Shown: one piece after another, positions 1 through 64,000 of the stretch
How positions within the stretch are numbered: position 1 is the stretch's first letter
Layout of the letters: the number at the start of each line of letters is the position of its first letter
From: Rhodosorus marinus CCMP1338
Taxonomy: Eukaryota; Plantae; Rhodophyta
DNA length: 64,000 nucleotides
NCBI GenBank assembly: GCA_029953675.1
Contig: JAMWBK010000007.1
Span: forward strand, 806,001-870,000
Direction of reading: 5' to 3'
Program-made: the position numbers and the translations under genes
Notes under the pieces: model-generated
Databases searched by the model: none
What the model was told of the DNA's origin: nothing
What the model saw: the letters and a program-made list of their open reading frames with translations, nothing else

Positions 1-1461
1 ATTCTGCTGCATTGTCAGGAGCGGTCGTCCAGGGCAGGCCTTGAACCTCAGCCAGTACATAAACGGGTGTACCAATCTGTCCTGTACGACGTACTGGAAT
101 CGGTACATGAACCAGGCAACAACCGTAGTGGTGAAGGATCCGTACAAAAGCGCTGCATTCGCATCAGCGTGCCCGAATATGTTCTCCGGTGTCAGCGGCA
201 GACCCAAGGCGAGCGATGTCGTCCTCCCGGTGAGCATGACCGCGAGAAGCACGATGAAGATGACCAGAACGATCGGGACGACTCCATTCCACCACTTCAG
301 CGGCGTACTCTCGTCTGGCATCATGGCTTCGTCTTCTTTTTTTCCGTCAACCTTCGCATCATCACGTACGAGCTTGTGTTCGTCCATGGATCGCCTCTCA
401 GCAACAAGCATCGGTCCAAACTCGCGTTTGGCGATGATCATGAAGAACTGGAAGAACAGCATAATGATCGGGTAAAAACGCGAGGGAATGGTCGCCAGGA
501 AAACCATATAGCCGTTCGTGCTCACGCCCTCTAGATCCTCTCCTTGTTCGAGGAGCAGATCAATCTGGTCCTGGATCAGCCCAACCTCGAAACCAATCCA
601 CGACGATATCGGAGCGATCGATGCAACGGGAGATGTTGTGGCGTCTACGAGGAAAGACAGCTTCTCACGACTCACCCACATAGCATCTGAGACGAATCTC
701 ATCGTGTTGCCTAAGATCAACGTGTTGGCGTAGCTGTCAAAGAAGATGACGAATCCAATGAAGAAGATAACCAGCTGAACGGTCATTCGAGTCTTGGCAA
801 ACTTTTTGAAGATCTCAGCAATGCCAAAGCTCCCACCGGACCTGGAGATGCACGCAATCAGGCCGCTGAGGAACCATGTGAAGAGGATGACAAATGCATG
901 ATCAACATCGCCCAAAGATTCCACCAAGTAAGTGTCCAGCACACGGAGGAACGCCTGGAACGGATCATAGTGTGAAACAATGAACGCTGCCGTGAAGATG
1001 CCAATGTACAGAGCGTATAGAACCTCTCTCGTCCAGACCGCAACAATAATGACCAAGATTGGGGAGAGGAGGGTGACCGCACCCGGGATGAACCAGAGCG
1101 AAGCCGTGGCAGACTCTACGGTTGAAAAGTCGGAGCTCAAAGAGTTCTCAACGGTCACGTCCTGCGCGTCCAGGCCCGTAACCAGCAGCTCCTTGATATA
1201 GATCGTTGACCGCAGCAATCCATATTCGTCGTAGAGAGCCACAGCGTGGTTTCCGATAATTTCATTGTTCCAAAGCACCCTCGAGTATAGCGTGCTGCTG
1301 GCATCGTACGTTGTCTCATTTGAATATTCCAGGGACACGGTCAAACTGAACTCGACGTTATCCACGTACACAGGCCGAAGGTTGTCAAAAACAATTGCAG
1401 GAGGACTGGTCACAGCCAGCCCTACCGCCAGAGAAAATAGTACCAGATAACCAGACTTCAT
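1..1461 (-). CDS. NhaC/Na_H_antiporter-family transporter with N-terminal signal peptide (partial, 3' end runs off the window)
   Basis: Manual minus-strand translation from ATG at 1461 (MKSGYLVLFSLAVGLAV). It contains FFDSYANTLILGNTMRFVSD..SREKLSFLVDATTSPVASIAPISSWIGFEVG and FLATIPSRFYP..REFGPMLVAERR, which are NhaC-like family motifs. No intron seen; absent from the ORF track because there is no stop in the window. Confidence 0.85.
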   Translation of the reverse strand, partial: MKSGYLVLFSLAVGLAVTSPPAIVFDNLRPVYVDNVEFSLTVSLEYSNETTYDASSTLYSRVLWNNEIIGNHAVALYDEYGLLRSTIYIKELLVTGLDAQDVTVENSLSSDFSTVESATASLWFIPGAVTLLSPILVIIVAVWTREVLYALYIGIFTAAFIVSHYDPFQAFLRVLDTYLVESLGDVDHAFVILFTWFLSGLIACISRSGGSFGIAEIFKKFAKTRMTVQLVIFFIGFVIFFDSYANTLILGNTMRFVSDAMWVSREKLSFLVDATTSPVASIAPISSWIGFEVGLIQDQIDLLLEQGEDLEGVSTNGYMVFLATIPSRFYPIIMLFFQFFMIIAKREFGPMLVAERRSMDEHKLVRDDAKVDGKKEDEAMMPDESTPLKWWNGVVPIVLVIFIVLLAVMLTGRTTSLALGLPLTPENIFGHADANAALLYGSFTTTVVAWFMYRFQYVVQDRLVHPFMYWLRFKACPGRPLLTMQQN

Positions 1462-2562
1462 CTTTGCGTTTGTTCTCTAACATCAGATGAACTGGTTTGA
1501 TATCTTGTTGTAGCCTTCCCTGCGGATGTCTGTTGTCATCGCATTCGACAGGGTGCTTTTATGCCAGTCTATTCCAGCAGGAAATCGACTTGATCTTGAT
1601 CGGTATTTCATCTCAGATGAAATCGTGGAGGTCTCTGCTCTCAACGGCAGGGACTTTCAGTAAATCGAAAATACAAAATTTGACCCATTTCAGGCGATAG
1701 TTTCTTATCACACTATCCGTAAAAACTTCGTTACAGCTTTTCATTTCGCCAAAACAAAGACTTTGATGGGCACAAGAGCTTGCAGATCGAAAACCAGCAG
1801 ACGACAAGAGGGAAAACCGCTGTGCGCATCTTCTCTTCGAAACCCCAATGGGATCTCCTCTCTATCGCCCCTTCGTCCAATGGATCGCTTCATCAGCCTG
1901 TGAGAAAACTCAGGCTTCAGAAAAACTCATTAGAAACGCATCATCGCAGAGAGCTCCCCCCTACGGGCTAGGCCCACGCGCGAGGTCTCATAAAAATCCT
2001 CATATCATGAGTTTCCAAACCTATGGCCGTCCGTAGATGACAGCGGAAACCATCAGACACGATGGTGCGGGCAGTGGTTCTTACTAAGTAACCCGCCCAA
2101 AGTCAACTCAGACGCTCTTCGTAAACACTTCCAAAAACAATCAGTATTTTTTTTTGCACTCAAGCTCTGAGGAGCGTTCTCCGTTCCCCTCCCTATCCGC
2201 TGCCACCACTAAGGTTGCCCGTAGGAGCACTGTCAACTCTCCCTGCCATTTCTTGTTTAGCTTAACAAAATCCACTAAAAAACAAACTCACATTCAACCA
2301 AAAACAAAAAAGGCCACTTTCAGGTATTAAAAATAGAAATCCAAAAAACACAACAAAAATCAACTAATCCCGAAAATTAAAAAGCAAAAGTTGCCGTCGC
2401 AACATCTCCTTTAAAACAGCTAAAAAACATATTATTAAACTGGTGTAAACTGTTGATTTTTGGTTTTTTTTGCTTTCGGATAGCGTAGTTGGTAGAGTAA
2501 TTACATTCTGTTTAACCGATAGACGATAAGGAACGGTAGATCGATGTGGGCATAGGAAGGCT

Positions 2563-3306
2563 GGGGTTGAAGAACGGGCTAATTAGGTTTACGATGGTAA
2601 GTTGGATAGGTGTTGAGTAAAGAAAGGGGTAACCCTGCCCGCATGAGAGATCCATTGTTGACATGGTCTCATCGCGTTAATGGACGAGGGGAGTGGATAC
2701 TTGGAGATACGCGCGAGGCAGAAAAAAGAGTAGCACCAAAAGGAGTTTTTTTCGGGAACACGTAGAACACCTACGTAAGACAGTGGAACAAGACGATCAA
2801 GAAGCTGCACTCGGATGCGGAGGGGAATACGTTGGACTATCTATGGCGATGACGGGCATCAGATGGGATCCAACGGCATCGCGGAGAGAGCCATCGGCAC
2901 AATCGACACGAGAGAGAGGACACTACCAGTGGATAGCGGACTTTCGATGGCTCGCTCCGCGGTGCCGTTGCTGCTGGGATGCGATGTCGTTGGATCCTAC
3001 GTGATGCCCGTCATCGCCATATAGGCCTTCAGCCCAACGTACTCTCCTCCGCCATCCGAGTGCAGCTTCTTGATCTTCCTATTTCATTGTCTATGTAGGT
3101 GTTTTACGTGTTCCTGAAAAAAACTCCTTTTGGTGCTACTCTTTTTTCTGCCTCGCGCGTATCTCCAAGTATCCACTCCCCTCGTCCATTAACGCGATGA
3201 GGCCATGTCAACAAATGGATCTCTCACGCGGGCAGAGTTACCCCTTTCCTTCCTCCACACCTATCCAACTACCATCGTAGACCTAATCATACCGTTCTTC
3301 GACCCC
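2563..3306. mobile_element. Ty1/copia integrase relic arranged as a ~740-bp imperfect palindrome
   Basis: 2563-2896 is the diverged reverse complement of 2945-3306. The arms translate, with stops and frameshifts, to LMDEGSGYLEI..QWNKTIKKLHSDGGGEY..GIT*DPTTSHPSSNGTAERAI, a copia D,D(35)E integrase core. Confidence 0.8.
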
Positions 3307-3401
3307 TTCCCCCGAGGGAAGTGTTGACCGTTAGTTGTTTTGCGGGTTCAACCCCACTCGCTGATATCGTACGAGGTAGGGCAACTACATTCTGCTTAAG
3401 G

Positions 3402-3545
3402 GATAGACGACAAGGAAAGGCAGAACGACGCCGGCGTACCAGGCCGGGTCGAACAACGGTCTAATTAAGCTTGCTATGGTAGTTGGATAGGTGTGGAGTA
3501 AAGAAAGCGATAACTCTGCCCACATGGAGATCCATTTGTTGACCT
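3402..3545 (+). repeat. Third, partial copy of the palindrome arm (direct repeat of ~2517-2662)
   Basis: Shares gatagacga.aagga, and tggtagttggataggtgtggagtaaagaaag..taactctgccc.catg..gatccatttgttgac, with the left arm. Confidence 0.75.
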
Positions 3546-5197
3546 TCGTCTCGCAACAATTAACTAGATTTACTAACTGCCCAAACTCTATTGGCTTACT
3601 GGACAACCGACTTTTTTATTCTCTTGCTATTAATTTTCGTGCATTAAGCAAAAATCGATTACGAAATAACTCATTTTTAATATTTCGGCTGCTACCAGTG
3701 TCCTGACACTGTTTGTAGAAAGTTGTTTTCATAATTCTAGTTTTCTTGTGTGGAATATTTTAAAGTTTTTAACATGCTCAATTATGGTCATTAATATCGT
3801 ATTTTCAAGTTCTACGTCTCTGGTTTCGAAATTAAAATACCGAAGAATTCGCAGGTATCCAATTTTTGGTCTTGAAATTATTTTTGAAAACGTTATTTCG
3901 TGTCGTACTGTTTAGAAGGTCTTTGTTTATTCGTTTAAACAAGACAGTTTTCTATTGTATTTGAAGCACATAAAGACATGATTGATTCTAATTGGTTAAT
4001 CTTAGCGAACTTCTGTAAAATATCTTAATTTCATGGCTTCTTTTTTTGGTACTTTTGTTATGCTATTGGATTTCTTACCCGCCGCTGTGTGAATAGTGCG
4101 GGGTATGCGGGGCATGCTGGGCGCTCTCGGGGGAAAACTTAGGGGATCTTAAGTGCCGTAGTAGCGTGGAAATCCATACTAACAGTCGCGACTATACATG
4201 TCAGCGCAAATCGAGAACGTAGATGTCCTGACTGCGGTCCAAAGAGAAGGCGGTGCGCGGTTTCCAATCATTGCGCTGAAGAGTGTTTGGCCTGTTAGTC
4301 TGGGGTTTGGATGGCACTATGGTGTTTGCAGACAATGGCTGGCTGGAACGTGGCTCAGGTCCGGCCGAATAGAACCACAACAGGAAGATTGACATGATTG
4401 AGAGGCTCGGGGTTCAAACGAGGTACAACGATCTCGAGGGGAGAACACGAGGTTATTGAAAATGAATGAACATGTTTATTCGGAGACTGAAAAAAGAAGG
4501 AAAAAGTCTGCGGAAAAAATAGTACTGGAGGCGAATACCTCCCCCCTCCGACATCAAAATAGTCTTCCTTCGCCACCACATGAAACCCAAACCGGTTGAA
4601 AACGGGGAGAACCGGTCGGAGCGCTATCGGAACATCTAGTGAACCCAATGGGAACCAAACGGAATCCAGGAATCCAAAACGCTCACTGAGCTGAAGCCGA
4701 AGCGCGAACTCCCGAGGTACGCGAAGGCCCCCCGCGGAGTTCACAGATTTTGTGATGGCTCAAAGTGCGAGCAGCAGCTCAAGGGCGCTCCTCCGCCGGT
4801 AGATAACGGTTAGCCTGGGGGTTGGAAGAGCAAGATGTACATGACTGGATGGTTCAAAGAGCACAGAGTGAAACATATTCGACAACTCAAAATTGATTAG
4901 CAGAAATTTCCAAGATCTCTTTCAGAAGGACCGTGGGGTTATCCTTCTGGGTCCTGCGCACTTGCATAGTGTCCAAAACCTGTTGATTGTCGCAGGCTAG
5001 ATACGCTCCCGATTGCTTCTGCTTACGAAATGAGGCGATGAAGGAGTTTATTTCCGATAAAGACATACTTTCGTCAAAAGTTTCGATGTCAGCGAGGCCA
5101 CACAATATCAAGCTCGCCGATACTGAAAGTTGCTGTGCGAGGAGAAAAAATATCAGCCTTCCAAAGTCTTCGTTGTCTGGATCGGTTGCTTCTTCTC

Positions 5198-5300
5198 GGA
5201 GGTTATCCCGGTGTGCTGCTGCGTTATTGTTTTAGAGAAGTTGCTTACTGGAGGTTATCCCGGTGTGCTGCTGCGTTATTGTTTTAGAGAAGTTGCTTAC
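5198..5300. repeat. 52-bp tandem duplication
   Basis: ggaggttatcccggtgtgctgctgcgttattgttttagagaagttgcttac occurs at 5198 and again at 5250. Confidence 0.95.
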
Positions 5301-6047
5301 ACTGCAAAAGTTCTTCGTTTAGTTATCACTGATATCTCCAACTGGCTGCTTCAAACGACCAGAACACAATGCGTTTGCCGGTGATAAGTTGCTGCCCACT
5401 GTTTTATCGACTCCTCCAGTTAATGTTACAGTTGATAGTTTTGCCGTTCCCAACCCTCAACAGTGCCTCCATACACGCTCCAAACTCTGGCAAGGCTTAT
5501 AACCTTGCGCGATGACGGAGCTATTTGGTCGACTGTGTACGATTTTCGTAGTTTCCAAAACTTGCAAAGCGAGGAGAAACTATGGTCAGCATTCCAAAAT
5601 CTTCATCAGATGGCTCGGACTCTTGGAGCAAGAGGGCATGAGAGAACAACACAATCTCACCAAGTTCTTCTTAGCCTACCCAGGCCATGAGTTGGTTGTA
5701 TATGGCCCCATTGGTGACGGTCATATACAACCATCACCTATCGAATCCTATATAGATGCTACCAGCATAGATGCTTCTTGTAGGAGGTTACGGTACAGAC
5801 AAAACCAATGGAAACCGCACAAGTTCGTCATTTAGCTATCTCGTATGCGAGAGGAACTGATATCTCAGACAGGCTGCGGCAAACGACCAGAACAATGTGT
5901 TTGCCGGTCGTAGGTTGAATGCCATATTATATTTCTCCTCTGTGCTTCCCGTTCGAATTTCGTTTTGGGGTCATGATCGCGACGATCATGTTGGAGGCGC
6001 GTGATCTTCGCCTTCAATAGTCCTTTTTCCGAGGCGGGTTGTTGCTT

Positions 6048-6233
6048 TTTTTTTCAGTCTACGAATAAACTTCTGGTCCAATTTTTAGCCAGCTCCCGTG
6101 GCAAAACGTTGCCAGTTGATACTCCTACTTCACCAAACCTTTTTTTTCAGTCTACGAATAAACTTCTGGTCCAATTTTTAGCCAGCTCCCGTGGCAAAAC
6201 GTTGCCAGTTGATACTCCTACTTCACCAAACCT
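6048..6233. repeat. 93-bp exact tandem duplication
   Basis: ttttcagtctacgaataaac...cttcaccaaacct is repeated with a 93-nt period (cagtct at 6055 and 6148). Confidence 0.95.
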
Positions 6234-8145
6234 TCAACAGTGCCTTTCACGATTGGTGGTGCACTTCCTGTACGCTGAGAACTTCCACTGGAGGCGCGGG
6301 GGGTTGGAATAGCGGTACATATGCCGAAAAACTTCTTGCCATAGTTTGGAGCGGGCCCTTGTTTCTGGAACGCTTTTCGAGAATTGTTCCGGCCCTTTGT
6401 TCAGCGCGTCCATGAAGGAATTCAGCAATTCCTCAGGCTCTTTCTCCGAGTAAAAACCCGAGCTTGCCCGGTGTTCAAATGTCTGAGTCTCTCCGTCTCG
6501 CGGTTTCAGTTTAATCCGCGGTTGGACTACAAGATATCCCGGTTCACGTTCATCCTCTCTTCGCTTGAATTTCGTCACTGGCCCACCATTAATACGGGGT
6601 TTGAGGACAGACCTTGCAAGAGATTCGCAGCTACCATAACCGTGTGGACGATTAAAATCTCGGTCATGTGCACGATTAAAATCGACCCGGTTAACCCCCG
6701 ACGTGTTCCTTCCAAACCGCTGTTTATTGTAACCCTCGAAAGCTCCCCGAGGTTGACAACCATTTCGCGGTCGGGCAGAGGGAGTACATGGCGTTGGGGC
6801 TATCGTTCGACGAGCATGTTGAAATCTCCCGAATGCCTTGACACCTCGCATCTGTGGTACTTGCTCGGCGTCTAATGACGAAATGCCTGTTTCGCGCGTT
6901 ACTAATTTTGAGCCGTATACAAGCCTTTTCGTTGAGCACAACGATCAACAAAAAGTGTCCTCGAATCTAGACAAACCTGCTTGGACCTCGGTAACCTCTA
7001 GTCCCTAAAAAAGAGATCTTCACGGTCTGACCAGACCTCGAAATCTCTTCACCGCTAGGGCGAGAGAAGTCAATCCAGGTTCACTCTAGCCATTACTTTC
7101 CTCGTTTTGACTAAAAACTAAAACCGAATCGAACGGATCGAATCTAATCACACTCTGAAGACCTAATTTCCAGCCTGAAATTCGACAACTACGACAGAAT
7201 CAGGACATCATGTTCATGTCCTGTCCTAGTAGCTCTTCCTCCCTCTCGCCAAACCGTCCCGGACGAAGAAGACGGTTAAGTAGCCTTAAACGAAAACTTG
7301 GCTTTTGCTGGTGCTTTTAGGAAGGCCGTCTAAGCCGCTTCCTTTCAGTGAATGTCGGGCCTGCCAAAGGTTCCAGAAATTTTTTCAAGGACTATTTTTA
7401 ATTTGGCAGTTGCGCGAATCAGGGATACAAAGTCGCCCACCCCTTCAATGTCGACGTCCTCGTGACGATGTTGACGTCGCTTGTTCAGAATTGCTGTAGA
7501 CGGTTTCAGCGAAATGCTCGGTCTTGGGCTAGTTGATTTGGATCTCTTGGTGGGGCTGCGGGAAGGTATTTCAGCTACTAGCCTTCAAATCTGCCGCAGT
7601 GGTTTGCTCAAACCAGACTCGAAGATGTCGTAGAATTCGTTTCCAGGGAGAACTGGTCATGAAAATTAGCAATTTAATATCGGTTGGAGAGTAATTCAGC
7701 GATGCGCGTGAATCCAGGATGGCTTGCTCCATTCACTGCGTGAAGTTCGGTGCCCTATTCAAAAACTTGCCTACTCGTCTCGCTCCTACTCCGGAGGCAA
7801 GATCGTTAAACACTGCTGGTTGTTGTAGGCCGTTCGTTCCCTGCATACCAGGTCCGTGGCTGGCACGAGCATTCAGAGACAGCTGAAGTACTCCATTCGC
7901 ATCCAAGCCAAGGTGGTCTTCTACGTAATTGTAGGGTTAAGAGCCGAAACACAACTTCACAGTGGAGATGAACTGTTTGACGGAGCCTGGAAACACTCAG
8001 CCAATGCTTCTCCAATTGCACGCTCTGCATATCGTCCCCATCAAAAGCCTACGACTGTAGGTCTTCGACCGCAGCCACCCCAGAATTCGAACTTTAAGGA
8101 GGTCATGTGTTGACCTAATATTCTAGTATTTGACAGGGAGTGTAC

Positions 8146-9690
8146 CTATCGACTTGCAGCGCTTTGGACTCGTCTTCGCACGCTCGGGAGCAGCAACCGG
8201 ACGTGCTCAAGCACATCATCAGCAGAAATTGTCTCATTTTCACCTCTCTTCTCCTTGCATTCAACGACGGAGTGCGACAAACTCAACGCGTCCGTGATCG
8301 AGTGAAACCAGAGTTCGTCATACGTGTAGCACTTCTTCAAGATCTCGACAACAGCAGACTCTGGTCGGCTGCAAAGCGCATTCGCAAGCGCTGCTCCATG
8401 CGGCATGACCATAATATCTGCGTCATAAAAGTGTCCACACTGTTCCTCTATCGGCACGTCGAAGCTTTTCACCTCAACCACTTCAACTCCCGGAAGGCCC
8501 TTGAGCTGGTCAATCGCGTCCTTCGAGTTCATCCATCTCCGTTCGGACTGTTCCTGCCTGTCGTAGACGAAAATACGGATCGTCCGGTCCGAAGAATCTT
8601 GTTTGCTACCCCTTGACTCGATAAAGCTCCTCAACACCTGGCTCATGAATTGTATCGTTATTTTGGCGATCCTGTCACATTCCTCTTGTTGTACTGGGCT
8701 CAGCTTGGAGCCAAAGGGACAACCCATTCCCAAAAAAGGCCCTGGATGTTGCTCATAGTTGCCCCTGATGTACGTAACTCTTGGAAAACACCAGGTCTCT
8801 CGGTCGCTTTCAAACTCTACCACGTTTCCGCTTCCAGCGAGGCTTTGTATAAGCCTCCGCAGGTACCGGTCAAGCCACTCAAAGTTATCCAGGTTCTTGG
8901 GCAGGAGAGCAACGTTGTCCTCGTCTGAGAGACAAGTCAGATGGTAAAACGTGGCAGGAAAGAAGTTGTTATGGAGCAAGTGCATCGGGTTATGCTTTCC
9001 ACCTTCTGTCAGATCCAAGTAGAAAGCAGGTCTATTATCATACTTCAAATTCTGCCTCTTCTCATCGACAAAGGTGACCAACTCTGACTTTGACCTCATG
9101 GATGGCTCGTCCTCTTCTCCTTTGGCGACGCATTCTGGCTCAAAGGTTTTAACATAGTAAATACCCGTCCACATCGACGTTCCAGAGCACAGAAGATCTC
9201 GAAACTGGGAGCTGATGGAATAGTTGAAGTTTATGTTCTCGGATATTCTGCGATGCTTCAGAACAGGTTCGTCGCTACTGTCAATGTCCTTCTGTTGCCC
9301 ATCACCTCCAACAGTGCGTGTATCAGGGACTAAAGTCCCGTCCGATTCCCTCAGAAATCCGCTCACAAGACGTGTTGGTCTGGTTGTAAACTTTTCGTAC
9401 TCCTCTAGAGAGGCCGGATTGTCCCACGGCATATGCGACTTCTGCTTCGAAGCACCGCCCAGCATGGAGGGAACCAAGCTCAGTCCCTTCATGTAGTTAA
9501 GGTTGGGAAGTTCAGCGGCACTCATTGCCCTCTTCATACTCGAATAGTTGATATACATCATGAGCGAAATTGATAATACGACACAAACCAGAATCGAGCA
9601 GACCATCCAAGAAGACCGCGACCCCTTCGACCGCGGCCGTCGACTACTCAAAGGCGCGGTTGGTCGAGTACCAGAGAACCCTCTCTTCAT
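8146..9690 (-). CDS. Glycosyltransferase family 61 (DUF563), type II membrane protein
   Basis: 514-aa intronless ORF with an N-terminal TM anchor, HLLHNNFFP, IFVYDR..RRWMN and the GT61 signature EEQCGHFYDADIMVMPHGAALANALCSRPESAVVEI. Confidence 0.85.
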   Translation of the reverse strand: MKRGFSGTRPTAPLSSRRPRSKGSRSSWMVCSILVCVVLSISLMMYINYSSMKRAMSAAELPNLNYMKGLSLVPSMLGGASKQKSHMPWDNPASLEEYEKFTTRPTRLVSGFLRESDGTLVPDTRTVGGDGQQKDIDSSDEPVLKHRRISENINFNYSISSQFRDLLCSGTSMWTGIYYVKTFEPECVAKGEEDEPSMRSKSELVTFVDEKRQNLKYDNRPAFYLDLTEGGKHNPMHLLHNNFFPATFYHLTCLSDEDNVALLPKNLDNFEWLDRYLRRLIQSLAGSGNVVEFESDRETWCFPRVTYIRGNYEQHPGPFLGMGCPFGSKLSPVQQEECDRIAKITIQFMSQVLRSFIESRGSKQDSSDRTIRIFVYDRQEQSERRWMNSKDAIDQLKGLPGVEVVEVKSFDVPIEEQCGHFYDADIMVMPHGAALANALCSRPESAVVEILKKCYTYDELWFHSITDALSLSHSVVECKEKRGENETISADDVLEHVRLLLPSVRRRVQSAASR

Positions 9691-10415
9691 ATGAGATCAA
9701 ATCATAGGACAAACCGGAGCCTTTTTTTGTTGTGGTAGTCCTACTCTGGCAGTCAATAAACAAGCTACACAGATACCTTCCTTGCCGCCAGGCTAGAATC
9801 GCTTCAAACCTTCTAACAGACCCCGCTCCAAGTCGAGTCCATCGAGCAAATGATCAGAACGACTTCCTTCCCGTACTTTGGAGCAAAATTCGCCGAGTCT
9901 TCTTGGCCAGGAGGATTTTTATATGAATCCAGATTACGAACCCTGTTCATTCAACCGATTTATATCCCCATCCTGTATCACGAGCCAATCTTTTTTGGCC
10001 GGAGAAATGTATTAAGTATTCATGTGCATCTCCGACTCCCGAAAACGGCGCAGAATTCGCCGTTTTATCGAATGAGCTGAAAAGGTGACGCTTTGCTCTT
10101 GGTGAGTTGAATGACGATGGGCTTCGTTGTGAGACTGGGACAAGAGAGGAGAACACCTGGTCTGACTGCAATAGTTAGATTGCCTCCTTTATCACTACGG
10201 ATGGTGAACATCCTACGTCAGCATTCATGTTGGTGAACCGGACCAGAAAACAGTCAAACTGCTGGCGGCGTTTGAGAACTGAGCTGGTCAGAGCGATGCA
10301 ATTAACGGATTGCAATCCGATCCGGCAATCAGAGATTTCCTGGCGGTGAGTATGGCTATAGATACGAGCAAGGCTAAGAATCGCATCCCGTTTGAACTCC
10401 CGTCGGTCCTCCACA

Positions 10416-10449
10416 GGAGCAAACGGCGCAGAGTTGCGCCGTTTGCTCC
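10416..10449. other. Perfect 14-bp stem-loop
   Basis: ggagcaaacggcgc-agagtt-gcgccgtttgctcc. A related shorter hairpin aaacggcg-cagaatt-cgccgttt lies near 10043-10065. Confidence 0.8.
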
Positions 10450-10711
10450 GAGTTCCGACCGCACTCGTTTTCTTGGTGAGAATGGAAGAGCGAGCGTGTA
10501 AGACAGCTTGAGCTGAGTAGCTGGAGGCTGAAGGGTCAAAGGAAGGCATTGTAAGCTGCTCGAGCCCGAATTTTACCAGAATACCTCATCCGCGCTGGAA
10601 AAACAAAAATAAACTGATTTATTAGCAGAGTTGTAGTAGTCGAAAACCATACTTCAGAAATGAGCAGGACGATCATCAGGTTGCGTTCCATTCGCCGATA
10701 CTCACAGATCC

Positions 10712-13209
10712 TCACAGATGGGATGTTAATGACGACTGGGCAACAAGGATCCTCTCCGAGCAAATGTCGATCTCATCGTTGATCTTCCGCGCATCCGTCT
10801 CCGCCTCCCTTTGAGTCAGCTTTCCCTCGACCAGCTGAGCCGCAACGTTGCCAAGCTTTGCGTATCGATCGATGATTGCCTTGTGCAGAGATGAAACTGA
10901 CTCTGCGTTCCGTTTCTCACCGGTATCGAGCTGCAGAGGTTTTGCGTTCAAGAGTTAGCGCCGATGCAAGAGCTTCCTCGGCCATGGCCACAACCAACTG
11001 ACTAAGAACAGCTCACCTTAACAATCTCAGAGTACACGTACTCCAGATCTTTCAGCAACTCCTTCATCGAACCGATTACTCGGTTCTGGTCCTGTTTGAA
11101 CTTGACTGTTTCATCCTTCTTCCCAAAACTAATAACGTTGTCATTAAACGTGTCGCCGAGCTTCCCTAACGACTTTTCTACCTCAAGTAGTTTCTGGATC
11201 TCCTTGTAGAGCGCTAGCTCGCCGTCCTCTTTGTCAGAGTTCCGGTCGATTTTCAAGTCCGAGTGACGGACGACCTTGATGAGCATCGAGCCAGACACTA
11301 GTCAGCGATCTAGAGCTTCAAGCAATCTCAGCAATACCAGCCGAGAAGGTCTTACCAGGACAAGGACGAGGATACCGAACAAGATGAGAGCGAGCACAGC
11401 GATCGGGAACAGCAAGTGGATAGATGAAAAGCGATAGAAGATGTAAACCGTTGCCGGCGAAGCTGGATCGGCTACAAAATCGGACCTCTCCACTGAGAAC
11501 TGTTTCTTCCCGAGGTATGAAAGCGTTGGGTAGAACGTCTCTACCTTGAGGGCTTTAACGCTCGGTTCAGTTTCGACCAGTTTTACATCATAAGCCCCTT
11601 CAGGTAGCATCACCTGACGTTTCAAGAGGACCCAGTTTTTTGACGGTGACTCAGCGAGGGGCTTTGGATAGTCACGTCTTGGCTCTTGACTGGAATGGCG
11701 AGATCCGTACCCTGAAAAACGCCTTGTCAACTTGAAGCGGATCGGACACCGTCGGCTGTGCGCTGACCTTCACCACGTAGACGCCATTGTGGCTCTTCAC
11801 CGCACCAGACAGAGGCATCGTGTAGCCGAACCAATAGTAGTTCTTCCATCCACCTAGCAGCGGAAACCTGAAAATCGGTTCGAAGTATCTGCCTCTTGCT
11901 GTCGGCTCCCGCAAGCGTGAGGACGTAATGTTGCCGATCAAGTCTTCATAGTAAACGTTGTATGCATCCTAGGCTCGACGAAGGATTGTAACGAGTACTG
12001 AGCCGAGTTCACATTTCAGCAGAGAGGCGACCATCGAATCCTACCTTTGGAAGGTATACCGGAAGACTCTTTGCCGTGTTCACCATACCACCGGTCTGCT
12101 CGGCAGTAAAGTGTTCAACGCGCGAAAATTCGGTGACTTTCGCTCCGACGTTGCGGATGGTCACCTCCTCTACTACTGTCGCAGCGCCCCAATGGCTTAT
12201 GGAGATCTTCTTCTCGAACAGGCTCATCTTGAGGAGTGGGCCTTTCTCCCGAAATCTGGAATCAGGTACATATCCTACCAAGCTCAGCATGATACAATTC
12301 TCGCCTTCTACGTACAAGACGCGGTTCCTGACTTACCTGGCTGTGAACAGCTTTTCTGAGTACGGTGCGATCTTATAATATGGTCCAAGGAAGATGAACC
12401 TCTTATCGACTTTGGCAAATTCAGGGTCTCCTTCTTGGATGTTTATTTGATCCGAGTTAAGCGGGTAGATCACCTTCAACATATCAGTCTCGTAGGGAGA
12501 AAAGAACGACCACAACGCTCTCATCCTGAAGCCGCACAATATAACGAAAACGTAACCGTGTAAGATTCCTGTCGTTTTCACTCTCGAAAGCTAAACTTGT
12601 TTGGCGCTTCTTACAGATAGAAAGGTTCCTCCATGTGCCTCACTTCATCGCGGATCGGCGTAACGGCGTTGAGTATGTCGAGGTAGATGATGAATTCCTT
12701 CGTTTTCGACGACTGGATCGAATTGTTAAGTTTGATCTTGAATTCTGGATATAGAAATTATTCCATAAGCACTTTAGCTCAAAAAGTCTCCTCCAAATAG
12801 TGGACCCGGAAGTCGATGCTTTTGCGAGATACCTGTGTAATTTGATTCCTCTGAATTCTCTTCAACAAGTAACGAGACGAGAGGAGCTTCCTGCTCAACA
12901 ACTCTTATGTCCGTCTGTTCAAACGAAGGTGGCACTGCGAACTGGAAACTCTTAAAGTTTCCACGTCCGTCGTTTCTGATCTTCACCATGCACTTCAGTC
13001 GCAAAACGGGTCCCTTGAGCTCCTACTCCAGTCGAGATTCCAAGTATAACCAAACCAAAAAAAAAAGATTCAAAATGCCAGTCAAATACATCCACGAAAA
13101 AAGCCAAGACACAGCTTACACCCTCAATTGTAACATCCTCGTTCACCAGCTTCCCAACACAGCAGGTCGCCAGAAAACCTGCAATCAAGAACGGTACAAT
13201 GTACTTCAT
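10712..13209 (-). CDS. RPN1: Ribophorin I / oligosaccharyltransferase subunit 1 (multi-exon)
   Basis: Signal peptide MKYIVPFLIAGFLATCCVG; exons include KKISISHWGAATVVEEVTIRNVGAK, IGNITSSRLR..FRFPLLGGWKNYYWFGY, VMLPEGAYDV and TLSYLGK; a TM helix followed by a cytosolic coiled tail. Confidence 0.9.
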
Positions 13210-14280
13210 CACTTCTGTTCTCATGATCTGATAATACTTAACACAATATACAACCAACAATCAAAGCACCTCTTTTCTCAGTCCAGACGAGGACTTCCAA
13301 CCATCCTTTGGATCTACTCAGTCCTTCCTCCCCGAAACCCTATTGGATCGATCCATCTGCTGAGGACGTCAATTCGATTTCCTGGGGGGGGGGGCAGATT
13401 CTAGATAAAAGAAAATATTTTTAATATAGCTCAGTAGTATTTTAAATATTGATCATAATTGGATTATTTGTTTTGTTATATAAGTTTTAGTAGACTAGAA
13501 GGTTTAGATTTGGAGAAGCAACTCTAAACGGGAGTGTTGAGTTTCGCGAGACTCTAGCGATGGTCTTGAGGCTATGAAGATCGGTTTCTGCACGCTGGAT
13601 CTGGTCTTACCAACATGTGATATCGGCGTATCGACCCCTTCGCGGTGATACGAGCATTAGGTAGTCGCCGCATTATGCTGTCTTCTCGTGAAGCAAAACT
13701 TTTGCCTTCAAGGGTCTCTGCTGGGACTTGTCACAACGAACTTCTCGCATATCTGAACCGCTATTTTGACTATTTGGATGAGTATTGAATAGTCTTGAAC
13801 GTCTCTACAGCCCGTTGTGAGCGCGCTTGAATAGAAGCACGTCGATACCAGACAACGTTGTGTGAGTAAAGCCCTGGAGGACGTCATGGTGTCTGTGAAA
13901 ACATCGGCCATATGCAAAATCTATTCGAACAAGTCAACTAGTAGCAAACTATCTCATGCAATCAGCTCTTAGCACGAACTGCCGTAACCTTGGGCAGCTG
14001 CACGGGTCTTACCTCTGGTGCAGAGCGCGGAGGACGAAAGGTATCGTGAATGCTCTCCCTTCAAGGAAAGTGAGCGTTTGTTCGGATGTCATCAAAGTGA
14101 GATTTATTCTCGACGAGTAAGGATGGATTGTTGAGGACGACGAGGTCGAGAGAGATCTGCCAGCGCCAGTAATCGCGAGTGACATCCACCAACCGTACAA
14201 GAACTGGGTCTGCATAGAGGAAGAGACTTCTGCTTTGGTTACCTCTTGCTCGACGCCGAGACAAGCTCTGAGAAGCTAGA

Positions 14281-15419
14281 ATGGATGAACTTCGCAGCTG
14301 GTTTAACGTAAAACTGAAGGACTTGGGCTGGACTGGACTCGATGACGTGGTGGATTATGTGAGCGGCGTTGAGGACCAAGAAGAATCGCGGGTTTACCTA
14401 CAGTCTCTACTCGGCGGCGACCCTACGACGGAGGAGTTCATCTCCGCTTTTCTCTCGAAACTCTCGGAGGCTAGACGAAAGCCCACAGCTTGCAAGGCTG
14501 AGGAATCTTCGTCGACACCTCCGCCGTCGAGGAGCAAGTCTACGAAACGAGCTGAAAAAAAAAACAGACCGCGAGGGGTGAGTTCCGAACAGGCGAAACC
14601 TGAACCAGTCCTTGACGTGAGCTCCGCTGAAGACTATATGATCCGAGTAAGGGAGGCGAGGAGGAAACAGATAATCATCAACTGCCTTAGCTGCGGAAAG
14701 ATTCACATGACCGTCCCTTTTAGCGGTACATGTGAGTTTTGTGAGGTTCGGCTTCTCGATTCCGTTGTACCCACAGAGGTATAAGCAGAGCTAAACTGCT
14801 CCAAGCGGGTCGACACATACATCTAGACGCGAAAATTCATTCGTCGTGTGCGGGCTTTTGGATGTGCAACCATAGGATGCAATAGAGCAGAAGGATCGGC
14901 TTCTTGAATTCGATAGAAACGTCGCGAAGAGGACAACTGTTTTGGACGATGACAACGACTTTTACGATAGCGAGGCGATGAACTGGATGTCAAACGATGA
15001 GAGGAACCAGCTGAACAAGCGAATGGAGAGCAAGGAGCAGGAAGCGGAGAGATCGCGTCGGGAGTACGCAGTTGTGCTAGATCTTAGCGGTCGTCGAGTT
15101 GTCGCCGCTGGGTCGGCTTCCGGTCAAGGTGAGTGATGGTCGGGTCGTTGAAGGAAGTTTTACGGTGTTGCTCAGGTTCTCACTCAACTCGATGTCGCTG
15201 TGCCGTTCATCAGAGGCTTCAACGGAGACAGCGGTCGCGGACGATGTCACTCCACAGGGACCTCCTCGTCAACCGGCTGGGCCGTTGAGGATGGCACCGA
15301 GTGCGAGCCTCTCTGGTGCATCACCTCAGTACATCCGATCAACGTTAAGTTCGGACATGGACAGCGGTGTTCGCTTGAGTCGAGTTTCACACCGTGTCCA
15401 GCGAGACGAGCAGGTATAG
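14281..15419 (+). CDS. TRIP4: Activating signal cointegrator 1 / RQT4-like zf-C2HC5 protein (3' end approximate)
   Basis: N-terminal PWI-like region, zinc finger NCLSCGKIH..CEFC, then KDRLLEFDRNVAKRTTVLDDDNDFY and VVLDLSGRRV. Introns near 14780-14875 and 15129-15200. Confidence 0.85.
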
Positions 15420-15446
15420 ACAACTCAATGATTTCTCAAGTATGGA

Positions 15447-18400
15447 TTATTCTCCTACTTCGTCATCGCGAACGGGCTCCTCCTCATCCTTTGCGTCGAT
15501 CCTTTGCTGAGCCCCTTCGGGTGCGACATCAGATCCAACTAGCGGGGTCTTAACTGGATTGGGAAGGTCGTACTTGAAGCAGAGGAACTCCACCTCGTCC
15601 TTGGGCATTAACGGTGTGAGTGAAACCTTACCGCGCCACATGATGAGACAGTCGTCCGACGACTGCATCAGGAGGAGATTTGATGAGGAGCTCAGTCAGG
15701 CTTTTGCGATAGAGATTCGGCTCTCCGGACTTGATGTCGGCTCACCTCCTTTCGAAAGACGACAGCACCAACGGATACTCTTTCAATCTCCTTCCGAGTC
15801 TCTTCATCATCGACCTTATCGAAAAGAAGGCTTTGTGAAACCTGCAGCAGCGCGGAAAGCGTTTCCTTCTTGACGTAGATTACCCTAATTCCAAAGAGAT
15901 AGACGATGAGAAAATGCAGGAATAGGAAGACCGCTTCAAGGCGAGAGGCCCATGAGTGTGAAGCGGGACTACCTCTTTGTCAACACCGGTAGGAGGATAT
16001 GCAGGGTATCAAAAGCTATTCGATAGGAACACTCAGCACCATCTCTGGGGCACTTTTCAAACCCACGAACCCCGGCGCTCAGCACCTGAGAGAAGCGAGG
16101 AAATTTCGGCTTGGTTTTAGCGGAGAGAGTGGGACACCAAAAATCTACGATCAAGGATGACGTAAAACCCAGTACCCGAAGCTGCTGTTTCAAATCTGGA
16201 GCATACACGAATTCGTCCAGTATTTTCTGACCTTTCTCCGGGATAAAGGACAACTTCTTCGACTGCTTCTCAGAGCTTTTGCTGTATACGCCCTTCATGA
16301 CCCACTCCGGTTCAAACCCTATCGAAGGCCCGCCGACATTTTCTTCAACAACCTCGCTGCAGGAGTGCGGATGGTCTTGGAGTTTAGGACTTACCGTAAA
16401 ACTCCTTGATCTCCTTGGCCAGGGTCGGATTAACTTCATTGATACGAGCCAACGGATCGCTTGATAAGAGATTGTTGTACCCTCTACGGTTTCGCGTGTC
16501 CGGTCGTTGTCTCGGTACTCTAGCAGATCCCTCCGTAGCCACTGTGAGATCACGAAAACACGTCAGACGTGCTGATAGCTCCCTGTGACTTCGCTCAACT
16601 AGGCGTACCTGTGTCCACAACGGGGGCGTCTCCAGACTTGCGCAGAACGGCCACGAAAAAGCCTCCAGTGTCCTGGTCGTGAGGAACGACTCTGACACAT
16701 CTCTTCAGCAGCAATGACGTCGGCGCGCTTTCCGCCGGAGGGAACATGGACTCCACTACAGACCTTCTTCTGTGCTCAGGAACCTATTTACAAAAGCAAC
16801 GAGGTTTTTAAACGCGGTCAATGACCTTGAGGAGCATAAGCGCGGGGTATGCGCACGAACGCATGTCACACCTGCTCAATGGACGTGTACCAAGTCTGAT
16901 CAGGACTTGTATCCTTCACAGACCATGTAATTAGCCCGTCCCTTCTCTTGAAGCCCGTTAGCTTGTCCGACACATCGACCTATCCAGCTCAGAAGTTATC
17001 CCTTCGTCAGATTGTGGTGTGAACGAAAAGTACGAGCCGAGGGATGCGAGGCTTACAAGTTCGATGATAGAACCGTACGCATTCAATAGCGAGTTCACGA
17101 CTGCTTCGTTCTCCAAGGGGTTGAAAGAACAAGTAGCATAGACCATCGTTCCGCCGGGCTTTAAGAGATCGAAGCCACGTCGACCGATCGCCATTTGAAG
17201 CTTGTGCAGTCCGTGCGCTTCTCTATGGTTCCATTTTACCCACATATCAGGCGCCTGTGTTTGAAGAGAGAGGTGGTGCAGGGTCGCGAGGGATCTTTAG
17301 TTTGAGCGGAACGATCCCACCTAGGTTCACGCGATCAGTACCTTTCTAAGCGTTCCATCACCGGAACAGGGAACGTCGCATAGCACTCGATCAAAGCTCA
17401 GACAAGGTGGAAAGTGCTGTGCTTCATGGTTTGTGACCAGAAGATCCGCGCATTTGAACCTCTTCAGCTGGTGACATAACATGTTGCATCTGTTTTGAAA
17501 CGCCAGCGAAGGGAAATCGGATCGTCAGGGAGCTGACAGACCAATGAGCTTTTCCAATAACGCTCAAGCTGCTTACCTCCTCAAGTCAGAGTCATTAGCG
17601 ACGATCAGACTAGGCTTTGAGCTGTCGGTGGGTGACTGCAGCGCATCTAGAATTTGAGCAGTCTTGGATCCTGGTTGACAGAGTCAGGGAGGACTGTTTT
17701 AAGCGCCGGAGTCGGTGAGCTTTATCCTCCATGGGGATGTTCCGGAGGGGGCTAAATCCTCCGCGCCATGGCTGACAAGTATATTGAATGGTTGTTCCTA
17801 CCCGGTGCTGCACAGAGGTCGATGACAGTCTGTCCGGGATGCAGATCGAGAAGCAAAGGTGGTAGCATGCTGACGGCCTCTTGGCGATTGATGGCTCCGA
17901 TACCATTCTGCTGAGTGATGAACTTTTGAAAGTCTTTGAGCTTTTCGTGTTTTCGGAGAACCGGCCTTGGGACGTTGAAACTCCAAGCCAATCCGTCTGG
18001 ATACCTGTAGCGCACCACGAGAGAGAGTGGAGTTAGCTCGTGTTTACAGATCCATTAGGAGCTTTCAACGATTCCGACTGCAAATTTGCGCACCAGAGCA
18101 GCTTCTTTGGCGCGAGAATAACCATCCCATCCTCCAACTCAATACCATCGAACAGCTTCGTGAATTTGTTTTCCACGAGATCCATGATTTTGTTTTTTAC
18201 AGATGTGGAACTTGTTACTCTGAATGCGGTTCCCAAAGGAACTCTAAGCTCCTCCATGAACCTGTTTTGTGGGATACGTTTTCAATTCAAGGTCTCAAAC
18301 AAAAAAAAAACGAGCCGTCCACTAGCAAACCCGCTTATCGACACTTACTTGTCAAACTCGTCATCAGGACAGATCTTCTGCCTTCTATAATACTCCTCAA

Positions 18401-18530
18401 ACTTTTCGTTGCTTCTCTCAATGAACTGTGTCTCGCCGTCGGGCCTGCCGTACAGAGCCACCCTCCCATCCCCACCACGGGCTCTTTTCCGGTTTCTTCG
18501 GCCGGATTTTTCGGTAGATTCCTCAACCAT
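15447..18530 (-). CDS. NSUN2: tRNA (cytosine-C5)-methyltransferase NSUN2/Trm4 (multi-exon)
   Basis: FEEYYRRQKI, LRVPLGTAFRVT, GAINRQEAVSMLPPLLLDLHPGQTVIDLCAAPG, DVPCSGDGT, VYATCSFNPLENEAVV and the C-terminal SAGVRGFEK..YRIAFDTLHILLPVLTKR. Confidence 0.93.
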
Positions 18531-19123
18531 ATCTATCCTACGATCAATTAATCCTCAGTGCATAAGCAATCGAACCTTCCTCGACCCTCCTTAATCCAAC
18601 AAAACCAAAATCCGGCACCCCGGTAAAAGACAGAAAAATTAGCAGCTCAGCTCTAATCCAGCCGCCAGCGCTCTTCATCCAACGCCAGCAGAACCTCACA
18701 GAATCTCTCACGAAATCTTTCCGTCTAAAACCAGACAAAAGGCAACATATCCGTAACCACTACGTCTCTATCCAGTCCCAACTGTCACACCTTCCCCGCC
18801 ACGAACTCATCAAATTTCCCAGACCAACTTGTCCCAAAATGCGCCGGCCGTGAACCTCTATTATCAAAATAAAAACAGTTATCAGTCATTTATTAATTTT
18901 TAGTAAGTATGATTGGTAGTTAATATTCTACTAAATAAAATAATTAGACGGTATCAATCTTTATTGTGGGACAAATAATGGGACATTGGAGGATGAAACG
19001 TTGTGCGTTTTAGACAGATGAGGATGGAGAATGGGGTGAGTGCGAGTATGCGTTGGAGGCTTCTGTTAAGCCATGTGGTGCCTGTATATAGACCTAGCAA
19101 AGGATAATTAGGGACGTAAGAAC
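18531..19123. promoter_or_regulatory. Candidate bidirectional promoter between NSUN2 and RPA1
   Basis: About 590 bp between divergent ATGs, with a very AT-rich core at ~18860-18950. Confidence 0.5.
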
Positions 19124-25913
<6,790 letters not shown>

Positions 25914-25991
25914 GGGGGCTAGGAACGCAGTCGAAGGGATCGATGACGCCGACCTTGCCAACGATGAGACAGCGATCTTTGTGCGTGAGCT

Positions 25992-26575
25992 TCAGCAATT
26001 CAGCCTCCCAGTTCTTCTACCGGAGCCGGCCAGCATGTGTTTGCATCGACTGGACCACGTGGTGACAGTGGGCAGCACTCTCAGCCACGAGACCCGCGGA
26101 GTCGGCAAGAACGCAGAGGACTCCCGGGGTGCATTTCCATAGTTTTTGTTAATAGTTTCACCAATGAAAGACGTCATATGTTCGCGATGTTTCCAAGGAG
26201 TTCAAGACACGCATTGACAAGAGGCACAACCTGCGTTCTAGAGACTGCACCGTGAACCGTGCAGCAAGCGAACGACGTTGGCAAAGCTTTCGCAATCCCC
26301 CTCGGATCTGCTATTGTGACCGCATCTGCTGATATTCCCAAGTGGCTCAGAGGAGGTTCATCAGGGTCTGCCGGCAATCAAAAATCACTACGATTATCAT
26401 CCGGGTATAGTTGACGATCCCGTACCTCCAAAGACGGTTCGGTGTAGTTGCTGAACATCTGTTGCCGCGTCCGCCGTTCACACTTCGAGGAAGAAAATGA
26501 AGCAGCACCTTGGTGGGAGAGCTCCCTGAAGACCATTCTAGACTGTTCCTCCAGTGCATTATCAGCCACGGTCAT
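25992..26575 (-). CDS. Possible small multi-exon hypothetical gene (helical/ARM-like fragment)
   Basis: Splice-like junctions (gaggtacggg, gccggcag) and the fragment VVPLVNACLELLGNIA; no complete model could be built. Confidence 0.2.
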
Positions 26576-26849
26576 CGTTTGTCAGTCCGCGCTGCGGCAA
26601 CGGCGTTCACGACATGTCTGCGCTTGCATGTAGCTCGGACTCCTTCGGTATACCATTGAGCAAAGCGTTCGTTTGGAGATCGAAAAAATAGTAATTTTAC
26701 AGTTCAATCCCATCCTTGCTACAAAGACGGTGGAAAACCCTCCTTCAGGAAGAAGCTTCAAGGCCTCTTCTACATCCAATAAATATATGACGATATGTAC
26801 AAGAGCACCGTCGGAGTCAACAATGGCCAGCTTCCGCGCGTTCGAGAGG

Positions 26850-28538
26850 CTAAGAGTTGCGCCTACTCTCTCTGGTTACCTCAAAGCCTGCAAAAGTCTC
26901 GTCATCGCTGAGCTCAGTCTCAAGATCCAGCTCTACAGACACGCCCGTGTATTGGGAGAGGTCCAGTGGGTCACGTACGTCGGGCTTGATTGGAGGTGGC
27001 TCGTTGCGAATCAGCTCAAATTGCAGGCCATGAAACCACGGGTGCCTCTTCAGCTCCGTTGCTCCAAGCTCGTGACATATACGCCTCTCTGGATCCTTGT
27101 CCAGTAGCCTCTTGACCAGATTTTTACAAGATGAAGACACCGAAACGCCCTTTGGCCAGACCACGTCGCCGTTCTGAATGCGGTCAAAGGTATCCTTCCG
27201 ACACTCACCAACAAAAGGCGTCTTTCCGCATATCATCTCATAGATTAAGATCCCCAAAGTCCACCAATCTACAGCGGCAGTCTGGGAACAGCCTTCTATC
27301 ACCTCCGGAGCGAGGTATTCCTCAGTACCCACAAACGAATTGCTATTTGGAAGTATCGGCTCGCAGTCTACAATATCCAGGTCGTAGTTAAGGGACTTGC
27401 TCCGTCCTACCAAATCCACAACCAAACCAAACGCGGTGAGCAGAAGCCTGAAACCGCGAAAGCCCCAAGCGCTATCTCTTGTTTACCTTTCGGTCGACCA
27501 TTTCTACCCCGTCGGAACAAACCCTTCTTCTCCTTCTTCGCTACCATCGGAAGCCTGTAAGCGCCTTCTTTCGATAGATCAAAATCCGTTAGAGCAATGT
27601 GACCATTGCTTCTCATGAGGATGTTCTCTGGCTTCAAGTCTCTATACACGAATCCCATGCAGTGGAGATACTCCAAAGCCAGGATGACTGTTAGCGACAA
27701 GATGGGGTGAAGGAGCTTTTCTTTTTTCAGCCGGTTGGGCAGAAGGAGCATTAACAAGCGAGACCTCGAGCAGATCAAACACTGACCTTCGGCGGAGTAA
27801 AACATTGCATCTTTCTCAGAAAGCCGTTGCAAAGGCTGTCTCTGAAGGAAAGCGAAAAATTCGCCGCCGGCAAAGTATTCCATGATGAAATAGAGCTTCT
27901 TCTTCGTCTGAAAAGACGCATAGAGCGTTACAATTAAAGGGTGGTTAGAGGTTCGAAATATTTCTCGTTCGGTCATCACTCGGTTAACCTGCAGACACGA
28001 CACTCACGGAAAGTTAAAATGGGCCATCCTCTCCCCCTGTGCTTAGCTCGTTGCTGAATGTCTTACCTTGTTCCTAGCGATCATCTCTGTCTTCTTCAGT
28101 TCTTTCATGGCATACACTCGATCAGTTCCAACAAGGAGAACAAGAAGAACCTTCCCAACACCACCTGTGCCAAGGACTTTAAGAGGCTGGAACATGTCAA
28201 GTCGCACCTGGTGTTTTTTTTCCAAACCAAGCTTCAGCAAGAGAAACAAGAAAACCAACAAGAACGGGAAAAAGAAGAAGGACACGAAGAAGAACACGTC
28301 TTACGTGGTTGTCTGGTACAGGAAAATCTTCAGTATACATACACGTTCCTTCGCCAGTATCGCTTTCCTCATCAGGAGACGTCCCTTCAATCACCTCCGG
28401 CACAAACCCAGCCGGTACCGAACTAACATTCTCCTTTACGCTCTCCAATCCATTTCCCTTCTGTACAAACTTAGCAACGTACCAATCCGCCAACTTTGGC
28501 CTCATCGGACCCACACATTCTTCAATCCCATCCGCCAT
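26850..28538 (-). CDS. AGC Ser/Thr kinase, DFD-type (AGCVIII / Fpk1-Nrc2 / phototropin-kinase-like) without LOV domains
   Basis: VLGTGGVGKV, YAMK, YRDLKPENIL, LTDFDLSK, an insert, SNSFVGTEEYLAPE, HPWFHGLQFELIRNEPPP; several GT-AG introns. Confidence 0.9.
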
Positions 28539-29314
28539 CTCCCTAACCACCTCCTCCAAAACCCACTCAGATCCTTACCCAACTGTACAAGTCCAATTCA
28601 CTTCACCTTGTAATCACCTCAAATCGATAATTATCATTCTTAAATCTTATACTATATCCTCAAAATACTCCTCAACTACCTCTCAGTCCCCTCTCCAGTC
28701 CACCCCAACCTCCCTCTTCTTACCTTCCATCAGTTCTCCCCGCAATTTTTTACCAACAGCACCTAAGGAACCCGACCCGCACCAAAAAAAAAAAGGTTCC
28801 GAATTGTCTTATCGTCACTCGTTTTATATCCTAATATCGATCCTAATATTTCCCAATACATTAATTATTCCTTATCTGCTCAAAAACAGTGGTGACAATA
28901 AAACATCTCCCCCCACAAGAACGATCATACGCCGTTAGTAGAGTTCGTTATTCGTCATCCAAGATTCGATAAGAATATTCCCCAAAAACCATTCTTTATT
29001 TACTAAATACATTTTATGTGAAGAAAAAGTTGGGTGACAGTTGGAGTATATTTCGCATATTTGATCTAAGAGTCTATCAACAAATCAATCGTTTTATGGG
29101 ATTAATTGTATTAATTATTTTATTTAATACCGATATTTTGTTTATTTTGATTGAATAGAAGATGACTGTTAAATGTGTTTTTGGATCCAACTGCATTATT
29201 TCAGTTGGAGGCAGGAAAATTTACGTCACGGGAAAGTTTTTAAAAATCGATATTTTGGATGGGATGTCATTAGCTTCGAGTTTGGGCTTTGGGTGGGAGA
29301 GACCGTCGTGTGCT

Positions 29315-30022
29315 CTGTGAGGAGTGCTGTTCCCGGCAAATTTTCTTAGATTGATGCTCTGGTTGACTTGTCCTGCTTGGCTACTCCCCCGCCCAACGTC
29401 TTGAGCTGGGACGCCGCAAAAATTGGGAAACGGAAGGTTCTCTGTGTGGGTACTCTGCACCCACGACTTGACCGCGGTTATGCGTTCTGTGAGGAGTGCT
29501 GTTCCTGGCAAATTTTCTTAGATTGATGGTCTGGTTTGACTTGTCCTGCTGAGCTCCTCCCCCACCCAACGTCTCCCGCTGGGACGCAGCAAGAATTGGG
29601 AAATGGGAGATTCTCCGATGGGGTACCCCGCAACCACGACTGGACCGCGGTCGAGCGTTCTGTGAGGAGTGCTGTTCCTGGCATTTTCTTAGATTGATGC
29701 TCTGCTGGACTTGCCCTGCTGAGCTCCTCCCCCGCCCATCGTCTTCCGGGTGGACGCAGCAAGAATTCAGAAACGGGAGATTCTTCCCTGGGTACATGCC
29801 TCCACGACTTGGGGGGCGGTCGAGCGCTCTGTGAGGAGTAGCGTTCATGGCAATTCTTAGATTGATGCTCTGGGTAACTTCTCCTGCTAAGTTTCTCCCC
29901 CGCCCAACGTCTTCCGCTGGGACGCATTAGAATTAGGTAAATTGGAGGTTCTCCTTCAGTACCTGCCTCCACGACTGGACGGCGGTTGAGTGATCTGTGA
30001 GCAATGCTGTTCCTGGCAATTC
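29315..30022. repeat. ~170-bp tandem repeat array (4 units plus a partial fifth)
   Basis: Unit start ctgtgagga/ctgtgagca at 29315, 29487, 29660, 29829 and 29995 (periods 172, 173, 169, 166). Shared blocks include ttcttagattgatg, ccccgcccaacgtc and ccacgact. Confidence 0.95.
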
Positions 30023-30140
30023 GTAGGCTGCTACGCTAGTTCAAATGGTCCAGCTGAGCGTCCCCCTGCTTGGCAGTAGCAAAGAATACGGCGGATTGCG
30101 CCGTTGGATGCTTGACTGCAGAAAAGCCGTTGAACCCTAC

Positions 30141-31120
30141 CGTGTTGGCCGAACACCATTGAATGCATTTCGCCACCGCTGAGTACAGCTACTCATTAAC
30201 ATCCAAACTGGCTCCACTGTCCAGGACGCTCTGGCACCGCTGGCGATCTAAGCGCTATGATGAAAATGATGATGAGAATTCTCGAGCGATGAGATCGCCA
30301 ATTCCAGAGTCGAGAATTCTCCATTTCACATCTAGAGAGTACACTCGTCAGATAGTTCTCCTGGCTCAGACAACTCCTCTCTTGTACCGATCGCGAGTAG
30401 TTTGTATTCCAAGACAGCACCCAACGTCTCCAAGGTCCTCAAGGTCAAACCCAAACTCACCCAAAACAAGGGCGCGGAAATGACCATGTTCACCATGTTC
30501 GCTTTGCCTTAAGCAAGAAGACCATGTCGTACTGGACAGTGGAGCCAGTTTGGATGTTAGCGAGTAGCTGTACTCAGCGCTGTCGAAATACTTTCAATCG
30601 TGTTCGGCCAACACCGTAGAGTCCTAAAGCCGCTATAGATCTGTCGTTGCCGAACTTGTTCCCGGATTCCGTCCAACTGTTAGGTCGTGACCAGAATTCT
30701 CGAAAGGGACGGTCGTTCGGCAGGTCTAATGCTTTTATCGTTTTCGTTCTCGTCTCTGGCGCCGCTGGCGATCTCATCTAGTTAACTGGTCCTGCGGAGA
30801 GTCCCCCCGCTCGGCAGTTGACGGATTTCTCCAGAGTCTAACAGCGTTTTCTGGAGTCCCTAAGCATGCAACCGAGAAATCCGGCGTATTTTTTGTACTG
30901 CCAAGCAGGGGGACTCTCCGCAGGACCAGTTAACTAGATGAGATCGCCAGCGGCTAGAAGAGACCGCCAGAGGCACCAGAGACGAGAACGAAAACGCTAA
31001 AAGCAACAGACCTGCCGAACGGCTGTCCCTATCGAGAACTTGGTCACAACCTAACAGTTCGACGGAATCCAGGAACAAGTTCCGCAACGACAGATCTATA
31101 GCGGCTTTAGGACTTTACAG
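30141..31120. mobile_element. Ty1/copia reverse transcriptase relic arranged as nested inverted repeats
   Basis: 30141-30228 is inverted at 30528-30615, and ~30617-30830 is inverted at ~30880-31120. The minus strand of 30290-30480 reads FRALVLGEFGFDLEDLGDVGCCLGIQTTRDR/LSQENYLTSVLSRCEMENSR, which is RVT_2-like. Confidence 0.75.
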
Positions 31121-31420
31121 TAGCTCGGTGAGGAGGTGCTCTGTGTAAGAGTCGCCCACTTTCAAAGCCGGGATCTGAGTTCGATCCTAGACGAAGTTTA
31201 CTCCGCCAGGAAGATGCAAGCGTTCCTATGGGAATTGATTTGGATGTGAGTTGAGCAGACTCCGCTTGGCTCTGTGGTTGAGATTTCCTTGGTCCTATTC
31301 CTTTCTGGATCTATTTTCTTTACACATGTTCTAATCCCCGTTCTGCGTTCGTTTGTAACTCCCTGTCAAGGTTTTGGGGGTGAAAAGGAAACGGAACAAT
31401 CTGATGTTCATATCAGCGGG

Positions 31421-32072
31421 TCAGTCTGCTTCCGCCAGAATCTTTGGCACTCTGACAAAATCGGATTCTAGCAGCGGGGCTTCTTCCAGCATTTCATCCC
31501 TAGGCAAGAGCATTTTTGTGAGTCATCTCTGCGTCAAGCTGGCGAAGGAAGTGGTTGGTTCTAGGCAGAAGCTGGGGTAGCTCACTGTGCAGGGAAAATG
31601 GTCGGTGTATCCTCCCTCAGGACGTTCCACAAGTCTTCCACCCTCAGAGTTGGTTCTACTCCGCTGACATCCACAGAGTTAATCTTCAATTCGTCCACAA
31701 GTTTCAAGAAGGTCAAAGAAACATCGTTAGTCCTCCGCAATATCCAAGAAAAAGAGGCGGAATAATTGGACGGGGGCCACCCGTACCTGCTCAACAAACC
31801 CAACAATCTTCTGTAACTCCGGCGTAATTCTGTCCACTTCCTCGTTGCTTAGCTGCAAAGCAGCGAGCTTTGCAGTCTTCTCAACCACGTCTCTCGTTAT
31901 TTCAACCTATATAGGAGAAAACAATATCCCTTCTTCAGCACCGAGAGGCAAAAGACAACATCGAAGATGACCAGCACTCAACCTGTGTACTACAACATCG
32001 AACTGATCTCCTTGAAGCTCCTCTCCAAGCGGTCGTTCCGAGTCTCAGTGAGGACAACACAAACGCTGACAT
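31421..32072 (-). CDS. gatC: Glu-tRNA(Gln) amidotransferase subunit C, organelle (plastid)-targeted, 4 exons
   Basis: Spliced model MSAFVLSSLRLG..RCCSTQ|VEITRDVVEKTAKLAALQLSNEEVDRITPELQKIVGFVEQ|INSVDVSGVEPTLRVEDLWNVLREDTP..|DEMLEEAPLLESDFVRVPKILAEAD*. Confidence 0.88.
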
Positions 32073-32830
32073 TGTTAGGAAGAAGCTTGTCCGAGTTTAT
32101 CTGAGACTAGAATCATCAACTGTTCGATTGTCTCTCCTCTCCCGACCCCCACAGCTTCTCCTCTAGCCGGCGTCTTGATCATGACGGTCGAGGTCGACAA
32201 TCTGGTCTCTGGAAGAGGAAGGGCAACCGATCCCATTGAAACGAAGATGGATTTAGAAAAGACCAGCTGGATAGGATCTTCAGAACTAGAAAGAAGAATC
32301 CTTGAGCGTGAAAAAAATTCGACGTAGATCTTAGGAAGATGATTCTAGCCCCTGGTTTGTCCCGTTGTCTGGTGTGGTCCCTGCCACCAGTACTTTGATC
32401 CGACTGGCAGATGTCAGTAGGGCATGAGGGTGGAGTTGTATTGAAAAGGACTCCTTAACTTTTTGCCTAAGCTTTCAGAAACAGCTTCTCTCTACGCAAC
32501 CTTGCGATTCGATTCTGCTTTATGGCGCCTGAAGGAGAAGGGGTCGGCTGAGAAAGACGAGGAAACGCGACTTGGCGATGGAGACCATAATATTCCCGTC
32601 TTCCGGTTCACAAGAACAAGAGTAACCGCCCAAAAAGCCGAGTAATTCCTCGACGACCCCACCCAGATCCGCCAGGGACAGACTATCGACCATCTCGAGC
32701 TATAAAAAAACGTTCAGAGTTGAGCGCATATTTTCAGCTGCGAGGAGGATGGTGATACTTCTTCCACATCAATAAAAACTTCCCAACAATATCCTTTGGA
32801 AGGAAACAGATGACTTGAGCAAGGAGTCAA

Positions 32831-33150
32831 GCTATAGACTCCATCTATCAAACCAAAGCCATATGCTCCATCCGATTCTCTCAACGGACGAGGTGGATCG
32901 AGTTGATTGATCACTGCTCATAACCACATTACGACCAAGACGCGATTAATGATGCGGATCCCAAAGTCTTCATTGAAGACTCTCTCTCTCCGTAAAACTT
33001 TGCATGGACTTAAGCTATAGACTCCATCTACCAAAAACCCAAGCCATACCAACTATGCGATTCCCTCAACGGACGGGGAGATGGATGGGGTTGATCATGA
33101 TCGCTGCTCATAAACATATTATGACCAAGACGTGATTGAACATTTGGATT
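32831..33150. repeat. Diverged ~180-bp tandem duplication
   Basis: agctatagactccatcta..ctcaacggacg..ctgctcataa..atta.gaccaagacg.gatt occurs at ~32831 and ~33013. Confidence 0.8.
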
Positions 33151-33775
33151 CAGTAGTTTTCTCCCTCTCCCCCTCTCTCTCACTCCCTGTAGAAGATCGA
33201 TTCAGATGTGCTTAAGAGGACCCATTTCCTCGGTCCACATCGTACTAGCTTTCTTGTGGTCCTCATCTAATTGGAGCTGCAGCGAGTGTTGAAGGTCCTC
33301 CGCACAGCAAGAACTCTGTGGACAAACTTCGGGAGGACTCTCTCCCTTCGCTCAGGCTTTGAGAGCATAAAGTTTGGTCAAGTCGACCGTCTTGTTATTT
33401 AGTTTCCATATGCGGTCGCAAACGTCTTGTTCAAGCTGTGGCGATTGGCAGCAACCATTGAAACCGAAAAACGTTGGAAGGAGAGCTTTCCGATTATCCG
33501 ATCCGTTTTCAACAAGTAGCTGTCGACGCTGGAAAGAGCTAAGAGCTCACGAAGCTCGTCTTCTGGTTCTGACTCTGATCAGGCTGCTTCCGCTGTTGTT
33601 TTTGGTCTTCGTCAAAGGTGAGCCTGTTTTCACGACGTGCGGTGCTCGGGTTTCTTCTTCACGGCGGCACCCGCGGGAGTATTTGGGATGAGCGAGGACA
33701 GTTGTTGAGTATGGTTGGGAGGGCCGGGGTGGAGTTGGAAAGGGGCTACTGTAGCTTCTTCTTTGGGGTTTTGGG

Positions 33776-34767
33776 ATGGTAGGCTTTGTTATTTCTCCTA
33801 GTACAATCTGGAGAACTCGAGGGAGTCTTGGTGTTGAGAGGAGAGCAAGTGTGAAGACTTGGAGGGCGAGGAAAGCAACGGTGAGGTCCACTATGGTGGG
33901 AACGGCGGGAGTTGGGACGGCATTTATGCTGAGTACGTTGGCTGGGTTGAGTACTGGCATTGGTGAGTGATTATCCCCTTGAGCTGTACTTTGTCGCTGG
34001 TTTCGGTTCTAAACGAGCTTATATTTTTTCTTTGGTTTCCTCCTGTGAAAGGTGGGCTTCTGATGGTGTACCAAAAGGACTTGTCGTACGAAAAATTGGG
34101 TCTTTGGCAGGGTGCAGCGGGTGGGTTTATGCTGTGCGTATCCTTCGTTGATCTGCTTCCAGAAGTATTTGACACTGGTGTGTCGTATATCAGCTCTGGA
34201 TTGCTCTTCTCCGTCGGTGTTGGAGTCATAGCGGCGCTGAAGTATTTGGTTCCGGAGCCGGACTTAACCAAGCTTGGAGCAGAGGATGAAAACACGGCGT
34301 CTGTACTTTGGTCAGGTATACTGACAGCTTTTGGTATCGGCATCCACAACTTTCCGGAGGGAATCGCGGTTTTCATCTCGACCCTCCAGGGAATCGAACT
34401 AGGGCTTCCTCTTGCCATTGCGATTGGGCTGCACAACATACCGGAGGGAATGGCAGTGGCACTTCCCATCTACTTCGCAACGCAGAACAAATTTCGGGCT
34501 TTTCTGATATCCCTAATTTCTGGCCTGGCTGAACCTTTGGGCGTGCTGCTCGTCATATTGTTTTCACGGGGCGTACTGGACAAGGAAGTCGTTGCGCTCA
34601 TGCTCTCAACAGTTGCAGGTATCATGGTTTCCCTCAGTGTCTTTGAACTGATTCCACAAGCGGTGGAACATGCCGGCAAAAAGGCCGCGACGGTAACCAC
34701 CATTTTTGGATTTCTGAGTATGTCCGCGCTGCTGGTGGGGGTTGACCACTTGGGTTTAAAGGTTTAA
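33776..34767 (+). CDS. ZIP (ZupT-like) metal transporter, probably plastid-targeted, 1 intron
   Basis: Exon 1 MVGFV..AFMLSTLAGLSTGIG; intron gtgagt..aaag; then AAGGFMLCVSFVDLLPE, GIGIHNFPEGIAV, AIGLHNIPEGMAVALP, SGLAEPLG, VAGIMVSLSVFELIP. Confidence 0.92.
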
Positions 34768-37238
34768 AGGACTGGTCTCTGAGTTTTCTAGGCTTTACGT
34801 ATTCCTAGTCAGCCCCGGCGGATCCCTGTGGACTCCTCGAAGGACGCTCATGCTTTGGAACAATCTCTTTTGCTCTCGTCAGCAACCCTGCCGGCTTTGT
34901 GAACATTCTAACTTATTCTTGGCTTCAGAGGACGGAGTCAATTGATCAGTGGCAAGGTGGAGAAAGCTGTGCAGGCGCTTTTCCTTTGTAAGCAACTGAA
35001 TGATATTTGACCTCGACCATGCTGACTGTCTCAGACAGCCTTGCATGATGGTCGTTTGAGTCCGTTCAAAAACAACCTCACATTCTTGTAAAAAGAAGAA
35101 AGCACGGTCACATTGTGCAGTGAAACAATCGCTGTCCCAAGTAAACATCAAATGCGTCCCGCTATAAAATGATTGCAACAGTAAAGTTTTATATAATATC
35201 ATAACAACATGGGACGGTACTAACAGATGAGACACCCTTTAGGCCAATAATGACTGAAAAAAATATTTCGTTTTTTTTCTCCAAAAAAACAACTGAAACT
35301 ACTCTCTGCCCTTTTCCTCACTGGAACATTGGCCCTCAACCCCGCCTTGTCCTGGCCGCGCTAATTTATCAGAAATTCTCAAAGGACTGGCGGAATACAG
35401 CTGGCTTCCGGAACGCACTCAGTCAATACAAAGATGCCCCCTCATCGCCAGACTCGCTCCCAAAAAAACCCCCCCCCCTGCTGCTCAACCTCTACGTCAC
35501 CAAAGTGTACACGAAATTTAAGCCAAAACCTGAAAAAGTCTTTGTGTGATGGGGGGTTGGGGCGGGAGAATTGGAATATCAAAATGCTGACGACAGGGGC
35601 CTAAGATGCCGCCCACCCTTTCAACAATCCGAACCACAACACGTGACTCTAGTTTACTATATTTTTGTCATAAATATCTTATGTAGAAGAAATAATGTTT
35701 TCAATACAAACAACATTAATAACTATGAACTAAAACCCTCTCTGAAGTACCAGAAACGAAAAATTCCAAATCATTTATTTACTTCATGTCCACAGAATTT
35801 ATAAAGACGTTTATATAGGATGCTTAATGTTGCTAAACGGACGATACTATGGACACATGTTACTTTATGATTGGTTTATAATTGGTCGGGGCACCTTTCC
35901 TCCTTCGCCGGGATGGAAAAAAGGCTAATTTTTTCACTAAGAAATGAATTTTTTCATTGCCGCTGAGGAGGGCCGTGAGTGTTGAGGACTCCATGGTGCC
36001 CCTAGTTGGATGTTTCCATTTGTTTTTGTCAGTTTAATAAATGTTTTAAGAACGGACTACGGTCTCAAGCGAGGGGAGGGACGGGGGGGGGTAGGGGGAA
36101 CCTTTTTAGAAAATTCAAGATATATAAAGAAAAGCTCCTAAATATTGAACTATTCTGTTCCAGATAAGTTTAATTGCGTCAATAATTTACTCAATAATCG
36201 TTATTTATGAAAATATTTCTAAATCTAAAACATGAACGCATCCCCCGAAAGTGTATTTAATCCCAACTCAGTCGCTCTGACAGGGAGACAACAAATTATT
36301 TGGATGCAAGTTTTTCAAAAGATATTTATTCTTTCCATTTCTAACATAGCGGAGGGTGTTCTCAAGTGGGAAGAAATCCGTTTTACCCCTCCAGAGGACG
36401 GTCTAAACCATTTCAACTTCAAAAAACAAATTGAAAAAAAACTAATTTAAGTAGAATTCCAAGGCCATCGCCCCCCCTGCTCAGTTCCTTCCTATTCCTC
36501 AAAACGAAAACCTACCCCTCAAAACCATAAAAAATTAACCCCCTCGTCAATTTACTACAATAATTCAACCAGAGATCGTTCTCTCCCCTCCCCCTCCCCT
36601 TCCCCCAAGCTAAAATAGCTCGTCTCCACCTCTTAACCCCTGTACGTTTAGCTGAAATATAGATGTGTTTTCTTCTAAAATATAATTTAAATAACTTTTT
36701 CAGATCAAATATGGAATAATTATTACGTTATTCAATAATATTAATATCTATAATATGAATATGCGATGGTAATATGGAATGGGGGGGTAAATAGGAAGTC
36801 GATGTCCAGAAGAAAAATAGAAAAGGGGGGGAACAAAAGAATTTTGTTAATTCGGAATAGTAGTAGACCACTTAAGAAGGGGGGCTGACGGGGAGGGGGG
36901 GGATTGGGCGTGTGTGTGTGCTTGCTTTCAACATCTGACGTTTTGCTCTCTTCCCAAGTTCGAAACCGAAGGAGAGCTGAGAGAAGTAGTATAAGAAAGG
37001 TTAGTTTTGAGAGGAGAAGGCGTGAAGGTGAGGGAAGGGGTGAGGATAGGAGTACGGGGCGGAGGGAAGCCAGGCTTACTTTTTGAGGGGTGGGGGGTTG
37101 AGGAGGGAAGGTTTTTTTTGTAGTTGTCTCATCTTGTTGGGGTTGATGCACTGGTGAGGGGGAAGGGAAGAGGGGGGGGGCGTTGCCCAGGGTTTTGGGA
37201 GGGAGGTTGGTTGGAGTTTAACTGGGGGAGGGTGAGGG

Positions 37239-38275
37239 ATGAATTTTAATATGGACTACTGGGACTACTCGACGTTCTCCAGCGGAGTTCCGTTGGCGCC
37301 GAATTCTGGGTTTGAGCCTAATCCGAAGGCTTCGGGCGGGCTGAGCAATGAGGACTTTGGGAGGAGTGCGGTGGAGGGCGCGACCGGTCCAGTCATTCCG
37401 GAAAGCCAGGTTAAGGAGCAGTCTTATGCCGTCTGGGATGAGCAGCAAATTGGTAAGACCTCGAGAATGCCGTTTGAGAGGACTCCTGTGGGCGAGAGTG
37501 CTATGTATAAGGACTTCCCGAGGAGAAAGCAAAGGGAACGTTCTCCAAGCAATGTGCAGGACTTGTATAAGACTGAATTGTAAGCATTTACAGAAAGTTT
37601 TCTCGTTATAGGTCTTAAAATGCCTACTCATCTGAGCCTCGCTGCTTTTCTTTCCTCGCCAGGTGTAACTCTTTTACGGAGAACGGATCATGTCCTTACG
37701 GGGCCAATTGTCAATTTGCTCACGGGGGTGAGGAGCTCCGAGCCGTAACTCGGCATCCTAAGTACAAGACCAAGTTGTGCAGAAATTTTGCGGAAAGAGG
37801 AAGCTGTCCTTATGGCTCACGCTGTCGCTTTATACATGGCGACGAGGACGATACAATGCTGGAGCACGATAGTGACAGCTTCCCCTTGCAAGGGCAGGCT
37901 GGCCCGGTCGGGCAGTTGCAGACGCAGCGAAATTCGCTCTACTTCCGGGCACCGAGCCCCGATGCGAAACTGCCTCCTGCGTTTCCGGCTATGGGACCAC
38001 CACATTCTGTGGCTGCTTTGCAGAGCCCTGTTGTGAAGGGGGATGTTTTCTCATTCAACAACGGGCTTTTGAATGCTGGTAGCGCGTCGGCCCCGACGTC
38101 TCGACAGGCTTCGCCAACGCCGAATCAAATGACTGGAGAGACACCGGTTAGAGCTTCCACGCCGACTCCGCAGGGCAGCTCAGGCATCGCAGAGTTGAGC
38201 GACGCCTCAGATGCTAAGGTTGACGCAAACGCTCCGAAAAGGCGTCTCGCCGTCTTCGCAAAGTTTGCAAACTAG
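37239..38275 (+). CDS. Tandem CCCH zinc-finger (TIS11/ZFP36-like) ARE-binding protein, 1 intron
   Basis: LYKTEL|[51 protein letters not shown] and a C-terminal RRLAVF motif. Confidence 0.92.
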
Positions 38276-39338
38276 CTCCCTGTTCTTTTGAACTACTCGT
38301 GTTCCAGCGAAAGCTGGTAACACGGGCAGGTCAGGGGGAAAGGGGATTGTGGGATGGTGGGGTGGTGGGCATAGAGTTGCAAGGAGGGGTTGCTGTTTTT
38401 TTAATTTTTTTGTTTTGTATCACAAGTTATTTGTAGGGCTGAAGCTGAAGAACCTACCGAAAATCAGTGCGAAGAGGTAGAATATCCTGTCGTAGATTTA
38501 TTCTCGCGGCGTAGAATGTTTTTTAATGTGTGGACCGAGCAGGGTCTGAATGCCTCTCTTTCTAGGAAGTTGGGATGATCCTGCTCGAGCAAAAACTGGG
38601 CTTGGGTTTTTTGAAAAGGGGCATGATTTTATTTGTTTTGTAACGGCGCCCTTCCTTTCTCTTAATTATCTGTTAACGTTCATAACACTCCGTTTCTTTG
38701 TCATAACAAGCCTATCTAGCCTTGCCGCCTGTACCCCGCTGCGCTTGAGATTTGAGTTTGGGGCTCATGGCATGCAACGTTTGTAGGAACAACGTAATCT
38801 CAATAAAAACTCAAGGAAACGAGTATTTAAGGGTCGACACTATTGGAAATGCACTTGGTCAGGGAGGATTGAGCGAGGCAACAGATCGACCTAACTCGAT
38901 TGAGAGAGGGTATAAAAAAGGAGAAACGAGAGATGGGCCAAAAAATGGATCCCCAAAACGACGCAGAAAATTGATCAACTCAAAAGTACCCTTGCTCTGA
39001 CCCGCAGGGAGGACCAGAGCAAGGGCCATCGTATACTGCCTGCCCGGAACGCACAGTTCAACGCCAGTTCTCGTCACAAAAAAAAATTCAACTACCCCAA
39101 CGAGCAGCTCTTCCGGGGTCTGATCACTCGTACAGGTACTCACGTTTGATATCCAAAGGGCCATGATGGTTCAAATTTCGAACCGACGATGTCGAGGATG
39201 CGGCGGTCGCTCTCTTGTGAGCATCGCAGAATCGTCGACGAAAAAAAGCACTTTAGTCACGGCTACCTGAACTGTGTATAAACAAGGAGGGGATACAAAG
39301 GGCAACGGAACAAAAGAGAGCGCGCGACCCTGTGATCT

Positions 39339-40377
39339 TCAAATGTTGTTGTAACTCTTCTTCACGTACAAAGAGCTCAAAACTTTTCGCAGGTCCGCTT
39401 CTGAGCTTGAGAAGTCAGCAATCTTAGCCTGAACGATAAACGAGCAGAACTGATCGGGTCAGTGGTGTCGTCCCGGCGAATACATCTTGTCCATCATTCG
39501 TACCTGGCCAGTAAACACATAGAGGTTCTTGTCGTTGATCGTGAGTCTGGAAATATATCTCTTCATGCCCCGAGTATTTTCCTGCGTGGACGCGTTCGAA
39601 ATGGAATGAGTTGGGGGTCATGAACGTTTGGCGACGTGTTTTCGAACTTCAGAAGAAAGTGCGGTCTTTGGCCGGGATCCGTACCACTTCGTACTCAATC
39701 TCATAGTACGTGAGGCCATCCATATCAAAAGAATCAAAGGCCAAAGCCTTTACACTGCGGTTTTGGGCGGTAGAGAGTGAGAGGAAGGGAGAAGATGACG
39801 ATAGGATCAGTTGATAGCTCGACGTGGAGATGAACTCTGCATCGTCACCTTAGTGTCCCATCTTTCTTCTTTTCAACTCCTAGAACCTTGTCCGCCACTT
39901 GTTCAGGACTTCCGAACTCCTTTAGACTGTTGATTTTCACAGGATCTACGACGAGGCCAACTTGGGCGGAGGTTCCGTCCTTAACGACCAGGACTTCGCT
40001 GACGTGGGTCTTTATTTGCTTCTTTGTCGCGGTCCATGCGGGCGGATATCTGTACACGTTGTTTCAAGATAGAAAACCGCGCTCAGAACAAAAATAAATC
40101 TAGCCTCACCTCGGCGAGAGGGAACCACTTACTTGAAAGTATAACCAAGCGATGAAGGGCCCTTCCACACCAACTCGGAGGTCTCCTCCTCAGCCAGCAC
40201 CTCACCACCCACAGACAAAGAAACCAACCCCGCAGCTCCAAACAAAACCTCCCTCCTCGATACCTTGACTCTCTCACCACCTTCAACCTCACGGATCACC
40301 CGCCCACGCTGACCGCGGACTGATGATCCACATCCCAAACTCCCAGCTACGAACCCCATCACCCACGCCTTCCCCAT
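39339..40377 (-). CDS. PsbP-domain thylakoid lumen protein (PPD/PPL-like), multi-exon
   Basis: Transit MGFVAG, twin-Arg SRREVLFG, VLA|EE cleavage site; exons YPPAW..VGLVVDPVKINSLKEFGSPEQVADKV, DGLTYYEIEYE, RGMKRYISRLTINDKNLYVFTGQ. Confidence 0.85.
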
Positions 40378-41466
40378 TGCTTTCCCCCTAAAAACAAAGC
40401 AACCTTCAAGCCTTCATAAACACTTCCAGCATCCAAAAAAGATCAAAAGGCTCCTTTATTACATCCACCTATTGCCAACATCTGCCACGAAAACTGACAA
40501 GGAGGTGCAAAAGGCTCGCTCTGACTTGACAATCACAACTCGCCTTCTTCCCAACGCTAATCAATCCGAGAGCTCATCACAGCCACTCGATCCGATTAAA
40601 CGCGTTTTGGCACATTGGGACAGTACTGTCCCAATGGGACTCCCTGTGTCCCAACGGAAAGTGTTTCGGGGAGTGAATTCTCAGTACCAATGAGGATATG
40701 ACTCTGAGAAGGTGGTGGGTCCAGCGAGAGAGGAAGGGTGGTCACAAGTGTGTGGCTACTAAACTGCGATGTGCAACCCAAGAGTTGCCTCTCCACAGCT
40801 TTGTCTTTGGCCGGTGGGATCCGAGCCTAGGTGCCTGGTGAGGCGGTGAAGGTCTGCCATTGTACGTTCTGCAAGTAGTCCGTATGATACGAAGTCCATC
40901 CGTATAAAGTTCTCTGGGTCGGCGACTAAACCCGTCTGTCGGATGAATTGTGAAAGTTCAGTAGTGACATCGTAGGCGTAAGACGTGAAATTTGCCAAGG
41001 AGCAGCCAATGCCACTAGCTAGGCTTCTTGGATGGGAAATTCACTATGATACGGCTCCCCTTCTTTTCTAGACGCGTTGCTAATCTGTTCGTGGAGAGAA
41101 CTGACGTTTTCGCAGCACCAAAGTTGATCTCAGGTTGCGCCTGCCGGCGGTCAAATCGTTACCTGCCGTGAGCTGAAGGCGCCCCTGGGATAACCTCGCG
41201 ACGCCATAAGCAGAACGTCTATGGACCGGTATTTCGTTTGAAGCTGATCGGCTGTCGTGCGGGTGCATTTGCTTTATCCTCTTCGCAGGGAGACGTGATC
41301 GCTTTCATTTGACCTGTCTGCCAGTGTACAGAACTGTTGTCGGATTGTAAGTTTTATTATGTGAATTATTCGATGTGAGCTGTCTTAATCGAAAGAGCTT
41401 TGTAAAGTTAGAATTGGTCAGGCCGCGTCAGAAGACGACAGAAAGTCCTGCTAGATCTCTGGGAGA

Positions 41467-43642
41467 TCAGCCCTTAACGCAGAGAATCTGACGCAGGGTG
41501 TACTTGATCTCGACGAGATCATCTTGCGCGGCCATAACCTTATCGATTGGTTTGTAGGCCATTGGAGTTTCGTCTATAACATCTATGTCCTTTCTGCACT
41601 CTACTTGGCTCGTCGCTCGCATATGATCTTCGACAGAAAATCGCCGCTTCGCTTCCGATCGGGACATCAACCGTCCTAGGACAAATTGCCGTTGAACACA
41701 TGTCACTCGTCAGCAACAGACAACTCTTTTCCTCCAAAAGTACCTAAATCACTTACCTGCTCCGTGACTGCAGCTATTGTACGACTCCGCGTTCCCCTTT
41801 CCTTGCACAATGAAAGACTTTGCACCCATCGATCCGGGGATAATTCCATACCGACCTGCAGATCAGCGAAACAGGAGACAAAAAAAAACAACGTCGCTTT
41901 TCGTGTTCAATTTCCCCTCCAATCAAAGCAGAACAATGAAGCCGTCGGCCAGCCACTTCTCCCCTCACCTTTCTCGGCACAGACCGCGCCCTTCCGCGTG
42001 ATCAACAGATCCTCGCCAAAATGAAACTCTCGGTTAACATAGTTGTGATGACAATCCACTGCCAAAAGATCAGCCTGAAATCCCCTTAGTGACTCTGGAA
42101 CGCTCTCTCGAAGGGCCTTCAGAAAACTATTCATCATCACCTCTCTATTCACCTTTGCAAACTTTTGCGCCCATCTGGCAGTGTCAGCAAAAAATAAACA
42201 TAAAAAGTTCGAATATTAGTCAAATTCAAAATATAGAGGACAGGCTGTCATCAAATATCGACAGCCCGTCATGTCATTTCAAAGCCAGCTCGTGCCGTTG
42301 GGCAAGGAAGACGCTTTTCCTGTCTGAGCATGCGCTGAACGACTGATATTTCTATTCTCTCCATTGTTTCGATCTTTTCCAGCCCTTTCGACGTCGTTTT
42401 CAGTCCCGGTTTTTCTTGACTTGTGGTCCAAAATCTGGGGGCAAACGCGTCGACTGATGGTCCGTGGGGACAGTGGAGGGTTCAGGGCAAAGCCTCCAAA
42501 TCGTCTTTGTAAGCTTCCGGAGATAAAATCTGAGCTGAGATAATATGAACCCTCTGTATGCTAGTCCAGGGTCTGAAAGCATCTGCTTCCTGAGTGGTCT
42601 TTCCCTGCTCACTGCTGCTGGCCCTGGCTGTCTGGACTCCCTACCCCATGGAAACCGTGCCTGCACGTTGATGGCGTTGAAAAGAAGGAATTCTGGAGAG
42701 AACCACAGCCTGCAGCCTCGTATGCATCCCCGGATGGCGGTGATCGAATGTAGAGGTTTTTTTGGTTGGACGGGTTTGGTGGCTTACCCGACCGCGCGTA
42801 GGTAGTCGTCAAAGTGGTCAGAACCTGCCTTGAAGTAGGCGAGATCCTTGTTCGGAAGATCGTGAACGTGCTTTCTCATGTCCTTCTTCGCAAGCTCTAT
42901 GAAGTACATTCCAATACGGTTGCCAACGCCTCGCGAGCCTGAGTGGAGCATTAGCCAGATCGAATCGGTCTCATCGAGACACATTTCGACGAAGTGGTTT
43001 CCGGTGCCCAGGGTGCCAAGGTGGTTGACGAGATTCCCCTTGGCAATTCGAGGGTGCTTAGCAGCGATTCTCGTAAAACCCGAGAACAGCTCATTCCTAA
43101 ACCTGAGGCCAACTTCTGCTGGCTCATCTGGAAAAGTCCACATATAACCAAGGCTTAGCGAGTCTTCATTTCAGGTTATGCTTGTGACTAGCTTCCGTAC
43201 CTCCCCGCCAGGCCCCCTTGTCCCCGCGCCCTCCACCGCTGCTACGTCCGTGGGGAATGGCTCTCTCCACAGCGTATCGAATCGTCTTCAGAGAGTCCGG
43301 CATGTCCACAGCCTTGAGGCTAGTTCGCACAGCCATCATTCCGCATCCAAGGTCAACTCCAACCGCCGCAGGAATGATCGCCGCCTTAGTAGGAATCACA
43401 GAGCCCACCGTGGCGCCAATACCCCAGTGACAATCCGGCATCACCGCAATCCCCTTCTCGTGTATAATCGGCAACGCCGCCGTCTGTTTCAACTGACTCC
43501 TCGCGACGCCTTCGACGGGCAAACCTTCAGTCCACATCTTCAACGGAACTTTCCCCGTTCCAGCGTTAACCACACTATGCACATGACGAAGGCCCAAACC
43601 CCCGAATACTTTTCTCCTAATCATCGTTCCCTGCCAAAGCAC
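41467..43642 (-). CDS. rtcB: RNA-splicing/repair ligase RtcB, bacterial (E. coli-like) type, 4 introns, presequence-like N-terminus
   Basis: MPDCHWGIGATVGSVIPT, VGVDLGCG, LGTLGTGNHFVE, MLHSGSRG, DCHHNYV, TRKGA, IIPGSMG, SCSHGAG|R (His codon at 41764-41766), DETPMAYK, ILCVKG*. Confidence 0.95.
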
Positions 43643-45406
43643 TCCCGCACAAGTACCACTCCGGACGCGGCGGAGTACAAGAATAGGAGTGGGCTTGAAT
43701 TGAGCAAAAAACCAACCCCTTCCCTGTACCGCTCGGTACTGCCCTTGACAAACCCGAAAACGCTTCAGCGCCTAGCTAGATAACCAGTACCTAGTTCACA
43801 CCCTCTCCCTCGCTCTACTTTGTCCCGATCAACCAGATACCCGACATGATAGCTAGCTCCCCAACCACCAGAACCACGGTGAAGAAGACGGACTGCGTAT
43901 GGGCAGTTGCTTCAACAATACAACCCCAACACCTGTACGGGCCAAATGTAGCTCACCACCCGTTCACTTGTAAGGGTAAGAAGAACCACCCGCCGACACC
44001 TCTTAGCTCCAAGTACACGGCTGATGAAGAAGACCAAATTCCTTTTCTGTAGCTGCTTCAACATTTTTGCAACCCAGAACTCTTCTCACCCCGATCACCA
44101 ATAAAGAAGAAAGGACATCCGGCGTGATTGATTAGCTCCTAAGCAGTGGCGAAGAAGGTCAACCTGCTGCGTATCTGCACCATTTGCTTGCGCCCGTGAA
44201 GAAGATATTGCTATGTGAAACCCGTGTGAGCCGGATGGAGGTCATTCAGTCCATAGCACGGAGGAAGAACACCCGATGTGACTTGTTCACGCCTTGGGAA
44301 AAGGTGATGATGAACTGCGTATCTTCAGCACTTCCTTCTGCGCAGATGTACTTCGCTGATGCATTATTTCGACTTGGACGAGCAGCAAGTAGATCAACAG
44401 AGTCGCTTTGCAGGTAGCTGCATGAATCCCAAATCTTCTTAAGCTTCATAAAGGTCTGTTGCTCCGACGATTGTCGCCATGACTCCGTGGAAAAGACTAC
44501 ATGACTGTCGTTTGTTTTGGTCTGTCAAGGTTGTAGCCGAGTTGAGCAAGGACATGTCGTCACCGAAGGCACATAGAGGTAGAGCGGATGTGAAAACAAG
44601 GGGAAAGGACAAAAGACGCGACCGGACGACAAGCTCCCACTGTTCAAGGGTAGATCATCCTCCACAGCAACAAACTACACTGAGGGTGTGAGAATTCTTT
44701 TCGGTCTCGACGAGATTGGAGAAAACAACTGTGTGAATGAACATGAGGGAGACGACGAGTTTCAGCCGGGTAACCAGTCGCCTACCAACTGGCACCCTTA
44801 CCATCCTTGAAAACCATACATCCAAACGAGTTGCAAAGATGGATATGAGATCCCAAAGTTTCGCGAACGCCATGAGAAGTAGTCTGTTCGTGCCTGGCCG
44901 ATAGCCGCGTTCGGCAGCACGCCCGGTTTGGGATGCTTTCGAGTTGTAATAGACAAAACATCGGACAAGGTAAAAGCATACAACCAACCGCTACATGCAA
45001 TAAACTACCGAAAGAAACGTCCAGACGATGACTGGATTGGAGGCCAGCCGAGAAGATACTGCTCAAGGAACAGACTACATCTCTTTCGCTTCGCCGTGAG
45101 TAATGGTTTTGGTTTGTCCATCCAATGCTTCCTCAAAGGTCTTCCTGTTCACTTCGTTTTCCGGTGCCCTTCCAGTTCCTGGGCATACTCGGATTTTAGC
45201 CTCTACATCACGTGCAGTACTTGAATGCGAGCGAATCTGTACCTCGACTCTCATGTAGAGAAGACGCCGGATTCACAGGCGTGCTGTCGATGGACTAGGT
45301 CTCCTCGACTCCTTAAACATTCACTATCTGGACATTCGTTTTTACCTTAACAGTCCACACGTCTCTGTACAAGAAGGGTTAGTGCTGGCATTCTGTTTTG
45401 ACGGAT

Positions 45407-47206
45407 TCATTCGCCTTTGATGTTAAGAATAGGCGTGAGAGTATGTACAATACTACAGAGCTTTCCCTGTGCTCTCATGACTGCGGCTATGTTCTTGTAC
45501 GACGATGGCGCAGTCTCCATCCACCGACTGCTCTTCCTGTATTCAACAGGTCTATCAGCTTTCTCTAGTGCTCTCGAAAAATCTGCGTAGGATGCCTGAC
45601 GAGATTTGCTTCTCGTACGTCCTAAGATGAACAACACAGAGCGGGAAAGGATTGAGTGAGCATCGGTGTCGAGCTCCATTTCGCATCCAGAATGAGACGC
45701 GCTCAAGATCACATCTCTTGGAGACTTGGAAGTCTGTTTCCAGGGCCGCTCGAGGACGACGTGGTGTCATGACATTATCGGCTGCAAAAGATCTAGGGCA
45801 ATCAGCTAACTGGTTCGGTATCTGTAGCTTACCTACACCACTGCTACAGCTTTCGAACGACTTGTCGTGGCCAGTGCCTTTCACAACGTAAGATTTGTCA
45901 GTCATAGTCCCTGCGACGATTCCCAGCTCGTCTGAGGTGATCGAACATGTACAAGAACGGAGACAGAGCCATCGATAAAGGATCAATTGTATCCAGTTCT
46001 GATCCAAAGTTGGGAACAAGTACCATACCCAGTTTGGCACTTATTGCACCTCTTCTCATAACGTAGAGCTCACTCCCCATGTGCGTCTCCTTCGACACAA
46101 AGTTGTGGGGACAATCGAGGACCTCAAGTTGCCCCTTGAAATTTCTGAAACTTGACGAAACGTGCTGTCGGAGACAATTCACGACGTTTCTCAGGATCAG
46201 TTCTCTGTTGAACTTTGCGTACTTGTTTGCCCAGCTGGAACACGGACACCAAGCCATGTTAGAAAACTCATACGGGCACATGGGGTCAGCTTGCATTTCC
46301 AACTTACCGGTCGGCGGCCAGGTAGTATTTGAAGCTTTTCGAGCTTTCTTCGATATACGCCAAGTTGACGTTTGGAAGACTGAAGGCATTGACGCCCATC
46401 TCCTTCCTCGCGACCGAAGTAAAATATTCTCCTAGCTTTCGACCGGGTTTCCTCGATCCGGTGTGCACCATAATCCAGATGTTCTCGAGTTCGTCCGAGC
46501 TCATCTCAACGAAGTGATCAGGGAGTCCGAGTGTACCCAGTTGTTGCTCTGGTTGCTCTATGACGGCCTCCGGGTCCCGCTTCCCGATCCTAGTGTACTC
46601 TGAGGCCAGGTGTTTATTGTACAAGCTCTGGACACTATCTGGAACTTTACGTGCGCAAACGAAAAACCCACAACGTTAGTATTGATTCGAACGTTGGAAT
46701 ACTTGCAACGTTGGGATCGATGACCTACCGGATGACCACGATCCATAGTCCTCCGATAAGTGCTTTAGGGAAGAGTGACCATGCGGAACAGATTCCTGTA
46801 TCGCCAATCGGAGTTCCTTTAAGCTCTCTGGAAGGTCAGCGTACTTTAAGCTCGTCTTCCTAGCCGTGATCCCGCATCCTATGTCCAACCCAACGACCGC
46901 AGGAATGACTGCTCCGCTCAAAGGCACCACGACACCAGTCGCGGACATGAAACCAAAGTTGCAGTTCGGCATCGCCGCCATGCCGTGCTGGCTTATTTTC
47001 GGATGCGTAGCCATCAGTTGCAGTTGGTGTTTGGGATCCAAGAAACGGTCCTCAACGGGAAGCTCCCTCGTAAACTTATATAGCCTCGTCTTCACCGCCT
47101 CCCGCGGCTCCACTCGGGGCCATAAGATCCTGTCCGAAAACGATCTCATCGAAGATCGAATCCATCCAGATCTTCTAGCCTGCAGGAGCTTAGCACCTGC
47201 ATCCAT
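45407..47206 (-). CDS. Divergent RtcB paralog with catalytic His replaced by Ser (predicted pseudo-ligase), 4 introns
   Basis: MPNCNFG, VGLDIGCG, LGTLGLPDHFVE, MVHTGSR, DCPHNFV, MRRGA, VAGTMT, SCSSGV|GR (Ser codon AGT at 45840-45842), ETAPSSYK, ILNIKGE*. Exons are open and intron positions and phases match the first copy. Confidence 0.9.
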
Positions 47207-48307
47207 CAGTACCTTTTTCTTACTCTACCACTCTCAATAAATACGAGATCCTGGCATCCGATCATCCCAGAGAAGTCACCTCCCATCCTCATTTCCCTTG
47301 TAGTCTCCAAGGCCGTCGAATCAAATATCCTCATCGAACCCTAAACAAAGAAAATAATTGATATTAATCCAATTATTGACTATTACGTGTCCTTTTGTTG
47401 AAACTTATCCAATGCTAACATAAAATTTTGTGTCAGCTAAATTCTTATCGAATAGTAAGTAACTAAATGCTCTCGGTTTTTTTATACCACAATATTAAAT
47501 AGTTTAAAAATAATGGATATAAATAAATAGAATTTTTGTTTCAAATATTTTAGACCAATTATTTTGCGGTATACAACGGGACGAGGCACGATTAGACCAA
47601 TTAAAAGGAGTTTTATATAGAAAAGTCTCATAATATTTTTATTTTAAACTATTCATCAAGAATAATGTACCAATAAATACTGAGTTAGTGTAAGCATGGT
47701 TCGGAAAGATGGATGGCGTCCTTTTTCTTATTTTTTGAGAGGAGTACCTGAGGGTAAGAAGCAGTTACAGAACGAAAGACCATAACTAAGTCCATACTAT
47801 ACGAAATTTGAACCTCCTCCCCGGATTTGCTCTGAAAATCCTCCGCTTGGACAGCGTGGTCGGTGATAGCTTTTCACCAAAGGCAAAAGGTACGTCGTTG
47901 CGTATGAACTCACCCTTTTATAGCTCTTTTGGCAGCTTCACGCACCGATACCCGGGTTCTTCTTCCAAACTCCAAACAGAATCCGTCTCGGACTAAAAGC
48001 AACCCACCAGGCCATCGTCTACCATGGTACCGCCTGAACTCCGAGCGGGAATGCATAAAGAACAAGCGGAAACTCCCAAAGGCTCTGTGGAAGCCGCGAT
48101 GACATCTTCGCCACCATGTTGAAGCCCTCATGCTATGCTCCAAGATATTCCCTCAGCCAAGGCGCATGTGTCAGAACATTTCCTTGTCGTGGTCGACGTG
48201 GACAGGTGCGTCGGGCAGTTCTATATTTGTGATAGTTTGGGTGTTGAAGAGTGTGGAAAATCCACTAGGCTAGTGAACCTTCTGGGCCATCTTAGCCCCT
48301 CTGAGAG

Positions 48308-49186
48308 ATGATTTTCTCAGTTCGAGGTGCGACGAAGAACATCTTCGGATCTCGAGTCAGTCTTCGAGCTTTCCGGGAAAGCAGTGGAATCCGCCTGAGG
48401 CAGGTTGCTACGGAAGCGGAAAGCGCTCATGATCGATGGTCGAGGAGGCCGAACAAGAAGGTCTTACTGAGCAATCTACCTTTCAACTTGGATTCCGCAG
48501 AACTGGAGCTGTTGCTGAGATCTGTGGCAGAGTTGAGATCTGTGGAGATTCTAAAAGACTGGGCCGGGAACAGTGCGGGTAAGTAGCTCAGTACCGACTT
48601 TCCGAGGTTGGTAAAAGCTCAACTGATGAGGAACACATACCTAGGTAGCGCTGTGGCAGAATTTGCTACGATGCATGACTGTCATATTGCCATGCAGACT
48701 TTAAGTGGGTACCGGCTTCACAGAAAGCCTATTGCTATTGAGCTAGATGAGAACGCCAAAGAGAAAAGTGAGCACCAGGCGATCCTTCTTCAGTCGAATG
48801 CTGTTTGTACTCAATAATTCTTTCCGCTTGCTTCTTGTTCTCCGTCCATGAATCCAGATAAGATGATCAATGAGTGCGCTGTGAAGATCTTCAACGTGCA
48901 CTTCGCTTATAAATGGCAGGATGTCAAGGATCTGGTTCGTCAGATGGGCGCCGAGGCGACCAGCGGGCAGATCGTTCGCGCGGATGGAGAGCGGCGAACC
49001 CGCAGCTACGCGGTCCTCATCTACAAAACACCGGAGGATGCCAGGAGCGCTGTGGAAATCATCGACAAACAGGTGGACAGAAATCGTCGAGTGCGGTGTG
49101 TTCTCGCGATGGACGAGGACCCGCCTTTGGAAGATGGGGAGGAAGACTTTTACGAACGAGCCTCTCTCCTGCCGGATAATTTTTGA
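48308..49186 (+). CDS. Two-RRM RNA-binding protein with presequence-like N-terminus (Gbp2/hnRNP-M-like RRMs)
   Basis: KKVLLSNLPFNLDSAELELLLRSVAELRSVEILKDWAGNSAG|SAVAEF and VKIFNVHFAYKWQDVKDLVRQMG..RSYAVLIYKTPEDARSAVE; 2 introns. Confidence 0.8.
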
Positions 49187-50546
49187 AACCCGGCCAATGC
49201 AGCCTATTTATCCCGACTTCAGCAACAAAACAACGTAAAAAGATTCTGATACGACACTGTACCGGATCCTTTCGCGCAGCTAAGGATCTGGACTTGCTCA
49301 GTGTTGTGCAGCGCTGCAGTGACTTTTGAGGTGAATATCGAATGAAAAACTTCTCGAAATGAGATGCCATGATGAAGCTCACTCTCCAGGATTCCACTTC
49401 AAACTGAACCATGGGGCGCGGGCTTCATTCTCAGACCAACTTGTTTGTCACCCACAAAACACGTAAAGCTGATGTGAGCAGCCTCGCGAAGGTGCACACA
49501 AATTTTCTTATCAGCTCGAGCATGGAGATGCTTGACTGTTCTCTGGCTAGATCACTACATACCCTCGAGCGCGGCGGTCCAGAAGTGTTTGATCGCAGTT
49601 AAACTCAACGCGATTACGAGCTCGGACAGTTGATGAAATGTAGCGTTCAATGGACGCGAAGCTAGCAACATCTCATGCACGAGCAAAGAAGATCTCTTTC
49701 CTGTCTGCAAGTGCTAAGATCCGGGCAATGCCATCCACTAATCGAGGGGCCTTCAAAGACCGCGCCTCCAGAACGATCGCCTCGTCACAGCGCAAAGCGG
49801 TTGAGCTCGACTGATCCAAAAAGGCGAAAACGTTCGTCAGGGAGGTCTTGTGAAAGCGCTCCGCGCAGAACCCGAGGTAGGCCTTAACGACCTCGCAGAC
49901 TTTCAGCAAGCTACTGGTGAACAAAGGCGGAGAACCAGGGCAGATCTGCAGAGCCTCGGCGTTGGCGAGCGCCTCCCGGTGCGTAATTGGCAAACGCTTT
50001 GCACAAGCTAAGGAAGAACCACTAGAAAGGAAGCCAGGCCAAGTATGCATCACCTGGTTCACCCCAATTCTGCGGGGGGGACCGAGAACGAGTACCGCTG
50101 GGGCTAACAACGTAGGAGTTGTAGTGAAACCTCTGGGATTGGGTCGCGGCAGTCGGGCTTTAGAGACGTCTACGGCATCGTCTAGCTCGTGTACATTAAG
50201 GATAGCCCCATGTCGTCAGCAACAGTCGAAATTCCAAAAACCGAGGGTTTTTTTGCACTTCCCGTTCCAGGGATCTATTGGTACGCTAAAACCTTTCGAC
50301 ATTGTGGTTTTCGTTCGTCTTGCCAGAGCCGGTGCCTATCGTCTATAACTCCTCATCAACCCAGTCTCCACAGGGTTGTTGTTGTCGAAATCCGGTCATC
50401 TTACCCAAAGCTCCACGAGTTGGAGAGTCCGTACAGCTTTCTGGGGAGGGGTGTTAACCGTTTACGACGACTTCTATTAATCCGTACGGGGTACTAGATA
50501 CTCTATTGCTTCCTTGCTACACAAAGCCGAAGAGGAAAAATAAAAA

Positions 50547-50573
50547 GAAAAAATTTCAAAAGATATGTCAAAA
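50547..50573 (-). terminator. Tandem Pol III oligo-T terminators of the 5S gene
   Basis: The minus strand after the 5S end reads TTTTGACATATCTTTTGAAATTTTTTC. Confidence 0.75.
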
Positions 50574-50692
50574 GATACGTCACCTGGCGTTCCCGAGTCA
50601 CCCCTGACCTCAGTACTCTCCAGGCCCGTTCGAGCTTAACTTCCGAATTTAAGATAGGATCGGGTGCATGTTCGAGAAGTATGAACGTATCT
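50573..50692 (-). rRNA. 5S rRNA (single dispersed copy)
   Basis: 120 nt, AGATACGTTCATAC..GCACCCGATCC..CGGAAGTTAAGC..GGGCCTGGAGAGTACT..GGGAACGCCAGGTGACGTATCT. Helix I (AGATACGT/ACGTATCT) pairs perfectly and is followed by TTTT. Confidence 0.95.
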
Positions 50693-51475
50693 GGCAACTT
50701 CGAGGTCTGTTAATGAATATATACTCTTTTATAACTTGCGGCGTTTCGTTCTGTTGGGGGAGGGGACCAGGGGTGTACTTAGAAACGTTTCGAATAGTTA
50801 TTCTTTCACCCTCGTATTAGCATTCTACTGCTTTAAAAAGCTGTCATGGACCCGGTTTGATAAGAGAATGCAGCTCACAACCCCATCCTCAAACTGGCTT
50901 TTTACCAGCTGAATGGAGACCATTTGAGGATGTACAGAGCATAGTGTTTAGAAACGTTCGCGTAGATAATTTTGAATCCCTGGCATGGCTTTCTAGTGTT
51001 TTTGTATGGATCCGCCTTCGGTTCCCGACGCAGTTCAAGTCATCAGTAGAGAATTGGATGTGTTCGTTGACACCGGGATGAAGATGAGATCCGAAGGAGT
51101 TCATCTCTCAAGCAGTGACATCTTCCAGGAAACTACGCCATGTGGACGTCAGTATTGGATTCTTTCCAGTCCGTCGATTGAGAGATTACGTGGCCATAGA
51201 ATTCTGGTTCGATACCAACCGTTCCCGAGCCAACGCGCATGGCCGAACAAGCTTAGGATATAGTACCACCCTTCTCCGCGCCAAGTAGGTTCCAGCACCA
51301 GGCATAGAACCGTGACTGACTGATCGGAGAAGAGCTACGCACCCTCTTCAAAGCTCCCAAGCTCATAAAAGAAGAGTTCCGGACACCGACGGCATGATGG
51401 GAGTGTGGTCTTTGAGCTACTCCAAAGCCCCCCGTTACGGAGGAAGAGAATGGTTCCTTAGGAGAACGATCTAGG

Positions 51476-52515
51476 ATGTTTCGATGCAATAAGATCATAC
51501 AGAAGCGTGGTCTAAACCTTGGATATCTCTCAAACCGTCGATGGATAACGGACGACATCGAGTACGATTTAAACCTTCGAGAGGCGGACAAGGTATACAC
51601 TGATCGAACGCACAGCCCCCACTCGAACTGTTCTTCTTACGTTCTTTGTTGCTCATTCGGTGATTAGGAGCGCTCGAAGGTTGTTGATCTATGTAGGAGG
51701 TAAATGGGCAAGAGAATTGAGTTCTGATCTCGTGAATTGGGATTGCTCTATTCACCTCTTGGCTGGTTCAATCCCTGGAGAGGCAGTTTCCCTCCGCTTT
51801 CCCTGACCTGTTTGTCTTTTCTTCTCATCGTTGGGTAACCTCAGGCGAGTACTGCTCTACAACACGCCAAAGTCGTCAACGAGAGATGAGATCCAGGTAT
51901 TGATGGAACCGTTCGGAGAGATCGAACGGATTCTGGGACCCAGGCCGGAGATAAATCTCGACATGAAGCGATCTGTAATGCCTGTTGAAAGCCCTTGCCC
52001 CGGCGACTTCGTTACAATCCAGTTCGCGGACGAGTTGTCAGTTCGCTCTGCCGTCGAAAAGCTCACTGGTGTGCGTGTTGGTAATCAACGTCTCAAGCTT
52101 GTTCGTGATGATATCGGATTCGATATGACGTTGCCTATCGAGTGTGAGTTGGTCAAGCAAGGCACTTGACCTGGAAAGGACTTGTGGCTAATGGTCAAGC
52201 CTATCCGTGTTGTTTCTTCCCTCAGATCACCACACAGTATACAAAGCATACCTCAAGCTCATCATCTACGACGCCCCGCTCAAGTTCAAGCTCTCTGATG
52301 CTCAGCGATTCTTTGCGAACATCAACGTTGAGATTCAAGACGGCGTCGACCAGCACGTGATCGCACCCTCCGAAAAGCTCAAGAGAATGGTGCTTAGAGC
52401 AAAGGACAGAAGCCAGTTGCAGGCCGCGGTGAACTATGTCATGAAAGGGTTCAGGCAAAACCGCTGGGGATTTACGGCGCGTCCTTACCCTGAAGAGACA
52501 AGACCAGAAGACTAG
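51476..52515 (+). CDS. RRM-domain RNA-binding protein with presequence-like N-terminus (one clear and one degenerate RRM)
   Basis: Model MFRCNKIIQKRGLNLGYLSNRRWIT..ADK|ERSKVVDLCR|RVLLYNTPKSSTRDEIQVLMEPFGEIERI..FVTIQFADELSVRSAVEKLTGVRVGNQRLKLV..|..LIIYDAPLKFKLSDAQRFF; 3 introns. Confidence 0.7.
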
Positions 52516-52895
52516 CAAGAGGAAGCCATAGCTTTTGACAAGCCACACCTTCATCGGGGAGAAGAGACCAAAAACACTAACTCCTGCGACCCCAGAAGTG
52601 AGATCGGCCACGGGAGGGGCGATTCAAGACCTTCTCAGCACGTCCCTACCTTGAAGGACCAAGACGAGAGGACTAAGTCTTTAGGATGCCATACTGTGGA
52701 GAAGACCACCGAAGCTGCTTCAGTGGGAATAAGGGGAAGAATTGGGCGATTTTCGGCTAAATGTGAAGCTCGATCAGCGTACGAGCGGAGTGGATTGGGA
52801 CTGAACCTGGTAAAAGATAGACTGATCGTGACGACGCGCGGCAGCGTAGGTCTTCAGACATTGTTTCGGTCTTTTGTAAATAGAAGAATAGAATT

Positions 52896-53846
52896 TCACC
52901 TGGACAGGTCCTGACGAAGCTTGTAGAGCGCCGAGATATATTCAGGTCCGAGGCCACAGCATCCTCCGAGGATGAGGCCGAAAGGTATCTGGTGTGCCCA
53001 GGCTCTTGCAAACGACGTTACGAAGACGCTGGGGTTGAGGTCGGTTCTGAACGGCTGGGGTTCCGGGTTTTCCGCCAAGGTCCAGTTGGGGTCGACCGGG
53101 GTGAGGGCGTTCGGGTTGGCTCCGAGTTTAACAGAACGCTTCAACATCCGCTCCCGCGCAGGGTTGTCGGCGGTGAGTAGCTCGTTGAAGGCCCGGCTGA
53201 CTGATTCGGGTTCACAGCAGTTGAAGATGATGCCCTCTAGACACTGACTGGTCTCGGTGAGCTCCAAAAGCGCTAGTACTGCTTCGGTGACAGTCTCTCC
53301 GCTGCGGAGACGTCCATCTTCACGCAACGTCCATGAGGCAAAGACTGGTTTCCCGAGGTTCTGAACGGCCCTCACCGCCATGGACATCTCACGGACTGAG
53401 GAGAGAGTCTCCGCCATGAACACGTCTGCGTCCGGGGCTGTAGCCAGCCCGAGCTGCCTGTAAATATCCGCGCCGTGAACCTCATCCTTCATCACCAGAT
53501 CCGGTCTGTAGCTCTCCACCAACGGAGGCAGCGAGCAAGCCACTCGCACGTGCTCCCGCCCAGCTCCATCCCGGGCCTCCTTCGCCAGCTCAACCGCCTT
53601 TGCGCTCAGCTCCATCATATCCGCCACCGCAAACCCGACCCCAGGCGTCACCCCGAAGTTATTCGCCGTCACCACATCACATCCAGCCTCAATATAGGAC
53701 CGGTGAACATCAACCACAGTCCCATGATACTCAGGCTTCACTATAGCAACCGCAGACCAGATCTTACGATCCTCCTCCACACCACGCTTGAACAGCTCCT
53801 CTCCAGTACCACCATCAAAAAGAGTTATCCTAGACCCAACAGCCAT
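52896..53846 (-). CDS. Homocysteine S-methyltransferase family protein (intronless)
   Basis: LFDGGTGEEL, VHRSYIEAGCDVVTANNF, FMAETLSS, GIIFNCCEPE, and LGGCCGLGPEYI with the Zn-binding cysteines. Confidence 0.9.
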   Translation of the reverse strand: MAVGSRITLFDGGTGEELFKRGVEEDRKIWSAVAIVKPEYHGTVVDVHRSYIEAGCDVVTANNFGVTPGVGFAVADMMELSAKAVELAKEARDGAGREHVRVACSLPPLVESYRPDLVMKDEVHGADIYRQLGLATAPDADVFMAETLSSVREMSMAVRAVQNLGKPVFASWTLREDGRLRSGETVTEAVLALLELTETSQCLEGIIFNCCEPESVSRAFNELLTADNPARERMLKRSVKLGANPNALTPVDPNWTLAENPEPQPFRTDLNPSVFVTSFARAWAHQIPFGLILGGCCGLGPEYISALYKLRQDLSR

Positions 53847-54254
53847 GCCCTTGCACACCCTCCTAAGCATACCCCCAAACCCCTCGAATTCTTCCCGATA
53901 CAACAAAATTCATCACGTACGTCAGTCCCTCGTTGGAAAACTAAAACCTGACGAACAGGAAACCGCTGCGAAGCGCCGCAAAGCAGCCAAATCCCCCTCC
54001 GTAAACTAAATATAATCCGTTTCCAATCCTTCGTACATCCTAGAGAAACATATCTTTCCAATCCAAGTTTTCCAAGAAGACATAGAACAGAAAACACAGG
54101 ATATGGGGTCAAGTTTTTCATGAATGGAAGGGGTATCTTGACTTGTCTAATCCTGGTCCTCGGGCCGCGAGATATCTTCCGACCTCTTTACGACCGTCGT
54201 GGTGCAGCCGCTGCGCTTTCAATGCGACCACTGAAGAGAGTCTCAGCAAGCTTG

Positions 54255-56370
54255 AGGCCGGGTTTGTACCATTGATCATAGAGTGCTTTGGGTTTTTCGA
54301 CAGTGTTGCTTTCCCGTTGGCACTACGGCCCCCCCACCCCGGAGCATTCTCGACATCCGCCCACCTCACCGGAGTTGTCTCTGACTCTCTGGCATTAGAA
54401 CGCTACTCTGTTGTCGCTTTGTTGTCAAGGGGTTCGCGCTCCCGCCAGCTGGAGCTGTACTACATAAGAAAAGGCTAAAAAGTGTGAAAAGTATTCAGGT
54501 TCGAGATGCTTGCAGCCTTAGGACTACCCCCGAGTTTTCTCCTCGGAAGAAGTCTGCTTAGGCCCGCCGGTGCTGGTGAGATAAGGGAAGAACTGGGATC
54601 CGAATGGTGCGTGAGGGATCGGGGCCGGTCACCGTGGTCTCGCTCAGCAGTCCAAACGCGTCCTTTGGCTTGGTTGATTCAGTAGGTTCTCGTTGCCTTC
54701 GTGCTCTCTAGCGACTCATGAGCGTCTTGATAGCCTCCTCACGGAGCTGTGTTGGACTCTCTAGAGCTCAAACGCTGCTTTACTGTTGGACGCGCGTCAT
54801 CAGCGGCTTGCTGCTCGCTTCTCAGGGTAGTTGGGCTCCGAATAATCCGGACGATGAAAGGCTAGCTAGTTTTCCCAGTTTCACAATACCCCACCTGCAT
54901 TGACGTCACCTTTTTAAAAATTCCATGTCGTCTGCTGAAGTTCACCGCTCGATAATCAACGGTGCTGACGCACGGTTTGTCAGGCTACCACCGCCAGCCT
55001 GTAGTCGATGCAGAGTCTCCGACCCCCGCGACGCATGGACCGTGAGGGAGGAGACGAGGTGCACGCAGCTGCAGGCGAACAGGATTTCGGCCGCGCGCTC
55101 AAGGAGTATCCGAAGGTGTTTCCGGATACGACCCCACTACTCCCAACAGGGAGGGATAAATACGCTCTGAAGATTCGGTTGACCCCAGGCGCGACGGCCT
55201 GGGCACAAGCAGCGTGCGTGTCATGCAATAAGATGTTTCGGGATACGATCCCACTACTCCCAGCAGAGAGGAATCAGTACTCTCTGTAGATTCGGTTGAC
55301 CCCACACGCGACGGCTCCGGCACAAGCAGCGTGCGTGACATGCGATAAGGTAGATCATAGATGCTTTCACGATATACGTCTCTGAGCCAGCTTATGATGA
55401 CTGCCAGCAGAGTACATATTCCGGGGTTGATCTCTGTCATTGCTTTCGAGTATTGGTGGCTTCAGGCTGCTATGTTGATCATAGTTCCCCGAAACACCTT
55501 CCGATACTCCTTATTGAGCGCGCGGCGGCAAACCTGTTGGCCGAACACTGCCTGCGCCTCGCTCCTCCCTCGTCCCGGCACAAAAGCACCTTGTCCCATG
55601 TCAAGTACTCAGAACGCTTACATGAGGAAGTTCGGGATCTCAGGGAGAAGGGCCCACGAAGTATTGAGTCGGAGTCCGTATCCGGCACCTGACTTGTAGA
55701 ACAGGCTACAAGTCGGCAAGAAGGATGGGGGTCGGAGACTCTGCATCGACTACAGGCTGGCATTGGTAACCTAACAATGTTTCAGGGTAAAGGGGGACAG
55801 ATTGTCTTCAAATTTGCATCGGTCGAAATGATCGGTCCCCTTGTTCGCCATTTTCTTAGTAAACCAGAACAACTAAAAACATCTAGATCTACGGAGGTGG
55901 CATTTTTTATCTGCCCTGAACACGTTTGCGGAATATTATGGTTAATTTGTATCTAAAAGTAGTATTCTAGGGTCAATCGGCCTTGGATATAGCACAAAAA
56001 GGGTCATAAGCACCGCATTGGTCGTGATGCACAGCCAATGCGATGGCTGAATGAGTCTCAGTACGCTTGAGGGGATGACTCATCCCACCTTTCGGTACTC
56101 AGCGCTGTTTCCATCCGGTTTGTACTCGCTGATCATCGAGTGCTTTTGGTCTTTTAGACAGTGTTGCCTTTCTCGCGGGGGTCGTCGTGTTTTTCGTTAA
56201 AATGTCGACCGAGGGATGCCACCTCCTCACAGAGCTGTCTCTGACTCTATTCGAACGCATCCTCGCTGTTGCATCACGATGTTGCGTTGTCGTTGGAGTC
56301 GCGATATCAACTTCGTCGTTTCCGCTCCTCAGGGTAGTTAGGCCCTGAATTCATTGGTTGATGAATGGAA
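54255..56370. mobile_element. Decayed Ty3/gypsy-like relic flanked by diverged direct repeats
   Basis: ~54255-54410 and ~54780-54860 recur at ~56115-56370. Internal gypsy pre-RT linker LKEYPKVFPDTTPLLPTGRDKYALKIRLTPGA and RT-start-like LSHVKYSERLHEEVRDLREKG. Confidence 0.6.
54993..55761. repeat. Fold-back inverted repeat with perfect 35-bp termini
   Basis: gccagcctgtagtcgatgcagagtctccgaccccc (54993-55027) is exactly inverted at 55727-55761. ~55045-55125 is inverted at ~55485-55570, and there is an internal ~105-bp tandem duplication at ~55130-55345. Confidence 0.9.
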
Positions 56371-56603
56371 TGAGGAAGCAGTCTGCCGCTTCCCGCGCCA
56401 ACTGTGTATCTAGGCGTTTGTGGATCAAGAGGTAGGTTTGCTTTTTTAGAAGAGTACCTTCACTACGTCTTCAACTTTTGAACTGCGACGAACGGTGGAT
56501 AAGACGAAGCGGGAGTGACGTAACTGTGGATGGAGCAAGGTTGGATATTCGGGAGAGGAGTTTCACTGTGTTCTTTGGTTTTGAGGGGAGGATTGAAATA
56601 AGA

Positions 56604-57962
56604 ATGGGGATGAGGATGGCGGCTGAGGTCTTGAAAGCGCGAGCTGCTTTGAAGACGTTAAGCCTGTCGAGAGGGAACAAGACGCTTCGGAGGAGCTCCT
56701 GGGAGCGTGTGATGCGTGAATGTCAGTTGGTAAGAGGATACTGTATTTTTTTTACCGTTCGGGTGCTTTGGTTTTGGTGTTCTGAATCTGGTCTTGATCG
56801 GTTTAGGCAGACAATTTTAGAATCAAAGACTTTAGGAGGTAAGCCTCTATGTTTTTATTTTCTGGTTCCTGGGCGCGCGGGTCGACGCGGCCGCCGTCGT
56901 CGGTGTGGAGGGGCTTGCATCTGAGCAATGAGCCTCGTCCCCACTCAGGTCAGTCCTTGTGAAGAACATACCCGATGCGTTGCTTCGTGAAGAGATTATA
57001 GAACACCGGTTCAGCGCTGTTGGGAGTGTTCGCAAGGTTTTCATACGTGCTCCACCAAGCCACAGCCCCAAAGCCGTCAGAGCCAATTCTCTCATTCCCC
57101 GGGATGCCACTACGAGTACGAAATTCTGAGCGAAGAAGAAGATCTATCCCCGTCACGTTCTGAATTTTCTCAGCTGTTCCTATTCCGCTCGTTCCGAAAA
57201 GGTTCAGCTGTCGTCTCCTTTGAATCGGGGTTCTCCGTCGCGACGTCGTTAGAGGAGCTCAACGGTGCGCCCGTGGATGTTAGATACCCTTCGTCTGGGA
57301 TGCAAATAGAAATCAACAAAGGTTGGGAGTACAGCTGGATGCCGCGTGTTTGTAAGATCCCGCACAAAGGTTCTCGCTCAGAGCGAGCTAAGATAACTGG
57401 CCCGGTTGTTACCATCGTCATCGTCTGTTTGGTATAGACGCAAGCCTACTCCTCTGCTTGTAAATCTCTGAACAATTTGGATTTCATTTTACCTTCTTGC
57501 CAGGCCAAAGGCCAAGGGGTGGATTGTTCCGGCGAATCCTCATCAGAAATCTTCCTCTTGCGATGACTTCCTTCGATTTTCGCACGCTACTTAACCACCT
57601 GGGTAGGTCAAACTACGGGATGATGCAGTGGGCTGTGGAGGATTTTGAAAACCATATTTCTGCCGTCGCGGAGTTTTCGACCACGTTCGATGCATTGTGT
57701 GCACTCGAGCAGCTTAACTCCATCTCGATCGAGGGTAACCCCATCTTCGCTGAGCTGTACCCTCTCAACTTCAACTTCAGCTACTCATCGATGGCAGTAA
57801 GTATCGCAACGGCATGGAGAAGAGGTTTTCCACATGTAGGCACAAGGACGCTGATGGTCTGCCCCTGTTTAGGATCGGAGAAAGGCGTACATTCAGGAAT
57901 TCTCAAATCCCTCTGAGCTGTTCACATTTGTGCTAAAGTCTACAGCTTCAGAAACGGACTGA
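56604..57962 (+). CDS. Two-RRM RNA-binding protein with presequence-like N-terminus (multi-exon)
   Basis: MGMRMAAEVLKARAALKTLSLSRGNKTLRRSS; RSVLVKNIPDALLREEIIEHRFSAVGSVRKVFI..SAVVSFESGFSVATSLEELNG; RRILIRNLPLAMTSFDFRTLLNHLG..SAVAEFSTTFDALCALEQLNSISIEGNPIFAEL. Confidence 0.75.
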
Positions 57963-58726
57963 GACTTCACGGCGCCTGTGACACAGCCGGCAACGAGAAC
58001 TGCCCTTGCGGCTTGGAACGCGTGTGGTTGACTTTGAGCTCACACACGTAAGATCTAGCGTTCGCAACAGCGTACAGTGCTCGCTCGAAGAAGAACGAAC
58101 ATAGGGAAGAGAGGGGGAGAGATGAGAGAGAGATGGAGTACTCGGAATTCTTCTTTTTGTTCTCCGCTACGACTGGCGACTCTGGCATTTGGAAGAGCAC
58201 TGACAATAGCACAAGTAGAAAACTAGGACAGCTCCAACCCAGAGACCAGAGACCCTTAGACAAATAGGAGGCGAGAACTAACGGGCCAGGGAGTATCGGA
58301 TGAAGGTAAACATGGAAGTTCCAGACATCCAAGCAATAGAGCTTCGAAGGCCGCTCTCAGGAAGCCGGTTCTGAATTTCTGGGCTGATAGGTGTTAGAAA
58401 CGTTAATAATAAGCCTTTTGACTCAAATCCAGACCTCAAACAAGACACTGCCGATCGGGGCGTAAAGTAGAGATGAAAATCCACGTGACGCATCATCGCT
58501 GGCTTGCTGAGAGAACATACTTGCCAGGTCCTACAGGGGACAGCCTCTTCAATCGAAGATTTAGCAGATATCCATCCATTCAGACGTTGCCTAGGAGTTC
58601 ACGACATTGCCTGCTTGCCACTAGGCAATCACAGTCGAACGCCACCGTAACAACAAATATGTCAAAATAGCGCTTCGCCCTCCTTGCTTAACAACAACCC
58701 TAACGGACGGGAATAAAAAATGTATA

Positions 58727-58798
58727 TTCCCCCGCCGGGAATCGAACCCGGGCCAACGGTGTGAGAGACCGCTATCCTAACCACTAGACTACGAAGGA
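58727..58798 (-). tRNA. tRNA-Glu (CTC)
   Basis: 72 nt, TCCTTCGTAGTCTAGTGGTTAGGATAGCGGTCTCTCACACCGTTGGCCCGGGTTCGATTCCCGGCGGGGGAA. Anticodon loop CT-CTC-AC, canonical D and T loops, downstream T6. Confidence 0.97.
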
Positions 58799-59479
58799 AT
58801 TAGGAACGACGGGAATATTATCAATCTATATATTATAATTTCCTAACAAGATTTTTCGAGTTTCTGATTGCGTCGAAACTATTCAAACAATCATCGTGTA
58901 GATCCGCAGCCTTCCTACGATTTCATTCGTCAAATTGTCTTGAATAACGAAATTATTTGTGTGACCCTCCAATAAGTAGTTTGCGAGGCCGCTGTCGTAA
59001 GGATGGGGATGCGGGATGCAGGATGATGGAAGACCATAAAGTTGACGGTAAGTAACCTGTATAAAAGTAAATGTATGGGGTAGAATATAGAAGGGTATAT
59101 TTTGTAAGCAAATCCCTCCATAGTTGGAATTTATTTTTAAATTTTGTGGAACATGGATCGTGCAAACAAAGTATTATATTAAGAGTAAGAATTGGAATAG
59201 TTTGTTTTGAAAGAAATGCGAGCGATTCCGGCGGTTAGGTTTTGATGGGTTTTCTGATTGTGTTATGGGATTTCCGTCTGGAGAGCACGGAACACGTACG
59301 TAAGCCCGCCTCCCCCCCGCCGACCCGTTTTGCCTGTTGCGTATGAGAAGACTAACAGACGCTCCAAGACCCACCAAACACCCCACCAAACAGGTGCTCC
59401 TCGCGGATCACCTCCATCACCTACACAAAAGTTTCCGGACATGAACAGACGGAGGGGGACATTTACCCTCCTCTACGCA

Positions 59480-59500
59480 CTCTCTCTCTCTCTCTCTCTC
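59480..59500. repeat. (CT)10 microsatellite
   Basis: ctctctctctctctctctctc. Confidence 0.9.
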
Positions 59501-60415
59501 CCATTCTCTCTCCCAAATCCGAAGGATCCACATACAAAACAATCGGCACAGGTACGGGCTCGACGCTCGCTCATATGCTAATGTCTCCCTTTTCCCTCGT
59601 CGCGATTTAATAAAAATTCCTTGCTCTTTCTCGAAATAGACGCAATCATTCTCGTATATCGGAATCCAAATATTTATTTCTAAATTTCAACGGCGGCACG
59701 ATCGTAGAAAAAAATAAAACTATTGATATTCATACCGGTAGTTTGCTCATTCCAATCATTTTTTCCATCCTACTCGCTCAACGGTAAGCAACCCGTTTCC
59801 CTCCCCCCTCTCCCTCCTTAACAAAACACCCCCCTAAATAATTTCTATTTGGTCGATGGTTGTACTTCAATCGCCGATATTTAATTTTTCATCGTCTTGA
59901 TAGTACCCGTGGAACTTTTTTTGGGTCTTGAGGAGAGCTCTCCCAACCCCGCGACTTTCTGTTTTGTTTAAAATTTTATTGGCCCCTTCTAGCATTGGCC
60001 AATTTTTTGGATGGTCCGAATGGAGTTTCACGTCAGACACCTTTACAGAAAGTGAAAAGAAGAAGAAAAAACACCATTTTGATGTCAACCGTCCAACCAA
60101 CTAAAATTAGAAATAATGGAAAAACGAAGGACGTGGGACTCTTTCTGTTTTTATAAGCATTGGAGCGTTTCTTTTCTGTCCCATTGACGTATGACTTTGA
60201 AGGCTGTGGTATTTAAACAGTGCGGGAGGTTTTTAGCGGAATCGGGGGAGGGGGCGGGGGGAGGAAGGGGAAGGAGAAGAGGGTAGGAGAGGAAATCCTG
60301 TAAGTAGGGTGTTTCGTTTGTTACCCTCTTTCGTTTTTTGAGAGAAGCGGAATTGTTGGGGGAGGGGTGGGGGCTTGGAGGTGGTGGCGCTTTTTGTTGG
60401 ATTGGTTTGGGCAAG

Positions 60416-61759
60416 ATGGGGCAGCCACGCTTGGTTTTTGTGCTCTTGGTTGCGTTGATCAGTGCGGCAGGAACTGCGGCAGTGAAGTGCCCGAGGGTGG
60501 CACTGTCGAGGCCACAGTGGTTGCAGCCGATTGCACGAAAGGATATTGGAAATATCTTCTTTGGACACTCTCTGGGGATGAGCGGAGAGCACATGGCAGT
60601 TGGTGCATACGGACTCCAAGATTATAGGGGGGCGGTCTACATGTACAAGCTAGAGGGCACCCGGTGGGGTCTTCAGCAGACGCTCAAACCGACTGACCGA
60701 AAGCCAAGTGATCACTACGGGTTGAACCTGGATATGTCGAATAGAACGGTCGTCATCGGAAGACCATTCCATAACATACAAGGAACCAAATCAGGAAGTG
60801 CAGACGTGTGGGTTTTCAACGGAAGGCACTGGAGGAGAACCCAGCAACTCGTGCCACCAGGAAATGGATGGGGTCACGGAGGTGCTTGGTACGGCTATGG
60901 CGTGGCAGCCGAGGGTCCTTTTGCATGCATCGGCGCAAGATACCAGAACAAGATAGTCAACGGAGTGATGACCTACCCAAGGGCAGGCGCTGTATACGTA
61001 TACTATCGGAATAATGGTGTGGGTACTCCATATCGGCTTGTGCAGACACTAACCGGTCCCGATGAGGTTTCCTTCTTTGGGGACGAAATCCAGCTGTCCG
61101 GATTTGAAGACAGAGGAGGCGAGAAGCGGCTCCTCGTTGGAGCGTCGAGACATTCCCCGAAAGCGAAAGGAGCCGCTTATTTGTACACAAGGCAAGGTAG
61201 GAAGTGGAAGCTCTCTCAAGTACTGAGCCCTACAGACAGATACCCAGAATATACCTCACAACATTACGGCGAAGGTATCGCAATGAGTAACGAAACAATC
61301 CTGATTGGAGGTGAAACCGCTCCGAGTGACAAGGGCAGGAGAACCGGAGAAGTGTACGCCTACAAAAAAGTTGGAGACAAGTGGGTGCAATCCGGGCCCC
61401 TGAATCCTCCTGAAGGCGTTACTCGGTGGGGTTTGCATGGACAGCGTCTTGGAACCGATCAGAGATTTTCCGCGGTCGGTCAATGGGGTACCGTGGTCAA
61501 GGGAGTTAATAGAGCTGGATCTTTCAGCTACTACCTTCGGTGTGCAGATGGATCATGGCGTTCGTCGAAAATGAGAGTTATGACCGATCCCCAATCGCAT
61601 GACAGCCTGGGGAAGAACGTTCTAGTGAAGAACGGATTCATGGTGGTCACGGCTCCGATGCGAGATTCAGGAACCAATGGGGATATCCAGAACCGCGGGT
61701 TGGTGATGGTGTACAAGTACACCCTTGGCGGGGGACCCTGGGTAGAGTACCCAGACTAA
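60416..61759 (+). CDS. Secreted FG-GAP repeat (integrin-alpha-like beta-propeller) protein, intronless
   Basis: Signal peptide MGQPRLVFVLLVALISAAGTAA; about 7 repeats of FG.S/G-x-VGA..GAVY (FGHSLGMSGEHMAVGAYG..GAVYMY; YGYGVAAEGPFACIGAR..AGAVYVY; FGDEIQLSG..LLVGASR..GAAYLY); no C-terminal TM. Confidence 0.88.
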   Translation: MGQPRLVFVLLVALISAAGTAAVKCPRVALSRPQWLQPIARKDIGNIFFGHSLGMSGEHMAVGAYGLQDYRGAVYMYKLEGTRWGLQQTLKPTDRKPSDHYGLNLDMSNRTVVIGRPFHNIQGTKSGSADVWVFNGRHWRRTQQLVPPGNGWGHGGAWYGYGVAAEGPFACIGARYQNKIVNGVMTYPRAGAVYVYYRNNGVGTPYRLVQTLTGPDEVSFFGDEIQLSGFEDRGGEKRLLVGASRHSPKAKGAAYLYTRQGRKWKLSQVLSPTDRYPEYTSQHYGEGIAMSNETILIGGETAPSDKGRRTGEVYAYKKVGDKWVQSGPLNPPEGVTRWGLHGQRLGTDQRFSAVGQWGTVVKGVNRAGSFSYYLRCADGSWRSSKMRVMTDPQSHDSLGKNVLVKNGFMVVTAPMRDSGTNGDIQNRGLVMVYKYTLGGGPWVEYPD

Positions 61760-62701
61760 GACTAATGCGCGTTGCCGCAATTCCAAGGCGAACGTCCTCG
61801 AGGTAGAAACCAGTCTCCGTACCTCCTTCGATGTTTGAACAAATATTCTTCACGTCCTGGCCCGAGCACCCGCCATCTGTCAAGAGTACTTACTAGAGAC
61901 TTGATTTGAGTTCAAACTTTTGTCTTATAAGCAGACGAAACGCTAACTTTTGTATCTTATTACCAGCACAACTAAACGGACAGAGAAAATTGTTCCTCAA
62001 CATACTTTGGAGAGCCGCCTGTGAACCACTTTGCCAATAGAATTCTTGCCTGAACGGCTGGGCTCCCCTAAAGCACCAAAACGGCAGGCGTGAGCCATCG
62101 AATGCCCTAAGAAACGGAGAGCCAAGCGGGCGATAGAGAGCACCGGCAAAGCAGACTAGTAGAATAACGCCATCAGACAAGAACGAACGAGAAAGGCGGG
62201 TAGACCATTTCCATGTATCACCAGCAGAACGCATTGACGAACCCAAACCTTTTCACTCCGGAACCATCGACGGATGCATGAGTGCCCTCAGGTATGTCCC
62301 TGAGCGATGATCGACCTCAAAATCAAGGTCTTACGCATCTCTTTAAGACCTATCTGGTCAATCGTACTCCTTCGGTTCCGGTAGAGAGTAACCACTTCGA
62401 TGCCTGGTAGTCTAGTGCCCGAACTCTTAGCGCAGACCACAAGACAAGCTTTGTCCCGCCAGAGGCCCTTGAGGGCGATGAAAGGCGCAAAGAATGGCTC
62501 ACCCGAACGATGGGGAGTGAAGGTGAGAAGCCTTTAGACAGGTTGAGGTAGATCGACTAGCTGAGATGAACGTGAAGAGGGGGATGTTCGCTAACTGTGA
62601 CGTCGCTGGGTGGCTTTTACCTCTTGACCTTTGTGTTTTCTTGTTGGGGAGGGGAAGGTACTCGGATCTCTGGACCATTCCGAGCTCGCCGGTCGTGAAG
62701 T

Positions 62702-63139
62702 ATGGAGAGTAGCAGCTTTGGGAGCTGTGTGATGGCGATCTGGGGCCATCATCTTGAGGACTCCGAAATTTTCTTGGAAGAAACCGATCGGTATGTTGTG
62801 TTCGACACCGGTGAACATGTGCCCAAGCCCGTTTGTAAGGTTCCATATGTGTGCGAAAGACCGGAGGAGGCCGTCCCAGTGCTCGCATCAGCTTTGCGCG
62901 TGTTCATGGTCAGGAGGGGGGATCTTCTGAAGGCCTTTAGAACGCTCGAGGACCTGGATGAACGGGCAACCTCCCTGTGCTCGGCGGCGGAATCTGCCCC
63001 GGAGACCCGTCTCAAGGAGGAGCTCATAACCCAGCTGCTGATCAAGGCAGATGCCGTTTCGACTGAAAACAACCAGTTGATAAGGGGAAGAAGGAGGGAG
63101 CTAATCAAGAGACTTCATAGCCTGTCCCCTTCTTCGTAA
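62702..63139 (+). CDS. BAG-domain co-chaperone (5' end uncertain)
   Basis: C-terminal LEDLDERA..LKEELITQLLIKADAVSTENNQLIRGRRRELIKRLHSL matches the BAG helical bundle pattern. Confidence 0.7.
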   Translation: MESSSFGSCVMAIWGHHLEDSEIFLEETDRYVVFDTGEHVPKPVCKVPYVCERPEEAVPVLASALRVFMVRRGDLLKAFRTLEDLDERATSLCSAAESAPETRLKEELITQLLIKADAVSTENNQLIRGRRRELIKRLHSLSPSS

Positions 63140-64000
63140 GCGTACTAGTCAAACGACAACTTCCCAACACGGCAGTTCTCGGCCAAGGAATTCAACGGGA
63201 TAAACGGGGGGGGTTTCCTTCCTGACCTGTCCTGCCTTTTGGAGCGGGTACAGTAACCAGGCAACCCCTGCACGGAACTCATATTAACTTAAAAGACCCA
63301 ATGGCGTACACAGTATCCCATTGTCCTAGCGCTTTTCCGTGGACTTCGTCCGGAGGCAAACCGTTCCGAGAAGGTTGAGCTGATTAGGCGCGGCACTCAC
63401 ACGGGAGTGCTTACTCTAGAAGACGAAAGCAGGCCTGCCAGGCAACGTCTCCCGCTCGCTCTTCTGAGGATGAAAGCAATCCGTCTCCAACGGAGATCTC
63501 GAACTCGAGTCACACAGACAGATTTCAGTACAGGATAAAATCGTGAAACGGGTATAGTCTTGTCTGCCTAGAATGCTCTGGATCCAACTAGTCAACAGAA
63601 AGGCCAATCCACGGGATACGATCCTTTGCTTCCGTACGCTAGTCAGCAGCCAAAGCCCTCTGAAGGCTGTACTCACGCAAAGGGACCCGCAAGGAGAACA
63701 TCTTTGGGAAGCGTTCTCTGGATTCACGAGTGGGTGCTGGGTTTAAGTCGTAAGGGTCGCTTTTTCGTTCAGTTTATGGGCTTTCACACCATCCGTGCAA
63801 TGTGTCTTTCCCAAATGACCCCCAAGGAACCTTTGATGCCTACCATGGTATAGCGCCTCCCAATGGTCCGCTTCTTCCCGTTCGTGCTCTTTACCTCACC
63901 ACTGCGAAAACCGTCAGTAGGAATTTTCTTTTTGGACATTTTTAAAGGGGTGAGGAGTAGGCCCTTCGAGAGCTAGACGGACTATAGAGGAGCCTCACCC

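Follow-up and report, generated by a model that had tools for sequence, protein, structure and literature searches.

Do two RtcB genes and three RRM genes that lie close together in the nuclear genome of the red alga Rhodosorus marinus form a functional unit, or are they just neighbours? The locus (positions 41467-57962) is part of a 64,000-nucleotide stretch of R. marinus CCMP1338 nuclear DNA, here called the window. A first-pass annotation had read it as a co-located module for organellar RNA ligation or repair, in which the RRM proteins provide specificity. The question has a concrete background: R. marinus has minicircular mitochondrial DNA in which nad5 is split over two minicircles, and its nad5 transcripts suggest trans-splicing (two supporting transcripts, without PCR confirmation) (PMC10250338). 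In diplonemids a bacterial-type RtcB with predicted mitochondrial location is the candidate joining enzyme (PMC12699882). Minicircles together with a split, possibly trans-spliced nad5 make it testable whether RtcB serves as a mitochondrial ligase. Overall, we think it reasonably probable that the locus consists of two independent tandem gene families placed side by side, an RtcB pair and an RRM family, with RtcB-2 as a probable non-catalytic partner.

All five genes proposed by the first-pass annotation are real and in place, with the reservation that the Pfam score of RRM-B falls short of the threshold. A 5S rRNA gene, a homocysteine S-methyltransferase gene and two small hypothetical ORFs lie in the same stretch and had gone unmentioned. 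The features are as follows.

41467-43624, minus strand: RtcB-1, intact ligase gene, 425 aa; five GT-AG exons (43624-43201, 43127-42788, 42174-41969, 41855-41757, 41675-41467).
45407-47206, minus strand: RtcB-2, pseudo-ligase paralogue, 444 aa; exons 47206-46729, 46644-46308, 46234-46029, 45931-45833, 45621-45407.
47207-48307, no strand: RtcB-2/RRM-A spacer, 1.1 kb, AT-rich, GC 0.40.
48308-49186, plus strand: RRM-A, 240 aa; three exons (48308-48578, 48645-48767, 48858-49186).
50572-50692, minus strand: 5S rRNA gene (Rfam RF00001, 72.9 bits), unrelated, between RRM-A and RRM-B.
51476-52515, plus strand: RRM-B, 224 aa (NCBI model 245 aa); provisional exons 51476-51561, 51845-52143, 52226-52515.
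52896-53906, minus strand: homocysteine S-methyltransferase gene (PF02574, 150 bits; NCBI gene call), unrelated, between RRM-B and RRM-C.
56604-57916, plus strand: RRM-C, 266 aa (NCBI model 281 aa); provisional exons 56604-56725, 56949-57036, 57174-57351, 57504-57916.

Judged from their sequences, RRM-A and RRM-C are both true two-RRM proteins: RRM_1 (PF00076) is matched over two domains with 55 bits in RRM-A and 34 bits in RRM-C (cut-off 20.7). The RRM-A model is identical to the NCBI model (P0131), its second intron is confirmed by a transcript (L006), and a dN/dS of 0.28 between strains indicates purifying selection. RRM-B is probably a degenerate two-RRM protein. Its RRM_1 score of 18 bits remains below the cut-off and covers only half of domain 1, the Pfam scan gave no RRM_1 match for the second domain, and the hhalign alignment with RRM-A is collinear yet weak (E 0.018); AF2 models of RRM-B are of low confidence (pLDDT 46 and 67) and, used as Foldseek queries, gave no match. 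The second RRM of RRM-C matches the first RRM of RRM-A (hhalign E 5e-6, also seen with tblastn), the inter-domain linker carries a phase-1 intron in all three genes, and a phase-2 intron before RNP2 is common to RRM-B and RRM-C. The search matches of RRM-A included no relatives outside Rhodosorus. The three genes thus look like a lineage-specific tandem family, and they may well be old, fast-evolving paralogues. In its layout (a leader followed by two RRMs, about 240 aa) RRM-A resembles organellar two-RRM proteins such as the chloroplast cpRNPs and plastid cS22/PSRP2, and its whole length can be aligned with cS22 (PDB 5mmj, E 2e-4). Its best PDB matches are however generic ELAV/HuR RRMs (E 3e-8), and the resemblance does not establish orthology.

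The two families meet at the spacer between RtcB-2 and RRM-A. As described in the first-pass annotation, these genes are divergent across an AT-rich region (GC 0.40 against 0.49 for the window), and they are the only head-to-head pair among the RtcB and RRM genes. In a second strain, a transcript contig (L006) extends over the window from 47630 onward and includes approximately 680 nt of the spacer, which brings the RRM-A leader to about 420 bp from the RtcB-2 ATG. The spacer may be a bidirectional promoter region, and co-regulation is conceivable given the head-to-head arrangement and the long RRM-A leader.

It might be argued from this arrangement that all five genes make up a mitochondrial module, in which RtcB-1 seals, RtcB-2 assists and the RRM proteins choose the RNAs to be joined, for example the nad5 halves. 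Besides the short divergent spacer (at most 1.1 kb, with the RRM-A leader extending far into it), such a module would fit the basic, acid-poor N-termini of all five proteins, the purifying selection on RRM-A, the candidate trans-spliced nad5 transcripts, and the current diplonemid model of a mitochondrial RtcB plus RNA-binding matchmakers yet to be named. Nonetheless, contiguity fails, with the 5S rRNA gene, the methyltransferase gene and the two hypothetical ORFs lying between the RRM genes. Linkage was also not found in Porphyridium purpureum, where the RtcB orthologue sits among unrelated genes and neither another RtcB nor a gene with an RRM hit lies in the surrounding 21 kb; of four neighbours there that lack annotation, one was read by eye (no Pfam scan) and showed no RRM motifs. 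Porphyridium belongs to a different class, and Stylonematophyceae may still have kept the linkage among themselves. Given that the RtcBs and the RRMs are two tandem gene families, the clustering amounts to one adjacency event, and at a density of roughly one gene per 3.7 kb in the R. marinus genome a neighbour of this kind is not rare, as RNA-related genes are common (a rough estimate from gene density). RRM-B, moreover, has no confident RRM, and the starts of RRM-A and RRM-B resemble a plastid-type leader (see below). RtcB-RRM clustering may be due to chance, and we consider the five-gene module unlikely; the data do not support the claim that the RRM genes belong with the RtcBs. The position of the RRM genes beside the RtcB pair would most likely be mere neighbourhood, save for possible promoter sharing between RtcB-2 and RRM-A.

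RtcB-1 is predicted to be an intact E. coli-type 3'-P/5'-OH RNA ligase. Its exons each match Pfam PF01139 (scores of 92, 96 and 49 bits; cut-off 27), an independent Rhodosorus transcript ORF (P0011) is just as long as the model and 97% identical to it, and every catalytic residue is present, including His354 (nucleophile) and Asn185 (GTP/5'-OH contact). Bacterial RtcBs are 63-66% identical over the full length, the nearest named relatives being found in Myxococcota, Planctomycetota and Acidobacteria (in a tree without E. coli, Myxococcus and Diplonema sequences). Archaeal and human RTCB in the PDB match at only E 1e-24 to 1e-30, against 65% identity for bacterial proteins. Together with the second-strain copy, a Porphyridium protein and a further transcript, RtcB-1 forms a clade among the bacterial RtcBs (SH-aLRT 99). 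With bacterial RNA repair ligases of the E. coli RtcB and Myxococcus RtcB1 type it shares all metal ligands, the nucleophilic His and the residues that contact GTP and the 5'-OH. It differs from them as a nuclear, eukaryotic gene with four spliceosomal introns, a basic N-terminal extension and a dead paralogue adjoining; the RtcB partners rtcA and rtcR are absent from the window.

Another parallel is diplonemid RTCB1 (found also in kinetoplastids and Naegleria), likewise a bacterial-derived RtcB in a eukaryote whose mitogenome consists of small circles with a fragmented gene. The diplonemid enzyme is proposed to join 3'-P/5'-OH transcript pieces, helped by RNA-binding factors not yet identified. 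In contrast, the R. marinus gene appears to be an independent acquisition within the red-algal clade and its localisation is a prediction, nad5 is the only split gene known and its trans-splicing is unconfirmed, and an orthologue of RtcB-1 also occurs in Porphyridium, whose mitogenome is conventional and intron-rich. All function-critical catalytic residues are retained in each of the three Diplonema RTCBs, and a dead paralogue is not reported there (PMC12699882).

All leader strings quoted in the first-pass annotation were found in the five gene models, and all five leaders are basic and acid-poor; the first residues of RRM-A (M-I-F) and RRM-B (M-F) recall the plastid-type PsbP leader in the window. 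The basic leader of RtcB-1 (MIRRKVFGGLGLRHV, about 15 aa) extends approximately 15 aa beyond the bacterial start and has a net charge of +5, with the first acidic residue no earlier than position 33. Similar basic, acid-poor extensions are seen in RtcB-2 and are missing from bacterial RtcBs, which have acidic N-termini. Such extensions fit organelle targeting, as far as leader composition can tell. They do not single out one organelle: RRM-A and RRM-B have M-x-F and M-F starts, and the Porphyridium RtcB may start with MGAFGV and would then resemble the plastid leader type. According to Lee et al., R. marinus mitochondrial proteins rarely show detectable presequences.

The extension of RtcB-1 is short, a point against organellar import. 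This shortness and the unreliability of presequence prediction in R. marinus would both suit a ligase acting in the cytosol or nucleus, in tRNA or UPR-type splicing, with RtcB-2 as accessory subunit, a job that archaeal and animal RtcB enzymes indeed perform. RtcB-1 appears however to be of the bacterial E. coli-like type rather than the archaeal/metazoan tRNA-ligase type, its red-algal orthologues have acid-poor extensions of 40-60 aa, and the same bacterial clade is the mitochondrial one in Euglenozoa, so that we regard a cytosolic or nuclear role as improbable.

Four pieces of RtcB-2 match PF01139 (60, 62, 51 and 40 bits; cut-off 27), and its five exons, joined at canonical splice sites, give a frame that is open throughout. 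RtcB-1 and RtcB-2 have their four introns at identical positions and in identical phases, and the two genes are therefore tandem duplicates; RtcB-1 is also the best blastp match of RtcB-2 in a panel of ten RtcBs. In free ML trees RtcB-2 has a very long branch and falls outside the red-algal clade, so that its origin rests on the introns and on the AU test, in which forcing RtcB-2 and a eukaryotic His-less RtcB (P0284) into the red-algal clade was not rejected and even raised the likelihood (p 0.56 and 0.73).

With residue roles assigned from PMC9745838 and PMC8051266 (those of the binuclear metal site from PMC9745838), the five metal ligands Asp95, Cys98, His203, His234 and His329 (P. horikoshii numbering) are kept in both proteins, and RtcB-2 also keeps the HSGSR Arg. 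Three motifs have changed (SCSHGAG to SCSSGVG, PDCHWG to PNCNFG and GNHF to PDHF), with the same residues in the second strain. The guanylyl-accepting His (Pho His404, Eco His337) is thereby replaced by Ser in both strains, Asp takes the place of the Asn (Pho Asn202, Eco Asn167) in contact with the 5'-OH and the alpha-beta oxygen of GTP, and the Asp and His of the PDxH motif are lost (PNxN). Among 277 aligned RtcBs the nucleophile is His in 269, with Ser in RtcB-2 and its second-strain counterpart (P0002), and the GTP/5'-OH contact is Asn in 274, with Asp in RtcB-2. The earlier reading of one catalytically intact RtcB beside one pseudo-ligase is thus borne out by the residue table, the activity itself being a prediction.

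The second-strain transcript shows that RtcB-2 (NCBI model P0001) is expressed, and RtcB-2 is 87% identical to this transcript where approximately 61% would be expected under neutrality; in a neutral simulation (n=2000, set at the divergence of a neighbouring gene, dS 0.227) zero copies kept an intact ORF. RtcB-2 is therefore a conserved pseudo-ligase and not a decaying gene, and the strain comparison indicates purifying selection. Loss of the nucleophile and several invariant residues, the very long branch, and a second-strain transcript that runs into intron 4 and would encode a truncated protein might suggest a decaying duplicate without function, but the intact, canonically spliced ORF, the identity between strains and the simulation, the degenerate residues identical in both strains and the existence, in another eukaryote, of a His-less RtcB sharing an intron position make this hardly credible.

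Rare His-less RtcBs elsewhere (a bacterial metagenome protein whose gene neighbours include MazE and PIN, and one from another MMETSP eukaryote) show the same loss pattern as RtcB-2 (PD to PN, IPGS to VAG, SHG to SSG or ASG). They are only 32-39% identical to it, and in the eukaryotic protein a metal-ligand His is gone as well; either a common origin or convergence might account for the likeness. A catalytic RtcB with non-catalytic partners is familiar from the metazoan tRNA ligase complex (RTCB, DDX1, FAM98, CGI-99, Ashwin; archease, PYROXD1), whose partners serve in RNA binding, in localisation or in protecting the Cys of the active site. Metazoan RTCB belongs to the archaeal-type clade, though, none of these partners is present at the R. 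marinus locus, and the candidate partner here is itself of RtcB fold.

Taken as two neighbouring tandem families, the locus suggests the following course of events. A bacterial-type RtcB gene would have entered a red-algal ancestor, gained introns and an N-terminal extension, and later been copied in tandem into RtcB-1 and RtcB-2. RtcB-1 would have stayed a GTP- and Mn-dependent ligase that joins 2',3'-cyclic-phosphate or 3'-phosphate ends to 5'-OH, and it is probably imported into an organelle, for which the mitochondrion is favoured. RtcB-2 would be unable to form the His-GMP intermediate while retaining the two-metal site and the Arg holding the 5'-OH strand; we infer that its likeliest role is that of a non-catalytic partner, which binds or presents RNA ends, or regulates or shields RtcB-1.

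A more specific possibility, which we rate as a long shot, is that RtcB-1 and RtcB-2 are the mitochondrial joiner of the two nad5 half-transcripts, and perhaps of other processed RNAs, in the minicircular mitogenome of Stylonematophyceae, with RtcB-2 and/or the neighbouring RRM proteins pairing the right ends. If this were true, a nad5-joining RtcB would represent trans-splicing by a protein ligase, with an origin independent of the system proposed for diplonemids.

The RtcB-RRM stretch and its immediate surroundings contain the following features.

41467-43624, minus strand: RtcB-1
45407-47206, minus strand: its paralogue RtcB-2
48308-49186, plus strand: RRM-A
50572-50692, minus strand: 5S rRNA gene (Rfam 72.9 bits), between RRM-A and RRM-B
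51476-52515, plus strand: RRM-B
52896-53906: homocysteine S-methyltransferase gene
56604-57916, plus strand: RRM-C
58726-58799, minus strand: intron-less tRNA-Glu(CTC), just downstream of RRM-C
within the stretch: two small hypothetical ORFs
just upstream of the stretch: a PsbP gene and a CCCH zinc-finger gene

The two minus-strand RtcB genes proposed in the first-pass annotation are borne out by exon models, by Pfam RtcB (matched by all pieces of both genes) and by transcripts. Six-frame reading and GT-AG sites give RtcB-1 5 exons and 425 aa, with a last base (41467) where that annotation had the stretch begin; an independent transcript ORF from a different Rhodosorus strain (P0011) is of equal length and 97% identical. 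RtcB-2 has 5 exons and 444 aa, its ATG at 47206 and exon-2 acceptor at 46644 both being backed by a second-strain transcript (P0002). The NCBI model (P0001, NDN08_004451; contig JAMWBK010000007.1 of assembly GCA_029953675.1, fetched as locus L002, which is the window in reverse orientation) uses an upstream exon (window 47206-47334) and skips the MDAGAKLL...SFSD leader; since the P0002 ORF begins at ATG 47206, the deposited N-terminus is probably mis-annotated.

To characterize the active site, RtcB-2 was aligned with 277 other RtcBs (the best 120 of the RtcB-1 search, 8 non-Rhodosorus matches from an RtcB-2 word search, plus the 149 others among the best 150 HMMER matches), and residue roles (GTP, 5'-OH and metal contacts) were assigned after PMC9745838 and PMC8051266. 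At the position of the guanylyl-accepting His (Pho His404, Eco His337), 269 of the 277 have His, while RtcB-2 and its second-strain orthologue have Ser. Position Asn202, in contact with both the 5'-OH and the alpha-beta oxygen of GTP, is Asn in 274 and Asp in RtcB-2. Both the Asp and the His of the PDxH motif have become Asn, and IPGSMG has become VAGTMT. All five metal ligands are retained, as is the arginine of HSGSR that holds the phosphates of the 5'-OH strand. Judged from the residues lost, RtcB-2 cannot perform canonical three-step ligation; metal and RNA-end binding may be retained. The earlier reading of an active ligase beside a pseudo-ligase is well supported.

We simulated neutral evolution of the RtcB-2 coding sequence in 2,000 runs at the between-strain divergence of the adjacent RRM-A (dS 0.227 and dN 0.064 between the window and the second-strain RRM-A contig, L006). 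The neutral sequences had 61% amino-acid identity (maximum 70%) and an open frame in 0 of the 2,000 runs, against 87% identity, an open frame and the same degenerate residues in the observed pair. On this evidence RtcB-2 is not a decaying gene, and the comparison indicates that the dead paralogue is maintained by selection. The two strains named R. marinus diverge by about 23% at synonymous sites, which is large for a single species name, and by 24% in the 5' leader (L006 against window 47630-50415).

All four introns of the two genes share aligned positions and phases (slash, intron; RtcB-1 first): AWRG/D and SWSS/V (intron 1, phase 1), AVG/W and ADR/W (intron 2, phase 2), EKG/R and KLD/E (intron 3, phase 1), and GAG/R and GVG/R (intron 4, phase 1). 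Consequently, the tandem duplication postdates intron gain. In the ML tree RtcB-1 forms a clade (SH-aLRT 99) with its second-strain copy, the Porphyridium purpureum RtcB (P0012; single exon, 65% identity to RtcB-1) and a further transcript RtcB (P0013). This clade is nested among bacterial RtcBs of Myxococcota, Planctomycetota, Acidobacteria and sphingomonads at 63-66% identity. A cyanobacterial (plastid) and an alphaproteobacterial (mitochondrial) origin were both rejected, as neither has specific affinity in the match list or the trees. In two ML trees (129 and 38 rows) the branch of RtcB-2 itself is very long, at about 6-8 substitutions per site, and is drawn towards other His-less sequences. 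We set this free position aside as a long-branch artefact, so the origin of RtcB-2 rests on the introns and the AU test. Constraining it into the red-algal clade together with P0284, another eukaryotic His-less RtcB, gave a higher likelihood and no rejection (AU p 0.56 and 0.73). Its closest match by blastp among ten RtcBs compared is RtcB-1. A word-indexed search with RtcB-2 (10 matches) was superseded by a HMMER scan that covered 1.84 billion representatives exhaustively; among its best 150 matches the nearest proteins outside Rhodosorus have at most 40% identity.

A few His-less RtcBs are present among these matches. One, from a bacterial metagenome (P0283; locus L003, 8001-9855), is without the His nucleophile, has motifs PN, VAG and ASG, and immediately precedes genes for a MazE antitoxin and a PIN-domain protein; it may be a non-catalytic RtcB tied to a toxin-antitoxin pair. 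P0284 comes from an MMETSP eukaryote other than Rhodosorus (JGI sample 3300016877, GC3 0.70). Its unspliced transcript (L005) keeps a phase-1 intron (1260-1420) at exactly the Rhodosorus intron-4 G/R position. By blastp it is closest to Rhodosorus RtcB-1, and it has 32% identity to RtcB-2. Given the intron position and this match, dead RtcB paralogues may be older than Rhodosorus or recurrent in the eukaryotic clade. Two further sequences of the same MMETSP organism (P0241 and P0285) run on into the intron that follows ..G[VA]G, which shortens their ORFs, P0284 being the spliced form. Similarly, P0002 continues into RtcB-2 intron 4 (window 45622-45832) after ..G[VA]G, with a shortened ORF. Intron-4 retention in both eukaryotic His-less RtcBs could reflect regulated or inefficient splicing.

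The leader strings quoted in the first-pass annotation, which likened them to mitochondrial presequences, are all found in the sequence. Bacterial homologues have acidic N-termini with 11-14 residues ahead of the conserved VPxKxW motif, against 25 in RtcB-1 (net charge +5 and no acidic residue until position 33), 40 in RtcB-2 (net +5), 40-59 in the Porphyridium RtcB and more than 60 in P0013. The extensions share an R-x-x-H-[ST]-V motif ahead of the first conserved strand, which we infer could be a processing site. They appear compatible with organelle import, and organellar targeting is plausible. The choice between plastid and mitochondrion is uncertain. PsbP, a plastid protein of the window, begins with ..MGFVAG; the first residues are MIF in RRM-A (but MSL in its second-strain counterpart), MF in RRM-B and possibly MGAFGV in the Porphyridium RtcB. 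Presequences are seldom detected in R. marinus mitochondrial proteins (Lee et al., PMC10250338).

Two of the three claimed RRM proteins stand: RRM-A (240 aa, identical to the NCBI model; RRM_1 55 bits) and RRM-C (34 bits), each with two domains. RRM-B stays under the cut-off (18 against 20.7 bits), with half of one domain aligned; single-sequence structure models of its two domains have low pLDDT (46 and 67), and Foldseek found nothing in the PDB under E 1.9. The exon models of RRM-B and RRM-C are provisional, and the NCBI models differ. All three genes have a phase-1 intron in the inter-domain linker (confirmed for RRM-A by transcript L006), and a phase-2 intron immediately before RNP2 of domain 1 is common to RRM-B and RRM-C. 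With hhalign, RRM-A domain 1 resembles RRM-C domain 2 (E 5e-6), and RRM-B aligns collinearly but weakly with RRM-A. A word-indexed search gave no RRM-A homologues outside Rhodosorus; in the PDB generic ELAV-type RRMs rank first, and plastid cS22 is matched weakly over the full length. We read the three genes as a probable old, fast-evolving, lineage-specific tandem family.

It had further been proposed that all five genes form an RNA-repair module with the RRM proteins as specificity factors. The first-pass observation of the genes is largely right; the link between RRM proteins and RtcBs is unsupported. The stretch is interrupted by the 5S rRNA gene (standing alone, hence a dispersed nuclear copy), the homocysteine S-methyltransferase and the two hypothetical ORFs. 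The synteny check, made in Porphyridium only, shows no linkage: the 21-kb locus of the RtcB orthologue (L001) has no second RtcB and no RRM match among its annotated genes, and one of its four unannotated genes, read by eye, shows no RRM motifs. RtcB neighbours there are organelle-translation-related genes, for ribosome recycling factor (3302-4096), FAM210 (4213-4728) and an S30AE/PSRP1-type hibernation factor (7818-8630). With one family of RRM genes and one of RtcBs, the evidence reduces to a single adjacency. R. marinus, a unicellular red alga of the Stylonematophyceae, has a nuclear genome of 31.2 Mb with 8,392 genes and 24,821 introns (PMC10250338), or about one gene per 3.7 kb. On a rough estimate, one such adjacency is unremarkable in a compact genome with many equally suggestive RNA-related families. 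Structurally, coupling is hinted at only by the head-to-head arrangement of RtcB-2 and RRM-A, whose AT-rich spacer was confirmed by composition; the RRM-A contig L006 extends as far as window 47630, leaving about 420 bp to the RtcB-2 ATG. At its other end L006 runs on for about 1.2 kb after the stop codon of RRM-A, which points to a long 3' UTR or to read-through. In the remainder of the window, which holds unrelated genes, neither Pfam (20 large ORFs) nor tblastn detected archease, RtcA or further RRM or RtcB copies. Few genes lie at 54900-55800, where a 117-bp unit occurs twice (55113-55349, 85% match), ORF fragments are repeated on both strands and NCBI places an 84-aa hypothetical gene.

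Lee et al. 2023 (PMC10250338) showed that the mitochondrial genomes of Stylonematophyceae, R. marinus among them, are minicircular. R. marinus nad5 is split over two minicircles; two transcripts hint at trans-splicing, unconfirmed, and the genome authors left its expression route open (PMC10250338). In diplonemids, mitochondrial genes are fragmented on small circles and the ends of module transcripts are 3'-P and 5'-OH; the prime candidate ligase is an RtcB of the E. coli clade, derived from bacteria and predicted to be mitochondrial, with unknown RNA-binding matchmakers (PMC12699882). Bacterial-type RtcBs bound for mitochondria have already been proposed in Euglenozoa. The parallel with R. 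marinus is suggestive. It is weakened by the RtcB-1 orthologue in Porphyridium, whose mitogenome is conventional and intron-rich (PMC10250338).

The searchable literature yielded no account of RtcBs in red algae or of RtcB pseudoenzymes. RtcB ligases are well-understood enzymes; two things appear to be undescribed there, E. coli-type RtcBs that form a red-algal clade and bear targeting-like extensions, and a catalytically dead paralogue held by selection. RtcB-1 and RtcB-2 provide a concrete candidate enzyme pair for expression of the split nad5. They may represent a second case, of independent origin, in which proteins join the transcripts of minicircular mitochondrial genomes. As for the pseudo-ligase, it would offer a useful natural means of asking which RtcB functions, such as metal or RNA-end binding, outlive the loss of guanylylation.

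Follow-up and report, generated by a model that had tools for sequence, protein, structure and literature searches.

To our knowledge, RtcB is the only family of RNA ligases that joins 3′-phosphate and 5′-OH ends. In E. coli-type RtcB, Asp75, Cys78, His168, His185 and His281 are the ligands of a binuclear metal site, and the equivalents of Glu171 and Lys407 contact the guanine (PMC9745838); in human RTCB the guanine contacts are Glu230, Ser409 and Lys504 (PMC8668186). Asn167 (Asn202 in P. horikoshii) is described as contacting the phosphate of GTP/GMP and anchoring the 5′-OH nucleophile (PMC8051266 and PMC9745838), Arg189 as binding the 5′-OH strand (PMC8051266), and the nucleophilic His has been called invariant (PMC8668186). 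In reports on E. coli RtcB, the H337A mutant formed no RtcB-GMP and did not ligate, retaining only a basal, slow, GTP-independent CPDase activity (PMC3458531), and the N167A mutant guanylylated 3′-phosphate 70-fold more slowly, did not seal and de-guanylylated DNAppG (PMC8051266).

Here we describe a pair of RtcB genes from Rhodosorus marinus, located in a single 64-kb stretch of DNA that was analysed as a whole (the window). One of them, copy 1, encodes a canonical enzyme; the other, copy 2, lacks the nucleophilic His. We consider it probable (about 0.7) that copy 2 is an expressed, selectively maintained, ligase-dead paralog of the adjoining canonical bacterial-type RtcB. No published description of such a maintained His-less RtcB was found in the literature searched.

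Gene models and predicted fold of the tandem pair

The features of the locus are collected in Table 1. Expression evidence came from MMETSP/JGI transcript assemblies of another Rhodosorus strain, the sister of the sequenced strain. The initial annotation had described copy 2 as intact with four canonical introns, and this was borne out by an open CDS, GT...AG boundaries at 4/4 introns and a spliced sister-strain transcript. KAJ8903343.1 is 100% identical to our copy 2 model save at the 5′ end, and the length and start of the model are those of the sister-strain transcript product P0121. Similarly, the sister-strain transcript L002 is spliced exactly at the modelled junctions of copy 1. The copy 2 transcript ends approximately where that of copy 1 starts, and none of the genes adjoining the pair within the window is related to RNA repair.

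Table 1 Features of the Rhodosorus marinus RtcB locus (window positions) and one related record.
Feature	Position	Strand	Description
RtcB pair	within 64-kb window	both -, tandem	bacterial-type, nuclear DNA
RtcB copy 2 (His-less; NCBI locus NDN08_004451)	45407..47206	-	start to stop codon, 444 aa; ATG at 47206, TGA at 45409-45407; 5 exons, 4 introns (introns 1-4: 84, 73, 97, 211 nt)
Copy 2 exon 1	46729..47206	-	~40-aa N-terminal extension (basic, Ser-rich); MPNCN (D48N, H50N); DIGC (metal ligands D75, C78)
Copy 2 exon 2	46308..46644	-	QQLGTLGLPDHFVE (G166P, N167D; H168, E171 kept); HTGSR (H185, S186T, R189)
Copy 2 exon 3	46029..46234	-	CPHNF (H281, N282 kept); MRRGA (K299R)
Copy 2 exon 4	45833..45931	-	GIVAGTMTDKS (P313A, S315T, G317T, S320 kept); SCSSGVG
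Copy 2 exon 5	45407..45621	-	R341, R345K, YK, final IKGE (K407 kept)
Copy 2 intron 4	45622..45832	-	211 nt, phase 1; retained in some sister-strain transcripts
Codon at nucleophile position	45840..45842	-	AGT = Ser; equivalent to E. coli H337, P. horikoshii H404, human H428
RtcB copy 1 (canonical; NDN08_004450)	41467..43624	-	425 aa; exons 43624-43201, 43127-42788, 42174-41969, 41855-41757, 41675-41467
L005	JGI sample 3300016877		second-eukaryote His-less RtcB

Copy 2 matched the Pfam RtcB family (PF01139) with 280.9 bits (cut-off 27) over profile positions 1-426 of 426, compared with 406.6 bits for copy 1, and RtcB/RTCB chains of the PDB matched it by phmmer at 1e-14 to 1e-16. Its protein identity is 41% to copy 1 and ~39% to E. 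coli RtcB. The AF2 model of copy 2 (pLDDT 87.4, pTM 0.88, with low confidence at the N-terminus) aligned by Foldseek with 8odo, 8odp, 4dwq and 7p3b at TM scores of 0.71-0.75; the RtcB fold is predicted to be intact. Both copies carry N-terminal extensions, whose composition suggests organelle targeting; an organelle may thus be where the two proteins act. Among red algae, which are said to have lost RTCB (PMC13247085), some thus possess a bacterial-type RtcB with N-terminal extensions, which bears on their tRNA splicing or organellar RNA repair.

Replacements in the active site of copy 2

We compared both copies with 408 canonical RtcBs (totals vary by position, such as 407 or 404; residue numbers are those of E. 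coli RtcB). The nucleophilic His, found in 407/407 canonical RtcBs, is replaced by Ser in copy 2 (H337S): the SCSHGAGR motif of copy 1 and canonical RtcBs reads SCSSGVGR, and the codon is AGT in copy 2, CAC in copy 1 and AGC (Ser) in the sister strain. Both the motif change and the codon difference had been reported by the initial annotation and were found as described, as was its view that a sequencing error is unlikely: the independent strain also reads Ser, which makes an artefact of sequencing or assembly at this codon very unlikely. Likewise Asn167, present in 404/404 canonical RtcBs, is Asp in copy 2.

Around the nucleophile position, residues that are otherwise invariant have been exchanged as a coherent set in copy 2: D48N, H50N, G166P, N167D, S186T, K299R, P313A, S315T, G317T, H337S and A339V. 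Across the canonical set D48, H50, N167, K299 and P313 are invariant or almost so, and D48, H50, K299, P313, S315, G317 and A339 are each at least 95% conserved. In all, 67 positions are at least 95% conserved among the 408 canonical RtcBs, of which copy 2 retains 51 and alters 16, and copy 1 alters none. The motif changes already noticed in the initial annotation (MPDCH to MPNCN, GNHF to PDHF, RKGA to RRGA and PGSMG to AGTMT) were all recovered; HHNY to PHNF was present too, but carries no weight, since position 280 is H, P, A, S, Q or T among canonical RtcBs and H280P is therefore uninformative. The Asp of the MPDxH motif, D48, is presumably a hydrogen-bonding partner of the His nucleophile; a documented role for D48 or H50 was not found in the RtcB literature searched, which scarcely mentions D48, H50, P313, S315, G317 or A339.

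Conversely, all five metal ligands (D75, C78, H168, H185, H281) are retained in copy 2 and in its sister-strain ortholog, and all three guanine contacts (E171, S320, K407) in copy 2, together with the γ-phosphate residue N282, Y380-K381, R189 and two basic residues, R298 and R341. The retained metal-site, HN and YK residues listed by the initial annotation were thus all present, and its description of an altered GTP/GMP pocket holds for the nucleophile/phosphate side, which is rebuilt, but not for the guanine side, which is kept.

Judging from the E. coli Ala mutants H337A and N167A, we infer that copy 2 has lost ligase activity. Without His337 it should be unable to self-guanylylate, as no RtcB-(His)-GMP phosphoramidate would form on it, and without Asn167 it would be poorly equipped for the final attack by the 5′-OH; lacking both residues, it would not ligate RNA via the RtcB pathway. 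Since the His that starts ligation is gone while the metal site and guanine pocket are kept, copy 2 probably has a job other than RNA ligation. More tentatively, copy 2 may still bind a transition metal, a guanine nucleotide or 3′-ppG end, and RNA ends. It could then act as a GTP-independent RNA 3′-end hydrolase, either a 2′,3′-cyclic phosphodiesterase or a remover of 3′-ppG caps left over from abortive RtcB reactions, or it could be a non-catalytic RNA-end binder or a partner of copy 1. Sealing of pre-activated 3′-ppG ends, which had also been proposed, is disfavoured by N167D, given that E. coli N167A is reported to fail at strand joining (PMC8051266).

Expression and selection

We examined whether copy 2 is transcribed and constrained using the sister strain. 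P0121 is a fully spliced transcript product of 444 aa, from which introns 1-4 are removed exactly as modelled; further sister-strain transcripts, L001 among them, support expression, in agreement with the splicing predicted for copy 2. The sister-strain ortholog is 87.8% identical in protein sequence, without indels or a stop, and likewise has Ser at the nucleophile position, so the His-to-Ser change that the initial annotation singled out is conserved between the strains. The dN/dS of copy 2 between the two strains was 0.229 (NG86; 61 nonsynonymous and 67 synonymous differences, dS 0.27), and neutrality was rejected (p = 1.4e-13), in line with the value below 1 that the initial annotation had looked for. 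Copy 1 showed a dN/dS of 0.063; constraint on copy 2 is thus relaxed, being 3.5 times weaker than on copy 1 (Fisher p = 3.5e-5). Between the strains, the 1335-nt CDS of copy 2 contains 0 indels, and intron 4 shows 38 gap positions and 14% mismatches. The N-terminus of copy 2 evolves fast, with 10 nonsynonymous versus 2 synonymous differences.

These results bear on whether copy 2 is a functionless duplicate in slow decay, whether it has recently become a pseudogene or is still a gene on which selection has relaxed. Its dN/dS of 0.23, several-fold above that of copy 1, its low identity to copy 1 and the 16 altered invariant positions would fit decay, as would an isoform of the sister strain that retains intron 4 and shortens the copy 2 protein. 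Against this, the ORF is intact and of equal length in both strains at this synonymous divergence, neutrality is rejected, the 51 retained invariant positions include all metal ligands, and the splice sites are intact and used. Furthermore, a likely ortholog in a second eukaryote (P0356, 33% identity) is still an open, expressed ORF. We regard decay as extremely improbable; an ordinary pseudogene is ruled out by the dN/dS, the lack of indels and the spliced transcripts. Copy 2 has the traits of a pseudoenzyme (a missing catalytic residue, an intact predicted fold, purifying selection and expression), and the reading of the initial annotation, a maintained pseudoenzyme, is supported.

Other His-less RtcBs, origin and comparison with known systems

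Three further His-less RtcBs were found: P0356/L005 from the second eukaryote, and the bacterial singletons P0257 and P0391. Positions 48, 313 and 337 are altered in all four His-less proteins, and the overlap of altered positions in pairwise comparisons among them gave p = 0.0004-0.03. The nucleophile position is Ser in copy 2, P0356 and P0257 and Ala in P0391, and the Ser codons belong to different families (AGY versus TCG). In P0356 one of the metal ligands (H281F) and the guanine contacts E171 (E171Q) and K407 (K407N) have gone as well; if it is an ortholog of copy 2, the function of the clade does not in every case depend on the metal and guanine pockets. A profile search with the His-less alignment returned nothing new beyond these three, and phmmer over 1.84 billion representatives gave no new His-less RtcB among the best 150 of 5,450 matches. 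A scan of GTDB genomes with P0257 yielded 80 loci, all with His, and a scan of JGI metagenomes yielded one distant canonical RtcB and no His-less RtcB. Among the matches listed, the paralog is so far confined to Rhodosorus and one other cultured eukaryote.

The origin of copy 2 was approached through gene structure and phylogeny. Introns 2-4 occupy the same alignment columns and phases in both copies, intron 1 has the same phase and is offset by a single column where the alignment is gapped, and exon 3 (206 nt) and exon 4 (99 nt) are equal in length. The common intron positions and the tandem, same-strand layout point to a tandem duplication, within red algae, of a gene that already possessed its introns. 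In a neighbour-joining tree (Kimura distances, 200 bootstraps), the red-algal canonical clade was supported at 98.5%, and copy 2 did not fall beside copy 1; it formed a long branch grouping with other long branches or His-less RtcBs (48-78% with P0356; 70% for all His-less proteins together), which probably reflects long-branch attraction and convergence. Because the phylogeny does not place copy 2 by copy 1, the duplication scenario rests on gene structure and synteny. The substitutions common to copy 2, P0257 and P0391 led us to ask whether copy 2 had instead been acquired independently from a bacterium with a His-less RtcB, which we judge unlikely in view of the intron positions and phases common to the two copies, their tandem layout and the different Ser codon families.

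The recurrence of D48N, P313A and H337S in unrelated bacteria as well as in a clade of red algae is the ground for a broader proposal, namely that His-less RtcBs are a convergently evolved new functional class, in which, once covalent guanylylation had been lost, the binuclear metal centre and the guanine pocket would have been turned to a reaction other than ligation at RNA 3′ ends. Candidate reactions would be hydrolytic 3′-ppG de-capping, as an aprataxin-like proofreading of abortive products from the adjoining ligase, or GTP-independent hydrolysis of cyclic phosphates. We hold this proposal to be distinctly unlikely as a whole; the same positions rebuilt in independent lineages mark out a guanylylation module.

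Copy 2 could instead be an RtcB with altered chemistry, still transferring nucleotides via Ser337 or another covalent nucleophile, or from a different activated donor. Ser could in principle serve as a nucleophile; however, in onward transfer to a 3′-phosphate the reactivity of a Ser-O-GMP phosphodiester falls far short of that of a His-N phosphoramidate. The intact metal site, guanine contacts and N282 of copy 2 are compatible with continued transfer, and His-to-Ser, two bases from CAY, is seen in three of the proteins, where the differing codon families suggest that Ser was favoured and not random; in P0391 the residue is nevertheless Ala. Other pocket residues can be guanylylated, as an off-pathway His234-GMP adduct of PhoRtcB indicates (PMC9745838), but the phosphate contact N167 and the surroundings of the nucleophile (D48, H50, P313, S315, G317, A339) are all changed in copy 2. 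Continued nucleotidyl transfer is, in our judgement, very unlikely.

A purely non-catalytic role, with copy 2 partnering or regulating copy 1 or serving as a scaffold that binds RNA ends or GTP, would suit the tandem arrangement with nearly abutting transcripts, and P0356, which has lost even a metal ligand, fits it as well. In other enzyme families dead paralogs are reported to activate live partners (PMC5201418, PMC3663545). Bacterial RtcB, however, is known to act stand-alone (PMC8668186), which counts against a partner. So far as is known, it is also monomeric. The five metal ligands, strictly kept in both Rhodosorus strains, are not obviously needed by a scaffold, and P0257 has no RtcB or other RNA-repair gene in the 8 kb upstream (its contig ends about 100 bases downstream). 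On balance we find a purely non-catalytic role rather unlikely, and favour copy 2 as a maintained, ligase-dead paralog. As such it would be a natural separation-of-function variant of RtcB, with metal and guanine sites kept and the surroundings of the nucleophile rebuilt, which could bring to light either a use of the fold beyond ligation, by hydrolysis or de-capping of RNA ends, or a partner through which an RNA repair ligase is regulated. In practical terms its reach is limited.

Compared with E. coli-type RtcB, copy 2 shares the Pfam family, the predicted fold, the five metal ligands, E171, K407, Arg189, R298 and R341. It differs in having Ser and Asp in place of His337 and Asn167, in the replacement of D48, H50, K299, P313, S315, G317 and A339, in its N-terminal extension and in its gene, which is a eukaryotic nuclear one interrupted by four spliceosomal introns. 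The side chains removed in the E. coli mutants H337A and N167A of the Shuman laboratory are both naturally absent from copy 2; unlike those mutants, it occurs in nature and is kept by purifying selection, with about 14 more substitutions at invariant sites and with Ser and Asp rather than Ala. Myxococcus xanthus RtcB1-3 and E. coli RtcB2 (of the RtcB2-PrfH module) are likewise RtcB paralogs, diverged in substrate or activity, but, unlike copy 2, they are not known to have lost the nucleophilic His. They are also described as active GTP-dependent ligases or cappers, with such paralogs linked to DNA/RNA capping (PMC10630183) and ribosome repair (PMC9304027, PMC13166195).

The trypanosomatid AdoMetDC prozyme and DHS paralog resemble copy 2 as duplicates reported to be kept by selection without a key catalytic residue (PMC5201418, PMC3663545), and are, like copy 2, encoded beside or alongside an active copy. 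Copy 2 differs from them in its complete metal centre, so that residual or new catalysis is possible. Finally, aprataxin is reported to remove abortive ligation intermediates, both DNA 3′-ppG ends (the RtcB-made DNAppG) and 5′-AMP ends (PMC4499129). Its fold, that of the HIT superfamily, is unrelated to RtcB and it works through a covalent His, unlike copy 2, and the likeness is one of functional analogy only: a His-less RtcB whose guanine pocket and metal site are intact could perform an equivalent de-capping.

Two RtcB genes in tandem

The window DNA is nuclear sequence of the red alga Rhodosorus marinus, and its minus strand carries two RtcB genes in tandem: copy 1, a canonical bacterial-type gene (NDN08_004450), and copy 2, a paralog without the guanylylated His. 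Both match Pfam RtcB over its full length (406.6 bits for copy 1, 280.9 bits for copy 2), and their proteins are 41% identical. The predicted copy 2 protein is 100% identical to KAJ8903343.1 (locus NDN08_004451) over the shared part. The deposited model (459 aa) begins upstream of ours and removes our ATG with its surroundings by splicing; the start we use (MDAGAK) is backed by sister-strain transcripts, which run collinear with genomic positions 47249 to 46729. The strongly AT-rich stretch directly upstream of copy 2 (rest of the window, ~48% GC) could represent a promoter region or the remnant of a repeat. The site of the long copy 1 intron 2 holds an intron of 73 nt in copy 2.

Features of the RtcB pair and the tRNA gene in the window
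Feature	Position	Strand	Details
Copy 2 RtcB	47206-45407	-	ATG to TGA; 5 exons, 4 GT-AG introns; product 444 aa
Copy 2 exons	47206-46729, 46644-46308, 46234-46029, 45931-45833, 45621-45407	-	
Copy 2 introns 1-4		-	84, 73, 97, 211 nt; all GT-AG
Copy 2 intron 4	45622-45832	-	directly after SCSSGVG
Copy 2 codon 337	45842-45840	-	AGT (Ser)
Start region where KAJ8903343.1 is modelled differently	47206-47350	-	
AT-rich stretch	47330-47700		
Copy 1 RtcB	43624-41467	-	5 exons, 425 aa
Copy 1 intron 2	42175-42787	-	613 nt
tRNA-Glu (anticodon CTC)	58726-58799	-	ARAGORN prediction; sole tRNA gene in window

Active site of copy 2

The initial annotation described copy 2 as a maintained pseudo-ligase with Ser in place of the guanylylated His. 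The codon is indeed AGT, versus CAC in copy 1, and the Ser pairs with human RTCB His428 (HMMER) and E. coli RtcB His337 (MAFFT). Numbered after E. coli MG1655 RtcB, copy 2 carries D48N, H50N, N167D, H280P, K299R, P313A, S315T, G317T and H337S, while retaining D75, C78, H168, E171, H185, R189, H281, N282, R298, R341 and K407. Among the 407-408 His-bearing RtcBs gathered here as the canonical set, the usual residue is found at position 337 in 407/407 (His), 167 in 404/404 (Asn), 299 in 407/407 (Lys), 48 in 375/376 (Asp), 50 in 376/376 (His), 313 in 404/407 (Pro) and 339 in 401/407 (Ala). Position 280 varies freely in the same set, so the HHNY-to-PHNF difference, previously counted as a pocket change, carries no weight. 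Of the 67 positions that are at least 95% conserved across canonical RtcBs, copy 1 matches all; copy 2 keeps 51 and departs at 16.

In studied RtcBs, the Mn1 ligands are Cys78, His185 and His281, and those of Mn2 are Asp75, Cys78 and His168; P. horikoshii Lys480 (K407) contacts guanine O6, Glu206 (E171) contacts N1 and N2, Asn202 (N167) hydrogen-bonds the oxygen that bridges the alpha and beta phosphates of GTP, and Asn330 (N282) the gamma-phosphate (PMC9745838). In human RTCB-GMP, the base is contacted by Glu230, Ser409 and Lys504, the ribose by the Ala430 and Gly431 backbone, and the phosphate by Asn226 and His428 (PMC8668186); the HMMER alignment places Ser409 at the retained Ser of the copy 2 KSY motif. 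Asn202/N167 also anchors the 5'-OH nucleophile, and Arg189 holds the 5'-OH strand (PMC8051266). Copy 2 has a complete metal centre and lacks the nucleophile His337 and Asn167, the two side chains in contact with the guanylate phosphate; the loops around these are rebuilt, and the guanine-specific pocket and 5'-OH-strand arginine are kept. An RtcB fold is predicted by AlphaFold2 (73-sequence alignment; mean pLDDT 87.4, pTM 0.88; only the first ~40 residues and two loops uncertain), and Foldseek matched this model to human and P. horikoshii enzymes (TM 0.71-0.75).

E. coli H337A loses RtcB-GMP formation and ligation, with only a slow GTP-independent cyclic phosphodiesterase remaining (PMC3458531). 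N167A guanylylates 3'-phosphate 70-fold more slowly, and de-guanylylates DNAppG instead of sealing it to a 5'-OH strand (PMC8051266). By analogy with these mutants, we infer that copy 2 would be unable to form RtcB-GMP or ligate; use of the Ser itself as nucleophile is conceivable but chemically unattractive. Sealing of pre-guanylylated ends, an option raised initially, is disfavoured because of N167D. Copy 2 could instead be a hydrolase on RNA 3' ends, acting as a cyclic phosphodiesterase or in 3'-ppG de-capping, or could alternatively serve, without catalysis, as a binder or as a partner of copy 1; the metal site, the guanine pocket and the basic groove that it retains would be compatible with either role.

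Expression, selection and origin

MMETSP and JGI hold transcript products of a second Rhodosorus strain, with which copy 2 was compared. One product (P0121, 444 aa, 87.8% identical, also beginning MDAGAK) is fully spliced at exactly the predicted junctions; two others (P0002, P0123) represent an isoform retaining intron 4. Between the two strains (JGI transcript contig L001), the coding sequences are of equal length without indels and differ by 61 nonsynonymous and 67 synonymous changes (dN 0.061, dS 0.268, dN/dS 0.229; binomial test versus neutrality, p = 1.4e-13), with dN/dS 0.19 for the RtcB domain alone. Intron 4 shows 14% mismatches and 38 gap positions, and the 3' flank 79% identity with indels. 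All rebuilt active-site residues are shared, including Ser337 (sister codon AGC); only R345K and A348Q differ. For copy 1, the ortholog (L002) bears out each of the four splice junctions, and dN/dS is 0.063, leaving copy 2 ~3.5 times less constrained (Fisher p = 3.5e-5). Copy 2 is thus an intact, spliced duplicate, expressed in the sister strain and clearly under purifying selection, in line with the maintained paralog proposed in the initial annotation; simple decay is strongly disfavoured.

Intron 4 is retained in sister-strain contig L001 (1165-1351) and at the same site in an unrelated eukaryote (P0356; contig L005, ~1264-1395), cutting the protein off just past the motif in each; the contigs could stem from unspliced pre-mRNA, or the retention could be regulated. 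The ~1.25 kb 3' region of L001 ends where L002 begins (window ~44130-44160); the two contigs abut within ~15 nt without shared sequence, possibly a sign of read-through or of coupled transcription of both paralogs.

Introns 2, 3 and 4 of the two copies agree in alignment column and in phase (E. coli residues 237, 307 and 340), intron 1 is one column apart within a gapped stretch with identical phase, and exons 3 (206 nt) and 4 (99 nt) are equally long. In Porphyridium purpureum, the copy 1 ortholog (P0125) lacks introns and stands without a tandem partner. Together with the tandem arrangement, these features point to a gene that duplicated in the Rhodosorus (Stylonematophyceae) lineage when its introns were already in place. 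Neighbour-joining places copy 1, its ortholog, P0125 and another eukaryotic transcript (P0126) in one clade (98.5%); copy 2 is a long branch joined to other long branches, and sequence trees do not settle its origin.

Other His-less RtcBs and red-algal RtcB

Exhaustive phmmer (1.84 billion representatives) listed nothing between 87% and 40% identity to copy 2, and the His was absent from 3 of the best 150 matches (5,450 in all). P0356, a transcript of another cultured eukaryote (JGI 3300016877), reads SCSSDAG before its retained intron, runs on to ...SVNC after splicing, and carries N167S, E171Q, H281F and K407N; it grouped with copy 2 in 48-78% of NJ bootstraps. P0257 (L004:8001-9236) is bacterial, on a metagenome contig of typical bacterial gene density, and reads SCASGCGR (Ser codon TCG). 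No relative in the GTDB representative genomes exceeds 53% identity to it, and no RtcB, RtcA or archease gene lies in the 8 kb read upstream; the contig ends ~100 bases downstream. The bacterial P0391 has Ala at the nucleophile position and a shortened C-terminus. Like copy 2, both bacterial proteins carry replacements of the D48, P313, S315 and A339 type.

In the four lineages, the sets of altered positions among the 67 invariant ones overlap (48, 313 and 337 in 4/4; 50, 167, 186, 315, 317 and 339 in 3/4; pairwise hypergeometric p = 0.0004-0.03). Because a profile search and scans of GTDB and JGI metagenomes brought no new members, the His-less class is rare, yet copy 2 is not unique.

Full-text literature searches turned up neither a paper on a His-less or pseudo-RtcB nor one that connects RtcB with red algae. 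Copy 2 is genuinely interesting for RNA-repair enzymology, with a narrow known taxonomic reach. Red algae carry bacterial-type RtcB (window 41467-43624, minus strand; L007:6001-7383; L006:3-1427), which may have come by gene transfer or from an endosymbiont. Copy 1 shares ~65% identity with RtcBs of proteobacteria and myxobacteria, and the N-terminal extensions of copy 1, P0125 and P0126 suggest organelle targeting. A 2026 review describes RTCB as lost from red algae (PMC13247085); the description refers to the eukaryotic/archaeal-type enzyme; copies 1 and 2 are bacterial-type.
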